Of a stretch of 64,000 bases of DNA, positions 1 to 64,000 are shown piece by piece (positions within the stretch are counted from its first letter, which is position 1; the number at the start of each line of letters is the position of its first letter). The stretch lies in contig NC_086110.1 of the NCBI RefSeq assembly GCF_963921235.1, positions 9,424,001 to 9,488,000 on the forward strand, given 5' to 3'. The notes under the pieces are model-generated. The model worked only from the letters and a program-made list of their open reading frames with translations, searched no databases and was not told where the DNA came from. Both the position numbers and the translations under genes were made by a program. The stretch is from Mobula hypostoma (Eukaryota).

Positions 1-2133
1 TCCTTTGAGAGTGTGTTTGTAACTTCAGGGACCTGCTAGCATTTTAAAACTTGACTTTTCACTGTGCTGTTAATCTTTTAAGTCAAGGGATATTAAACTA
101 TAATTACCAATTTGCAGGAATAAATACACGTAAAACAACTCAGTCGACTAGTTCTTTAATATTCAACTACAAGACACAAGTTATTATGTGGGTGGACTTA
201 TCAGATGTTTAAAGGACATTGAATGTTTCAGGGCAATTTCTGGGTGATTTGATTTTGCCCCTGCTCTCCTCCTGTCCTCTTTTGTCCTCTTGTCTCTTTG
301 AGACTGAATTTCTATATAAACCTGACATTCCATCTTTTCTGTCCTTGAAAATCAACAAAGTTTTAGGAGGGGCTATCACCCACGGCTAGACGTTTCCTCT
401 AGCTCAACCCAGGGTCATCGACTCGAGACCTCAGCTTTGGAATCACACCTTCATTACCTTTTTTTAAGTTATTCGCATTTCTTGGTTCTTATTTGTTCAG
501 GGAGTAGATTGATTAAGTTTTATTCTGCTAATTTCAATGACACATTGACAGATAAATACACATGGCTAAGGACAAAGTAAAATTTCTTTTAATGTCAATG
601 GGCTGTTAAATTCAATCAAACCCAGTAAAATTCTATCCAAATAAAAATAAGAACAAGCCCATGTAGTATATTTACAGGAAACTCACAGGTGATAATGAAC
701 ATGGAAAACTAAAGAGAATGGGCTTCGCTAATTTGTTTTTCTCCTCATATAAATCAGGACATAGGAGAGGGTTGCTATTCTTATCTCAAGCAAGCTAAAT
801 TTTGAAAAAGTATTCGAAATGGGAGATAAGGAGGGCAGATATATTCTGGTAAGGGGCAGCATAGACGGAAATTCAGTTACTTTATTGAATATATATGCAC
901 CCCCAGGAAGTGATATTAGATTCTTTCAGAAAATTACTAATATTATGCTAATGGAAACAGAAGGTCTCCTGATATGAGGGTGAGACTTAAATTTACAATT
1001 ACAACCAAAGTTAGACTCTTCCAATAGAAAAACCTATGAAACAAAATCCTTTTTGAGGATGTTGATCCAATTGATATATGCAGGGACCTTTTCCCAGACA
1101 GAAGAGATTACACTCTTTATTCTGCCCCCCATTCTGTATATACAAGAATAGATTATTTCATAACATTTGGAAAAGACAAAGACAAAATGAACACTTGTGG
1201 AATTGGGACAATAGATGTAAGTGACCATGCACCTATATATTTATCTGTTGATTTTGACCTACAACCAAAACTGAATTTGGAAACTGAATTCAGACCACTC
1301 AATGATCCCTAATTTAATGAACAAGTTAAAAAAGAAATTGGACTTTACTTAGAATTCAATGATAATGGAGAGGTTTCACCTCCCACTCTATGGGATACTC
1401 TTAAGAGGAAAATTATAGCGATATCTTCATATAAGAAAAATATAAGGAATAAAACATTAGAGGAATTACAAAATAGGCTGAAGGAACTAGAAAAACAAGA
1501 AAAATTGAACTTGGCACAGGATACATTAGAGGAAATTTAAAAGAAAATAGGAATGAAATTAATAGTTTGGCTACGCAAGAAATCAGGAAAAATTTAATGT
1601 TTCTGAAACAGAGACTTTATGAAAGTGGATCTAAGTCTATGAAAATACTGGCATGGAATCTGGGAAAAAAAAGATAGTAGAAAATATAATTCATAGAATT
1701 AGGGATCCAAGAACAAAAATGATTAAAAGAAAATAAGCTAAGTGAAATTTAAGAAGCTTTTGAAGTGTCTTACAAAACTCTATATTCCAAAGCTCCAGGG
1801 GAAACCAGAACCCAAATTGACACCTTCCTGAATTCTCCAGAGTTACCCACTTTAAACGAAGAATAAAATAGAATGATGACTGCTGACATAACTGAAGTTG
1901 AACTAAAAGCTGCAATTAGTAGGCTTAAATTAAGCAAGTCACCAGGATCAGATGGGTATACGGCAGAGTGGTACAAAAAATTTTAAAATGAGTTAATTCC
2001 TGCCTTATTCCCCACACTGAACAGGGCTCTAAAAAGTCACAAATGCCATCCAGCTGGAAGGAAGCTATAATCTCAGCTATAGCGAAAGACGGCAAGGATA
2101 AAATGGAACGTGGGTCATTTAGACCAATATCTG
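1..2133 (+). mobile_element. L1-clade LINE, 5' part (end of ORF1 region, then ORF2 endonuclease up to the start of RT), degenerate
   Basis: Broken reading frames encode the APE motifs FNVNGL (~588), LQETH (~672) and SDHAP (~1220), then SPGSDG (~1938) and FRPISV (~2117). Frameshifts and stops are present. Confidence 0.85.
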
Positions 2134-4408
2134 TTCTTTTTTTTTGTAATTTATTTTTTATTGAATTTCATCAAACAAACATTTCCATAAGATGTATTTC
2201 AGATACTGTACATATATATCATATAATCATATTTGTCACAAATCTCCACATAATATTTATCTGAGGTATACACTTATAAAAAAGGAGAGGAAAGAAAGAA
2301 CAATCGAAAGAAGAAAACTACGTACAGAGTTGGGAGTGATTTTTTTTTACAACATATTCATTTACTTGTGAGAATAAAATCAGGCCTATGAGGTGTTTTG
2401 TAGTTAAACCTTTTTTTTCCAGTATGAATAAAATAGTTCCAACTTATGATTAACAGATGCAGCTATCTTCTCCATTTTGTAAATGTCCATTGTAATTTCC
2501 ATTCATACATTTAAAGTTGGGCTCTCCTGTGATAACTATTTCCTGGTAAGGGTCTTTTTACCAGCCACCAGCAGTATATTTATTAAGAAGTTATCTCTTC
2601 TCAACTGTTCTTGAGGTATATACCCAAAATATATGGTCTTACCATCTAAGGGTATTTCACATTTAAAGACGTCTTGTAGGGCATTATGTATCCCACTCCA
2701 ATAGTCTTTGATAACGGGGATTTCACGGAAAATATGATAATGGTTTACATTTTGATTTCCACAATCTCTCCAGCAAACAGGGGGGTTACTATCATAATGG
2801 GATTTCTGAGAGGGTGTAATAAAATATCTTATCAAGTTTTTCCACCCAAACTCCCTCCACTTCTGTGAACTGGTACACTTCCATTGATACCTCCATATTA
2901 TTGTCCAGTCTTCCTCAGATATTATTATCCCTCCTTCCCTCTCCCATTTTGTTTTAATGTGTGAAGTCGAATGTGTTTTAAGATTTGACAAACCCTTATA
3001 CGTGCTTGAAATTATTCTACAAACAACTACCGTTGTCTGAAGTATATGCTTTTCTAAATAGCTCCATCAGACATGTACTTGCCTTGGTTACATTTTTAAT
3101 CATCCTATTAACGTACTGTCACATCTGTAAGTACCAGTAAAAGTCTTTTTTTCTAATAAGTGTTTCTCTTTGAGCATTTCAAAACTGAACAGTGTTCCTT
3201 CTTTCATTATATTGCAAGTAGCTGTTTTCCCTTTAGCTGTCCAGTCCTTAAATCTAGCATCCAGTTTATTTGGCGTAAAATCCAAGTCATATGCACACCA
3301 TTTAAGAATTGCAATGTCTCTCTCTAGTTTATGTTCTTTTATAATAGTTTTCCATATTTTAAGAGTCCATTTCACCCACGGGTTGTCAATATTATTCATG
3401 TAACTTTGTAGGTTGCTATCAGCCAAAATTGCCTGCATGGGGATGGAAAGTATCCTCTCCTCAATGTTTTTCCATTCAGCATCATATGATGGGTTGCACT
3501 GCATATCACAGCACTCAACTGTGCTGCAAAATAATAATCCCTAAGAGAAGTTAGGCCCCAGCCCCTTTCTCTTGGCTAATTTCAAAGTTTTGAGATGAAC
3601 CCTAGGCCTTTTACCTTGCCACATATATCTTGATAGCATCTTGTTCCATTCATTAAGTTGATTTTGGTTAATCTCTATTGGTAGTGTCTGAAAGAGATAT
3701 AGTAGTCTGGGCAATATATTCAGTTTAATAGACCAAGAAAAGGAATTAGGTTCCAGCTTGTTATATCTTCCTCAATTTTTTTATATATAGGCTGATAATT
3801 GCATTCTGATAATTTTGCCAAATCTTTTGGCATAATGATGCCCAAATATTTGATGGACTCTGTTTGCCATGCCCAAGGATATCTACTTTCTATTTCTCTT
3901 GGTGGGCTATAGTTATATGAAAGCATTTGGGTTTTTATCTATGTTGATCTTGTATCCTGATAATCGGCCATATTATTCAAAGGATTGCATCAATTTAGGT
4001 AAAGAGTATGTTGGTTGTCCTAGATAGATCAAAATGTCACCCGCGTAACAGGCCAATTTATTCTGTCCCTTTAATAGTAATTCCCCTGATATCTTCATTT
4101 TGTCTGATGTATTGAGCTAATGGTTCCAGATATAATGTGAAGAGTAGCGCTGACCATGCACAACCCTGTCTCATGCCCCTTTCTAGGGTTAAACTATTAG
4201 ATTAATATCCATTAATTTTAATCCTGGCAGTAGGATTCTCGTATAGTGCCTGTATAGTTTGAATAATTGTGTCATGTAGACCAAGTGTATGTAAAACTCT
4301 GTAAAGAAAATTCAAATTAACCGAATCAAATGCCTTTTTAGCATCCACGCTTATCACTATTGCTTCAATTTTATTTTTTTATATGATCCATAATGTGATC
4401 TCTCTCTC
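2134..4408 (-). mobile_element. L1-clade LINE, RT to 3' end with poly(A), inverted relative to the flanking pieces
   Basis: The minus strand encodes DAKKAFDS near 4330-4350. ORFs 3100-3504 and 2536-2991 are the L1 ORF2 C-terminus with the C-W-x-x-C-x8-H-I-F knuckle. There is an A-rich tail with AATAAA at about 2134-2163. Confidence 0.85.
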
Positions 4409-4444
4409 TTGTCAAAAGTACAGTTCATAGGGGTAATTCAGGAC

Positions 4445-5140
4445 CACATCACAGTTACACCCGCTCAGAAATCCTATTATAATAGTAACCTCCCTGTTTG
4501 CTGGAGAAAATGTGGAAATCAAAATGCAAACCATTATTATATTTTCTGGGAATGCCCTGTTATCGAAGACTATTGGAGTGGGATGCATAATGCCCTACAA
4601 GACATCTTTAAATGTGAAATACCTTAGAAAGTAAGACCATATATTTTGGGTTTATACGTCAAGATATTTGTTGAGGAGAGATAAATATTTAATGAATATA
4701 CTGCTGGTGGCTGGTAAGAAGACTCTTGCCAGGAAATAGTTATCACAGGAGAGCCCAACTTTAAATGCATGGATGGAAATTACAATGGACATTTACAAAA
4801 TGAGAAAGATAACAGCATCTGTTAATCATAAGTTGCAACAATTTGATTCATACTGGGAAAAATGGTTTAACTGCATAACACCTCATAGGTCTGATTTTAT
4901 TCTCACAAATCAATTAATATGTTGTAAAAAAAAGACCACTCCCTACTTATACAGTTTTCTCCTTTTACTTGTCTTTCCTTTCCTCTCTTTTCTATAAGTG
5001 TATATCCCAGATAAATATTATGTGATTTGTGGCATATATGACTATATTATATATATGTACAATATGGGAAATCCATCTTATGGGAATGCTTGTTTGATGA
5101 TGAATTTCAATAAAAAAAATTACCAAAAAGAATAAAAAAG
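4445..5140 (+). mobile_element. L1-clade LINE 3' end (zinc knuckle, 3' UTR, A-rich tail)
   Basis: ORFs 4409-4627 (CWRKCGNQNANHYYIFWEC) and 4773-4997. The segment mirrors 2134-2830 and ends in AATAAA plus A-runs. Confidence 0.8.
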
Positions 5141-6007
5141 AAAATGAACAAATTTTGCCTCTTATCCTTTACTGAATCCACGACCTTCATCCTGTTAAAT
5201 ATTGCTTTATGCTGTATGTCCTAAAATTCTTAAATCTCCACCATAAGTCTACTTCCAGGAAGCTTGAATTTCTGTTTACTGCCAATTCCTTTAAAAACAC
5301 GGATTCTTAGATTTAAGTTAAGATTTTAATAACCTACATACTATTTCCTCTATATATTCATTTCCATAAAAGTGGGTGTCACTGTAAAGCGCAGCATCTG
5401 TTGCCCATCCCAATAAATGCATAAAGAGCTCCTGTAATCACTCTCGTATTGAAACATAGTAACTTAATGCCTCTGATTTCCAATTCCCTTATTTTGATAA
5501 TTTTAATTTTATAGAATCTGGAACAGATCTAAGAGAATAACAGGAATTACAGTTTAAAAGTACTTTTGTTACAGAGCATTTTCATTCATTTTGAGTGGTT
5601 TTTGAATAAGTGCAACAGTGCCTGACCTGATGCAGGGTGTCAGCCTGAAACACCGACTCTTTATAATATGCCATTGTAACAGGAAAGAGATTCTAACACA
5701 AGATCTTGTATTACAACTGACTGTAAAGGAGTACTCAATGTCAGTCATTTGTGATTTTGAATTGTGTTTTCATTGTTCTCTCAAGTGAATCCAAATAATT
5801 GATATAACATTTTAACAGAAACAGCTTAATTCCCCTCTAATCCTTCATCAATGTTTATCCCACATTCAAAATGATTGAAAGCCACTATCAGATTAGGTCA
5901 CCTAATTTACATGTATTTATTTTGTTGTTCATGGAACAGTGGCATGAGTACAATAATTGATTCTCAAAGAGTAGCAGGAAATAAATTTTAAAGTACTTTA
6001 GTTGCAG

Positions 6008-6113
6008 AGAACTACCATTCAGTTTGAATGGTTTTCACTAACTGACAAAGAAGCTCAGGTTTGGACTTCCGACATTCTATTCTGGAGAACACAGAAAAAT
6101 TGCATCACCTTTT
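6008..6113 (+). CDS. candidate internal exon of an unidentified gene (RTTIQFEWFSLTDKEAQVWTSDILFWRTQKNCITF)
   Basis: Non-repetitive sequence with acceptor ttgcag|, an open frame and donor |gtatgt in phase 1, compatible with the next candidate exon. No homology could be established. Confidence 0.35.
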
Positions 6114-6448
6114 GTATGTTTCATTCTAAGTCCCCTTCTCCATGCGTAACAGTAGCCAAACTTCTAATTCCTGATCACACTATAACTAAGTACTTCACAC
6201 AGACAACTTCATAATTAACAATGTCAGAACTGGGAATTTTGCCTGATATCCTCAGTCTTTAGTAGTCCCTGGACACGAGGACAATTTTAGTAGTCCTATA
6301 ATCATCTTAATGATGCTGCAACATATATTAGATGGATCAAAATGTTTGGTAGTACCAGCACACTATATAATGAATTTTAAAATATCTGAAGTGTTTCTGC
6401 AATTCCTATTTATCAATGAAAATTTTGTCCATTGTATTTTACTTGCAG

Positions 6449-6648
6449 CTCACAAGGTTCAAACGAAGTCCTGTTCACGGTGTAGTGAACCAATAATAGC
6501 AAAGTCTAAAGAAAGAAAGAAACAGGATCCAGGAAAAAAGAGCATAGAGATGACACCAAGGAACCCAAGTAGAACAGAAAATGCTACAAATGCCTCGGCA
6601 AAGGTCAAGAAACATCACAAAAAAAGAAGTGAACCAATGAGTATCTGA
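6449..6648 (+). CDS. candidate terminal exon of the same unidentified gene (Lys-rich, HKVQTKSCSRCSEP...KKRSEPMSI*)
   Basis: Acceptor tattttacttgcag|, phase-1 open frame to TGA at 6648, and overlapping ATTAAA/AATAAA at 6653-6662. Confidence 0.4.
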
Positions 6649-6829
6649 TCTCATTAAATAAAACAAATGAATTTTATAGTACCTATGGCTTAGGTAATGC
6701 CATCAATGCTTATATTACAATAGAGTGTCATCAAAATACTTGATGTTTAAAAGACATTAATTACTGCATTTTATTATACTTAATCTCTCACTGAAATATT
6801 GATAAAATAGTCAAAGTCAATGTGGTTTT

Positions 6830-7130
6830 GTTAATGGGAAATCTTACCTGACAAACCTTTTGGAATAATTTGAGGAAGTAACAGGCAGGGATGTTGTTTT
6901 CTTGGACTTTCAAAAGGGCTTTGACAAGGTGCCACACATGTGCCACTCACTATATATGAGCCTATGCTTTTAATGGTGTTAGCATGGATACAAGATTGGC
7001 TGACTAGCAAGAGGCAAAGTATGGGAATATGGAAGCCTTTTCTGGTTGGCTGACAGTGGCTAGTGGTGTTCCGCAGAGATAATTTGGGACACTGTGAAGA
7101 ATTCCTAATTTTCTTTGGACACCGTGAATT
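6830..7130 (+). mobile_element. CR1 LINE RT fragment, old
   Basis: Degenerate GKSxLTNLL / LDFxKxFDKVPH / SGVPQ motifs. Confidence 0.7.
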
Positions 7131-8394
7131 GCATTTGATTGCTTATTTAAAATGTACTCATAATTCAGAACTGATAGGTAAGCGGGGTATATGATCAGCA
7201 TTCATAGAAAATGCTATAGATGTTTAACAGGCTGACAGGATCTGTGGAAAGAGAAACAGCTAACATTTCAGTTTGAAGATCCTTCATCAGAACTGGATAA
7301 ATGAGAAAATAAATTAGTTTCAATTTGTGGAGATGATTGGGTGAGACAGGATTTGTTGTGCAGTTTACAAACCTGTATTTGTTTGATTAATGACTGAAGC
7401 TATAGCGAGAGAGGGAGTGCAGATGAAATGAAAGGACATGTATATTATGAAATGCGTGTCAAGTCTATGCTGGAAAGAAGTGAAGCCAAAAGGAGAAAGT
7501 TGGAAAACGCCAGCAGATCATTCACTATTTGTGGGGAGAGGAAAATCTCCATTCATATTAGAGATAGATAAACTTATACCACATTAAATCTATTCCAGAT
7601 TCATTTGATTGATGTTTGAGACTCAGATTTCCAGGAGTTTGGTAAAATAGTGAGAATGCTTTGGGGCTTGTATCTACTCTATTCTAAAAGGTAGCAAAGT
7701 CAAAAAAAAAACATCTGCCATACACTACCAGCGGCTGTGAAGGCCACAACTACCCTCAGTATTGATGTGACATTACTTTCCGTAGTTAATAGCAGAGAAT
7801 ATTTCTATATTTTGGTTTTATGTTTTCTTGTATTTTGCTGAATTACAATTACATCATCGCACACTAACTGTTGTAGGCCAGCAGAGAGACAGGAGAGAGT
7901 GAATTAGCCCCATTAGCAAACTCTTTTGGTCAACAGGAAATAATTGATTTTTTTTAATACCTTTGTGTATGAGGGATTGCTGCTTGCTGCCTATTTATTT
8001 TATATCTACTGTACATTACATATGCTTTGTTTAAATAGCTAACGTTAATATAATGCTATTACTCTGTTAATTAATCTGATTAATTAATCTGTTTATGGTT
8101 CAGAGCTGTTCTGTCTGTTTCCCTGTGAAAGCTATAAATATAGATAATCTGCATAATAGCATAAATGTCAAGAAACAAATAATGTTTAATTTTACTTTAA
8201 ATAAAATTAAAATTTTCTTTGTAAAGCTAAAACTCTGAATCTGTAATTAAAGAGTAATTGACACTTTGATATACCTCAAAACAAAGATGGATTTCTTAGA
8301 GATTAAAGCATATGCAGTATCATTGCATTCAGTCAATAAAGTAGTGCTTGTAGAGAGTTCTATGAATTCATGAAAGTTCATTATTTCAGTCTGT

Positions 8395-8720
8395 ATATGA
8401 CGAAATCAGGAATAGGAGCAAGGACAGGCCACTTAGCCCCTCAAGTCTGTGCCACCATCCATTATGATTAAAGACTATGGCATCTTCACTTCTATGCTAC
8501 TTCCCCACAATTCCTGGGTTTTTCAAGAATTCATTAGACACATCAATGACCTAATTCCAGAGATTTACAGCCCTCCGTGAGAAGAGGTTTGACTGTTTCT
8601 CACATAAATAGCTTCTTTCTAATCTTAAAAACATATCTCTTGTTCATGTCTGTCCCATGAGTGGAAATACCTTGTTATCTAGCCTATCATTCTTGCTAAG
8701 TATCTTTGGAGAACTTCTCT
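8395..8720 (-). mobile_element. CR1-type LINE 3' end fragment, old
   Basis: Resembles the CR1 3' tails at 28670 and 29750 (aggaataggagca...ggccacttagcccctcaagtctg). Confidence 0.5.
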
Positions 8721-9073
8721 TACAGTCTGAAAAATACCCATTCCTTTGCTGAGGCCAACATCTGACCAACACCAATTACAGTGGTTATACACACTGGTTT
8801 GATATTCCCAACTAAATATGTATGATTGGTTTCAATTTGGCCTTTTAAACTAAGACCAAAAGCAATAACTAACAGTAACACGAAGTATTCATTGTATTAA
8901 GTAAAACTTTCAATATGTTGTTTGCCTCGAAATGCAGTTAATGAATGTATCTCCCAGTTCAAAATCCCACACCTGTCAATCTTTTCCTCCTTTCCTTAAG
9001 AAACTGACACATTTCACAGGGGAATATTTCACATTATGTCACAATGTTTCACTTGTTGGTTATTTCCTTTAAG

Positions 9074-9597
9074 CCCATATGAATGGCAAAGAAACGTACC
9101 TAAGTAATGATGTGCAGAGAAATGAGACCATGTTTTCATATTTTGAAGAATGTACTAAAATAAAATTAAAAGATGTGACTATACCCCTTGCCCATCCTCT
9201 GGTTCCCCCCCCCACCCCTTGTCTTTCTCCCCGGACCCCCTGTCCCATGATCCTCTCATATCCCCTTTGCCAATCACCTGTCCAGCTCTTGGCTCCATCC
9301 CTCCCCCTCCTGTCTTCTCCTATCATTTTGGATCTCCCCCTCCCCCTACCACTTTCAAATCTCTTACTAACTCTTCCTTCAGTTAGTCCTGACGAAGGGT
9401 CTCGGCCTGAAACGTCGACTGTACCTCTTCCTAGAGATGCTGCCTGGCCTGCTGCGTTCACCAGCAACTTTGATGTGTGTTGCTTAAAAGATGTGTTGGT
9501 CTCTTGTCTGAAATTGGTAGAACAATGTATTGATACATTCCAGTCTGGAGAACTACAGTCATTTATGGCATCTATTTTGAATAAAGAAAATAGCTAA
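9074..9597 (+). CDS. candidate exon interrupted in frame by a Penelope tail
   Basis: Acceptor gttatttcctttaag| precedes ORF 9079-9597. Removing the insertion plus one TSD (318 bp) leaves an open unique frame, MNGKETY...KLKDVLVSCLKLVEQC...NKENS*. Confidence 0.25.
9178..9483 (+). mobile_element. Penelope-like element 3' tail with 12-bp TSD
   Basis: Near-identical to the tail of the GIY-YIG element at 49597-50897. TSD TTAAAAGATGTG at 9166-9177 and 9484-9495. Confidence 0.9.
9385..9420 (+). ncRNA. minimal type I hammerhead ribozyme motif in Penelope tail
   Basis: AGUC-CUGACGA-AGGGUCUCGGCCU-GAAA-C-GUC-GACU. The core boxes CUGAnGA and GAAA are intact, stem I is AGUC/GACU, stem II is a hairpin, helix III is the palindrome ACGU, and the GUC cleavage triplet is at 9414-9416. 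Confidence 0.75.
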
Positions 9598-11099
9598 ATA
9601 TCTTCAACTTGGTATTGTTAATATCCCTGTCCACCCACTAGCAGCACTTCCCCAGTGATGTTCACATCTAATAGGTAATTGCCAACAGGGGAAAAATCTC
9701 CAACACCAGTGCAGCTGACCTTAAATCAGTTGTAGTTTTTTAAATATCAAAAGTAACTGGCCTTGTGTGGAAATAACTAATTCATGTCTCCAGCTCCACA
9801 CCATCATGTTTCACTCTCAATAGTCTTTGATAAGTGATTTATGTAGCTATACAGTTCTAACAGTTATTGTAATAAATTCTGACAGTTTACAAAGGCACAA
9901 CAACACATTATTGGGATAACTAGGCATGTGCAATAAATGCTGGCCTTGATAGACATGGGTGATAACTGTAAAAATGCACACAAGTTCAAAGAGTCTTAGA
10001 GAAGTACAGCAGAGAAAGAGGCCCTTTGACCCATCTAGTACCTGCTTAAAGAATTTAAGCTGCCTACTACTACCGACCTGCACCAGGACCATAACCCTCC
10101 ATATCCCTACTATCCATGTACCTATCCAAACATCTCTTAAACATTGAAGTCAAGCTCCCATGCACCACTTGTGTCAGCAGCTCAATCCACACTCTTGTTA
10201 CCCTCTGACTGAAGAAGTTTCTCCTCATGTTCCCCTTAAACTTTTCACCTTTCCCCCTCAACCCATGATCTCTGGTTGTAGTCCCACCCAACCTCAGTGA
10301 AAAGCTTGCTTGCAATGACCCTATCTAAACCCCTCATAATTTTGTATACCTCTATCATATCTCCCTTCAAGTTTCTATGTTGCAAAGAATGCAGTCCTAG
10401 CCCTATTCAATCTTTCCTTACAACTCAGGTCCTCCAGGACCTGAATATCCTTGTCAATTTTTCTGTACTCCTTCAGCCGTGTTTACATCTTTCCTGTAGG
10501 TAGGTGTCCAAAGCTGCACACAGTACTCCAAATTAGGCCTTCAACACAGCCTCCCATCTCCAATACCAAATACATTGATTTATGAAGGCCAATGTGCCGA
10601 AAGCTTTGTTTACAACCTTATGTAGCTGTGACACCATTTTCAACAAAATATTAACCTGTATTCCCAGATCCCTTTGTTCTGCCACACTCCTCAGAGCCCT
10701 ACCGTTCACTGTGTAAGACCTTCCCTGGTTGGTCCTACCAAAGTTCAAAACCTCACTCTTGTCTGCATTAAATTCCATCTGACATTTTTCAGTGTATTTT
10801 TCCAGTTGGTGCAAATCCCTCTGCAAGCTATGATAACCTTCCTTACTGTCCACAACACCTCCAATCTTGGCGTCATCTGCAAAGTTGATAATCATATTAT
10901 CATTTAGATTATTGACTTAGATGATAACAAAGGACCCAGCAGAGATCCTTGAGGCACACCATGAGTAACAGGCCCCAGTCAGAGAAGCAACCCTTCACTA
11001 CCACTCTCTGGCTTCTCCCACAAAGAAAATTTACTACCTTATCCTGAGTGCCAAGCAACTGAGCTTTCCTGACAAGTGGGAACTTGTCAAGCGCCATAC

Positions 11100-11403
11100 T
11101 ATATAGGCATCCATTAGTCTTGTGAGACCATGGATTTGCGCGTTGGAAGGTAGGGCACGGGCCTGGGCAAGGTTGTATGGAAGACCAGCAGTTGCCCATA
11201 CTGCAAGTCTCCCCTCTCCATGCCACCGATGTTGTCCAAGGGAAGGGCATTAGGACCTGTACAGCTTGGCATTGGTGTCATCACAGAGCAATGTGTGGTT
11301 AAGTGCCTTGCTCAAGGACACAGCATGCTCCCTCAGCCAAGCCTCGAGCTAGCGACCTTCAGATCATTAGACGAACACCTTAACCACTTGACCACGCGCC
11401 AAC
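11100..11403 (-). mobile_element. tRNA-derived SINE
   Basis: The minus strand starts with a tRNA-like head (TGGTCAAGTGG A box, GCTCGAG B-like box) followed by a GTGTCCTTGAGCAAGGCACTTAAC core shared with the SINE at 21130. It has an imperfect TSD, caagcgccatac / caaacgccttac. Confidence 0.8.
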
Positions 11404-11574
11404 ACAAACGCCTTACGAAAGCCCTTGTATACACCATCCACTGCCTTGCCATCATTCTCTTTCCCGGTAACTTCCTTCAAATGCTCATTAGGATTGGTTT
11501 GATATGACCTACTGCACACAAAGCCATGCTGACTAACCTTAATCAGTTCATGTCTATCAGAATACTTATATATC

Positions 11575-12478
11575 AACAAACAGGAGAAAATCTGAAGATG
11601 CTGGAAATCCAAGTAACATACAGAAAATGCTCGAGACACTCGGTAGGCCAGGCAACATCTACGGAAAAGAGTACAGTCACCATTTCAGGCCGAGAACCTT
11701 CAACAGAGGAAAAAAGATATGGAGTCAGAATAAGAGGATGGGGGGATGGTAAAGGGCAACACAAGGTGATAAGTCAAACTGTGGGAAGGGAGGGGTAAAG
11801 TAAAAAGTTGGGAAGTTGATTGGTGAAAGAGATGCAGGGCTGGAGAAGGGGAAATCGAATAGGAAAGAATAGAAGGTGGTAGACTACCCTGATGGAATAT
11901 AAAGTGTTGCTCCTCCAACCTGAGCATGTTCCCATTTCTCTCCCAGTGCCCACCAATTTTAATTCCACTTCCCATTCCCATTCTGACATGTCCATCCATG
12001 GCCTCCTCTACTGTCGCAATGAAACCGCACTCAGGTTGGAGGAGCAACACCTTATACTCTGCCTGGGTAGCCTCTAAACTGATGGCATGAATATCAATTT
12101 CTCGAATTTCCAGTGATGATCCCCTCTTCTCTATTCCCCATTATTATTTCCCTCTCTCACCTTACCTGTCTACTGCCTCCCTCTGGTGCTCCCCTCTCTT
12201 TTTTTTTCTTGCTATTAGATTCTTATTAGAATCCTAATAGATTCCCCCTACTCCATCCCTGTATAGCTTTCATCAATCAACTTTACAACTATTTACTTCA
12301 CCACTCCCCACCTCCCAGTTTCACCTATCACCCCGTGTTTTTCCCTCTCCTCCCCACCCCCTTACTCCTGTTCTTTTTCTCCAGTCCTTCTGAAGGGTCT
12401 TGGCCCGCAACATTGACTTTGCACTTTTCCATAGATGCTGCCTGGCCTGCTGAGTTCCTCCTGCATTTTGTGTGTGTT
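11575..12478. mobile_element. Penelope-like element with inverted 5' tail (fold-back)
   Basis: A minus-oriented tail (11575 to ~11925) is joined to a plus-oriented GIY-YIG C-terminus (LRLEEQHL) plus tail. TSD ACTTATATA[T/C]C at 11564-11574 and 12479-12489. Confidence 0.8.
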
Positions 12479-13286
12479 ACTTATATACCCGGTCCCATAG
12501 AATACATTACAATAACTTTCCCACAATTGATGTCAGACTCACAGGCCTATAATTTCTTAGATTCTGTTCAGAGTCTTTTTTAAACAGTGGAACAGCATTG
12601 GCTATCCTCTAATCCTCTGGTAGCTCTCCTGTCGCTAAGGATGTTTTAGATATCTCTGCTAGGGCCCTGACAATTTCTGGCCTTGCCTCCCATAGGATCC
12701 GAGGCAACACCTTGTCAGCCCTGAGTATTTGTCCACCGTGATTTGCTTCAGGCTAGCAAACACCTCCTCCTCTGTAATCTGTACAGGGTCCATCAAGTTG
12801 ATGCTGCTTTGCCTTACTTCTATAGTCTCTGCACCCATCTCCTGAGTAAAAACAGAAGTAAAAAATCCATTTAAGATCTCCTTCTGCCTTTTGGTTCCAC
12901 ATATTGATTACGATTCTGTCTTCCAGAGGACCAGTTTTGTCCCTTGCAATCCTTTTGCTCTTATCATATCTGTAGAATCCCTTAGGATTCACCTTCACCT
13001 TATCTGCTAGAGCAATTTTGTGCCTTCTTTTGGTCTTCCTGAGTTATTTCTAAAGTGTTCTCTTGCATTTATTGTACTTATTTGTTCCTGCTTGCCTATA
13101 CCTGCTATGCAGCTTCCTTTCTCTCTTAACAAGGGCCTCGATATATTCTGAAAACCAAGGTTCCTACACTTTTTATCTTCATCTTTTAGACTGACATGCA
13201 CATACAAGCTTTGTTCTCTCAAAATTTTAATTTTGAAGACCTCCCACTTTCCAAGCACACCTTTGCCAGAAAACAGCCTGTCCCAA

Positions 13287-14975
13287 TCCGACCTTTGGCT
13301 CACAATGTTGTGCCGATCCTTAAACCCTGCCTCCCATATAAGCCCCAACTTAAATTCCTCCATATGCCTGTCTAGTAGTCTCTTAACTTTCACTAGTGTA
13401 TCTGCCTCCACTATTAACTCAGGCAGTGCATTCCATGCACTAACCACTCTCTGAGTAAAAAACCTTCCTCTAATATCCCCCTTGAACTTCCCACCCCTTA
13501 CCTTAAAGCTGTGTCCTCTTGTATTGAGCAGTGGTGCCCTGCGGAAGAGGCGCTGGCTGTCCACTCTATCTATTCCTCTTAATATCTTGTATACCTCTAT
13601 CATGTCTCCTCTCATCCTCCTTCTCTCCAGAGAGTAAAGCCCTAGCTCCCTTAATCTCTGATCATAATACATACCCTCTAAACCAGGCAGCATCGTGCTA
13701 AATCTCCTCTGTACCCTTTCCAATGCTTCCACATCCTTCCTATAGTGGGCCGACCAGAACTGGACACAATACTCCAAGTGTGGCCTCACTAGAGTTTTAT
13801 AGAGCTGCATCATTACCCCGCAACTCTTAAACTCTATCCCTCGACTTAGGAAAGCTAAGACTCCATAAGCTTTCTTAACTACCCTATCTACCTGTGAAAC
13901 AACTTTCAGGGATCTGTGGACATGTAACCCCAGATCCCTCTGCTCCTCCGCACTACCAAGTATCCTGCCATTTACTTTATACTCTGACTTGGAGTTTGTC
14001 CTTCCAAAGTGTACTACCTCACACTTCTTCAGGTCGAACTCCATCTGCCACTTCTCAGCCCACTTCTGCAGCCTATCAATGTCTCTCTGCAATCTTCGAC
14101 AATACTCTACACTATTCACAACACCACCAAACTTCAAGTCGTCTGCAAACTTGCCAACCCACCCTTCTACCCCCACATCCAGGTCGTTAATAAAAATAAC
14201 GGAAAGTAGAAGTTCCAGAACCGATCCATTGGGACACCACTAGTCACAACCCTCCAATCCGAATGTACTCCCTCCACCATGACCTTCTGCTTTCTGCAGG
14301 AAAGCCAATTCTGAATCCACCTGGCCAAACTTCCCTGACCCCATGCCTTCTGACTTTCTGAATAAGCCTACTGTGTGGAACCTTGTCAAATGCCTGACTA
14401 AAATCCATGTAGATCATATCCACTGCACTACCCTCATCTATATGCCTGGTCACCTCCCTGATCAGACCATGATTCTGTAAATGCCCATAGATCCTATCAC
14501 TAAGAATCTTTCCAACAGCTTTCCCACCACAGACGTAAGGCTCACTGGTCTGTAATTACCCAGACTATCCCTACTACCTTTTCTGAACAAGTGGACAACA
14601 TTCGCCTCCCTCCAATCCTCCATTACCATTCCCATGGACAACGAGGACCTAAGGATCCTAGCCAGAGGCTCAGCAATCTCTTCCCTCGCCTCATGGAGCA
14701 GCCTGGGGAATATTCCGCCAGGATCTGTGACCTGACCCTGTTCTTTACAGAATACTAGATCTAGTATGGCATTCCCCCTAGTCAGCCTGTCAACATACTG
14801 TGACAGGAATCTGTCCTGGACACACTTAACATACTCTACCCCATCTAAGCCATTGGAAGTAATCTGGTGCCAATCAGTATTCGGGAAGTTAAAGTCATCG
14901 ATGATAACAACCCTGTTATTTTTGCACCTTTCCAAAGTCTGCCTCCCAATCTGTTCCTCGGTATCTCTGGTGCTA
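13287..14975 (-). mobile_element. younger CR1 LINE (RT and 3' end; internally deleted between endonuclease and RT)
   Basis: ORF 13007-14176 contains KFADD, LVRPHLEYCVQFW and RRMRGDMIEVYKI. ORF 14462-14935 fuses endonuclease (DFNFP) directly to the RT linker. It is the same subfamily as 59470-62610. Confidence 0.9.
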
Positions 14976-16041
14976 TCTCAATCCACTGACCAGGCATATC
15001 TTTTTGCATATTAACTTTGAAAGTAATGGCATTATGGTCACTGGATGCTATGTGTTTCCCTACACAAACTTCTGTCACCTGCCCTACCTCATTCCCTAAT
15101 AGCAGATCTGATGTCACGTGCTCTCTCATTGGGACTTCTCATACAGATGTAGGAAATATTCCTGAACACATTTGACAAACTCAGTGCTATCTAGTATGGG
15201 ATACAGTATGGGATTCTCAGTCAATATATGGATGGATAAAATCACCTTATCAATCTTATGTTTCTTGCAACATTCTGCAGTCCCTTTACATATTGGTTCC
15301 TCTAATCCCCTAGGACTGTTAGGTAATCTGTAATATACGCCAGTTGACGGAGTCTACCTTTCTCATTTCTCCGTTCCACTTAAAATGCCTGACGAGTCAA
15401 GTTCTCCAGTTTGTCCTGACGGAGTACTGTCATAACATTTTCCCTGACTAGTAACACCATGCCTCCTGCTCTGTCATGTTGAACCAATGGATCCCTGTAA
15501 TATTGAGCTGTCAGTCCTGTCCCTCCTTCAACCAAGTCTCACAAATGGCTACAATATTATAATTCCTGGTGTTGCCCTGAGCTCATCCGCCTTTCTTAAA
15601 TTACTTCTTGCATTGAAAAATAGGACATTAGTCACTTCATGTTCAACATTTTGATTCCTGACATTGTCTGAGATCTTACCAACAGCTGCCTCAACAAATT
15701 CTCCACTAACTGTTCTGGCACGCTGGTTCCCATCCCCCTGCAGCTCTAGTTTAAACCCCACAGTGCAGCATTAACAAACCTTCCAGCTAGGATATTAGTC
15801 CCTTTCCAATTCAGGTGCAAACTGTCCCTTCTGTACGGGTCCCACCTTCCCTGGAAGAGTGCACAATGATCCGAAAAGCCTCCCTTCTACACCAACTCCT
15901 TAGCCACATATTAAGCTATAATCATCCTAATTCAGGCCTTGCAAACACATGGCACAGGTAACAATCCTGAGTACCCCATGCTTTATGTTATAAAACAAGT
16001 GCATCATGTAATAATGTATTATACAGTTCCTCTTTGAAATA

Positions 16042-16196
16042 ACAGGAATTCTGCAAATGCTGGAAATTCAAGCAACACACATAAAAGTTGCTGGTGAACG
16101 CAGCAGGCCAGGCAGCATCTCTAGGAAGAGGTGCAGTCGACGTTTCAGATGCTGCATGGCCTGCTGCATTCACCAGCAACTTTTATGTGTGTTGCT
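16042..16196. mobile_element. 155-bp fold-back Penelope-tail micro-element with 13-bp TSD
   Basis: 50-bp inverted arms at 16071-16120 and 16147-16196. TSD CCTCTTTGAAATA at 16029-16041 and 16197-16209. Confidence 0.9.
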
Positions 16197-17049
16197 CCTC
16201 TTTGAAATATGTCAATTACTTTAATCATTATGTTGTTGCAATACAAGACACCTTACCATTTAACTTTGAATAACCTGACATTTACTAATAGAGCGGAACT
16301 GTAATGCAGTTAATTAATGTAGTTTCTACTATGCTCCAGGGACATTGACATGCCTCACAGCATTGTTTTATGTGAGGAAAGGAAATGATTTGTGCCTCCA
16401 CATCTTTAAACAGTTGGTCAAAGTGATTTATTGTGTTGCAAAACAGAGGAGACCTTATGTAAAATGCTTATAGACACTTAAAAGCGTGCAGAAAAAAAAG
16501 AGAACTGAGGCAATTGAGATTATGGTAGCAAAGCTTTTGGATATGTAACTCATTTCATTTGCTCAGATGAAAAGCAGGAGCATTTATTATCTACCAGCAA
16601 TTGTAAAATTAAAATAAGAACTAAGTAATGTCCAATTAAAATATGAAGCCTGAGCAACAAAAAGTTAAAAACCCATGCTCAAAGCACATAGAAATATGAA
16701 CCACCATCTTACAAGATAATGTAGAATCACAGCTTAACTAAGAAAGTCTGCTGTAATGGAGTCCCAACACGTCAATCCCAAATTGCAAGTATAAAGTACA
16801 TCAGTTGGTCCATGATATTGCCCTTTCTAATTCTCCATTGAAAGTAGGATTTGGAACCCTGAAATTTGCTCCCAAAGGATACTTCAGAAGTTATACTTGG
16901 GTTCCCTCTGCATTTGCTGTTGTATCCCCCTGCAAATTTATTGGAAAAATTTCTATAACTTCGCCAAGTGGTTGCAGTAAGATCACATGGGCGTGTTTCA
17001 GATACATTGTTTCAAAAAGTTTTTGGATTTTTCTTAAAGGTTTCAAAGG

Positions 17050-17410
17050 TACATTTAATGTATACAATATACATCCTGAAATACTTTTTCTTCTCAACCA
17101 TCCACAAAAACAGAGGAGTGGCCCCAAAGAATGAATGGCAGTTAAATGTTAGAACCCTAAAGCCCCCCTACAGCTCCCCCTTCCCATGCTAAGCAGCAAC
17201 AAAGCAACAATCCCCCTTCCCCACTAGCAAAAAAAAGCATCGGCACCCACCACCGAGCAAAGACTCCTCATTCACCCAGTATTCAACATACCACTAGCTT
17301 TGTCTCTCTCTCCCTAATAAGGGAGAAAGGGGTGTGTCCATTTCACAGCGAGAGGAAAGACATAACAAACAACTCGCTAATTTACAATGTTAAAAGTCTA
17401 TTGTGTCGCT
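17050..17410 (-). repeat. unclassified interspersed repeat, probably a non-autonomous LINE derivative
   Basis: Composition differs from the AT-rich flank and it abuts a truncated CR1. The family was not identified. Confidence 0.35.
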
Positions 17411-17414
17411 TTTT

Positions 17415-19780
17415 CCAAGCTCACTTCCACAGCTTCCAGGCACATCTTCCCACCTTTATTTCTAATCGGTCCTACCTTCACTCCTGTCATCCTTTTGTTC
17501 TTTACATTATTGAAGAATACCTTGGGGTTTTCCTTTACCCTACTCGCCAAGGCCTTCTCATGCCCCCTTCTTGCTCTTCTCAGCCCCTTCTTAAGCTCCT
17601 TTCTTGCTTCCCTATATTCCTCAATAGACCCATCTGATCCTTACTTCCTAAACCTCGTGTATGCTGCCTTCTACCACCTGACTAGATTTTCCACCTCACT
17701 TGTCACCCATGGTTCCTTCATCCTACCATTCTTTATCTTCTTCACCAGAACAAAGAGATCTCTAAACATTGACCACATGACCATAGTACATTTCCCTGCA
17801 AGAACGTCATCCCAATTCACACCCACAACTTCTAGCCTTACAGCCTCATAATTTGCCCTTCCCCAATTAAAAATTTTCCTGTCCTCTCTGATTCTATCCT
17901 TTTCCATGATAATGCTAAAGGCCAGGGAGCGGTGGTCACTGTCCCCCAGATGTTCACCCACTGAGAGATCTGTGACCTGACCCGGTTCATTACCTAGTAC
18001 TAGATCTAGTATGGCATTCCCCCTCGTCGGCCTGTCAACATACTGTGACAGGAATCTGTCCGAGACACACTTAACAAACTCTGCCCCATCTAAACCCTTG
18101 GAACTAATCAGGTGCCATCAATATTAGGGAAGTTAAAGTCACTCATGATAACAACCCTGCCATTTTTGCACCTTTCCAAAATCTGCCTCCCAATCTGCTC
18201 CCCTTTATCTCTGCTGCTACCAGGGGGCCTATAGAATACTCCCAATAGAGTAACTGCTCCCTTCCTATTCCTGACTTCCACCCATACTGACTCAAAAGAG
18301 TCTTTCCACCCTTTCTGTAGCTGTAATAGTATCCCTGACCAGTAATGTCACCCCTCCTCCCCCTTTCCCCTCTCTCTATCCCTTTTAAAGCACTGAAATC
18401 CGGGAATATTGAGAATCCATTCCTGCCCTGGTGCCAGCCAAGTCTCTGTAATGGCCACTACATCATAATTCCATGTATGTATCCAAGCTCTCAGTTCATC
18501 ACCTTTGTTCCAGATGCTTCTTGCATTGAAGTACACACACACTTCAGCCCTTCTACCTTACTGTCTTTACACTGTTTACTCTGCTTCTCTTTCCTCAAAG
18601 CCTCTCTATATGTTAGATCTGGCTTTACTCCATGCAGTTCTTTCACTGCTCTATTGCTCCGGGTCCCATCCCCCTTGCAAATTAGTTTAAACACTCCCGA
18701 ACCATGCTAGCAAACCTACCTGGAAGGATATTGCTCCCCATCGGGTTCAGGTGCAACCCATCCAATCTGTACAGCTCCCGCCTTCCCCAGAAGAGAGCCC
18801 AATGATCCAAAAATCTAAAACCCTGCTCCCTGCACCAACTCCTCAGCCATGCATTCAACTGCCATCTCCTCCAATTCTTATCATCACTGTCACGTAGCAC
18901 TGGCAGCAATCCTGAGAACACCACCCTTGAGGTCCTGCTCTTCAGCCTTCTGCCTAGGTCCCGAAACTCACACTTCAGGACCTCATTCCTCTCCTCTTCT
19001 CCATCCCATCCTTCTGCACCACTGGGTCAGACTCAGTGCCAGAGGCCCTGCCACCATGGCCACATCTGGTCGGTCATCCCCTCCAACAGTATCCAGGACG
19101 GTAAACTTATTATGCAGGGTAATGGTTACAGGGATACTCTGCACTACCTGTCTACTCACCTTTGCTTCCCCCCATCTGATTTCACCCAACGACCTGCTTC
19201 CGACAGCCTAGGTGTGACTACCTCCCTGTAGCTCTCATCTATGACTGCCTCATTCTCCCTTATGAGTCGAAGGTCATCCAGCTGCTGCTCCCGATTCCTT
19301 ACACAGTCTTCCGGATCACCCAGCCGTATGCTCTTCTGGCAGATGTGACTCTGCAGGAGAAGGGCAATCCCCCAGGACTGCCACATCTCACATGAGAGGC
19401 ACATCACCGTCTCAGGAGGCATTGTAAAGACTAACTGCGAGCAAGCTTGCCCTCCGCCTCTTCTCGTCGAAGTCTCTCGAGTCAAAGCCTCAAAGCTCCA
19501 CTCCTTCACTGGCATACTCACTCACTGGCCGCTTTCCACAGGCCGCTCCGCTTGAGCTACCCCTCTATTTATCTGTTTGAGCTTTTGAAAATGCTTGGTC
19601 ACCTGACCTCGATTGCCCAATCAGCTGCTTTCTGCTGAGTCTGAGCTATTCAAATCTTGATTGTCTAATCAACGGCTTTCTGCTGATCTATTCAAATCTT
19701 GATTGACTTGATTGCACAGACCAACTACCAAAACTGCCAGAATCTCGTGAGTCAAAGTCTCAAAACTCCACTCCTTCACT
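17415..19780 (-). mobile_element. CR1 LINE 5' half (ORF1 zinc finger and SGNH esterase, ORF2 endonuclease)
   Basis: ORF 19156-19521 (CEMW...QLDDLRLIRENE), 18682-18924 (GFRFLDHW...GLHLN), 18348-18542 (YFNARSI, ITETWL) and 17671-17961 (DSDH). Confidence 0.9.
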
Positions 19781-19809
19781 GGCCCACTCACTCACTGGCC
19801 GCTTTCCGC

Positions 19810-20395
19810 AAGCCAACATTGGTTGGCTGCAACATGGCCTGGTATGGAAATACCAATTCCCTTGATTGGAAAATCTTACAAAAAGTAGTGGACTCAGCCC
19901 AGTACAATACAGGTAAAGCCCTTCCAACCATAAAGCGCATTTATGTGAAATGCTGTCATAGCATCCTTCATCAGGAATACCCACCACGCACTTTATGCTG
20001 TCTTCTCATTGCTGTCATAGGTAGAAGGTATAAGAGCCTCACAACCAGGTTCAAGAACAATTACTGCTCCTCAACCATCAGGCTCTTGAACAAAAGGCAG
20101 TAAGTTCAGTCAGTTTCACTTGGCCCATCATGAGATGTTCGTTCAGTGAATGAACTCACTTTCAAGGATTCTTCTTCTCATTTTTTGTTGTTTCTTGCTA
20201 TTTATTTATATTTGCCTTTGCACTGTTTGTTGTCCTCTGCACTCTAGTTGAGCACTCTAATTGGGCTGTCTTTCATTGATGCTGTTATAGTTGTTATTCT
20301 ATAAATTTGTTAAAGATTCCTATAAAAAATGAAACTCAGGGTTGTATATGGTGACATATGTATTTCTATAATAAAATACTTTGAACTTTGAACTT
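19810..20395 (+). mobile_element. Rex1/Babar-type LINE 3' end
   Basis: ORF 19699-20103 C-terminal part (WYGN...LQKVVDSAQ...GRRYKSL), followed by a TTTGAAC-repeat tail. Confidence 0.75.
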
Positions 20396-21039
20396 CGCTG
20401 TGTCAGTAATTTATCTGCAACCAGACTATCAGATGGTCAAGAAAGCTACCCTAGTTTTGATTTAATTGTAACAAGGAAGCAAATTTTTCTTGACTTCCAA
20501 GTTCAGAATTCAATTGGTCCACTTATGTAACATGTGTCTCTTTCATGTCAATATGCAAAAACTGATTTCATCCATGATTTCAGTTTAGTTCAGCATCTGT
20601 ATCTAGTACGGGAAATGCAAATTGAAAAAGAAATATACTGTTGTACAAACTTTGAAGGGGAATTTTGCTCTTTGACACTTTTGAAGAAATGGACTGCATA
20701 ATGCTATTTCCAAATATCATGTTTCATAATTTGTGTCATTTTAAAATGGAGTAGTTCAATGGTTAAAGTACCAATGGGTGCACCCTTACTACAAAAGTCA
20801 TTGTTTAAGATTGATGTATGCACTGAAATAACTAAACATAAGCTGTTGTGGTTTAACCAAACCAAATAATATTACAACACAGAGGTCAATCGATTCTGGG
20901 TGCATATAGAGTGATCTTCTATAGTTCAAGATTCCCTTTTTCTGTCCAAAACTGGCAGGTTAGTCTTCCGCATACACAGTTGCCACTTGTAAATTTCCAT
21001 GTAATTTGATTTCATCAGATGAGCCACCAATAATTGCAT

Positions 21040-22030
21040 CTGTGATGTTAACTGATCCCACTGGAAGTTCTTTGAATTACCTGTCATTAATAATTTATAA
21101 GCCAATAAAAATGCCTTTCTTAATTTGTGTTGGGCTCATGGCCAAGTGGTTAAGGCATTCAACTAGTGATCTGAAGGTCGCTAGTTCGAGCCACAGCTGT
21201 GGCAGCGTGTTTGTGTCCTTGAGCAAGGCACTTAACTACACATTGCTCTAGTGTCTGTGCGAGGAGTGGCAGCCCACACAGACTTCCAATCTGCGCCTTG
21301 TAAGGCATGAAGATGCCCGACGCAGGCCTCTCATGGTCTGAGTCGATGTTCCCTCCCTCCCTCCTTAATCTTGGCATCAGTTATTCTGGGAAATATCTGT
21401 CTCAAATATTCAAAACCCTTACAGCTTTGAACAGTCTGCTTGTCTTTAACAAACTGAAGTCTCTGACCAGGTGATTTAACTTGGTTTGTGTTATCAGATG
21501 AGGCTCACTCAATATAACGTTTTCAAAATCTACGTCAGTGTCAGTGTCGTTTTTCATTCCTTGCTCTTGCAAGATGGCATCTTTGTCTGTCTCCTCTGGA
21601 CTTCACGTCTCTCTTAGCTTCAGTACTGGAAGATTGGTATCATGTGGCACAGGTCTCAAGGCTGAAAGGAGACTGCAGTCTTCAATAGAATTTTTGTTTT
21701 TAGCAGAGAAACCAGACGCACTGGTCATACAGAAGTGGTAGTATGGCACATGATGCTTCTGCTCTCGCCATATCATTGGAGCAGTGAGCTGCATTGACTT
21801 CCGAGTACCTCTCAGCCAAATTTTAAGATCGACAGTGCATTTTGCACAACAAATATGTGGAGCTCAGGCTTTGTGTTGGTCACCAATTTTACATGCAAAG
21901 TAGATCTCATAGGCTTTCTTAATAACAGGAGTCATACTCCGTCTTTGAGGTTTAAGCATATACTCAGCACAAATATAACAGAAAGTATCGTGGCTGTTGC
22001 AAGATTGGCGAGATATTCTCCTATCGCAAA
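21040..22030 (-). mobile_element. Chapaev3-like (CMC superfamily) DNA transposase remnant, internally deleted and split by a SINE
   Basis: The minus strand reads FCYICAEY...KKAYEIYFACKIGDQHKA*APHICCAKC...PMIWREQKHH...HFC...SALRPVPH, then EPHLITQTKLNHLVRD, then FEYLRQIFPRITDAKIK, then the SINE, then KGIFIG. Confidence 0.75.
21130..21362 (+). mobile_element. tRNA-derived SINE
   Basis: A box TGGCCAAGTGG, B box GTTCGAGCC, the shared core and a (CCCT)n tail. It is flanked by a duplicated CTTAAT inside the Chapaev KIKEG codons. Confidence 0.85.
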
Positions 22031-22249
22031 TAATCATGAAAATACAGTTATTTTATTATAATGAGTACACACATTATATTTTTTGCATCAACCATGCGCA
22101 TCAACATGATTGCAAACCGATATACATGTAAACACAATATATACAATGATGTGTCCGTGATGCTTTAAAAGCATTTCCAAAACCCGTCCTGCCAGGCAGC
22201 ATTCACACTGTCTTAAGCATGCCCAGGCATGACTGGCCAAAATGGGAAA

Positions 22250-23697
22250 CTCATCTTTGGGGGTGCTGGAAGCGGACACTGAAGTACTAGGAACAGGACA
22301 TGACCAGAGAGCTGGGACAAGAACACAGACTTGGGCTAGGACATTGGCTAGGCAAGCAGGACCAGGACAAGGAACTGGGAACTAGGAACCTGGGCTTGGA
22401 CTCCGAGCGGGAGACTGGACAAGGACCCAGAACCTGGGTCTTGACTCGGGCTCGAATACCGGAATGAGGCGAGGACATAACGTGGCTACAGGACTGGACA
22501 TGGCTTGGGTTCTTCGAGGAGAGAACATGACGAGGCTTGGGCTCTTCGAGGCGAGGACATGTCGAGGCTTAGGTTCTTCGAGGCAAAGACATGACGAGGC
22601 TTGGGTTCGGACTCCGAGCCAGAGACTGAACAAGGGCCCAGAACCTGGGTCTTGACTCGGGCTTGGATTCCGGAACTAGGCGAAGACATGACATGGCCTT
22701 GGGAGACAGGACTAGGCGAGGCTATAGGACAGAATGAGAGACTCCTGGGCAAGACAAGGGAACTCTAGTAGAACTCCAGCACAAGTCGAGGGAACTCCAG
22801 CACAGGATGAAGCACATGGACATGAAGCCTTGACTTGGTACTTAGGAATAGCCGAGCCTTGGACTTGGGATGACAGCAACCTCGGAACCTTGGACTTGGG
22901 ACGACAGGAATGCAGAACACAGAGCCTTGGTCTTGGGGAGGACAGGAACGCAGAGCCTTGGTCTAGAGCATGGGAAAGGAATGAGTGCAGGTCGGTGGGA
23001 CTAGGTGACAGTAAGAGTTCAGCACGGACTAGAATGTCAGAGATGGCCTGTTTCTGTGCTGTAATTGTTATATGGTTATATGGTTAACACGGAGCCTTGG
23101 ACTTGAGTGACAGGAACACAGGGACATGCAACACAGAGCCAGGACCCCTCCTTGGGAACAGGACTTAGAGCCGGGGCTCTACACAGAATGCTGAACACAA
23201 TGAGACGGTCTCCAACACCAGGTAGCGGCAAATGGCCAGACCTACCTAGCGAATGCGTGGACACAGAGACAGTTCCAACTCAACGATAGACAATTCCTTA
23301 TCTTGACACAGCAAGGCTCCGGTCTCGCTCCGGTGGTAGAACTTGACAAGGTTGCAGGCAAGGCTCCAGACACAGGTTTCAGGCAAGGCTCCAGACACAG
23401 GTTGCAGGGTAAGGATTCAGACACAGGTTGCAGGCAAGGCTTCAGAAGGAAGGGGAAGGGAAGGGAACAGTCCAGCTTCAGGGTAACGGGAAAGAATGCC
23501 TGGCTAACCCAATGGAGGCAAGGACACAAAGGGACAGATCCAGCTGCAGTGTAACGGCAAAGATGGCCTGACTTACCCCACGGAAGCGAGGACGGGATAT
23601 TGACAAACCAGCCGCCACAATGAAACCCAGGGCCACTTATATTCCCAGCCCCAAGACCGTGAACCAGAACGTTAACTTCACGGACCGGACCATGACA
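22250..23697 (-). mobile_element. LTR-like element with internal minisatellites (copy 1)
   Basis: The minus strand starts TGTCATGG at 23697. It has repeated GAGGCTTGGGTTCTTC units, is homologous to 58613-59466, and has a possible GAAA TSD (22246-22249 and 23698-23701). Confidence 0.55.
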
Positions 23698-24419
23698 GAA
23701 ACTTTTTAGCTTACATTTGGGAACCATTTTAATTGATACGAATTCTGAATTGAAATAACAAATATAGGTGATTTGAATATATTGCTGCATGATAGGAAAT
23801 TTTCATGGCAATTTTCATGACCAGCAGCCCAGAATCAGTAAAATACCCCCAAAAATATTCAGGAAGCAAAATCTTTGTTGTCCAGTGTAATTAGAGTGGT
23901 GCAGTATATTGTGTTAAATATTAATATAAACAATTTAAATAGCGAGACTGTTGTCTGTACTTTTGGTCGTATTCTTTGAGAAGGTTTGAGGGTAATTGAT
24001 ATAATGCAGAGAACTATAATTGGGATTGTAGTTACACAGCAGGTTTCTGTTTAGTGGAAAACAAATATCTTAATGGGTTTTTTTTGGCATATGTACAAAA
24101 CATTGACTTCCATTTACTTATTTGAGGAAAACTGTTGTGTATTGAAGAGTCCAAGGACAGGTGACATAATAGGGGTTTGGGGTAAACACAGAGGTGGGGC
24201 ATGAAGCTACTTGTGATCTGGAATCTGTTGCCCGAAAGTATGATACTTGCAGATTCATATGTGGTTTCTAAAGGTTGATTTAATAAATTGGGGGTTGGCA
24301 GGATGGAGTCAAGGCAAGAAGATTATATAAGACAGGCTGAAAATAGGTATAAATCTCCAATCGATTCACTTACATTTCTTCCTTGCGTTTCCCGCACCTC
24401 TCTGTACACTCAATTCTGA

Positions 24420-25515
24420 ATCCAAGTTAGGAAAGTGTTTAATTGGAGTAGGGGGCTATCAGGCAGGAACTTGGAAGCATAAATTGGGAACAGATGTTCT
24501 CAGACAAATGCACAGCAGAAATGTGGCAAATGTTCAGGGGATATTTGTGTGGCATTCTGCATAGGTACATTCCAATGAGACAGGGAAAGGATGGTAGGGT
24601 ACAGGAACCGTGGTGTACAAAGGCTGTTGAAAATCTAGTCAAGAAGGAAAGAAAAACTTAGGAAATTTCAAAAAATTAGGTAATGATAGAGATCTAGAAC
24701 ATTATAAGGCTAGCAGAAAGAAGCTTAACAATGAATTTAGTTAGGAGAGCTCGAAGGAGCCATGAGAAGGCCTTGGCGAGCAGGATTCAGGAAAACCCCA
24801 AGGCATTCTGCAAGTGTGTGAAGAGCAAGAGGATAAGATGTGAGAGAATAGAACCAATTAAGTGTGACAGTGGAAAAGTGTGTATGAAACCAGAGGAGAT
24901 AGCAGAGATACTTAATGAATACTTTGCTTCAGTTTAGGAGGCGAGAGGTAATGTTACAGCCATGTAGGATCCTGGTCACACCCCACTTGGAGTATTGTAT
25001 TCAGATCTGGTGCCTCACTGCAGGAAGGATGTGGAAACTATAGAAAGGGTGCAGAGGATATTTACAAGGATGTTGCCTGGATTGGGGAGCATGCCATGAG
25101 AATAGGTTGAGTGAACTTGGCCTTTTCTCCTTGGAGGATGAGAGGTGACCTGATAGAGGTGTATAAAGATGATGAGAGGCATTGATCCTGTGGATAGTCA
25201 GAAGCTTTTTCCCAGGGCTGAAATGGCTAACATGAGAGAGCACAGTATTAAGGTGCTTGGAAGCAGGTACAGAGGGGATGTCAGGGGTAAGTTTTTTTAC
25301 GCAGAGAGTGGTGATTGCATGGAATGGACTGCCTGTGATGGTGGTGGAGGCGGATACGATAGGTCTTTTAAGAGACTGCTGGATAGGTACGTGGAGTTTC
25401 AAAAAATAGACGGCTATGGGTAACCCTGGGTAATTTCTAACTTAAATACATGTTCGGCATAGCATTGTGGGCTGAAGGGCCTGTATTGTGCTGTAGGTTT
25501 TCTGTGTTCTATGTT
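24420..25515 (+). mobile_element. CR1 LINE fragments (short inverted piece, then linker and 3' end)
   Basis: ORFs 24731-24937 and 25169-25423 are CR1 ORF2 pieces, ending in a TTCTATG-type tail at about 25510. Confidence 0.8.
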
Positions 25516-26229
25516 CTGTTTGGAAGAAACCAGACCCAGAATCGGCACGCCGTGTTCAGGATACATCGTTCCAATGCACAAAGGCCATTCTAATCGTTGT
25601 AATAGCAATGTTTTGAAGATACTCTACAGGTCTGACAGCGTTTTTTATAAGAGAAACCAAGTTCCACTTCGGTTTGATGCAGTAATTTCCCCACTGCACT
25701 TGCATTTCCCCTTTATGCGAAGCACAAATGATAGCAAAATTTGAAGCGTTTAGAAGACCCAAATTTTTAACAATGTTTATCATGTTGAAATTTATTGTAA
25801 ATAATTCCTTCTTGTAAAATATCCCACTAAAAACAAAATGCAGTTGTATAAAGTAGACTATTGCTCTGAATAGATATTTAGACAGGAATAGATTTTAGAC
25901 ATCTGAAATGTGTAATGTTTAAGGTTTTCTCGAAACTTGCTGATAGGTAAACGCATTAAAATTGATATTTTACCTGTCCAGCATGTTCATGAAAATGCAC
26001 AGACCCACCTCAAAACAAGACCTGATTAGAACTATAACACTGTTCTAATGCACTGCAAAGCCATCTTGTGTAGAAACCGATATATAAAATGATTCTACGA
26101 AATGAAGAACATCTATTAATTTCAATGTTCTTGTAGTGCTCTACACCAACCAGATCTCTACGATTGTACACAAGCTGCTCAAATTTCTATGGCGCTATAC
26201 TCTGTGGATAAAACGTTTAATTGCAGTTC

Positions 26230-26350
26230 TTTTTTTAAAAGATCTTGACCTGAGGTGGGGGGGGTTATATGGGAGGCAGAGTTTGAGGGTTGGCACAGCA
26301 TTGTGGGCCGAAGGGCATGTACTGTGCTGTACTATTCTATGTTCTATGAC
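26230..26350 (+). mobile_element. CR1 extreme 3' end
   Basis: gggtcggcacaacattgtgggccgaaggg-type tail ending in ttctatgttcta. Confidence 0.65.
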
Positions 26351-26379
26351 CAGACAGAAATAATTTGTTTGATTAGGTA

Positions 26380-26840
26380 CAACAGATTCTGCAGATGTTG
26401 GAAAACCAGAGCAATAGACCCAAAATGCTGGAGGAAATCATCAGGACAGGCAGCATCTGTGGAAATCAATACACAGTGAAAGGTTCGGGCCGAGGTACTT
26501 CCTTGGGACTAGAAAGGAAAGGGGAAGATGTTAGCATAAGAAGGTGAGGGAGAGGAAGGAGTACAGGCTAGACGGTGATAGCTGATGCCAGATGGGTTGG
26601 TGAGGTGGGGGGTGGGGATGAAGGAAGAAGGTGGTAAGTGGAAAAGTTAAAGGGCTGGAGAGTAGGCTGAGGGGAAAAGTTAAAGGGCTGGTGGCAGAGG
26701 AGAGTAGACCATGGGAAAACCAGATCAAGGTGATAAGCAGAGGGTCTAGAGTGGGCAATTGAAGAAGAAGGAAGGGGCGGGGATGGATTAGCGAAAGATA
26801 GAGATATCGATTTTCATTCCATTAGTTTAGAGGCTACATA
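26380..26840 (-). mobile_element. Penelope-like 3' tail, old
   Basis: ttctgcagatgttggaaa...aaatgctggagg motif, purine-rich body and a decayed hammerhead at about 26475-26510. Confidence 0.65.
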
Positions 26841-26844
26841 GACT

Positions 26845-27750
26845 GCTGCTGCTGATGACACAACAATTGTAGGCCGTATCTCGGGTAATGATGAGTTTGA
26901 GTACAGAGAGGAAATTAAGAACCTGGTGGCATGGTGCGAAGACAATAACCTATCCCTGAACGTCAGTAAGACGCAGGAATTGGTTGTTGACTTCAGAAGG
27001 AGTAGCGGACAGCACGACCCAATTTATATCGGTGGTGCGCAAGTGGAACAGGTCAAAAGCTTTAAGTTCCTTGGGGTCAATATCACAAATGACCTGACTT
27101 GGACTAAACAAGCAGAGTTCACTGCCAAGAAGGCCCACTAGCGCCTTTACTTCCTGAGAAAACTAAAGAAATTTGGCCAGTCCCCTAAAACCCTCACTAA
27201 TTTTTATAGATGCACCGTAGAAAGCATTCCTCTGGGGTGCATCACAACCTGGTATGGAAGTTGTCCTGTCCAAGACCGGAAGAAGCTGCAGAAGATTGTG
27301 AACACGGTGCAGCACATCACACAAACCAATCTTCTGTCCTTGGACTCACTTTACACCGCATGTTGTCGGAGCAGTGCTGCCAGGATAATCAAGGACACGA
27401 CCCACCCAGCCAACACACTTTTCGTCCCTCTTTCCTCCGGTAGAAGGCTCAGGAGCTTGAAGACTCGTACAGCCAGATTTGGGAACAGCTTTTTTCCAAC
27501 TGTGATAAGACTGCTGAACAGATCCTGACTCGGATCTGGCCGTACCCTCCAAATATCCAGACTATCTTCTCAGTTTTTTGCACTACTTTACTTCCCCTTT
27601 TCTATTTTATATTTATGATTTATAATTTAAATTTTTTAAATATTTACTATCAATGTGTACTCCAGGGAGCGCGAAGTGCAAAATCAAATATTACTTTGAT
27701 GATTGTACGCTCTAGTATCATTAGTTTGGTGACAATAAAGTATAAAGTAT
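26845..27750 (+). mobile_element. Rex1/Babar-type LINE RT C-terminus and 3' end
   Basis: ADDTT at about 26850; ORFs 26926-27141 (WCEDNNLSLNVSKT, FKFLGV) and 27298-27528; (TAAAGTA)n tail. Confidence 0.85.
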
Positions 27751-27949
27751 AAAGCCTCCTCACTGCTAGCATTGGGGATGAGGTACATGATCCTGAGGCC
27801 CCACACTCATTGATTTAGGAACTGCTTCTTCCCCTTCGATATCAGATTTCTGAACAGTGCATGAATCAATGAACGCTACCTCATTTTACTGCTTTTGTGC
27901 TAATTATTTATTTTTGTATTTATAATCATTATTACGACTTTTCTCTCTT

Positions 27950-28330
27950 TCAAAGATTTTGAGAAAGTTATCCACGCTCTTATATCCTCCCGCTTGGACT
28001 ACTCTAACTCCCTTTATACTGGGATAAGTCCGTCGTTCCTGTCCCGCCTGCAACTGGTCCAGGCTCCTGACAGGTGCTCAGAAGAGGGACCATATTACTT
28101 CTATCCTGGCCTGTCTCCATTGGCTACCAGTACAGTTTAGAATTGATTTTAAGGTTCTCCTGTTTGTCTTTAAAACCCTAAATGGGCTGACTCCCTCCTA
28201 TATCGCATACCTTCTGACCCTTTATTCTACTTCCAGGTCCCTCAGGTCGGCTGATTTGGGGCTCCTGGCTGTCCCACGATCTAAATTTAAGTTCAGGGGT
28301 GACTGCGCCTTTGCTGTTATAGCCCCGAGA
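27950..28330 (+). mobile_element. L2-like LINE C-terminal fragment
   Basis: Reads ...HITSILACLHWLPVQFRIDFKVLLFVFKTLNGL..., typical of the L2 ORF2 C-terminus. Confidence 0.65.
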
Positions 28331-28654
28331 CAGCAACAATAAAGTATAAAGTATTCGCAATATGTATGTCATTTCCTCACTGTTACCATCAGGTAGGAGA
28401 TACAGAAGCCTTAAGGCACACACTCAGCGATTCAGGAACACCTTCTTCCTTGATTTATGTAGGACTTTATTTTGATGGCATTTTATGAAAATCTCTTTAT
28501 CTGCCAGATTGCCTTCATTAGATTCCTATTTTAGCTCCCACAAAATACAAACCAAATAAGTGAAAGACAACTTGTATATATTATGATGATTCTCCTGTAT
28601 TAATATAGTTCACCACAACAGATGATTAATATACATTTTCTTAATGTCCATTAT

Positions 28655-31600
28655 TATAAGACCAATAGATATAGGAGCAGAAGGAGGTCATTCGGCCCAT
28701 CGAGTGCTCTGCCATTCAGTCATGGGCTGATCCAATTCTTCCAGTCCCCTGCTTTCTCCCCATACCCTTTGATGCCCTAGCTAATCAGGAAGCTATCTAT
28801 CTCTGCCTTAAACGCACTCAGTGACCTGGCTTCCACAGCCATTTGTGGCAACAAATTTGACAGGTTTACCCCCCTCTGCTAAAGTAATTTCACCACATCT
28901 CATTTCTAAATGGACATCCTTTGATCCCGAAGTCATGCCCTCTTGACCTAGACTCCCCTACCATGGGAAATAGCTTTGCCATATCTTATCTGTTCAGGCC
29001 TTTTAATATTCAGAATGTTTCTATGAGAGCCCCCCCACCCCATTCTCCTGTCAGTCCAAGAGTTGTCAGGCGTTCCTCATACGGTAACCCTTTCATTCTT
29101 GTGAATCTTCTCTTAACCCTCTCCAATGTCAGTATATCCTTTCTAAAATTAGGAGCGCAAAACTGCACACAATACTCCGTGTAGTCTCACGAGTGCCTTA
29201 TAGAGCCTCAATATCATATCCCTGCTCTTATATTCCGTATCTCCAGAAACGAATGCCGACATTGCATTTGCCTTCTTCAGCACCGACTCAACCATTTAGG
29301 GTATTGTGCACAAGAACTCCCAAGTCCCTTTGAATCTCTGAATTTTGAATTCTCTCCCCATCTAAATAAAAGACTGCCCATTTATTTCTTCTACCAAAGT
29401 GCGTGACTATACACTTTCCAATATTGTATTCCATTTGCCAATTTGCCACTTTTTGCCCATTCCCTATCCACGTCTCTCTGTAGGCTCTCTGTTTCCTCAA
29501 CAATACCCGCTCCTCCACCTATCTTTGTATCATCGACAAATTAAGCCTCAAATCCATTAATTCCATAGATATACATTGTAAAAAGCAGTGATCCCAACAT
29601 TAACACATGTGGAACTCCACTGGAACAGCAGCCAGCCAGAATAAGATCCCTTTATTCCCACTCTCTGTTTTCTGCCGATCAGCCAATGCTCCACCCATAC
29701 TAGAAACTTCCCTATAATTCCATGGGCTCTTATCTTGCTAAACATAGAAACATAGAAAATAGGTGCAGGAGTAGGCCATTTGGCCCTTCAAGTCTGCACC
29801 GCCATTCAGTATGATCATGGCTGATCATCCAACTCAGAACCCTGTACCAGCCTTTCCTCCATACCCCCTGATCCCTTTAGCCACAAGGGCCATTTCTAAC
29901 TCCCTCTTAAATATAGTCAATGAACTGGCCTCAACTGCTTCCTGTGTCAGAGAATTCCACAGATTCACCACTCGCTGTGTGAAGAAGTTTTTCCTAATCT
30001 CGGTCCTAAAAGGCTTCCCCTTTATCCTCAAACTGTGACCCCTCGTTCTGGACTTTCCCAACATCGAGAACAATCTTCCTGCATCTAGCCTGTCCAATCC
30101 CTTTAGGATTTTATATGTTTCAATAAGATCCCCCCTCAATCTTCTAAATTCCAGAGAGTATAAGCCTAGTCGATATTCAGTCTTTCATCATATGAAAGTC
30201 CTGCCATCCCAGGAATCAACCTGGTGAACATTCTTTGTACTTCCTCTATGGCAAGGATGTCTTTCCTCAGATTAGGGGACCAAAAGTGCACACAATACTC
30301 CAGGTGTGGTCTCACCAAGGCCTTGTACAACTGCAGTAGTACCTCCCTGCTCCTGTACTCGAATCATCTTGCTATGAATGCCAGCATACCATTCGCTTTT
30401 TTCACCATCTGCTGTACCCGCATGCACACTTTCAATGACTGGTGTATAATGACACCCAGGTCTCGTTGCACCTCCCCTTTTCCTAATCGGCCACCATTCA
30501 GATAATAATCTGTTTTCCTGTTTTTGCCACCAAAGTGGATAACCTCACATTTATCCACATTAAGTTGCATCTGCCATGAATTTGCCCACTCACCTAGCCT
30601 ATCTAAGTCACCCTGCATCCTCTTAGCATCCTCCTAACAGCTAACGCTGCCACCCAGCTTCGTGTTATCCGCAAACTTGGAGATGCTGCATTTAATTCCC
30701 TCATCTAAGTCATCAATATATATTGTAAACAACTGGGGTCCCAGCACTGAGCCTTGCGGTACCCCACTAGTCACTGCTTGCCATTCTGAAAAGGTCCCGT
30801 TTATTCCCACTCTTTGCTTCCTGTCTGCCAACCAATTCTCTATCCACGTCAATACCTTACCCCCCAATACCGTGTGCTTTAAGTTTGCACACTAATCTCC
30901 TGTGTGGGACCTTGTCAAAAGCCTTCTGAAAATCCAAATATACCACATCCACTGGTTCTCCCCTATCCACTCTACTAGTTACATCCTCAAAAATTCTTTG
31001 ATTCATCAGACATGATTTTCCTTTCCTAAATCCATGCTGACTTTGTCCGATTATTTCACCGCTTTCCAAATGTGCTGTTATCACATCTTTGATAACTGAC
31101 TCTAGCATTTTCCCCACCACCGATGTTAGGCTAACCGGTCTATAATTCCCCGGTTTCTTTCTCCCTCCTTTTTTAAAAAGCAGGGTTACATTAGCCACCC
31201 TCCAGTCCTCAAAAGCAGCCTCAAGTGCGGCACCCTGTCAAAGGCCTTCTGCAACCCCAAGTACACCACATCCACTACATCTCCTTTGTCTACCCTGCTT
31301 GTAATTTCTTTAAAAAAAAACGCAGTGGGTTAGTCAGGCAGGATTTTTCTTTCAGGAAACATTGTTGGCTTTGGCCTATCTTGTCATGTGTCTCCAGGTA
31401 CTCCACAATCTCATCCCTAACAACTGATTCCAACAACCTCCCAACCACTGATGTCAGGCTAGCAGGTCCATAGTTTCCTTTCTGCTGCCTCCCACCCTTC
31501 ATAAATAGCAGAGTAATATTTGCAATTTTCCAGTCATCTGCTACAATGCCAGAACCTATCGATTTTTGAAAGATCATTGTTAATGCTGCAACAGTCTCTC

Positions 31601-32260
31601 CAGCTACTTCCTTAAGAACATGAGTGTGCACTCCATCAGGTCCAGGAGATTTATCCACCCTCAGACCATTAAGCTTCATGAGCACCTTCTCAGTCGTAAT
31701 TTTCACTGCACAGACTTCACTTCCCTGACACTGTTGAATGTCCGGTATACTGCAGACGTCTTCCACTGTGGCAAAATGCGCATTCAGTTCCTCTGCCATC
31801 TCTGCATCTCTCATTACAATATCTCGAGCGCCTTTTTCTATTGGTCCTATATTTACCCTCAACTCTCTTTTACCCTTTATATACTTAAAAAAAGCTTTTG
31901 GTATATTCTTTGATATTAGTCGCCAGTTTCCTCTCATAATTCAACTTTTCCTTCCCAATGACCTTTTTAGTTTCCTTCTACAAGTTTTTAAAAGCTTCCC
32001 AATCATCTATCTTCCCACTAGCTTTGGCTTCCTTGTATGCCCTCTCTTTTGCTTTTACTTTGGTCTGACTTCACTTGTCAGCTACAGTGGTGTCCTTCTT
32101 CCATTCGAAAATTTCTTCTTATTTGGAATATATCTTTCTTGCACTTCTCTCTTTTTTGCAGAAGCTTCAGCCATTGCTACACTGCTGTTCTTCCCTCTAT
32201 TGTCCTTTTCCAGTCAACATTGGCCAGTTACCCTCTCATGCCGTTGTGATGTCCATTGCA
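28655..32260 (-). mobile_element. cluster of stacked CR1 LINE fragments
   Basis: Separate 3' tails at about 28660 and 29745 (AAACATAG repeats). RT ORFs 29288-29745, 29834-30139, 30364-31198 and 31290-31937 carry the [13 protein letters not shown] and DFQKAFDKVPH motifs. Confidence 0.85.
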
Positions 32261-32729
32261 ATTCTAAATGTTTCCTCAATGTTAAATTGATTATAATGTA
32301 TTGAAAAATTTGATCTTCATACTCAGAGGATAAATGTGACATTTAGCATTTTAAAGGAATTAAACTGGATGAAATAATTAGATGGGAGTCACTTCTGTAA
32401 TACTCTTCCAGAATTCTAACAGTGTCCTTGGATCTTCTCAAATCCAGGTTGCATCTATTTCGGGAATAACCACCGTTTCAAGTGCATTCCTTTTATCATT
32501 TTTCATCTCGTCTATTTTCTCTATTTCCTTCATCTTGCCTTGCCAGTTTGGTAAGTGTTAGTTATAAAATAACTATTAAATCTTCCAATTGTGCCCATCA
32601 TCTTCCAGTGTAGATATTTTTCAGGCTCCTCCCCTTACTATCAATTTCTGGTGTGAATGCCATTAAGAGACTTTGGAGCTCCACTGTTTCAGATGTTAAT
32701 ATGTTCATATGATTATCATGAATACAAAG

Positions 32730-33335
32730 ACACGTAGTCCTCTTTTATTGTCATTTAGTAATGCATGCATTAAGAAATGATACATTATTCCCTCCAGTGT
32801 GATATCACAAAATACAGGACAGACCAAGACTGAAAAAAGCTGACAAAACCACATAATTATAACACATAGTTACGACAGTGCAACCATACCATAGCTTGAT
32901 GAAGAAGTCCATGAGCACAGTAAAGTTCAAAGTTTCTCAAATGTCCCACATCTCACGCAGACGGGAGAAGGAAGAAAACCTTTCCCTGCCTTGCCGACCA
33001 CAATCCGACTCTGAGTCATCCGAAAACTTCGAGCTCTGATCACCTCTCCGACACCGAGTACTGAGCGCCACTCTGTCCAAACGATTCGACCACCTTCTCG
33101 GTCGCCAAAAGCAGGCAAGGCCAGGGATTGTGAGGCCTACCCTTCGAAAGCTTCCCGACCACACAGTAATGACCGCAGTGAACGGGCGTTTCAGAAATTT
33201 CTCCAGATGTTCTTCTGTGCTTTCACATACATTCTCCATCAAATCAGAATTGTCCACGGCCCCTATTTAACAGATACGATATCATTTTTCACCGGAGGGC
33301 TGCGCACACGAAGGCGCGCTGCCATCTTCTCCTCC
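32730..33335 (-). repeat. unclassified interspersed repeat, likely a non-autonomous LINE derivative
   Basis: The minus strand begins GGAGGAGAAGATGGCAGCG, a LINE-like 5' end, and ends in GACAATAAAAGAGG, a LINE-like tail. It has no coding motifs. Confidence 0.45.
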
Positions 33336-33479
33336 GGCATATCTTTACTGTTGTCATTCTTATTTACTCAGCTTTTTATATTCAGCCTGAGTTCACCAAT
33401 ATTTTCAGCTTTACATGCGTAAAACTTGCTTCAACTTACCCTCCCTATTGTGCCATACAGGAGGTCATTAGCCTAAGGG

Positions 33480-34400
33480 TAATAGATTAGGAATATGGAG
33501 GAAAGTTATATTAAGAAACTATTAAGAAAGGGCGGAAGTGAATGGAAGAGTTCCCCTTAAGGATCAATATGGTCATCGATGTAGAGCTACAAGAAGTAGG
33601 TGATAAACTAAATTAACATTTCTGGTCCGTATTTACTGTCGAGAATGAAATTGAAGCCAATGAGTTCAGCGCAGAGAAAAGTTGGCAAAAAATTTTCTAA
33701 CTGCATTAGCTGCAGATGGCACTCAGGATGACTATAAAAATCTGATGGGAATATATGTAACAAGAAGTTGTGGATGACACAAATATGCTTCCGTTATGCT
33801 GAAGTGCAAATAAAGATATTGAAGAGCTGGAAAGTGAGCAATTTCAGAGATGTGCAAAATGGTGCATTTTGAGCAGTTAGACATGGTCAGGACATATATA
33901 CAGTAGCAGGTCCCTGGGAAGTTTTGTTAAACGGAGATATAGGGTCAGAAATAAACAATTAACTGAAAATAGCACATCTAATAGAAGCTATATGGCATGT
34001 TCGCCTTCAGCAAACGAGGCCCTGAGCATAAGAGATGGGGCATAATGTTAGAGTGTAGAAAATGTTGGTTAGATCCTGCTTGGAGTATTGTGTGCAATTC
34101 TGGTCACTACCTTTTAGGAACAACGTGTTTGCACTGCAACCACTGCCAAGGACATTCACCAGAATATTGGAAGCATTGTAGCACTTTAGTTATGGGGAGA
34201 GAATAAACAGGCTGAGCTAGTTTTATTTTTCTGGAACAATGAATCCTGAAAGCTACCATGATAGATAGACAATGACAATTAAGAGGTACAGCTATATAGC
34301 CAGAATCTGCTTCCCATCATAGGCATAAACAAACCTAGAAGGTTGATGTTTAAAGTGAGAATAAGACCTAAAGGCAAAATGATGGGCAGTTTCTTCACAC
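33480..34400 (+). mobile_element. highly decayed CR1 RT remnant
   Basis: Residual FADxxK, xLDPxWSIVCNSGH (shifted LEYCVQFW) and 3' motifs. Confidence 0.5.
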
Positions 34401-34409
34401 AAGGAATAG

Positions 34410-35820
34410 TTGTATGGAAGAAGAAGTCTTCAGTGTCCTGCCTCAATGACTACCGTCCCAATGCACTCACATCCATCATCATAAAGTGTTTCGAGATGCT
34501 CGTCATGAGGCACATCAAAACCCTGTGCCCCCCTCAATGGACCCCCTGCAGTTTGCATATCATCCCAACCACTCAACAGAGGACACCATCGCCACCACCC
34601 TCCACCTGGCCCTCACCCACCTGGACAAAAAAACACATACGTTCGTATGCTGTTCATAGACTTCAGTTCAGCATTCAACACAATCATTCCTCAACACCAG
34701 ATTGGAAAGCTGAATCTGCTGGGCCTGAACACCTCCCTCTGCAACTGGATCCTAGACTTCCTGACTGGGAGACCTCAGTCAGTCCAGATGGGGAGCAGCA
34801 TCTCCAGCACCATCACAGTGAGCACGGGGGCCCCCCAGGGCTGTGTGCTCAGTCCACTGTTGTTCACTCTGCTGACCCACGACTGTGCTACAACACACAG
34901 CTCGAACCACATCATCAAGTTCGCCGATGACACGACCGTGGTGGGTCTCATCAGCAAGAACGACGAGTCAGCATACAGAGAGGAGGTACAGTGGCTAACG
35001 GACTGGTGCAGAGCCAACAACCTATCTCTGAATGTGAACAAAACAAAAGAGGTGGTTGTTGACTTCAGGAGAGCACGGAGCGACCACGCTCAGCTGAACA
35101 TTGACGACTCCTCCATTGAGATCGTTAAGAGCACCAAATTTCCTGGTGTTCACCTGGTGGAGAATCTCACCTGGTCCCTCAACACCAGTTCCATAGACAA
35201 GAAAGCTCAGCAGCGTCTCTACTTTCTGCGAAGGCTGAAAGAAGTCTATCTCACACCCCCCATCCTCACCACATCATACAGAGGATGTTTTGAGAGCATC
35301 CTGAGCAGTTGCATCACTACCTGGTTCGGGAATTGCATCGTCTCGGATCGCAAGACCCTGCAGCGGATAGTGAGGTCAGCTGAGAAGATTATCGGTGTCT
35401 CTCTTCCCACCATTACAGACATTTACACCACACGCTGCACCCGTAAAGCCAACAGCATTGTGAAGGACCCCACGCACCCCTCATACAAACTCTTCCTCCT
35501 TTTGCCATCTGGCAAAAGGTACCGTAGAATTCGGGCTGTCACAACCAGACTGTGCAACAGTTTCTTCCCCAAGCCATCAGACTCCTTAGTACCCAGTGTC
35601 CACACTGACATCTATATCATTTATTATTATATTGTAATTCGTCCTCTACTGTGCCTATTGTCTTGTTTATTATTTACTGTGCTTCCTGCACTGTTTTTTG
35701 CACTTTATGTAGTCCTGTGTAGGTCTGTAGTCTAGTGTAGTTTTTGTGTTGTCTTACATAGTCTAGTGTAGCCTTGAGTTGTCTCACTTAGTCTAATGTA
35801 GTTTGTGTTGTTTCATATAG
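34410..35820 (+). mobile_element. Rex1/Babar-type LINE, 5'-truncated; RT ORF 34647-35735
   Basis: [36 protein letters not shown] and [10 protein letters not shown] motifs. There is a frameshift upstream of 34647 and no endonuclease. Confidence 0.9.
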
Positions 35821-35829
35821 CACCATTGT

Positions 35830-36480
35830 CAGTAGTAGTAGTAGTAGTCATACTTTATTGATCCCGGGGGAAATTGGTTTTCGTTACAGTTGCACCATAA
35901 ATAATAATTAGTAATAGAACCATAAATAGTTAAATAGTAATATGTAAATTATGCCAGTAAATTATGAAATAAGTCCAGGACCAGCCTATTGGCTCAGGAT
36001 GCCTGACCCTCCAAGGGAGGAGTTGTAAAGTTTGATGGCCACAGGCAGGAATGACTTCCTATAACGCTCTGTGCTGCATCTTGGTGGAATGAGTCTCTGG
36101 CTGAATATACTCCTGTGCCCACCCAGTACATTATGTAGTGGATGGGAAACATTGACCAAGATGGCATGCAACTTAGACAGCATCCTCTTTTCAGACACCA
36201 CCGTCAGAGAGTCCAGTTCCATCCCCACAACATCACTGGCCTTACGGATGAGTTTGTTGATTCTGTTCAATGTCTGCTACCCTCAGCCTGCTGCCCCAGC
36301 ACACAACAGCAAACATAATAGCACTGGCCACCACAGACTCGTAGAACATCCTCAGCATCATCCGGCAGATGTTAAAGGACCTCAGTCTCCTCAGGAAATA
36401 GAGAGGGCTCTGACCCTTCTTGTAGACAGCCTCGGTGTTCTTTGCCCAGTCCAGTTTATTGTTAATTCGTATCCCCAGAT
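35830..36480 (-). mobile_element. Rex1/Babar-type LINE 3' end
   Basis: (TAG)n tail at about 35832-35848; ORF 35986-36270 (SHPLH...SFLPVAIKLYN). Confidence 0.8.
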
Positions 36481-37057
36481 ATTTGTCCTGGAGGAACGTT
36501 GTTTCTTTTTTACTGTGTGCTGTACCAGCAGTTTATGGTCGAAATGACAATGAAAAGCGACTTGACTTGACTTGAGTTGATGTAACAGAAATAACACAAA
36601 ATGCAGCCGAGTAGGAACTTGAATAAGCAAGAACTAATTAGAGGAACATGAAATTAACACACGTCAATGGAGAGAGTAGAAAGTTACATGATCCATAGCA
36701 ATGTTGCAAATGGTTCGAGTTGTTGAACTTTATAGCTTTATAATATAGGTTACAGCTAAAGCAGGATATGACATACCTGTAATTAAATTTAAAAAAACAT
36801 AATATTGCAGAGAATGTATAGGCAGATGAAGAGAGAATACTGTTTTAAAAAACCGTAGGAACTGATGTTCATCAAAATTTAAAAAAAATATGTTATCTCT
36901 GTGAATGAAACATAAAATTGGAATAACCTAGGTCAAGGTTTCTCAACCGGGGTTCCCTGAGAATTCGTTTGGGGTTCTGCAAGAGTTCGTGCTTAAAAGA
37001 ACATTAAATTTTGAAGTTCGCATGACGCGCGATGATAGCTGTCGCAGTGAAAGAGAG

Positions 37058-40000
37058 AAACATAGAAACATAGAAAACCTACAGCAGAACATGTCCCTAC
37101 CTTAGAAATTACGAGGGTACCCACAGCTCTCTATCTTAATAAGCTCCATGTACCTATCCAAAAGTCTCTTAAAAGACCCTATCGTATTCGCCTCCACCAC
37201 CGTTGCCTGCAGCCCATTCCATACACTCAACACTCTCTGCGTGAAAAACATACCACTCACATCTCCTCTCTACCTACTCTCCAGCACCTTAAACCTGTGC
37301 CCTCTTCTTGTAACCAATTCAGCCCTGGGAAAAAGCGTCTGACTATCCACAAGATCAATGCCTCTTACACAGCTCTATCACGTCACCTCTCATCTTCCGT
37401 CGCTCCAAGGAGAAAAAGCCGAGCTCATTCAACACGTTTTCATAAGGCATGCTCCCCAATCCAGGCAACGTCCTTGTAAATTTCTGCACCCTTCCTATGG
37501 TTTCCATATCCTTCCTGTAGTGAGAGAACCAGAACTGAGCACAGTACTCCAAGTGGGGTCTGACCAAGGTTCTATATAGCTGCAACATTACCTCTCGGCT
37601 CCTAGATTCAATTCCACGATTGATGAAGGCCGTTTGCCTTCTTAACCACAGAGTTAACCTGCGCAGCTGCTTTGAGTGTCCTATGGACTCGGGCCACAAG
37701 ATCCCTCTGATCCTCCACACTGCCAAGAATCTGACCATTAATACAATATTCTGTCGTCAGATTTGACCTACCGAAATGAACCACTTCACACTTATCTGGG
37801 TTGAACTCCATCTGCCACTTCTCACCCATGTTTGAAATCCTATCAATGTCCCTCTGTAACCTCTGACAGCCCTCTACACTATCCATAACACCCCCAACTT
37901 TTGTGTCATCAGGAAAGTTACTAATCCATCTCTCCACTTCCTCATCCAGGTCAATTATAAAAATCACGAAGAGTAAGGGTGTAAGGCTGGTCATCGATCT
38001 CCATGCAGAATATGACCCGTCTACAACCACTGTCTGCCTTCTGTGGGCAAGCCAGTTCTAGATCCACAAAACAATGTCCCCTTGGATCCTATGCCTCCTT
38101 ACATTCTCAATAAGCCTTGCATGGGGTACCTTATCAAATGCCTTGCTTAAATCCTTATACCCTACATCTACTGCTCTTCCTTCATCAATGTTTTCAGTCA
38201 CATCCTCAAAAAATTCAATCAGGCTTGTAAGGCACGTCCTGCCCTTGACAAACATGCTGTCTATTCCTAATCCTATTATACCTTTCCAAATGTTCATAAA
38301 TCCTGCCTCTCAGGATCTTCTCTATGAATTTACAAACCACTAAAGTAAGATTCACTGGACTATAATTTCCTGCGCTATCTCTACTCTCTTTCTTGAAAAA
38401 GGGAACAACATCCACAACCCTCCAGTCCTCCGGCACCTCTTCCGTTCTCATTGATGATGCAAAGATCATCCTCAGATGCTCAGCAATCTCCCCCCTCGCC
38501 TCCCACAATAGCCTAGGTTACATCTCATCCGGTCCCGGCGACTTATCCAACTTGAATCTTTCCCAAAGCTCCAGCACATCCTCTTTCTTAATATCTACAT
38601 GTTCAAGCTTTTCAGTCCGCTGCAAGTCATCACTACAATCACCGAGACCCTTTTCCACAGTGAATATTAAAGTAAAGTATTTATTAAGTACTTCTGCTAT
38701 TTCCTCCGGTTCCATACACACTTTCCCACTGTCACACTTGCTAGGTCCTATTCTTTCACGTCTTATCCTCTTACTCTGTACATATTTGTAGAATGCCTTG
38801 GGGTCTTCCTTAATCCTGCCCGCCAAGACCTTCTCATGGCCCGTTCTGGCTCTCCTAATTTCCTTCTTAAGCTCCTTCCTGTTAGCCTTATAATCTTCTA
38901 GATCTCTAACTTTACTTAGCTCTGTGAACCTTTTGTAAGCTTTTATTTTCCTCTTGCCTAGATTTACTACAACCTTTGTACACCATAGTTCCTGTACTCT
39001 ACCATAACTTCCCTGTCTCATTGGAACATACCGAAGCAGAACTCCACACAATTTTCCCTGAACATTTGCCACATTTCTTCCATACCTTTCCCTGAGAACA
39101 CCTGTTCCCAATTTAATCTTCCAAGTTCCTGCCTGATAGTCTCAAACTTCCCCTTACTCCAATTAAACGCTTTTCTAACTTGTCTGTTTTTATCTCTCTC
39201 CAATACTCTTGTAAAGGAGATAGAATTATGATCACTATCTCCAAAATGCTCTCCTACTGAGAGATCTGACACCTGACCAGGTTCATTTCCCAATACGAAA
39301 TCAAGCACTGTCTCTGCTCTTGTACGCTTATCTACATATTGTGTGAAGAAACCTTCGTGAACAGAGCTAACAAACTCTACCCCATTTAGGGAGATGCCAG
39401 TCGATATTTGAAAAATTAAAATCTCCCACCACGACATCTCTGTGATTATTACTCCTTTCCTGGGTCTGTTTCCCTATCTGCTCCTCGATATCCCTGTTAC
39501 TATTGGGCGGCCTATAAAAACACCCAGTAGAATTATTGACCGTTTCCTGTTCCTAACTTCCACCCACAGCGACTCCGTAGACAATCCATCCATGACGTCC
39601 ACCTTTTCTGCAGCCGTGACACTATTTCTGATCAACAGTGCCACGCCCCCACCTCTTTTGCCTCCCTCCCTGTTGTTTCCGAAACATCTAAGACCCAACA
39701 CATGAGGTAGCCATTCCTGTCCCTGAGCCATCCAAGTCTCTGTAACGTCCACCATATCATATCTCCAAGTACTGATCCGCGCTCTAAGCTCATCCGCTTT
39801 GTTCACAATACTCCTTGCGTTAAAATTGACATATCTCAAACCGTCGGTCTGAGAGCGTCCCTTCTCTATCACCTGCCCATCCTCCCTCACACACGGTCTC
39901 CAAGCTTTCTCTATTTGTGAACTAACCGCCTCTTCCTCAGTCTCTTCAGTTCTGCTTCCATCCCCCATCAATTCAAGTTTAAACTCTCCACAGTAGCCTT

Positions 40001-41025
40001 TGCAAACCTCCCCGCCAGGATATTGGTTCCCCTGGGATTCCGTGCAATCCGTCCTTTTTGTACACACACACCTGCCCCCAAAGAGGTCCCAATGATCCAG
40101 AAATCTGAATCCCTGTCTCCTGCTCCAATCCCTCGGCCACGCATTTATCCTCCACGTCATTCTATTCCTATACTCACTGTCAAGTGCAACAGACTGTAAT
40201 CCCGAGATTACTACTTTTGCGGTCCTGCTTCTCAACTTCCTTCCTAACTCCCTGTAGTCTGTTTTCAGGACCCCTTCCCTTTTCCTACCTATGTCATTGG
40301 TACCAATATGTACCACGACCTCTGGTCGTTCTCCCTTTCACTGCAGGATGTCGTGGACGCGAACTGAAACATTTCGGACCCTGGCACCTGGGAGGAAAAC
40401 TATCACCCGAGTTTCTTTCCTGCGTCCACTGAATCACCTGTCTGGCCCCTTCTGAGCCACAGGGCCGGACTCTGTGCCAGAGACACGATCACTGTTGCTG
40501 CCCCCAAGTAGGCTGTCCCCCCCCAACAGTATTCAAACAGGAGTACTTATTGTTCAGGGGGACAGCTACAGGGGTACTCTCTTGTACCTGACTCTTCCCC
40601 TTCCCTCTCCTGACTGTTACCCACTTGTCTGTCTCCCGTGGCCCCGGTGTGACCACCTGTTTATAACTCCTTTCTATCACCTCCTCGATCTCCCTGACTA
40701 GACGAAGGTCATCGAACTGCAACTCCAGTTCCCTAACGCAGTCCCTTAGGAGCTGTAGCTCGACACACCGGGAGCAGATATGTTTGTCCGGGACGCTGTG
40801 AGACTCCAGGATTTCCCACATCTGACAACGAGCACAGAACACCGGCCTCACACACATACTTCCTTTCCGCAATTGACACAGGTAAACGTACCTCGCCTCG
40901 TCCTGTTACAGCCTAAGTCCGTTGAGCGAAATCCCTATTACTCTGCTACCCTCTCACTCCGCTGCCCGCCGGAAATGGAGGTCTTCTTTTTAAACTTTTC
41001 CCGCTCTACTGGCTGACGTCACGCG
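37058..41025 (-). mobile_element. near full-length degenerate CR1 LINE
   Basis: ORF1 zinc finger 40489-40872, esterase 39474-40316 (VHIGTND, GFRFLDHW), endonuclease 39018-39437, RT 37355-38508 and an AAACATAG tail at about 37058. Confidence 0.92.
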
Positions 41026-41602
41026 CAGTAACCGAGTAGCCCCGTTGATCCTCTCGTTAGCGGTGTCTCAGCCCAGTATGGCAGTGCGCAGCAGGACCGT
41101 GTTCATTTAGTTGGGTCCATTCTCTGGTTTTGACGCAAGATAGAGGAGGCCGTTGATAATTGGTGAGTGCTATATTGCACGGAAGGGAGGATGGTAGGCT
41201 GATGAGGAGCTTGAAGTGTTTTCTCCAAGCATTTAATGGACACGTCCAACTCGGGCTGTGACGTCAGCCTTTCACTCCCTGATTACCTCCCCGAATTCCC
41301 TTTAGGCGCTGACGACTAACTTTGAGGAGCGAACAGACTCTATCGGTATAATAGAAAACTGGAGGGCTATTTGCATTCTAGAGATGGTCCTGTGTGACCA
41401 TTCTTGAAGAGGAGGTGTGAGATTCTAGGCCTAGGCCTACAGACAGTTTTGTTAAGTTTACCGGTGAAGAATTACTATTTCTGAGTCATTTCACTGCACT
41501 AGTGCAACAACAGAGACAAAAAAATAAATCTTTTGTTTACAAAACTATGAAAGTTTATTTATACAACAAACACACAAAGTACAAAGAGTAAATATTTGCA
41601 AG

Positions 41603-42499
41603 TGTGACGAGAATACACATTGATTAAGATGTTAGCTGTCCTGTTCTGGCACCAGTGGAATCAGCAGTTGGTCTGCCACCTGTCTTCAGGAGAAAGAGAG
41701 ATAAGGAAAACAATGGAGCAGCATTTGGAGATGTTAAAGGGAGGGGGGAGTTTAACGGAGGGAGAGCTGTTAAGATTGGCTCCCCCTTTGAACCCTGAAC
41801 TGTTTGAAGTAATGGACAGGCGATACCCCAGCAGGGGGATAAAAAGGGACAGGTTCACTAAGGCAGACACACATGACACCACGAGGTAACAAGACCCTGG
41901 GAGCAGTGCGCCTCCCACAAGTCGGTGGGAGTTTTTGGACGGCTGGTCGCGGGACCAAGCCATAGACGGACAGGGTGGAAAGGTACGATCGGCGGGAACC
42001 TGGTGTGTGTCCGCCCTTGCCTGGGTGCCAGGTTCACCGCAGAGAAACGATCGTATCTGGAAAGGGAGGGGTCACGGTCGGTGACCTCAGAAGACATCAC
42101 AAAGGGCTCGCCCGAAAGCTAACTGTGAAGAATATCGAAGGTCTGTGTGGAAGCCGTTTGAATATTCATCCGTTTTTGCTCTCTCTCTCCTTCCCCCCAC
42201 TGTCCATCGCCACGGCAGTGATTACTGTGAACTGAACTGAACTCAGTTGAACTGAACTTTGTGTCACTTTGAAACTGGTCATTTACCCCTAGACGACGAT
42301 AGAGATTGATTGATCCTGTTATCCTAATTCTGTGTACATGTATGTTTATCATTGCTGAACTGTTGCATTTATTATCCTTTTGATTAGAGTACTGTGTTGC
42401 TTGTTTCTTTAATAAAACTCTCTTAGTTCCAGTAATCCAGACTCCAACTGAGTGATCCATTTCTGCTGGTTTGGCAACCCAGTTACGGGGTACGTAACA
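41603..42499 (+). mobile_element. solo LTR (Gypsy-type by TSD length)
   Basis: Termini TGTGACG...CGTAACA, perfect 4-bp TSD CAAG (41599-41602 and 42500-42503), internal AATAAA at about 42411 and (TGAAC)n repeats. Confidence 0.85.
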
Positions 42500-42549
42500 C
42501 AAGACAGTGAACAAATTCAAATTAAAACATGATTACTAATGTCTACTAC

Positions 42550-43550
42550 TGTCTATAAAACAGTCAATTCCCTGGAGGGGGAACTTCCCCTGGGCATCTC
42601 CAACTGTACCCATTGTGACCGCATGCTCCCTCTCCAAGGACAGCTGGGCACGAACTGATCCTCGGAAGAGGGGCAGGCAGTCGATCCTGGCAGAACCCTC
42701 GACTTTTCGCCGCCTAGACCCGTAGACCCGTGAACGACCATCTTGGCCAAGCCCAGGAGCAAGCCCAGCAGTAGATCCTACTCGCCACCCGCCCCCTTCC
42801 GTTTTGGGTGCCTGTATATAAGGAGCGCCGGGTTGAAGTGCACCAGAACGTGAGCAGCAGCACCTTCAGATACTCAAAGACGGGCTGCAACCTCTCACAT
42901 TCCATATAACATGTTACACCGACTCGTCCCGGCCACAGAATTGACAGGTGGACGGTTGTCATTGGACTTGCTTAAAGACATATTGTACGGTACTGCTCTA
43001 TGCAACACCTTACACCCCAGGTGTCCAATGTTCAGGGGAAAGACCCTTGCTTGACAAGGTTTCCACTGGGGAGCTTCTCCGCTACCAGATGCACTTCCTC
43101 TGCACTTTCCCGAGCATCGACACCCACCGTGATAGGATGGGACCAGTCCCCCTCGCAGCTAGATCACTGCTCCACCTCCCCCCCCCCCCGCCACTGTCGC
43201 AGGAGCACCCTGTCTGGATGAGACTAGACTCTCAACAGTTCTCGATGAAAACGAGGCAGTTCCCTCAAAGCAGCGCGGCTGATGCTGTCCCCTGGAAGCC
43301 ACGTGCCCTTCTGCAGGCAGTGTACTTGGCGGAGAAGATGCATCGCCAACGCACACGATCTCGAAGGGTGGTCGATATACAGCTATCTCTGCAGGTTCCT
43401 AAGGCTGAGAGCCTCCAGCTAGGAGCACACGCACACCAATGACTGACCGTCCTCCGCAATCGGCAGTCTCGGGACCGTAGCAGAGACCCAATGCTTCCTG
43501 TTGCCCCAGAAGAAGTCCACCAGCCTCTTCTGGGTCCTGGAGACAAAAGC
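42550..43550 (-). mobile_element. Tx1-type (L1 clade) LINE ORF2 C-terminal fragment
   Basis: LLLGLAKM...DCLPLFRGSVRAQLSLEREHAV in shifted frames, plus Cys/His knuckle remnants. Confidence 0.7.
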
Positions 43551-43599
43551 AGTGGGAGGGACTAAAGTAATCAGCAGGTGCTATATATTTACAATAACA

Positions 43600-44460
43600 G
43601 CTGCTTATGAATAGGTTTTATATGGACTGGAGATCCAAATTGTCATTTTCCATCGCACCTAGTCTGTGGCAAACAATTTACAAATGTAGCAATGGCTCCA
43701 GCAAGATTGAAAAGACATTTAACTACAATTCACAGACACATGACACGTAAAAGTACTGATTATTTTAAACGACTATTCGAATCTCAAAACAAGCAGACTA
43801 AAGCTTTTGAAAATAAAGTCACAGTCACATTCAAGATTCAAGTTATTTAGTAACTTTAAAACCAGATCACTCGAGAATGTTTAGAAAACTGTGTGAAAAC
43901 CTGGACAAAAAACACAACTAATCTCCTGCTGCATACAGAAATCCGGAGCCTTAGCAGAGGAAGAATTCTCAACAGGGTGTGTGAGCTGTCAAGTGAATTC
44001 CATTGCATTATGGGCTTGAGAGTGAGGAAGGATATCAGAAAGTCTCGAGTCTTATTGAAAACCACCTGGAAGAACTGCAGAACAAAATTGAACAGTATTT
44101 TCTTTCTCTTTCAACACGTGTTCGACTGGGTGAGGGATTCTTTATTTGAATCATCTACTCAGCCTGAGAAAATGACTTTGAGGGAAGAGGAAGAACTTTG
44201 TGAGCTGCACTCTGATCATGCAGCCAAGATGAGATTTACTGGCCTGCCCCTGGACAAGCTCTGAAAGAAGTGCATCCTGTCATACACAGGAAAGCAATAA
44301 ATATTTTCCAGTAGCTTTCAAATTCTTACATGTGTGAACAAGCTTTTTCTTGTTTGAGAAGCATCAAGAGCAAGGACAGAAATCGTCATTTTAACTGAAG
44401 ACAGAATTCGTGTGTGTTTATCTCAAGCTCGACCCAGAATTCAGAAATTTATTATATTGA
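43600..44460 (+). pseudogene. hAT/Buster transposase remnant (BED finger and C-terminal dimerisation region)
   Basis: GFIWTG...LVCGKQFTNVAMAPARLKRHLTTIH, then LLLHTEIRSLSRGRILNRVCEL, then YMCEQAFSCLRSIKSKDRNR. It has a large internal deletion and frameshifts. Confidence 0.8.
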
Positions 44461-45770
44461 ATCGAATGGAATTGAATTGAATTGACTTTATTTCTTACAT
44501 CTTTCACATACATGAAGGGTAAAACTCTTTACGTTACGTCTCCAGCTAAATGTGCAATCACCGTAATTTTTAATAATTTATAATAAATGGAACGGTCAAT
44601 GTAATATAGAGTACACTCAAATCAGCGTGAGTTCATCAGGCTGATGGCCTGGTGGAAGAAGCTGTCCTGGAACCTGTTGGTCCTGACTTTTATGCTGCGG
44701 TACCGCTTCCCAGATGATAGCAGCTGGAATAGATTGTGGTTCGAATGGCGTGGATCCCTAATGATCCTAGGGGCCCTTTTTACAAACCTGTCCTTGTAAA
44801 TGTCCTGAAACATGGGAAGTTCGCAAATACAGATGAGCTGGGCTGTCCGCACCACTCTCCGCAGAGTCCTACGATTAAGGGAGGTACAGTTTCCATACCA
44901 GGTAGTGATCCACCCAGTTAGGATGCTCTAAATTGTGGCCCTGTAGAAAGTTCTTAGGATTTGGGGGCCCATCCAAACTTCCTCAATCGTCTGAGGTGAA
45001 AGACACGCTGTCATGCCTATTTCCCCACACAGCTGGTGTGTATGGACCACGTGAGGTCCTCAGTGATGTGGATGCCGAGGAATTTCAAGCTGTTTACCCT
45101 CTCGATCCCAGATCCATTAATGTCAATTAGGGTTCACCCGTCTCCATTCCTCCTCTAATCCACAACCGGCTCCTTTGTTTTTGCGACATTGAGGGAGAGG
45201 TTGTTTTCTTGACACCACTGTGTCAAAGAGATGATTTCTTCCCTGTAGGCCACCTCGTTATTGTTTGAGATAAGGCCAATCAGCAGATTGGAGCTGTGGG
45301 TGGCGATACAGTCATGGGTATACAGGGCGTAAAGAAGGGAACTCAGTACGCAGCCTTGAGGGGCTCCTGTATTGAGAGTCAGAGGGTTAGAGGTGAGGGA
45401 GCCTTCTCCTTCAACCTGCTGGCGGTCTGACAAGAAGTACAAGATCCAGCTGTTCAAGGCAGGGTCAAGTCCGAGGTCTTTGAGCTTCTTGTCGAGCCTG
45501 GATGGAACTATGGTGTTGAATGTTGAACTGTAGTCCAAGAACAGCATTCTCACATAAACATCCTTCTTCTCCAACACAAATTATTCTGCAGATGCTGGGA
45601 TCAAATCAACACGCACAAAACGCTGGAGGAACTCAGCAGGTCGGGCAGCATCCGTGGAAACGTTGACTGTTCGTTTCCACGGATGCTGCCCGACCTGCTG
45701 AGTTCCTCCAACGTTTTGTGTGTGTTCCTTCTTCTCCAGATGTGTAAGAACGGTATGTAGTAGAGCAGTA
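44455..45770 (-). mobile_element. Rex1/Babar-type LINE RT to 3' end
   Basis: ORFs 45155-45577 ([22 protein letters not shown]) and 44622-44855, with an (ATTGA)n tail. Confidence 0.88.
45574..45725. mobile_element. 152-bp fold-back Penelope-tail micro-element with 13-bp TSD
   Basis: About 55-bp inverted arms at 45608-45662 and 45672-45726 with a 9-nt loop. TSD TCCTTCTTCTCCA at 45561-45573 and 45726-45738. Confidence 0.9.
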
Positions 45771-46861
45771 GCTATTGTTTGCCTTATGAGTTTTAAAAAT
45801 TTATGAAAGAGAATGAAAGAGTAAATTCAAGAAATGTAAACTAAGCTTAACTATCTGTTTTGTTTTCAAGAAAGGTTGGCTGAAAATTTATTCTCTATTC
45901 CAAAGAGCATTGATAATTATTTTTGGATTATTTTACGTACAACCTACTGATTATGCTAACGTACCGTGAGCTCTAGATATTATAGTTCTTATGCAGGGAT
46001 TCTCTGAGACCTGAAAATTATTTCAAGGTTTCCTTCAGGGCAAAAAGTTTGAGAAGGCCGACCTAGATAATGGATGATGCAGTAGTGAAAGATGATTGTG
46101 AAGGAATACGTAGAAACGTTTGAAATAGGTCACAGTTTGATATTAATAAGAAACGGAGGTTGGAACTGTATGAATAATTAGCAGGATGAGAGCCATTAAA
46201 TGAATGGTTATTAATGGGGTATAACGGCACGCCAAACAGAAGCGCCCGTCTTCGGAAAATTGTCTTCCAGAAACGAACATTTCACTTTGCGCAAAAGGGC
46301 ATTTAGTTCCGGTTTATTAATACCTAATTTCTCCACAACAAATCACGAATGAACATTAAGGATTTTTTCTTTTGCAATTTAAATAAAAGCCCATCTAAAT
46401 GGCATGAGAGCTGCCCAAAACATTTTCGTTATGGCTCAGCGAATAACGATCAAACTGCAGAGCATAAAACACTGCCAAAGGCATTTTAAGAACCTAAGAT
46501 CATAACAGCATAAGACAATTCAGCAGAATTAAGCCATTCGGCCCAATCGAACCTGATCCTCCATTCCATCGTGACCGATTTATTATTCTTCTCAGCCGCA
46601 TTCTCCGTATCATCGGGCAGATATTTCAGAAGGACTGAGTTGTAGACGAAAAACAATGACGTTATTGTGTTTAATACCTCAGTGACCAACTGGCTTGAAA
46701 TTTTCATGTAGAAGATCAGCACTGGAACTTTCCACCAGCCAGGTAATAACGGGTTTCTAATGAAGAAATTAGACAGGTAGGTGGAGAACCAAAATGCTGC
46801 GCTGGAGAGAATATATAATCTCCATACTGAGACCAGTTATCGGAAAACGTACATTGCAATC

Positions 46862-46864
<3 letters not shown>

Positions 46865-46901
<37 letters not shown>
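46865..46901. repeat. (AC)n microsatellite
   Basis: About 18 perfect AC units. Confidence 0.98.
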
Positions 46902-46906
<5 letters not shown>

Positions 46907-47189
46907 CTTTTTTGGAGATAATTTATTATTTTCACGGCAGTATAATGACAATAAGAATGAAACGATTGAAGTCCTCATCTCTGAATTTTCCTCTCAGAAT
47001 CCCACGCATAAAGCTTGTTTGCCACAGTGGTTTGCTACTTTTTAATTGTCAACGGTCTGTAAATAAAAAAAAAGTCTGATCAGAGTCAATAGAAGTTAAA
47101 ACTTCCCATTTTGCTACTGCATATGAGTTAATCAAATAATCAGTTTTTAAGAGCGTGAAACCGTGGAATTTATCCCTGAAGTCGTCAAA

Positions 47190-48640
47190 AGTATTTGGAC
47201 TGGATAGCATCCATAGATGTGTCATTAGATCCTATGCACATCTACTGTTGGTCTATTAACATATGCCTCTCCCTGTTTCGACCTGCGGTTCCTACCTGTT
47301 TTAAGACCACGATAAACCCGGTACCAAAGCAACACGTGATAAGGTGCCTCAAGGAGTACCGCCCATTGGCTCTGACATCTACCTTCACGAAGTGCGTGGT
47401 CATTACATCCATCAACTGCAGGCTCCAAGGCATTCTGGGCTCATTGCAGTTCGCTTGCCGCCGAAACAGGACTACATCCTGGCCTTACATTCGTCTCTGA
47501 AACATCTGAATAGTGAAGTCTCATATGTCAGCTATTGTTTATTGTCGGCATTTACACCTTCAAGAGTATAATTCTAAGCAAATTGATCATCAAACTCAGG
47601 ACCCTGCGTAGTAATGCTACGGGATATTGAACTTCCTAACGAACAGACTGCAATCAGTAAGAAGAGGCAGAATCAATTCCGCCAGGATTGATTTAAACAC
47701 TCGTGCTCCTCTGGGTTACATCCCCAGCCCTTTAATCTACTCTCTATACACTCGCGCTCGCCTGGCAGAGGTTTTTTCTATGTCAACAAGTCTCTAAACG
47801 ATACCACCACCATAGTGGGCAGTATCTCAAATAAAGATGAGTTGATGTACAGGAAGGAGATAGAGTGCCATGGTAACAGCCTTTCCTTCAATGTCAGCAA
47901 AACAAAAGAGCTGGTCATTGATTTCATGAAGGGGTCAATGCACATGCTGCTGTCTACCTCAATGTGTTGAGGTTGAGAGGGTTGAGAGCTTCCAGTTCCT
48001 GGCCCAATCACGTTAATGTCACGGCCAAGGAGGTTCGCACACACCTCTGCTTCCTCAGAAGGTTAAAGAAATTTGCTATGACCCCCAACCCTACCCACCC
48101 AATCCCAACCAATTTCACTGAGCACCACAGAGGACATCCTGCCTGGATGCATAAACATTCGGCGCATGAACTACAAGAAGCTGCGGAGAGTCGTGGACAC
48201 AGCCGAGTCCATCGCGGACACAAGCCCCCCCTCCCCCTCCCCCACGTGGACTCAGTTGTAAAGTTTATTGCCTCATTAAAGCAGCTAGCATAATCAAAGA
48301 CTCCACCCACGCAAACATTCTCCCTTCTCTCCTTTTCCACCACGAAGAAGATTCAAAAACCTGACGGCACGCACCGCCAGGTTCAAGGGCAGCTTCTGTC
48401 CCGCTGTTATGACTATTTAATGGTCCTCCAGCACGATAAGGTGCATTTCTGATCTTACAATCTATCTCGTTGTGATATTGTAACCGAATTGTTTATCCGC
48501 ACTGTATTTTCTCTGTACCTGTTGCATTTTATTCTGCATTTTGTTATTGCTGTACCTTGCACTATCCCAATGCACTGTGTAATAATTTGATCTTTATGTC
48601 TGCAACGCAATCTTTCGGTGCATGTGATAATATACATCAA
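47190..48640 (+). mobile_element. old Rex1/Babar-type LINE RT to 3' end
   Basis: YRPLALTS, SKTKELVIDF and HLCFLRRLKKF remnants, with many disruptions. Confidence 0.75.
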
Positions 48641-49299
48641 ATTGGAATTCATCGAGCTCAACTTAATTGCGTGTATTTCTTCTTGGAGAAAACTATGCAG
48701 GGAAGAGTTCTGATAGCTATTGGAATCATTTGACATGTTTGCTTTGGAGGGAAGTACAAAATCAGATCATTTGTGGATTATGGAGAAATGTACTTATCCA
48801 AAGAGTGATAAGAACAGGAAAATACTGGAAACATCTGACGGGGGCATAATAAAAGTATCCGAGGGAAACAGAAATAAAAATGTCACGAGAAATGCTTACG
48901 AATGTTGGGAGTATAAAAAGTAAACGAAAGTCTTCTTATATTCTATCTGTGCCAGAAAGCTATATACATAGAATTGCTATTAATAAGTATTTATTAATAT
49001 TGTTATATTACATATTAATTATGTATATATTGTTGTATAACAGATTTCATTGAATTGTTAAGTAATTGCCAAGAACAACACTGCAAAAATACTTAGTGGA
49101 AAGTTTTCTTTTAATGTTTGTTGATTGCATGGTAAATATTGGATGGTCGTTAGGGATAAGCTATGCTCTTTTTTCGCTATGCTACATGTGAGAGCAGGTA
49201 AACCTTAGTTAAATAGCTTTCCTTGAGCACAAAGGCAAATGCTATATATAATTTTCCATATTCTGTTACATTAATGTTCTACAGAAAGGAAGTACATCC

Positions 49300-49583
49300 G
49301 GGAACCTTCCTGACTGCTATCTGGGAAACGCTACCACAGCATTAAAGCCAGGACCAACAGTTTCCGGGACAGCTTCTTCCACCACGCAATCAGACTGATT
49401 GATTCACGCAGACTCAATTGCATTTCTAAGCTATAATGAGTATTCTTTTGTATATCTTACTCTACATACTATTTATAACAAATTTCTATAATTTGCACAT
49501 TGTACATCCAGACGGAGATGCAACGTAAAGATTTTTACTCCTCAAGTATGTGAAAGATGCAAGAAATAAAGTCAATTCAATTC
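49300..49583 (+). mobile_element. Rex1/Babar-type LINE extreme 3' end
   Basis: gggaaacgctaccacagcattaaagccaggaccaac... followed by aataaagtc(aattc)n. Confidence 0.65.
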
Positions 49584-49596
49584 AATACATGTTGTT

Positions 49597-50897
49597 GCAA
49601 ACAACAGGAATTCTGCAGATGCTGGAAATTCAAGCAACATACATCAAAGTTGCTGGTGAACGCAGCAGGCCAAGCAGCATCTATAAGAAGAGGCGCAGTC
49701 GACGTTTCAGGCCGAGACCCTTCGTCAGGACTAACTGAAGGAAGAGTGAGTAAGGGATTTGAAAGCTGGAGGGGGAGGGGGAGATCCAAAATGATAGGAG
49801 AAGACAGGAGGGGGAGGGATAGAGCCGAGAGCTGGACAGGTGATAGGCAAAAGGGGATACGAGAGGATCATGGGACAGGAGGTCCGGGAAGAAAGACGGG
49901 GGGGGGGGTGACCCAGAGGATGGGCAAGAGGTATATTCAGAGGGACAGAGGGAGAAAAAGGAGAGTGAGAGAAAGAATGTGTGCATAAAAATGAGTAACA
50001 GATGGGGTACGAGGGGGAGGTGGGGCCTTAGTGGAAGTTAGAGAAGTCAATGTTCATGCCATCAGGTTGGAGGCTACCCAGACGGAATATAAGGTGTTGT
50101 TCCTCCAACCTGAGTGTGGCTTCATCTTTACAGTAGAGGAGGCCGTGGATAGACATGTCAGAATGGGAATGAGATGTGGAATTAAAATGTGTGGCCACTG
50201 GGAGATCCTGCTTTCTCTGGCGGACAGAGCGTAGATGTTCAGCAAAGCGGTCTCCCAGTCTGCGTCGGGTCTCACCAATATATAAAAGGCCACATCGGGA
50301 GCACCGGACGCAGTATATCACCCCAGTCGACTCACAGGTGAAGTGATGCCTCACCTGGAAGGACTGTTTGGGGCCCTGAATCGTGGTAAGGGAGGAAGTG
50401 TAAGGGCATGTGTAGCACTTGTTCCGCTTACACGGATAAGTGCCAGGAGGGATATCAGTGGGGAGGGATGGGGGGGGACGAATGGACAAGGGAGTTGTGT
50501 AGGGAGCGATCCCTGCGGAATGCGGGGGGGGAGGGAGGGAAAGATGTGCTTAGTGGTGGGATCCCGTTGGAGGTGGCGGAAGTTACGGAGAATAATATGT
50601 TGGACCTGGAGGCTGGTGGGGTGGTAGGTGAGGACCAGGGGAACCCTATTCCTAGTGGGGTGGTGGAGGATGGAGTGAGAGCAGATGTACGTGAAATGGG
50701 GGAGATGCGTTTAAGAGCAGAGTTGATAGTGGAGGAAGGGAAGCCCCTTTCTTTAAAAAATGAAGACATCTCCCTCGTCCTAGAATGAAAAGCCTCATCC
50801 TGAGAGCAGATGCGGCGGAGACGGAGGAATTGCGAGAAGGGGATGGCGTTTTTGCAAGAGACAGGGTGAGAAGAGGAATAGTCCAGATAGCTGTGAG
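49597..50897 (-). mobile_element. Penelope-like element, 5'-truncated (RT thumb, GIY-YIG endonuclease, tail) with 12-bp TSD
   Basis: YLDYSSSHP...IPFSQFLRLRRIC; ORF 50028-50489 with VIYCVRCSRCGLLYIGETRRRLGDRFAEH. TSD ATACATGTTGTT at 49585-49596 and 50898-50909. Confidence 0.93.
49697..49732 (-). ncRNA. minimal type I hammerhead ribozyme motif in Penelope tail
   Basis: The reverse complement is AGUC-CUGACGA-AGGGUCUCGGCCU-GAAA-C-GUC-GACU, identical to 9385-9420. Confidence 0.75.
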
Positions 50898-52066
50898 ATA
50901 CATGTTGTTATTCAATTCGCATATAGATAATGCTAATAGCTTGCTTTATTTCTTAATAGCTGGTACTACCCGTGACTCATGCATTGGGACACCCAGAAGC
51001 TTCCACATCTCAAAGTTCTGCATTTTGTGATTTTGTGTTTCATATTAAAAATATATATATCCTAACTTAATAAATTCAGTAAGTTCAGAGTTACATTATA
51101 CTGTAGCTGGCCCATTCTTTGGTAATTCTTTGGTATCCTATTGTCCTCTTCTAAACTTGTTTTCTTACATAGTTGGTGTCAATACTAGTTTTAACAATAC
51201 ATGCGATCATGTATGTCATTTATATAAATTAGAAAGCATTAGGGCCCCAGCACATAACTATCAGGCACACTATCTTGCAAATCATAAAACACAACCATTC
51301 TTGCATGCAATCTACGTCCAGTTACTCAGCCAATCTGGATCCTAAGGGCTGTGTTTGACAAATTTGTCTGTGTGACATCCTTCTGTTATAATAATTCTAT
51401 GTATTTGTAATGGTTGCTTTGTGTACGCATATAGAAGTATGATAGCTGCAATAAAATATTTTCATGCTGCTTTTATCTGTTAACATTGTTAACCTAACAG
51501 GTAGACATTTGCAAATGGATGTCCCAAGTTTTCCTGTATGCAGATCGTAGTGAACTTCTATTTTAACCTTCTTTCTTTATAATACCTCTCAGGCAGAAGT
51601 GTGTTTATTTATCATTTTGTTTTATTTAGTGAAAGGAGCCCTTAGTTTGTTAAATAAATCTGAAATATTTCATCGTCTATCTCTAGTTCATCATTGAGTT
51701 TATCAGAGATGGAATATTTTTGGTGCCCCAAAAACAATTCCATTAAACAGTTGTAATGTTTTATCAAGGAGGCATTACTAAAGAATATCGAAGAACCGCA
51801 TGAAATTAGATTGCTGTTTTCTTAAGCCCTGGTCATCTGAGTTAACAGGCAGTTAATTATGTTTAAATTATAGCACCGTAGTCACCCATCAATGACAACA
51901 AAAGCTGAATTCATCTCGTAGAAGTAAACAGAAATTTCGAAGCATTGCACATGACGTGGGGATAGAACCTGAATCTATTCAAGTCCGATTGAAATGCATT
52001 GGTTGTAATTATTTTGTATATTTAGCCATAACTACCTCATGCGTGCAGAATAAAAAGCAAACTTAC

Positions 52067-52111
52067 ATATGCAGTGCCAACTCACTATTGTGTCGTTAGC
52101 TCCAACAAAAT
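52067..52111 (-). CDS. possible second cytoplasmic micro-exon of the IgSF receptor
   Basis: Acceptor gttcgctcacag|, 45 nt open in phase 1, donor |gtaagt. There is an alternative internal donor |gtgagt after ...NDTI. Confidence 0.25.
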
Positions 52112-52630
52112 CTGTGAGCGAACATTTGAAGTTTCTTTGCAGAGCTTGAAATGACAGTGAAATCTTGCCATGGATATAGTCAGATAATTGTTGCTGAATC
52201 AAGAATTTAAATTAATGCCGCACTCTCAAAAAGATAACGTAGTGGAGAAAATTTCCAAGTTTAGTTTCTAAATATTTGCCGAAGGAGTAGCTGTTTCTCT
52301 TGGGTAAGTTAGTTAGGGAAAATGCTATAACTGTCAATTATGCCAGGTTTTGTCTTCTAATGCCATTTAAGTAAGTTGTCCAGTTGTACAGACTCAACGG
52401 GCTTCTGGAAAATAAACGGGAGAGCGGACTTCTGGCTATCCGGCTACAAGTATTCATTTTTCAGATAGTCAGCGGAGTTGCTTACAGTGGTGTTAGGCAG
52501 GTTGATGTCGGGTATGTTGCTACTCCGGACACAGTGAACACACCAGAGCTGGAAGAATCGCTTTGGTGCCATCTTCTGCGTCAGTGTTGTTGCCCTAATG
52601 TGATTTAGTTAGGGAACAACGTAAACTTAC

Positions 52631-52681
52631 ACAAACACAAGCGGACAACATATATCGAATTGTTTACTTCTTCGTTTATTT
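52631..52681 (-). CDS. possible cytoplasmic micro-exon of the IgSF receptor (EINEEVNNSIYVVRLCL)
   Basis: Strong acceptor ttttgcttttctgtcag|, 51 nt, phase 1-1 and open, with donor |gtaagt. Confidence 0.4.
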
Positions 52682-53123
52682 CTGACAGAAAAGCAAAATT
52701 TGAAAACTTCTCGGAAAATGACGTAAGATGTCATGCATTATCTAAGACAAATGTCAATTTAGATTGATTGAGTAATCTAAACGAATCAAATATTTCGTAA
52801 CCTGATATTATTCTTCCCGTCGGATCATCTGGTGACGATCAGTGGAGTACTACTGCTGGTTGAAAATTGTAAATAACTTGTCTACTCTGCCTTCAAAGGT
52901 TCAGTGTTTTTATACCATAAGACCATAAGAAATATTTTCTGCCTATCTTTAAATAAATCTAATTGTAATAGAGCGAGTGAAATCAGATATATAATTCATT
53001 ACAAATCCGCTCAACTTAAGATATATACTGCACTTCCGGAGTACAGATGATGAACATAAACAGCTACTAGAGTTCAATCTGCATTCAAACAAAATTGCGT
53101 GTTAAACTGAAAGGGTACTTTAC

Positions 53124-53246
53124 CTCTACAGTTGATGAACCTGAACGGGATTCTGGTAATGACCATTAGAAGAAAAAATGTCAATGCAAACCCTATGCAT
53201 CCAAAAACCTTTAAATAAAAATTAATCGAAGTCCAGGCGTCTCGAT
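53124..53246 (-). CDS. IgSF receptor transmembrane exon (DRDAWTSINFYLKVFGCIGFALTFFLLMVITRIPFRFINCR)
   Basis: Acceptor tatactatccttccag|, donor |gtaaag, 123 nt, phase 1-1 and in frame with the C1 exon. It encodes a hydrophobic segment of about 22 aa containing one Lys. Confidence 0.8.
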
Positions 53247-53579
53247 CTGGAAGGATAGTATAAAATTCACATTTGAAATTGTCAACAAACCTCTTACTAG
53301 ACTTAGTAACTATCTGAATTTGCTGAAAATACATTCATCACCGTTTAACTATGTAAAAAAGGGGAAGGGCGATGAACGAGACAATTCCGTACAGTGGAAA
53401 ACAGCTAAGACAGTTTAATGTCATTGAAATTTACCAATTAGTATTTACCAGTTTCCTCTGACTGTACTAGGCAAGCCAACTTCTATTCCCATGTATTAAA
53501 AGTCAAATGTCCCCCATTGTCGAATTATTGCACTCGTAGACTGCTGATTGACGCTGGTTTGCCAAGAAATATATCTTAC

Positions 53580-53876
53580 CTGGATTGGAATTAGGAACCA
53601 AATAAACTGCGATGGCTGGAATTTTCAGAGTTATGTGAGCTGCCAGACAGGTGTAAACAGTACCGCTCTGGGCAAGCTGTGCGTCATGAAGAGTACTAGA
53701 AGCTTCATACATGCCGGCGCTGTTGAGCCGTTGAGTGGTATTTATTCCATTCGAAATGGTTTTGTTATTTTTATACCAAACAATAGTCACTCCTGCCGGG
53801 TAAAATGGAGCCATATTACAGAAGAGAGTTGATGGCTCTCTTCTATTTCTAAGAATTTGCAGAGGAGTTGGTGAAG
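53580..53876 (-). CDS. IgSF receptor C1-set domain exon
   Basis: Acceptor aatttttcatcag|, donor |gtaaga, 297 nt, phase 1-1. It encodes LFCNMAPFYPAGVTIVWYKN...GMYEASSTL...YTCLAAH, with the C1 hallmarks C-x4-FYP, W, G-x-Y-x3-S-x-L and Y-x-C-x3-H. Confidence 0.9.
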
Positions 53877-55516
53877 CTGATGAAAAATTAAGGATAATTA
53901 TAAGTTTACATTAAAAATTGGATTTTAAAACAACACCCCGAACCCAAGCAGCTTTTCCATTTTAAACCTGCAGCATTATAATCAGAGAGCAATAAACCAG
54001 TTACGAATGAAATGGCCATGTTACATTTTAAGTAGTGAAAATTACAGTTCATGGAATTGCAAAAAAGAGGGTCGCTACCGAATATCTGTCTAATTAAATC
54101 GCATATCTTATTTCTTCAACTTACAAAAGTTGCCAACTTTTTATGTAAATCTCAGCTAAATGTTAGCAATGAACGTAATTCTCACGTTTTCCAGTGCACT
54201 TTGGATCTCAACAATTACACGTGTTTTCCCTACCAGTTCCCGTATCTTCTGATCCCCTGAATAGAACATAGAAGGACTAATTCCGGAACCAACAGTATCA
54301 CAGTATGTAAAAAAAAACTCCTCTCTGCAACAATAGGACATGGGGCTTTAGGACTTCCGTGATAAGTTGTGAAGATACGCTCACACCTGCGGATCGTCAG
54401 AAATAGAATATATCATCAATTTCCATCCACGAGAATAGATTGAAATATATTCAGGAATCTACATTGTTAGGGGAAAAAAATCTTCATTTTCCAGAATAGC
54501 TCCAGCTGCGAGAGCCATTCTTAGCTGGTTGGAAGGATGGAAATTACACGTGATGATACTCATATTTGAGCAAATCAGATGAGAACTCAATAAGTAGGAT
54601 TCCCATCTGGGGTTACACTAAGCTGTGCATTTGTGACTAGAAAGGCAGCTGGCATCAGACACAGATCGGTCAATATAAGCCAGAGTGTTTTGGCCAAGGC
54701 ACAGATGCAGCACTCTTCTTTCCCAAGTTTTGAGCTCTCAGCCAAATCTTGCGGTTTGAACATATGCAAGAGTAAATCTTTAGTGCACACTCCAGAATTG
54801 TTGCAAATTCGAAGGTGGGGTCGAAGTCAGGAGATGCTAATGTGATATTCTACGTCTGCCTCTTCTAGTGCACTTGAAATAAACAAAAGCATGGCATTTG
54901 CTATGGTGCCTTAGGCAATAATTCTGAGTCAAGTAACAATATTAGAGCTTTGAAGATCATCTCATAGTCTCGTATACGCCTTGCTGAATCTATTTTCCCT
55001 TTACTGTTTTCCAAATTCACAGAAATATGTACCTTTCAATAACTGCTAAGTGTTGTCAAGCGCAAGCAATAATAAAACGCATTATGTTTCTGCAAATCGC
55101 ATCAAGATTTGGCATACACTTCATGGAAAATCATTTCGGAGAAATGCTTGGACGCATATTCCTTTAGCGGGAGATTCGTAGTTCAGATGGTCAGGATTAT
55201 GAATATTGAAACAATTTAATAATCGGCATTAATAAGTAATAGGAAAAGGCTATGTAATTGCAGAACCTGCATTCCCCCTAATCTGGCACGTAAAATACTC
55301 TTCTGTATGCTTACGAGAGAAAATAAAGTTAAACATCAAAGCACTGAAACATGTTAATAGCCAAGGAAGTGAATCTACAAGTGTTTTCGATATCAATTTA
55401 TGGAAAAGAGGACTTTGTTTCCTGATGTAAATATTAAAGCAAGGCACAGCCCACGTGTACGGGGTTGGATTATCACATCTAGATCGCAAATGATCTGAAC
55501 TTTATCTGAATCTTAC

Positions 55517-55831
55517 CAATGACAACAAGCTGTGATCCACTGCCATTTGCCACATTTAATCCTCTGAACTTGATTCCGCAGTGATAGACTCCAGAGTCGG
55601 AGATACTGATATTCAGGAGCTGGAGTGAGACCTTTTCTTCCCCAATGTCAATATATTTCCTGCTATCTGGTTGAATGAGCTCTACTTCGCCAAGTTTCCA
55701 CCAGTAAATGTTGACTTTTGACATTTCTTCGGAGTTGGAAATTGTGCAGCTGAAAATGACATTTTCACCAACGAATGATCTGGTACGTTCGGGGGTTTGG
55801 ACTACTTGAAATACCTCGTCGGCAGCAGCTA
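55517..55831 (-). CDS. IgSF receptor V-set exon with germline-joined J-like G strand (NCR3/NKp30-like)
   Basis: Acceptor gttcgttttcag|, donor |gtaaga, 315 nt, phase 1-1. It encodes VVQTP...FSC...YWW...LQLLNISISDSGVYHC...NGSGSQLVV. Confidence 0.92.
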
Positions 55832-55963
55832 CTGAAAACGAACATGAATTATTATTACAAAACACAAAGTAAGATTTAGAATGAGAAATAGAGATACAGA
55901 AAGAAATATAAAACGAACTGAAGGAAACTACGGTGAAAATAATCCCCACGAGTTGGTTACTAC

Positions 55964-56024
55964 CGAGCGCAGCGAAAAAATACATGTCAGTGATCGATAC
56001 AGTTATCTTGAAGGCATCAAACAT
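55964..56024 (-). CDS. probable leader exon of the IgSF receptor (MFDAFKITVSITDMYFFAAL)
   Basis: ATG at 56024, 61 nt ending at a phase-1 donor G|gtagta, with a 132-bp intron to the V exon. The donor is weak and hydrophobicity is only moderate. Confidence 0.4.
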
Positions 56025-56734
56025 GAACTGTAATCACTTGGCAATGTCAGTGATATGAACTGCGAGGAAACGAGGTATGACACTACCTGTCCGTCATTTG
56101 TGCCATCCAATGAGGTTACAGAATGGAATATAATTGCGAGAAGTGCAGCCTCGTCCCAGTTCCGAATGTTATATCAAGTTACTGTAATCGTTTGCTTATG
56201 TTCGTAAATTTTGATCCACACAGGCATTAGGATAGGATACTTGATAGAATCAGTCAAACCGAGGTTGATATTACCGACCTTTGAATTAACGACAGGAAGG
56301 TACTGATATCCAAAACTCATATATCCCTATTTTAATTAGTTTAATTACCTTATTTCTTTTCATAAGTCAGAATGCGGTAGAGTTCAGACACAGTAAGAAA
56401 CAACGATTAGTGGTAGAAAACAACCAGTTTGTTTAGGAAAAAGACGATTTCGGCTTCGTGAACTTAAACCATCCAACAGGTCTTTGGATAACATTCTAAT
56501 AGCTTTGGGGGAAAAACAGGCCAGACATTGGAACAGAACTATAAATCCTGTGATGGAGCTGAAAACATTTATGGAATGAGAATTACGGAAGAAAGAATCA
56601 AACACCCGATTATCTGCAACTGAGTCCTCGACGTTACATCCCTCAAGAGTAAAAATTGACAGCGAAATAGCATTTGGCAGAAAATGGTTTTATAATTTAC
56701 GTATGGCTAATCGAAAGATTAAAGACTGCCTTTA

Positions 56735-56960
56735 TTTGTCAGGTGTAAGTCTAAAATGCGTTGTTTGCGAGAAATCAAATCAGCGAAGATTGTGCTAGGC
56801 ACCCCACAAATGTCGCCAGTCTTCCAGTGCCAATATGCATGTACACAACCTACTAACCCTAACCGTATCTCTTTGGGTTGTGGAAACCGAAGTACTCGGA
56901 GAAAACCAACTCGGTAACGGGGAGAATGTACAGACTTCTTAAAGTTAGCAGCGGATTTAA
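56735..56960 (-). mobile_element. tRNA-derived SINE, 5'-truncated
   Basis: B-box-like GGTTTAAATCC, then ctccccgttaccgagttggttttctccgagtacttcggtttcc and an AATAAA tail. Confidence 0.65.
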
Positions 56961-57075
56961 ACCCTGCTGAAGGGTCTCGGCCCGAAACGACGACTATACT
57001 CTTTACCGGCTGAGTTCCTCCAGCATTTTCTGTGTGTTGCTTGGATTTCCAGTATCCACAGATTGTCTCTTGTTT
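56960..57075 (+). mobile_element. Penelope-like tail fragment with mutated hammerhead
   Basis: CTGCTGAagggtctcggcccGAAACGAC, then ttcctccagcattttctgtgtgttgc. Confidence 0.75.
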
Positions 57076-57699
57076 GTGAACACTGCTTTCTACGGACATT
57101 AATTCAAGAGTGATAACGAACCAAGCCAGATTATGGCACTCATTAGCTATTTTTGCTTATTTATTGGAATGACGTTATTCACGTCAGGTTCATCACATTT
57201 TTCAGGAAAACCACATATTTATGCCGCTAAACATTATTCTTATTTATAGCAAATAAATTGCAAGAATGAACATTATTACTCATTAAACAAAGTATCTGAA
57301 TGTTTTAACTTCATAAATAATCACAAGAGAATTAAAAGAGTGGAACCCCAATTGCTCCTACTTCCTGCTACAAGTAGCACAGAATCACGATTTTGCATGC
57401 GTCTCCTTTATCGACATCTCGGGTGTATTGCCTTATGGTTCTCTAGGACACTTTCAGGTCAATATCCTGAAAACAGAAAAGGAAATGTCATTATTCACAC
57501 AAAAGAGTGATTGATTACCAAAGCTGACACTGGTACTGGGCTGAATGTAAAACTTCCACGTCATTCGGCATCGAATATAACATGAACAGAAACGCCAGCT
57601 TCTAGATTATTGAAACCTAACGGAAGAAACATTTCTTCAGATGATCTCAGATTTCTGCACCAGAACGTGAAGCCTGCTGTTTTTCTTTTTGAAGGCCTA

Positions 57700-58612
57700 A
57701 ATCACAAACAATTTTGCAGACGATACAATCCTTGACCCTCGTGTTTCCTAAATTGGAGAGATCTGACTTACAAGAAGATAGGCATAGATAATATTGAGAT
57801 CAGGGAGAGGTATGTTGGTATTCTACGTCATGTTGCTGTTACAAAGAAAGAGGTAGAAAAGTATTGAAGTCTTTATTGTAATACCCATGATATTGAGTGA
57901 GGCAAGGTAAAATATTGCTGGAGTCTTGATAGCAATGTTTATATAATCATTAGCTAAGGTAAGATTTCAGAATACTTGAGAAAACTAGTGATGTTTATCT
58001 GTTTAAGAAGGTCAACTGGGGTAATTCAGGAAATCATACGCAATGGGCCTTAGATCATTGGTATGGAGATGATTGGACAAGTTTGACGGGGACAAAAAAG
58101 ACATTTTTTTTTCCAGATAGCATGGATTTCTGTGGGGATGCTCCTATTTTTGAAAAGTGAATAAGATGGTCAGTCAACTTCGGACAGTGAATATTATCTA
58201 CATAAAATCAATATAACACTTGACAATATCCCTCACGGTAGCCAGGTATCAAATATTAAGTCACCAGGAATCTACCGTGAGTTGTTACGTTGAATAAAAA
58301 GTTGCCGAGGTCATAAACGACAGAAAGTTGGATACAGAAGTATTTTTTTTTACTGCAAGTCTGTGACCGGTGGAACTCCGCAAAGATATGTTTTTTGTAA
58401 TACACCTATGTTATTTAGATGCAGGTGTGGATGGTCTGAGTAGTAAATATGAAGATGGCACAAAAATGGCGGAGAAATGGACATAGAAGAATGTTATCAA
58501 AGTACACTGCAAGAACTAGACCAAATGGAAATTTAGATGGAGAAGTGAAGATAGGATTTAATCCGGACAAGGGTGAGGTGCTGCCTATTGGGAGATCAAA
58601 TGCACGAAGAAT
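57700..58612 (+). mobile_element. highly decayed CR1 linker/RT remnant
   Basis: Residual RT motifs (dgtk..g, fnpdKgEVl..Gr). Confidence 0.5.
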
Positions 58613-59466
58613 TGTCAAACAGTGGGTGTTGAAGGCGGACCCAAATGCAAGACACAAACACTGAGGTACTGGGAACTGGACTGGACTGGACACAGACTAC
58701 GAGCTGGGACAGGAACACGGAATTGGGCGAGGACTTTGGCAGGGAAAGCGGGACCAGAACAAGGAACTGGGAACTAAGAGCGTGGGTTAGTTCCAGAGAC
58801 TGGACAAGGACCCAGAACCTGGGTCTTGACTTGGGCTCGGACCCCGGATCTAGGCGAGGACATGACGTGGCTACAGGACTGGACATGGCTTGGGTTCGGA
58901 TTCGGTTCTTCGAGGCTTGGCTACAGGACTAGACAAGGCTTGGGTTCTTCGAGGCTTGGCTACAGGTCTAGACGAGGCTTGGGTTCTTCGAGGTTTGGGT
59001 ATGGACTCTTCCGAGCCAGAGACTGGGTAAGGACCCAGAACCTGGGTCTTGACTTGGGGTCGGACTCTGGAACTAAGAGAAGACATGACGTGGCTACAGG
59101 ACTAGACGAGGCTTGGATTCTTCGATGCTTTCCTGGGCAGGCCGATGAACTACTGGGCAGGACGAAGAACTCCTGGGCAGGATGAGGAACTCCTGGGCAG
59201 GACGAGGAATTCCAGGGCAGGATGAGGTACTCCTGGGCAGGACGAGATACTCCTTCTTGGAACGCCAGGCCGGGATGCTTACTAGGATCAGGGACTGGGA
59301 TGACTGCCAAGGTAACCGTTGAGAAAATTGTCAAGGATTCAGATGGAGAGGGGAAGGGAACAGACCAGCCTCGGGGTAACGGCAAAGACGGCCTGACTTA
59401 CCCAACGGAGGCGAGGACGGGAAGGAACAGATCCAACCGCAGGGTAACGGCAAGGTCGGCCTGACA
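58613..59466 (-). mobile_element. LTR-like element with internal minisatellites (copy 2, truncated by CR1)
   Basis: TGTCA terminus at 58613, homologous to 22250-23697, with GAGGCTTGGGTTCTTC repeats and five 20-bp GAACTCCTGGGCAGGAYGAG units at about 59147-59246. Confidence 0.6.
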
Positions 59467-59469
59467 GTA

Positions 59470-62400
59470 ATCCTAACAATTGGAGGAGATGGCAATTGAA
59501 TGCATGGCTGAGAATTGGTGCAGGGAGCAGGGTTTTAGATTTTTGGATCATTGGGATCTCTTTTGGGGAAGGTGGGACCTGTACAGATTGGATGGGTTGC
59601 ACCTGAACTCGAGGGAGAGCAATATCCTTGCGGGTAGGTTCGCTGGCATGGTTCGGGAGGGTTTAAAATAATTTGCAAGGGGGATGGGACCCAGAGCGAT
59701 AGAGCAGTGAAAGAAGTGCATGGAGTAAAGCCAGATCTAACATACAGAGAGGCTTTGAGGAAAGAGAAGCAGAATAAACGGTGTACAGACAGTAACGTTG
59801 AAGGGCTGAAATGTGTGTACCTCAATGCAAGAAGCATCAGGAACAAAGGTGATGAACTCAGAGTTTGGATACACATGGAATTATGATGTATTGGCCATGA
59901 CAGAGACTTGGCTGGCACCAGGGCAGGAACGGATTCTCAATATTCCTGGATTTCAGTGCTTTAAAAGGGATAGAGAGGGCGGAAAAGGGGAGGAGGGGTG
60001 GCATTACTGGTCAGGGATACTATTACAGCTACAGAAAGGGTAGGTAAATAGCAGGATCCTCTTTTGAGTCAGTATGGGTGGAAGTCAGGAATAGGAAGGG
60101 AGCGGTTACTCTATTGGGAGTATTCTATAGGCCCCCTGGTAGCAGCAGAGATACAGAGGAGCAGATTGGGAGGCAGATTTTGGAAAGGTGCAAAAATAAC
60201 AGGGTTGTTATCATGGGTGACTTTAACTTCCCTAATATTGATTGGCACCTGATTAGTTCCAAGGGTTTAGAAGGGGCAGAGTTTGGTCAGTATGTCCAGG
60301 ACAGATTCCTGTCATGGTATGTGGACAGGCCGACTAAGGGGAATGCCATACTAGATGTAGTACTAGGTAATGAACCGGGTCAGGTCACAGATCTCTCAGT
60401 GGGTGAGCATCTGGGGACAGTGATCTCCGCTCCCTAGCCTTCTGCATTATGGAAAAGGATAGAACCAGAGAGGACAGGAACATTTTTAATTGGGGAAGGG
60501 CAAATTATGAGGCTATAAGGCTAGAAGTTGCGAGTGTGAATTGGGATGATGTTTTTGCAGGGAAATGTACTATGGACATGTGGTCGATGTCTGCAAATCT
60601 CTTGCAGGATGTTAGGGATAAATTTGTCCCGGTGAGGAAGGTAAAGAATGGTAGGGTGAAGGAACCATGGATGCCAAATGAGGTGGAAAATCTAGTCAGG
60701 TGGTAGAAGGCAGCATACATGAGGTTTAGGAAGCAAGAATCAGATGGGTCTATTGAGGAATATAGGGAAGCAAGAAAGGAGCTTAAGAAGGGGCTGAGAA
60801 GAGCAAGAAGGGGGCAAGAGAAGGCCATGGCGAGTAGGGTAAAGGAAAACCCCAAGGCATTCTTCAATTATGTGAAGAAAAAAAGGATGACAGGACTGAA
60901 GGTAGGACCGATTGGAGATAAAGGTGGGAAGATGTGCCTGGAGGCTGTGGAAGTCAGCGAGGTCCTCAATGAATACTTCTCTTCGGTATTCACCAATGAG
61001 AGGGAACTTGATGATGGTGAGGACAATATGAGTGAGGTTGATGTTCTAGAGCACGTTGATATTAAGGAAGAGAAGATGTTGGAGTTGTTAAAATACATTA
61101 GGACGGATAAGTCCCCGGGGCCTGATGGAATATTCCCCAGGCTGCTCCACGAGGTGAGGGAAGAGATTGCTGAGCATCTGGCTAGGATCTCTACGTCCTC
61201 GTTGTCCACGGGAATGGTACCGGAGGATTGAAGGGAGGCGAATGTTGTCCTCTTGTTCAAAAAAGGTCGTAGGGATAGTCCGGGTAATTATTGACCAGTG
61301 AGCTTTACGTCTGTGGTGGGAGAGCTGTTGGAAAAGAGTCTCAGAGATAAGATCTCTGGGCATTTAGAGAAGTATGGTCTGATCAGGGACAGTCAGCATG
61401 GCTTTGTGAAGAGCAGATCATGTCTAACAAGCCTGACAGAGTTCTTTGAGGAGGTGACCAGGCATGTAGATGAGGGTAGTGCAGTGGATGTGATCTATAT
61501 GGATTTTAGTAAGGCATTTGACAAGGTTCCACACGGTAGGCTTGTTCAGAAAGTCAGAAGGCATGGGCTCTAGGGAAGTTTGGCCAGGTGGATTCAGAAT
61601 TGGCTTTCCTGCAGAAGGAAGAGGGTCGTGGTGGAAGGAGTACATTCAGGTTGGAGGATTGTGACTAGAGGTGTCCCACGAGGATCTGTTCCGGGACCTC
61701 TACTTTTCGTGATTTTGTATTAAGGACCTTGCTGTAGAGGTAGAAGGGTGGGTTCGCAAGTTTGCAGACGACACAAAGGTTGGTGGTGTTGTAGATAGTG
61801 TAAAAGATTGTCAACGACTGCAGAGAGACATTGATAGGATGCAGAAGTGGGCTGAGAAGTGGCAGATGGAGTTCAGCCCGGCGAAGTGTGAGGTGGTACT
61901 TTTTGGAAGGACAAGCTCCAAGGCAGAGTACAAAGTAAATGGCAGGATACTTGGTAGTGTGGAGGAGCAGAGAGATCTGGGAGTACATGTCCACAGATCC
62001 CTGAAAGTTGCCTCACAGGTGGATAGGGTAGTTAAGAAAGCTTATGGGGTGTTAGCTTTTATAAGTCGAGGGATAGAGTTTAAGAGTTGCGATGTAATGA
62101 TGCAGCTCTATAAAACTCTGGTTAGACCACACTTGGATTACCGTGTCCAGTTCTGGTAGCCTCACTATAGGAAGGATGTTGAAGCATTGGAAAGGGGTCA
62201 GAGGAGATTTACCAGGATGCTACCAGGTTTAGAGTGTATGCATTATGATCAAAGATTAAGGGAGTTAGGGCTTTACTCTTTGGAGAGAAGGAGGATGAGA
62301 GGAGACATGATAGAGGTGTACAAGATAATAAGAGGAATAGATAGAGTGGATAGCCAGCGCCTCTTCCCCAGGGGACCACTGCTCAATACAAGAAGACATG

Positions 62401-62610
62401 GCTTTAAGGTAAGGGGTGGGAAGTTCAAGGGGATATTCGAGGAATATTTTTTACTCAGAGAGTGGTTGGTGCGTGGAATTCACTGCCTGAGTCAGTGGTG
62501 GAGCCAGATACACTAGTGAAGTTTAAGAGACTACTAGAAAGGTATATGGAGGAAATTAAGATGGGGGCTTATATGGGAGGCAGGGTTTGAGGGTCGGCAC
62601 AACATTGTGG
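59470..62610 (+). mobile_element. CR1 LINE, ORF1 esterase to 3' end, degenerate
   Basis: ORFs 59480-59671, 60078-60437 (GDFNFP), 60719-61231, 61298-61573, 61839-62159 and 62187-62516. Confidence 0.92.
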
Positions 62611-62639
62611 TAGACATAGGACCGATTGAAAATGATGCT

Positions 62640-63370
62640 GGAAAAATTATAATTTGGGCAACAAAGGGATGGCAGAGGAACTAAATGAGTGTTTTGCATC
62701 AGTCTTCACAGTGGAAGACATTAGCAACATACCTGATAGCCAGAGGTCTCAGGGAATAGAATTAGGTACAGTCAAGATTACTAGAGAGAAAGTGCTTGGG
62801 AAGCTAAATGGACTAAGAATAGGTAAGTCTCCCGGACCAGATGAGGTGCACCCACGGATTCTGAAGTAGGTGGCTTTGGAGATTGTGGACTCTGAATCTC
62901 AGGAATCAGTAGACTCTGGCATGTTCCGGAGGACTGGAAGGTCGCAAATGTAGTTCTGTTGTTTAATAAAGGAGGGGGGCAGCAAAAAGAAAATTACAGA
63001 CCTATTAGTCTGACATCGGTGGTTGGAGTCAATCCTCAAGGACGAGGTTATGAAATACCTCGAGGTGCATGACAAGATAGGCCTAAGCCAGCGTGGTTCC
63101 ATGAAGGGAAGATCCTGCCTCACCAACCTATTGGAAATTTTTGAGGTAATCTCAAATAAGATTGATAAGGGAGAGGCTGTTGATGTTGTGTGTTTGGATT
63201 TTCAAAAGGTCTTCGATAAGGTGCTGCATAAGAGGCTGCTTAATAAGATGAAATCCCATGGAGTTACAGGAAAGATATTGGAATGGGTGGAACATTGGCT
63301 GATAGGCAGAAAGCAAAGGGTGGGAATAAAAGGATTGGTTGCTGGTTACTAGTGCTGTTCCGCAGGGATC
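62640..63370 (+). mobile_element. CR1 linker/RT fragment
   Basis: ORFs 62654-62869 (KSPGPD) and 63023-63352 (DFQKVFDKV). Confidence 0.85.
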
Positions 63371-63374
63371 GGTC

Positions 63375-63546
63375 CGCAGAAGGCGCGATTGATAGGTTTG
63401 TGGCCTAAGGTAGAAGGGGATGAGTTATTAACTTCAAACTTTCTGCATTATCACTCAAAGAGTTGAACTGCACGTGCCTTTAACGAGAGTGTCTTAGACA
63501 TTCAGGTGGTCCACAGCAAGGGTGATTGATAAGTTCGTGGCCTTAT
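63375..63546. mobile_element. Tc1/mariner-like MITE terminal fragments
   Basis: Two direct copies of GATTGATA(G/A)GTT(T/C)GTGGCCT, which resembles a mariner TIR. Confidence 0.45.
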
Positions 63547-63559
63547 GCAGGCGGAGGAA

Positions 63560-64000
63560 GTTTGTAGGGAGACAGCAGATATTTATAGTAAGCACAGGGT
63601 TGTGATTGTGGAGGATTTTAATTTTCCACACATAGACTAGGATGCCCATTCTGTAAAAGGCATGGATCGTTTGGAGTTTCTCAAATGTGTGTAAGATAGT
63701 TTTTTGCAGCAATACATAGAGGTACCAACTAGAGAAGGGGCAGTGTTGGATCTCCTGTTAGGGAAGGAGACAGGGCAGGTGACGGAGGTAATTGTTGGGG
63801 AGCACTTTGGCTCCGGTGATCACAATATTATTAGTTCTAATATAATTATGGAGAAGGATAGGACCGGACCTAGGACTGAGATTTTTGATTGGAGAAAGGC
63901 TAACTTTAATGAGATGTGAAAGGATTTAGAAGGAGTGGATTGGGACAATTTGTTGCATGGAAAGGATGTAATAGAAAAATGGAGGTCATTTAAAGATGAA
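63560..64000 (+). mobile_element. CR1 endonuclease fragment running off the window
   Basis: DFNF, PTREGAVLDLLLG and GSGDHN motifs (ORF 63704-63919). Confidence 0.85.

What the first reader, a model, noticed from the sequence alone, without database searches (positions are those of the whole stretch)
53124..56024. Non-rearranging VJ-C1-TM immune receptor with antigen-receptor architecture
Seen in sequence: three in-frame phase-1 GT-AG exons splice to a V domain ending in a J-like G-x-G-S-x-L-x-V strand, a canonical C1 domain and a TM. The J-like strand is already joined, with no intron or RSS between V and J. Established knowledge: C1-set domains are typical of Ig, TCR, MHC, tapasin and SIRP. 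Germline-joined VJ domains characterise NCR3/NKp30, which in mammals lacks a C1 domain. VJ-C1 non-rearranging genes have been proposed as relics of the pre-RAG antigen-receptor ancestor. Inference: this is a chondrichthyan NCR3-family or proto-antigen-receptor-like gene, possibly of an uncharacterised subtype and possibly MHC-linked.
Basis: partly seen in the sequence, partly recalled or inferred. Interest (0 to 1): 0.8.

Follow-up and report, generated by a model that had tools for sequence, protein, structure and literature searches.

The report
Ray germline VJ-C1 activating receptor gene
This is a real, intact devil-ray gene for a cell-surface immune receptor built like one chain of an antibody or T-cell receptor but fixed in the germline. 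It is an "on-switch"-type member of a large, unnamed shark-and-ray gene family, and it is neither a close relative of NKp30 nor, in the species I could check, on the MHC chromosome.

Summary
On the minus strand, V (55831-55517), C1 (53876-53580) and TM (53246-53124) exons are all phase 1 and GT-AG. The V domain ends in a joined J-like strand (NGSGSQLVV) and there is no RSS.

- The true start is ATG 55985, not 56024.
- An 87-nt leader intron.
- A fifth exon, 47505-47441.

The five-exon splice equals RefSeq XP_062923440.1, "tapasin-related protein-like" of Mobula hypostoma.

The gene belongs to a large multigene family. Every member I could name is chondrichthyan, and automatic names are inconsistent (tapasin-related, NCR3LG1-like, SIRP-alpha-like, Ig-lambda-like). 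Members carry either ITIM tails or a basic TM residue with a short tail. This gene has Lys239 and no tyrosine motif. It sits in a well-supported orthologue group spanning rays and sharks.

The NCR3 reading is not supported. NKp30 ranks 28th among V-domain structural matches. True NCR3 genes lie in the sawfish and white-shark MHC, while this gene's sawfish orthologue and white-shark family members lie on other chromosomes.

No reference-rooted phylogeny against SIRP or PRARP could be run. This scan has met the same family before on other DNA of this genome.

The parts
55919..55985 (-). Leader exon: ATG 55985, 22 codons plus 1 base, hydrophobic signal peptide, donor A|GTTCGT
   Evidence: Matches RefSeq isoform X3 (P0009) and the Hypanus orthologue P0003.
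55832..55918 (-). Intron 1, 87 nt, GT-AG, stop-free and in frame. Retained in RefSeq isoforms X1/X2. The acceptor is a NAGNAG (cag|tag) that gives isoform X4.
55517..55831 (-). VJ exon, phase 1 at both ends. V-set domain with Cys51, Trp66 and Cys107, an 11-residue CDR3-like loop and a joined J-like strand.
   Evidence: AF2 pLDDT is above 90.
55521..55547 (-). J-like G strand N118-G-S-G-S-Q-L-V-V126. Asn118 sits where canonical J has Phe/Trp and forms an N-G-S sequon.
53580..53876 (-). C1-set exon, phase 1 at both ends. Contains Cys147, FYP, Trp161 and Y-T-C204-L-A-A-H.
53124..53246 (-). Stalk plus transmembrane exon. No stalk cysteine. The TM helix carries Lys239 (codon 53211-53209) 3-4 residues in from the outer face, and a conserved Gly-Cys.
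47441..47505 (-). Terminal coding exon (D-VSETNVRPGCSPVSAASELQ-stop). Acceptor ttcag|AT. Contains no tyrosine.
   Evidence: Unique within the window.
47506..53123 (-). Intron 4, 5.6 kb, carrying transposon copies

Best explanation
Shown: the locus is an intact five-exon gene (RefSeq 'tapasin-related protein-like', Mobula hypostoma). It encodes a 288-aa type I membrane protein made of a signal peptide, one germline-joined VJ-type V domain, one C1 domain, a cysteine-free stalk, a TM helix carrying Lys239 and a 30-odd-residue tail without tyrosine motifs. It belongs to a clustered multigene family of VJ-C1-TM receptors. Every member I could name comes from sharks, rays, skates or chimaera. Some paralogues carry long ITIM tails and others a basic TM residue with a short tail. 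The gene has orthologues in rays and sharks. Inferred: it works as the activating-type member of a paired-receptor family. The V domain binds an unknown ligand through its CDR-like loops, of which the CDR3-like loop is the most variable stretch among paralogues. The C1 domain acts as a spacer. Lys239, near the outer leaflet, recruits an ITAM-bearing adaptor with a TM aspartate (FcR-gamma/CD3-zeta type, or DAP12), as in SIRP-beta, NKp30, NKp46 and activating LILR/KIR.
For: Gene model: the splice equals XP_062923440.1, and RefSeq has five isoform models. Domains: Pfam V-set and C1-set; AF2 model with pLDDT 87, two beta-sandwiches and one TM helix 226-256. Family: the profile search gives about 70 single-stretch V-C1-TM representatives. 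All 37 family-level hits, and all 20 further representatives looked up, are chondrichthyan, and there is a gap from E 6e-73 to 6e-21 after the family. Clustering: members share one chromosome in each of Mobula, Hypanus, Heterodontus, Heptranchias and Chiloscyllium. The last exon of another member lies at window 6447-6648 on the plus strand. Orthology: a clade of 9 with SH-aLRT 99 splits into batoids and sharks. TM residue: K in three rays, R in four sharks, Q in one. Tails: 29 of 61 scorable members have ITIM-like motifs, and 17 have a basic TM residue with a 4-38-residue tail and no ITIM. The CDR3-like region has the highest entropy.
Against: No expression data were examined; RefSeq isoforms are only indirect evidence. 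No adaptor gene was looked for. Lys239 lies near the membrane boundary and could be interfacial. The Mustelus orthologue has Gln there. Two shark orthologues (P0166, P0168) combine the polar or basic TM residue with an LTYA-x-V ITIM tail, so the ancestral gene may not have been purely activating. My crude family-wide association between a basic TM residue and absence of ITIM is not significant (Fisher p=0.12). The ligand is unknown.
Confidence: 0.7

Rival explanations
1. It is a true (divergent) member of the SIRP family: a SIRP-beta-like chain that has one C1 domain instead of two.
For: RefSeq names many paralogues 'tyrosine-protein phosphatase non-receptor type substrate 1-like'. SIRP-beta-1 and SIRP-alpha align with TM 0.57 over V plus C1. 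The nearest language-model clusters include 'SIRBL protein'. The logic is the same: J-like V, C1, ITIM versus TM-Lys pairs.
Against: Foldseek E-values for SIRP (4-7e-14) are no better than for PD-L1, CD276, TAPBPR, B7-H6 or butyrophilins (6e-16 to 3e-14), at only 20-21% identity. SIRP V is absent from the top 30 V-domain matches. There is a single C1. No SIRP reference sequences could be put in a tree.
Confidence: 0.15
2. It is a relic of the pre-RAG antigen-receptor lineage (PRARP/UrIg-like) that pairs with a second VJ-C1 chain as a TCR-like heterodimer, using TM charges to recruit CD3-like modules.
For: It has the VJ-C1-TM architecture with phase-1 exons, and a TM Lys as in TCR chains. The V domain's nearest structural matches are CD79b, CD8-beta, Ig-kappa V and TCR-alpha V. 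The C1 matches Ig C-lambda and UrIg2 C domains. Many paralogues are clustered.
Against: The canonical J Phe/Trp at the V-V interface is replaced by Asn in 58 of 69 members, and that Asn forms an N-G-S/T sequon in 53 of 69. There is no stalk cysteine for an interchain bond. CDR3-like length is fixed at 11 in 52 of 67 members. The family is not on the MHC chromosome in sawfish or white shark, whereas UrIg, NKp30 and PRARP are cited as MHC-linked. The best single-domain C1 match is HLA-DM beta, not an Ig/TCR constant domain.
Confidence: 0.1
3. It is an NCR3/NKp30-family gene, possibly MHC-linked.
For: J-like strand, basic TM residue and short tail, as in NKp30. NKp30 does appear among V-domain matches.
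Against: NKp30 is only rank 28, at 20% identity. A C1 domain is present. Genes annotated NCR3 lie in the MHC class III region of sawfish chr34 and white-shark chr19. The sawfish orthologue LOC127577509 is absent from that chromosome's gene list and sits on a 54-Mb sequence, against about 20 Mb for chr34. No family member carries an NCR3 name.
Confidence: 0.04
4. It is what its automatic names say: a tapasin-related chaperone or a B7-H6/B7-family ligand.
For: The top whole-model Foldseek hits are PD-L1, CD276, TAPBPR and B7-H6 (3pv7, TM 0.66 by target).
Against: TAPBPR aligns only over its residues 195-450, and the N-terminal domain that defines tapasin/TAPBPR is missing. The V domain alone matches receptor-type VJ domains, with no B7-family V domain in the top 30. 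A strongly conserved G-x-G J motif is present. ITIM tails and a basic TM residue fit receptors, not B7 ligands.
Confidence: 0.04
5. It is a germline-joined Ig light-chain or TCR gene.
For: Some paralogues are named 'immunoglobulin lambda-1 light chain-like'. Ig light chains are top PDB Foldseek hits.
Against: It has a TM exon with Lys, no canonical F-G-x-G, and no C-terminal cysteine. It is only 17-23% identical to light chains, and the TM-score is low (0.3-0.45) because of a different V-C geometry. There is no RSS anywhere nearby. Family members carry ITIM tails.
Confidence: 0.02

Closest known systems
SIRP family (SIRP-alpha inhibitory / SIRP-beta activating)
   Same: N-terminal V domain with a J-like G strand followed directly by a C1 domain. 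Paired logic of ITIM tails versus a TM lysine with a short tail. Multigene cluster. Many paralogues are auto-named SIRP-alpha-like.
   Different: One C1 domain instead of two. Only about 20% identity, and no better structural score than other V-C1 families. The lysine sits near the outer leaflet rather than mid-membrane. Orthology is untested.
NKp30 (NCR3)
   Same: Non-rearranging V domain with a G-x-G J-like strand, a basic TM residue and a short tail.
   Different: NKp30 has no C1 domain (established knowledge) and is MHC class III-linked, also in sawfish and white shark. This gene's orthologue is on another chromosome, and its V domain is no closer to NKp30 than to CD79b, CD8-beta, Ig-kappa or TCR-alpha.
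PRARP (Fu et al. 2019, J Immunol 202:1992; cited in PMC10751288)
   Same: [quoted passage not shown]
   Different: PRARP is cited as an MHC-associated VJ gene, while this family is off the MHC chromosome in the species checked.
UrIg / UrIg2 (Flajnik et al. 2023, 2025; PMC12227049)
   Same: Elasmobranch, non-rearranging VJ exon followed by C1 domains. The C1 exon here hits UrIg2 C domains.
   Different: UrIg and UrIg2 have several C1 domains (nurse-shark UrIg2 has nine). UrIg2's N-terminal domains form homodimers, with a C2-C3 structure resembling IgG Fc. UrIg maps to the MHC and UrIg2 to the Ig/TCR complex. Here there is one C1, a TM lysine, a large paired family and a different chromosome.
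TAPBPR and B7-H6/B7 family (source of the RefSeq names)
   Same: V plus C1 plus TM layout and phase-1 exon structure. These are the best whole-model Foldseek E-values.
   Different: It lacks the tapasin N-terminal domain. It has a conserved J-like motif and receptor-type signalling features. The V domain alone does not match B7-family V domains preferentially.

Membership tests
NCR3 / NKp30 | Ectodomain is a single V domain with no C domain | tested here: not met
   A C1-set exon is present (Pfam E 5.2e-12).
NCR3 / NKp30 | V domain specifically closest to NKp30 | tested here: not met
   NCR3 is rank 28, E 2e-7, 20% identity, behind CD79b, CD8-beta, Ig-kappa V, TCR-alpha V and CD7. This is structural ranking only, not a tree.
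NCR3 / NKp30 | Location in the MHC class III region | tested here: not met
   Tested on the orthologue and family members, not in Mobula itself. Sawfish NCR3-like genes are on chr34 at 5.1-5.2 Mb. The chr34 gene list ends at 19.8 Mb and lacks LOC127577509, which lies on a 53.95-Mb sequence. White-shark NCR3 genes are on chr19, whose list ends near 116 Mb, while family members are on a 193.5-Mb sequence.
NCR3 / NKp30 | Basic TM residue with a short signalling-less tail | tested here: met
   Lys239 and a tail without tyrosine.
SIRP | V-C1-C1 ectodomain | tested here: not met
   Only one C1 exon lies between the V and TM exons.
SIRP | Paired inhibitory (ITIM) and activating (TM Lys) members with similar ectodomains | tested here: met
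   For example, near-identical ectodomain pairs P0015/P0053 and P0023/P0025 have different tails.
SIRP | Sequence grouping with SIRP V and C1 domains | tested here: inconclusive
   About 20% identity, and Foldseek E-values are similar to those of other V-C1 families. No reference sequences were available for a tree.
PRARP | Homology to chicken/fish PRARP VJ and C domains | not testable with these tools
   The paper is not held.
Rearranging Ig/TCR chains (including germline-joined IgL) | RSS-flanked V and J segments, or a canonical F/W-G-x-G-T J motif joined in the germline | tested here: not met
   No RSS. Asn replaces Phe/Trp, giving N-G-S-G-S.
Rearranging Ig/TCR chains (including germline-joined IgL) | Cysteine for an interchain disulfide after the C domain | tested here: not met
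   No Cys in the stalk; the only nearby Cys is inside the TM helix.
Tapasin / TAPBPR | N-terminal ~190-residue domain preceding the Ig domains | tested here: not met
   The mature protein starts directly with the V domain. TAPBPR aligns only from its residue 195.
UrIg / UrIg2 | VJ followed by several C1 domains; linked to the MHC or the Ig/TCR complex | tested here: not met
   Single C1. Not on the MHC chromosome in sawfish or white shark. Linkage to the Ig/TCR complex was not tested.
Chondrichthyan VJ-C1-TM paired-receptor family (unnamed) | V with the N-G-T/S-G-S/T-x-L-x-V strand, C1 with Y-T-C-x-V-S-H, one TM, and either an ITIM tail or a basic TM residue | tested here: met

The most novel reading that the evidence does not exclude
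The family is a surviving, expanded side branch of the non-rearranging VJ-C1 gene from which Ig and TCR chains arose (sister to Ig/TCR/UrIg rather than to SIRP or B7). Its activating members, with a TM basic residue, would assemble with CD3-zeta/FcR-gamma-type modules much as TCR chains do. That would give cartilaginous fish a germline-encoded, multigene 'proto-TCR' recognition system outside both the MHC and the Ig/TCR complex.
Probability: 0.07. Interest if true: 0.9.

Novelty: new variant of a known kind. Interest (0 to 1): 0.5.

Why it matters
Searches for single-exon VJ genes drive current work on how the RAG transposon created antigen receptors. The literature I could read names NKp30, PRARP, UrIg and UrIg2 as the non-rearranging relics. 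Here is a large VJ-C1-TM family, found in chimaera, sharks, skates and rays, that is visible in RefSeq only under contradictory automatic names. I found it in no paper I could search.

If placed in proper trees it could do one of two things. It could add a new lineage to the antigen-receptor-origin debate. Or it could show that SIRP-like paired receptors with a single C1 domain go back to the base of jawed vertebrates.

It also offers candidate activating/inhibitory (NK- or myeloid-type) receptors for cartilaginous fish. As far as I know, few such receptor families have been described in that group.

Tried and rejected
ATG 56024 was rejected in favour of 55985. RefSeq models and shark orthologues start there.
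- **Short 'CRDR' isoform (X2).** I searched for its terminal exon. Only three weak candidates turned up (acceptors at 38000, 32012, 28802), none with a good polypyrimidine tract. It remains unlocated.
- **Lost ITIM exon.** I looked downstream of the TM exon using tails of shark orthologues and paralogues. Only chance-level hits appeared.
- **PDB sequence searches with V and C1 profiles.** The tables are dominated by summed scores of multi-Ig chains (titin, antibody heavy chains), so they do not discriminate families.
- **Whole-model Foldseek and ESM-Atlas searches.** All V-C1 families score alike.
- **DNA of orthologous loci for dN/dS and synteny.** The assemblies were too large to be served. 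P0001 itself is not indexed.
- **Further Ig exons in the window.** A family-wide tblastn found only this gene and one terminal exon of the neighbour. Other hits are transposon pieces wrongly built into paralogue models.
- **Basic TM residue versus ITIM.** A 2x2 test was not significant with my crude TM calling.
- **Papers not held.** The PRARP, UrIg-2023 and B7H6/NKp30-2012 papers were unavailable.
Full report
**Observation.**
- The V exon (55831-55517) ends ...ANGSGSQLVVI.
- The C1 exon (53876-53580) carries the FYP and YTCLAAH hallmarks.
- The third exon (53246-53124) encodes a stalk and a hydrophobic helix with one lysine.

Pfam calls V-set (E 1.2e-9) and C1-set (E 5.2e-12). The V-to-J region is continuous. 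The window has no heptamer-spacer-nonamer, and 55400-56000 has no RSS heptamer.

**Gene model.** A search with the V region found a 100% identical RefSeq protein of Mobula hypostoma, 'tapasin-related protein-like'. Its cluster holds five isoforms. Splicing 55985-55919, 55831-55517, 53876-53580, 53246-53124 and 47505-47441 reproduces isoform X3 (P0009, XP_062923440.1, 288 aa) exactly.

- Intron 1 is stop-free and a multiple of three. That explains isoforms X1/X2, which read through it.
- A cag|tag tandem acceptor explains isoform X4.
- The terminal exon of the short 'CRDR' isoform could not be located.

I did not see RNA data. The isoform set is only indirect evidence of transcription.

**Protein.** AlphaFold2 on a 41-sequence family alignment gives pLDDT 87, with two beta-sandwich domains (mostly above 95) and one helix, 226-256. 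Canonical Cys51-Cys107 and Cys147-Cys204 are present. Lys239 lies 3-4 residues inside the outer end of the TM segment. The tail has no tyrosine. The stalk has no cysteine.

**Family.** A profile of six relatives was searched against 1.84 billion representatives. It returned 3475 hits at E below 1e-3 and 124 below 1e-30. Among them are about 70 single-stretch proteins of 220-450 aa that cover V, C1 and TM; the rest are giant multi-Ig proteins.

A second, name-bearing search with a 41-member profile gave 37 family-level hits (E at or below 6e-73). All are from sharks, rays, skates, sawfish, sawshark or the chimaera Callorhinchus. The next hit drops to E 6e-21. Twenty further representatives looked up by exact sequence were also all chondrichthyan.

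Their automatic names conflict: tapasin-related, tapasin-like, NCR3 ligand 1-like, CD276 homologue, SIRP-alpha-like, Ig lambda-1 light chain-like, uncharacterized.

Within each species the members share one chromosome-sized sequence, and in Heterodontus, Heptranchias and Mobula their accession numbers run close together. Inside this window, 6447-6648 on the plus strand is the last coding exon of another member. It is 87.5% identical to the tail of Hemitrygon P0076 and Hypanus P0162, and it runs convergently towards our gene.

**Orthology.** In a likelihood tree of 79 ectodomains the window protein falls in a clade of nine with SH-aLRT 99.
- One branch holds Hypanus (86% identity) and Pristis (70%).
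- The other holds Heterodontus, Cetorhinus, Mustelus and two Scyliorhinus species.
- A Chiloscyllium protein is also in the clade.

The split mirrors the ray-shark split, so I take this to be one old gene kept intact in both lineages.

The polar TM position is K in the three rays, R in four sharks and Q in Mustelus. Two shark orthologues also carry an LTYA-x-V ITIM tail. No trace of such an exon was found in this window.

**Signalling types.** Of 61 members with a scorable TM:

| Class | Members |
|---|---|
| ITIM-like tail (70-150 residues) | 29 |
| Basic residue in the outer TM half, short tail (4-38 residues), no ITIM | 17 |
| Neither | 15 |

Nine of the 29 ITIM-tailed members also carry a basic TM residue. 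Near-identical ectodomains with opposite tails occur, for example P0015/P0053 and P0023/P0025. This is the pattern of paired activating and inhibitory receptors. My crude 2x2 test of it is not significant (p=0.12), and related sequences are not independent.

**J-like strand.** Across the family the motif is N-G-T/S-G-S/T-x-L-x-V.
- The residue before the first glycine is Phe or Trp in canonical J. Here it is Asn in 58 of 69 members.
- In 53 of 69 that Asn forms an N-G-S/T sequon.
- The CDR3-like loop is 11 residues long in 52 of 67 members, and it is the most variable stretch among paralogues.

By established knowledge, the J phenylalanine packs in the VL-VH or V-alpha-V-beta interface. A probable glycan there, together with the missing stalk cysteine, argues against Ig/TCR-style chain pairing. 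This is inference.

**Comparison with known families.** The whole model hits every V-C1 family about equally, at 15-23% identity:

| Match | Foldseek result |
|---|---|
| PD-L1 | E 6e-16 |
| CD276, TAPBPR (from its residue 195 only) | E 1e-15 |
| B7-H6 | TM 0.66 by target |
| Butyrophilins, Skint | E about 7e-15 to 5e-14 |
| SIRP-alpha/beta | TM 0.57 |
| Ig lambda | E about 5e-14 |

The C1 exon's best single-domain PDB match is HLA-DM beta (38 bits). Per-domain scores are 24 bits for C-lambda and 21 bits for a UrIg2 C domain. The nearest language-model clusters are an unnamed V-C1 cluster and 'SIRBL protein'.

None of this assigns the family to a named one.

**MHC linkage.** The supplement of PMC10751288 lists the genes of three MHC chromosomes.
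- Sawfish chr34 (NC_067438.1) ends at 19.8 Mb. It holds class I, class II, TAP, PSMB8/9 and three 'NCR3-like' genes at 5.1-5.2 Mb next to DDAH2. The sawfish orthologue of our gene, LOC127577509, is not in that list and lies on a 53.95-Mb sequence.
- White-shark chr19 (NC_054485.1) is listed to about 116 Mb, with at least five NCR3 genes at 101.9-102.3 Mb. White-shark family members lie on a 193.5-Mb sequence.
- The catshark MHC is on a sequence labelled chr37, while the catshark orthologue is on a 198.8-Mb sequence. I did not read the size of chr37.

So true NCR3 genes exist and are MHC-linked in these fish, and this family is elsewhere. For Mobula itself this is inference by orthology. Earlier notes of this scan place MHC findings on other pieces of the genome, which I treat as a lead only.

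**Literature.** Searches for PRARP, VJ-C1, shark NKp30 with C1, SIRP in cartilaginous fish, and elasmobranch ITIM multigene families found no description of this family. The papers I could read name NKp30, PRARP, UrIg and UrIg2 as the non-rearranging VJ genes. Subscription papers are not covered, so absence is not proof.

**Verdict.** This is a real, intact, conserved gene. It is the activating-type member of a clustered VJ-C1-TM receptor family known so far only from cartilaginous fish. It works most like SIRP-beta or other paired receptors.
- Membership of NCR3, tapasin/TAPBPR, B7 and IgL/TCR fails tested features.
- Membership of SIRP or PRARP is open.

The same family has been met repeatedly by this scan on other DNA of this genome.

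Noticed in passing
window 6447-6648 (+): Last coding exon (acceptor ...cttgcag|CT, Lys-rich tail ending KKHHKKRSEPMSI-stop) of a neighbouring VJ-C1 family gene. It is 87.5% identical to the tails of Hemitrygon P0076 and Hypanus P0162 (the 'PWWIY' TM subgroup). The gene body lies upstream of the window start. It is convergent with the gene studied, about 41 kb away.
   Followed up: partly
window 55832-55918 (-): The 87-nt leader intron is stop-free and a multiple of three. RefSeq isoforms X1/X2 read through it and put 29 extra residues into the signal-peptide region. These are probably intron-retention products rather than functional proteins. The acceptor is a NAGNAG tandem that gives isoform X4.
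   Followed up: partly
window 50040-50156 (-) and 11988-12104 (+): These stretches match the first 39 residues of the RefSeq model of paralogue P0006 (64% and 49%). They also match each other at the DNA level (86% over 174 nt). This looks like a repeat wrongly built into that gene model's N-terminus.
   Followed up: partly
window 10758-10895, 14012-14164, 30538-30837, 37779-38057 (-) and 61746-62426 (+): Five dispersed stretches match residues ~48-127 or 77-303 of family representative P0027. The repeated matches point to a transposon ORF fused into that model, not to Ig exons.
   Followed up: no
This copy lies inside intron 4 of the receptor gene.
   Followed up: no
window 34647-35732 (+) and 39477-40316 (-): LINE remnants. 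One ORF has reverse transcriptase (RVT_1, E 1e-18). Another has a GDSL-esterase-like part plus an endonuclease (Exo_endo_phos). Much of the stretch from about 9 to 47 kb, between the two receptor genes, contains transposon-derived sequence.
   Followed up: no
window 47441-47505 (-) versus orthologues: The tail encoded by the terminal exon (VSETNVRPGCSPVSAASELQ) has no counterpart in the Hypanus (…CRDR) or Pristis (…CKDL) models, nor in shark orthologues (…RQR.DEAN…, some followed by an ITIM). The cytoplasmic end of this gene seems to change quickly between lineages.
   Followed up: partly
family alignment (A2/A5), TM region; window codons about 53200-53195: A Gly-Cys pair in the outer half of the TM helix (FGC in this gene) recurs in many activating and inhibitory members. 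A conserved intramembrane cysteine is unusual, and I have no explanation for it.
   Followed up: no
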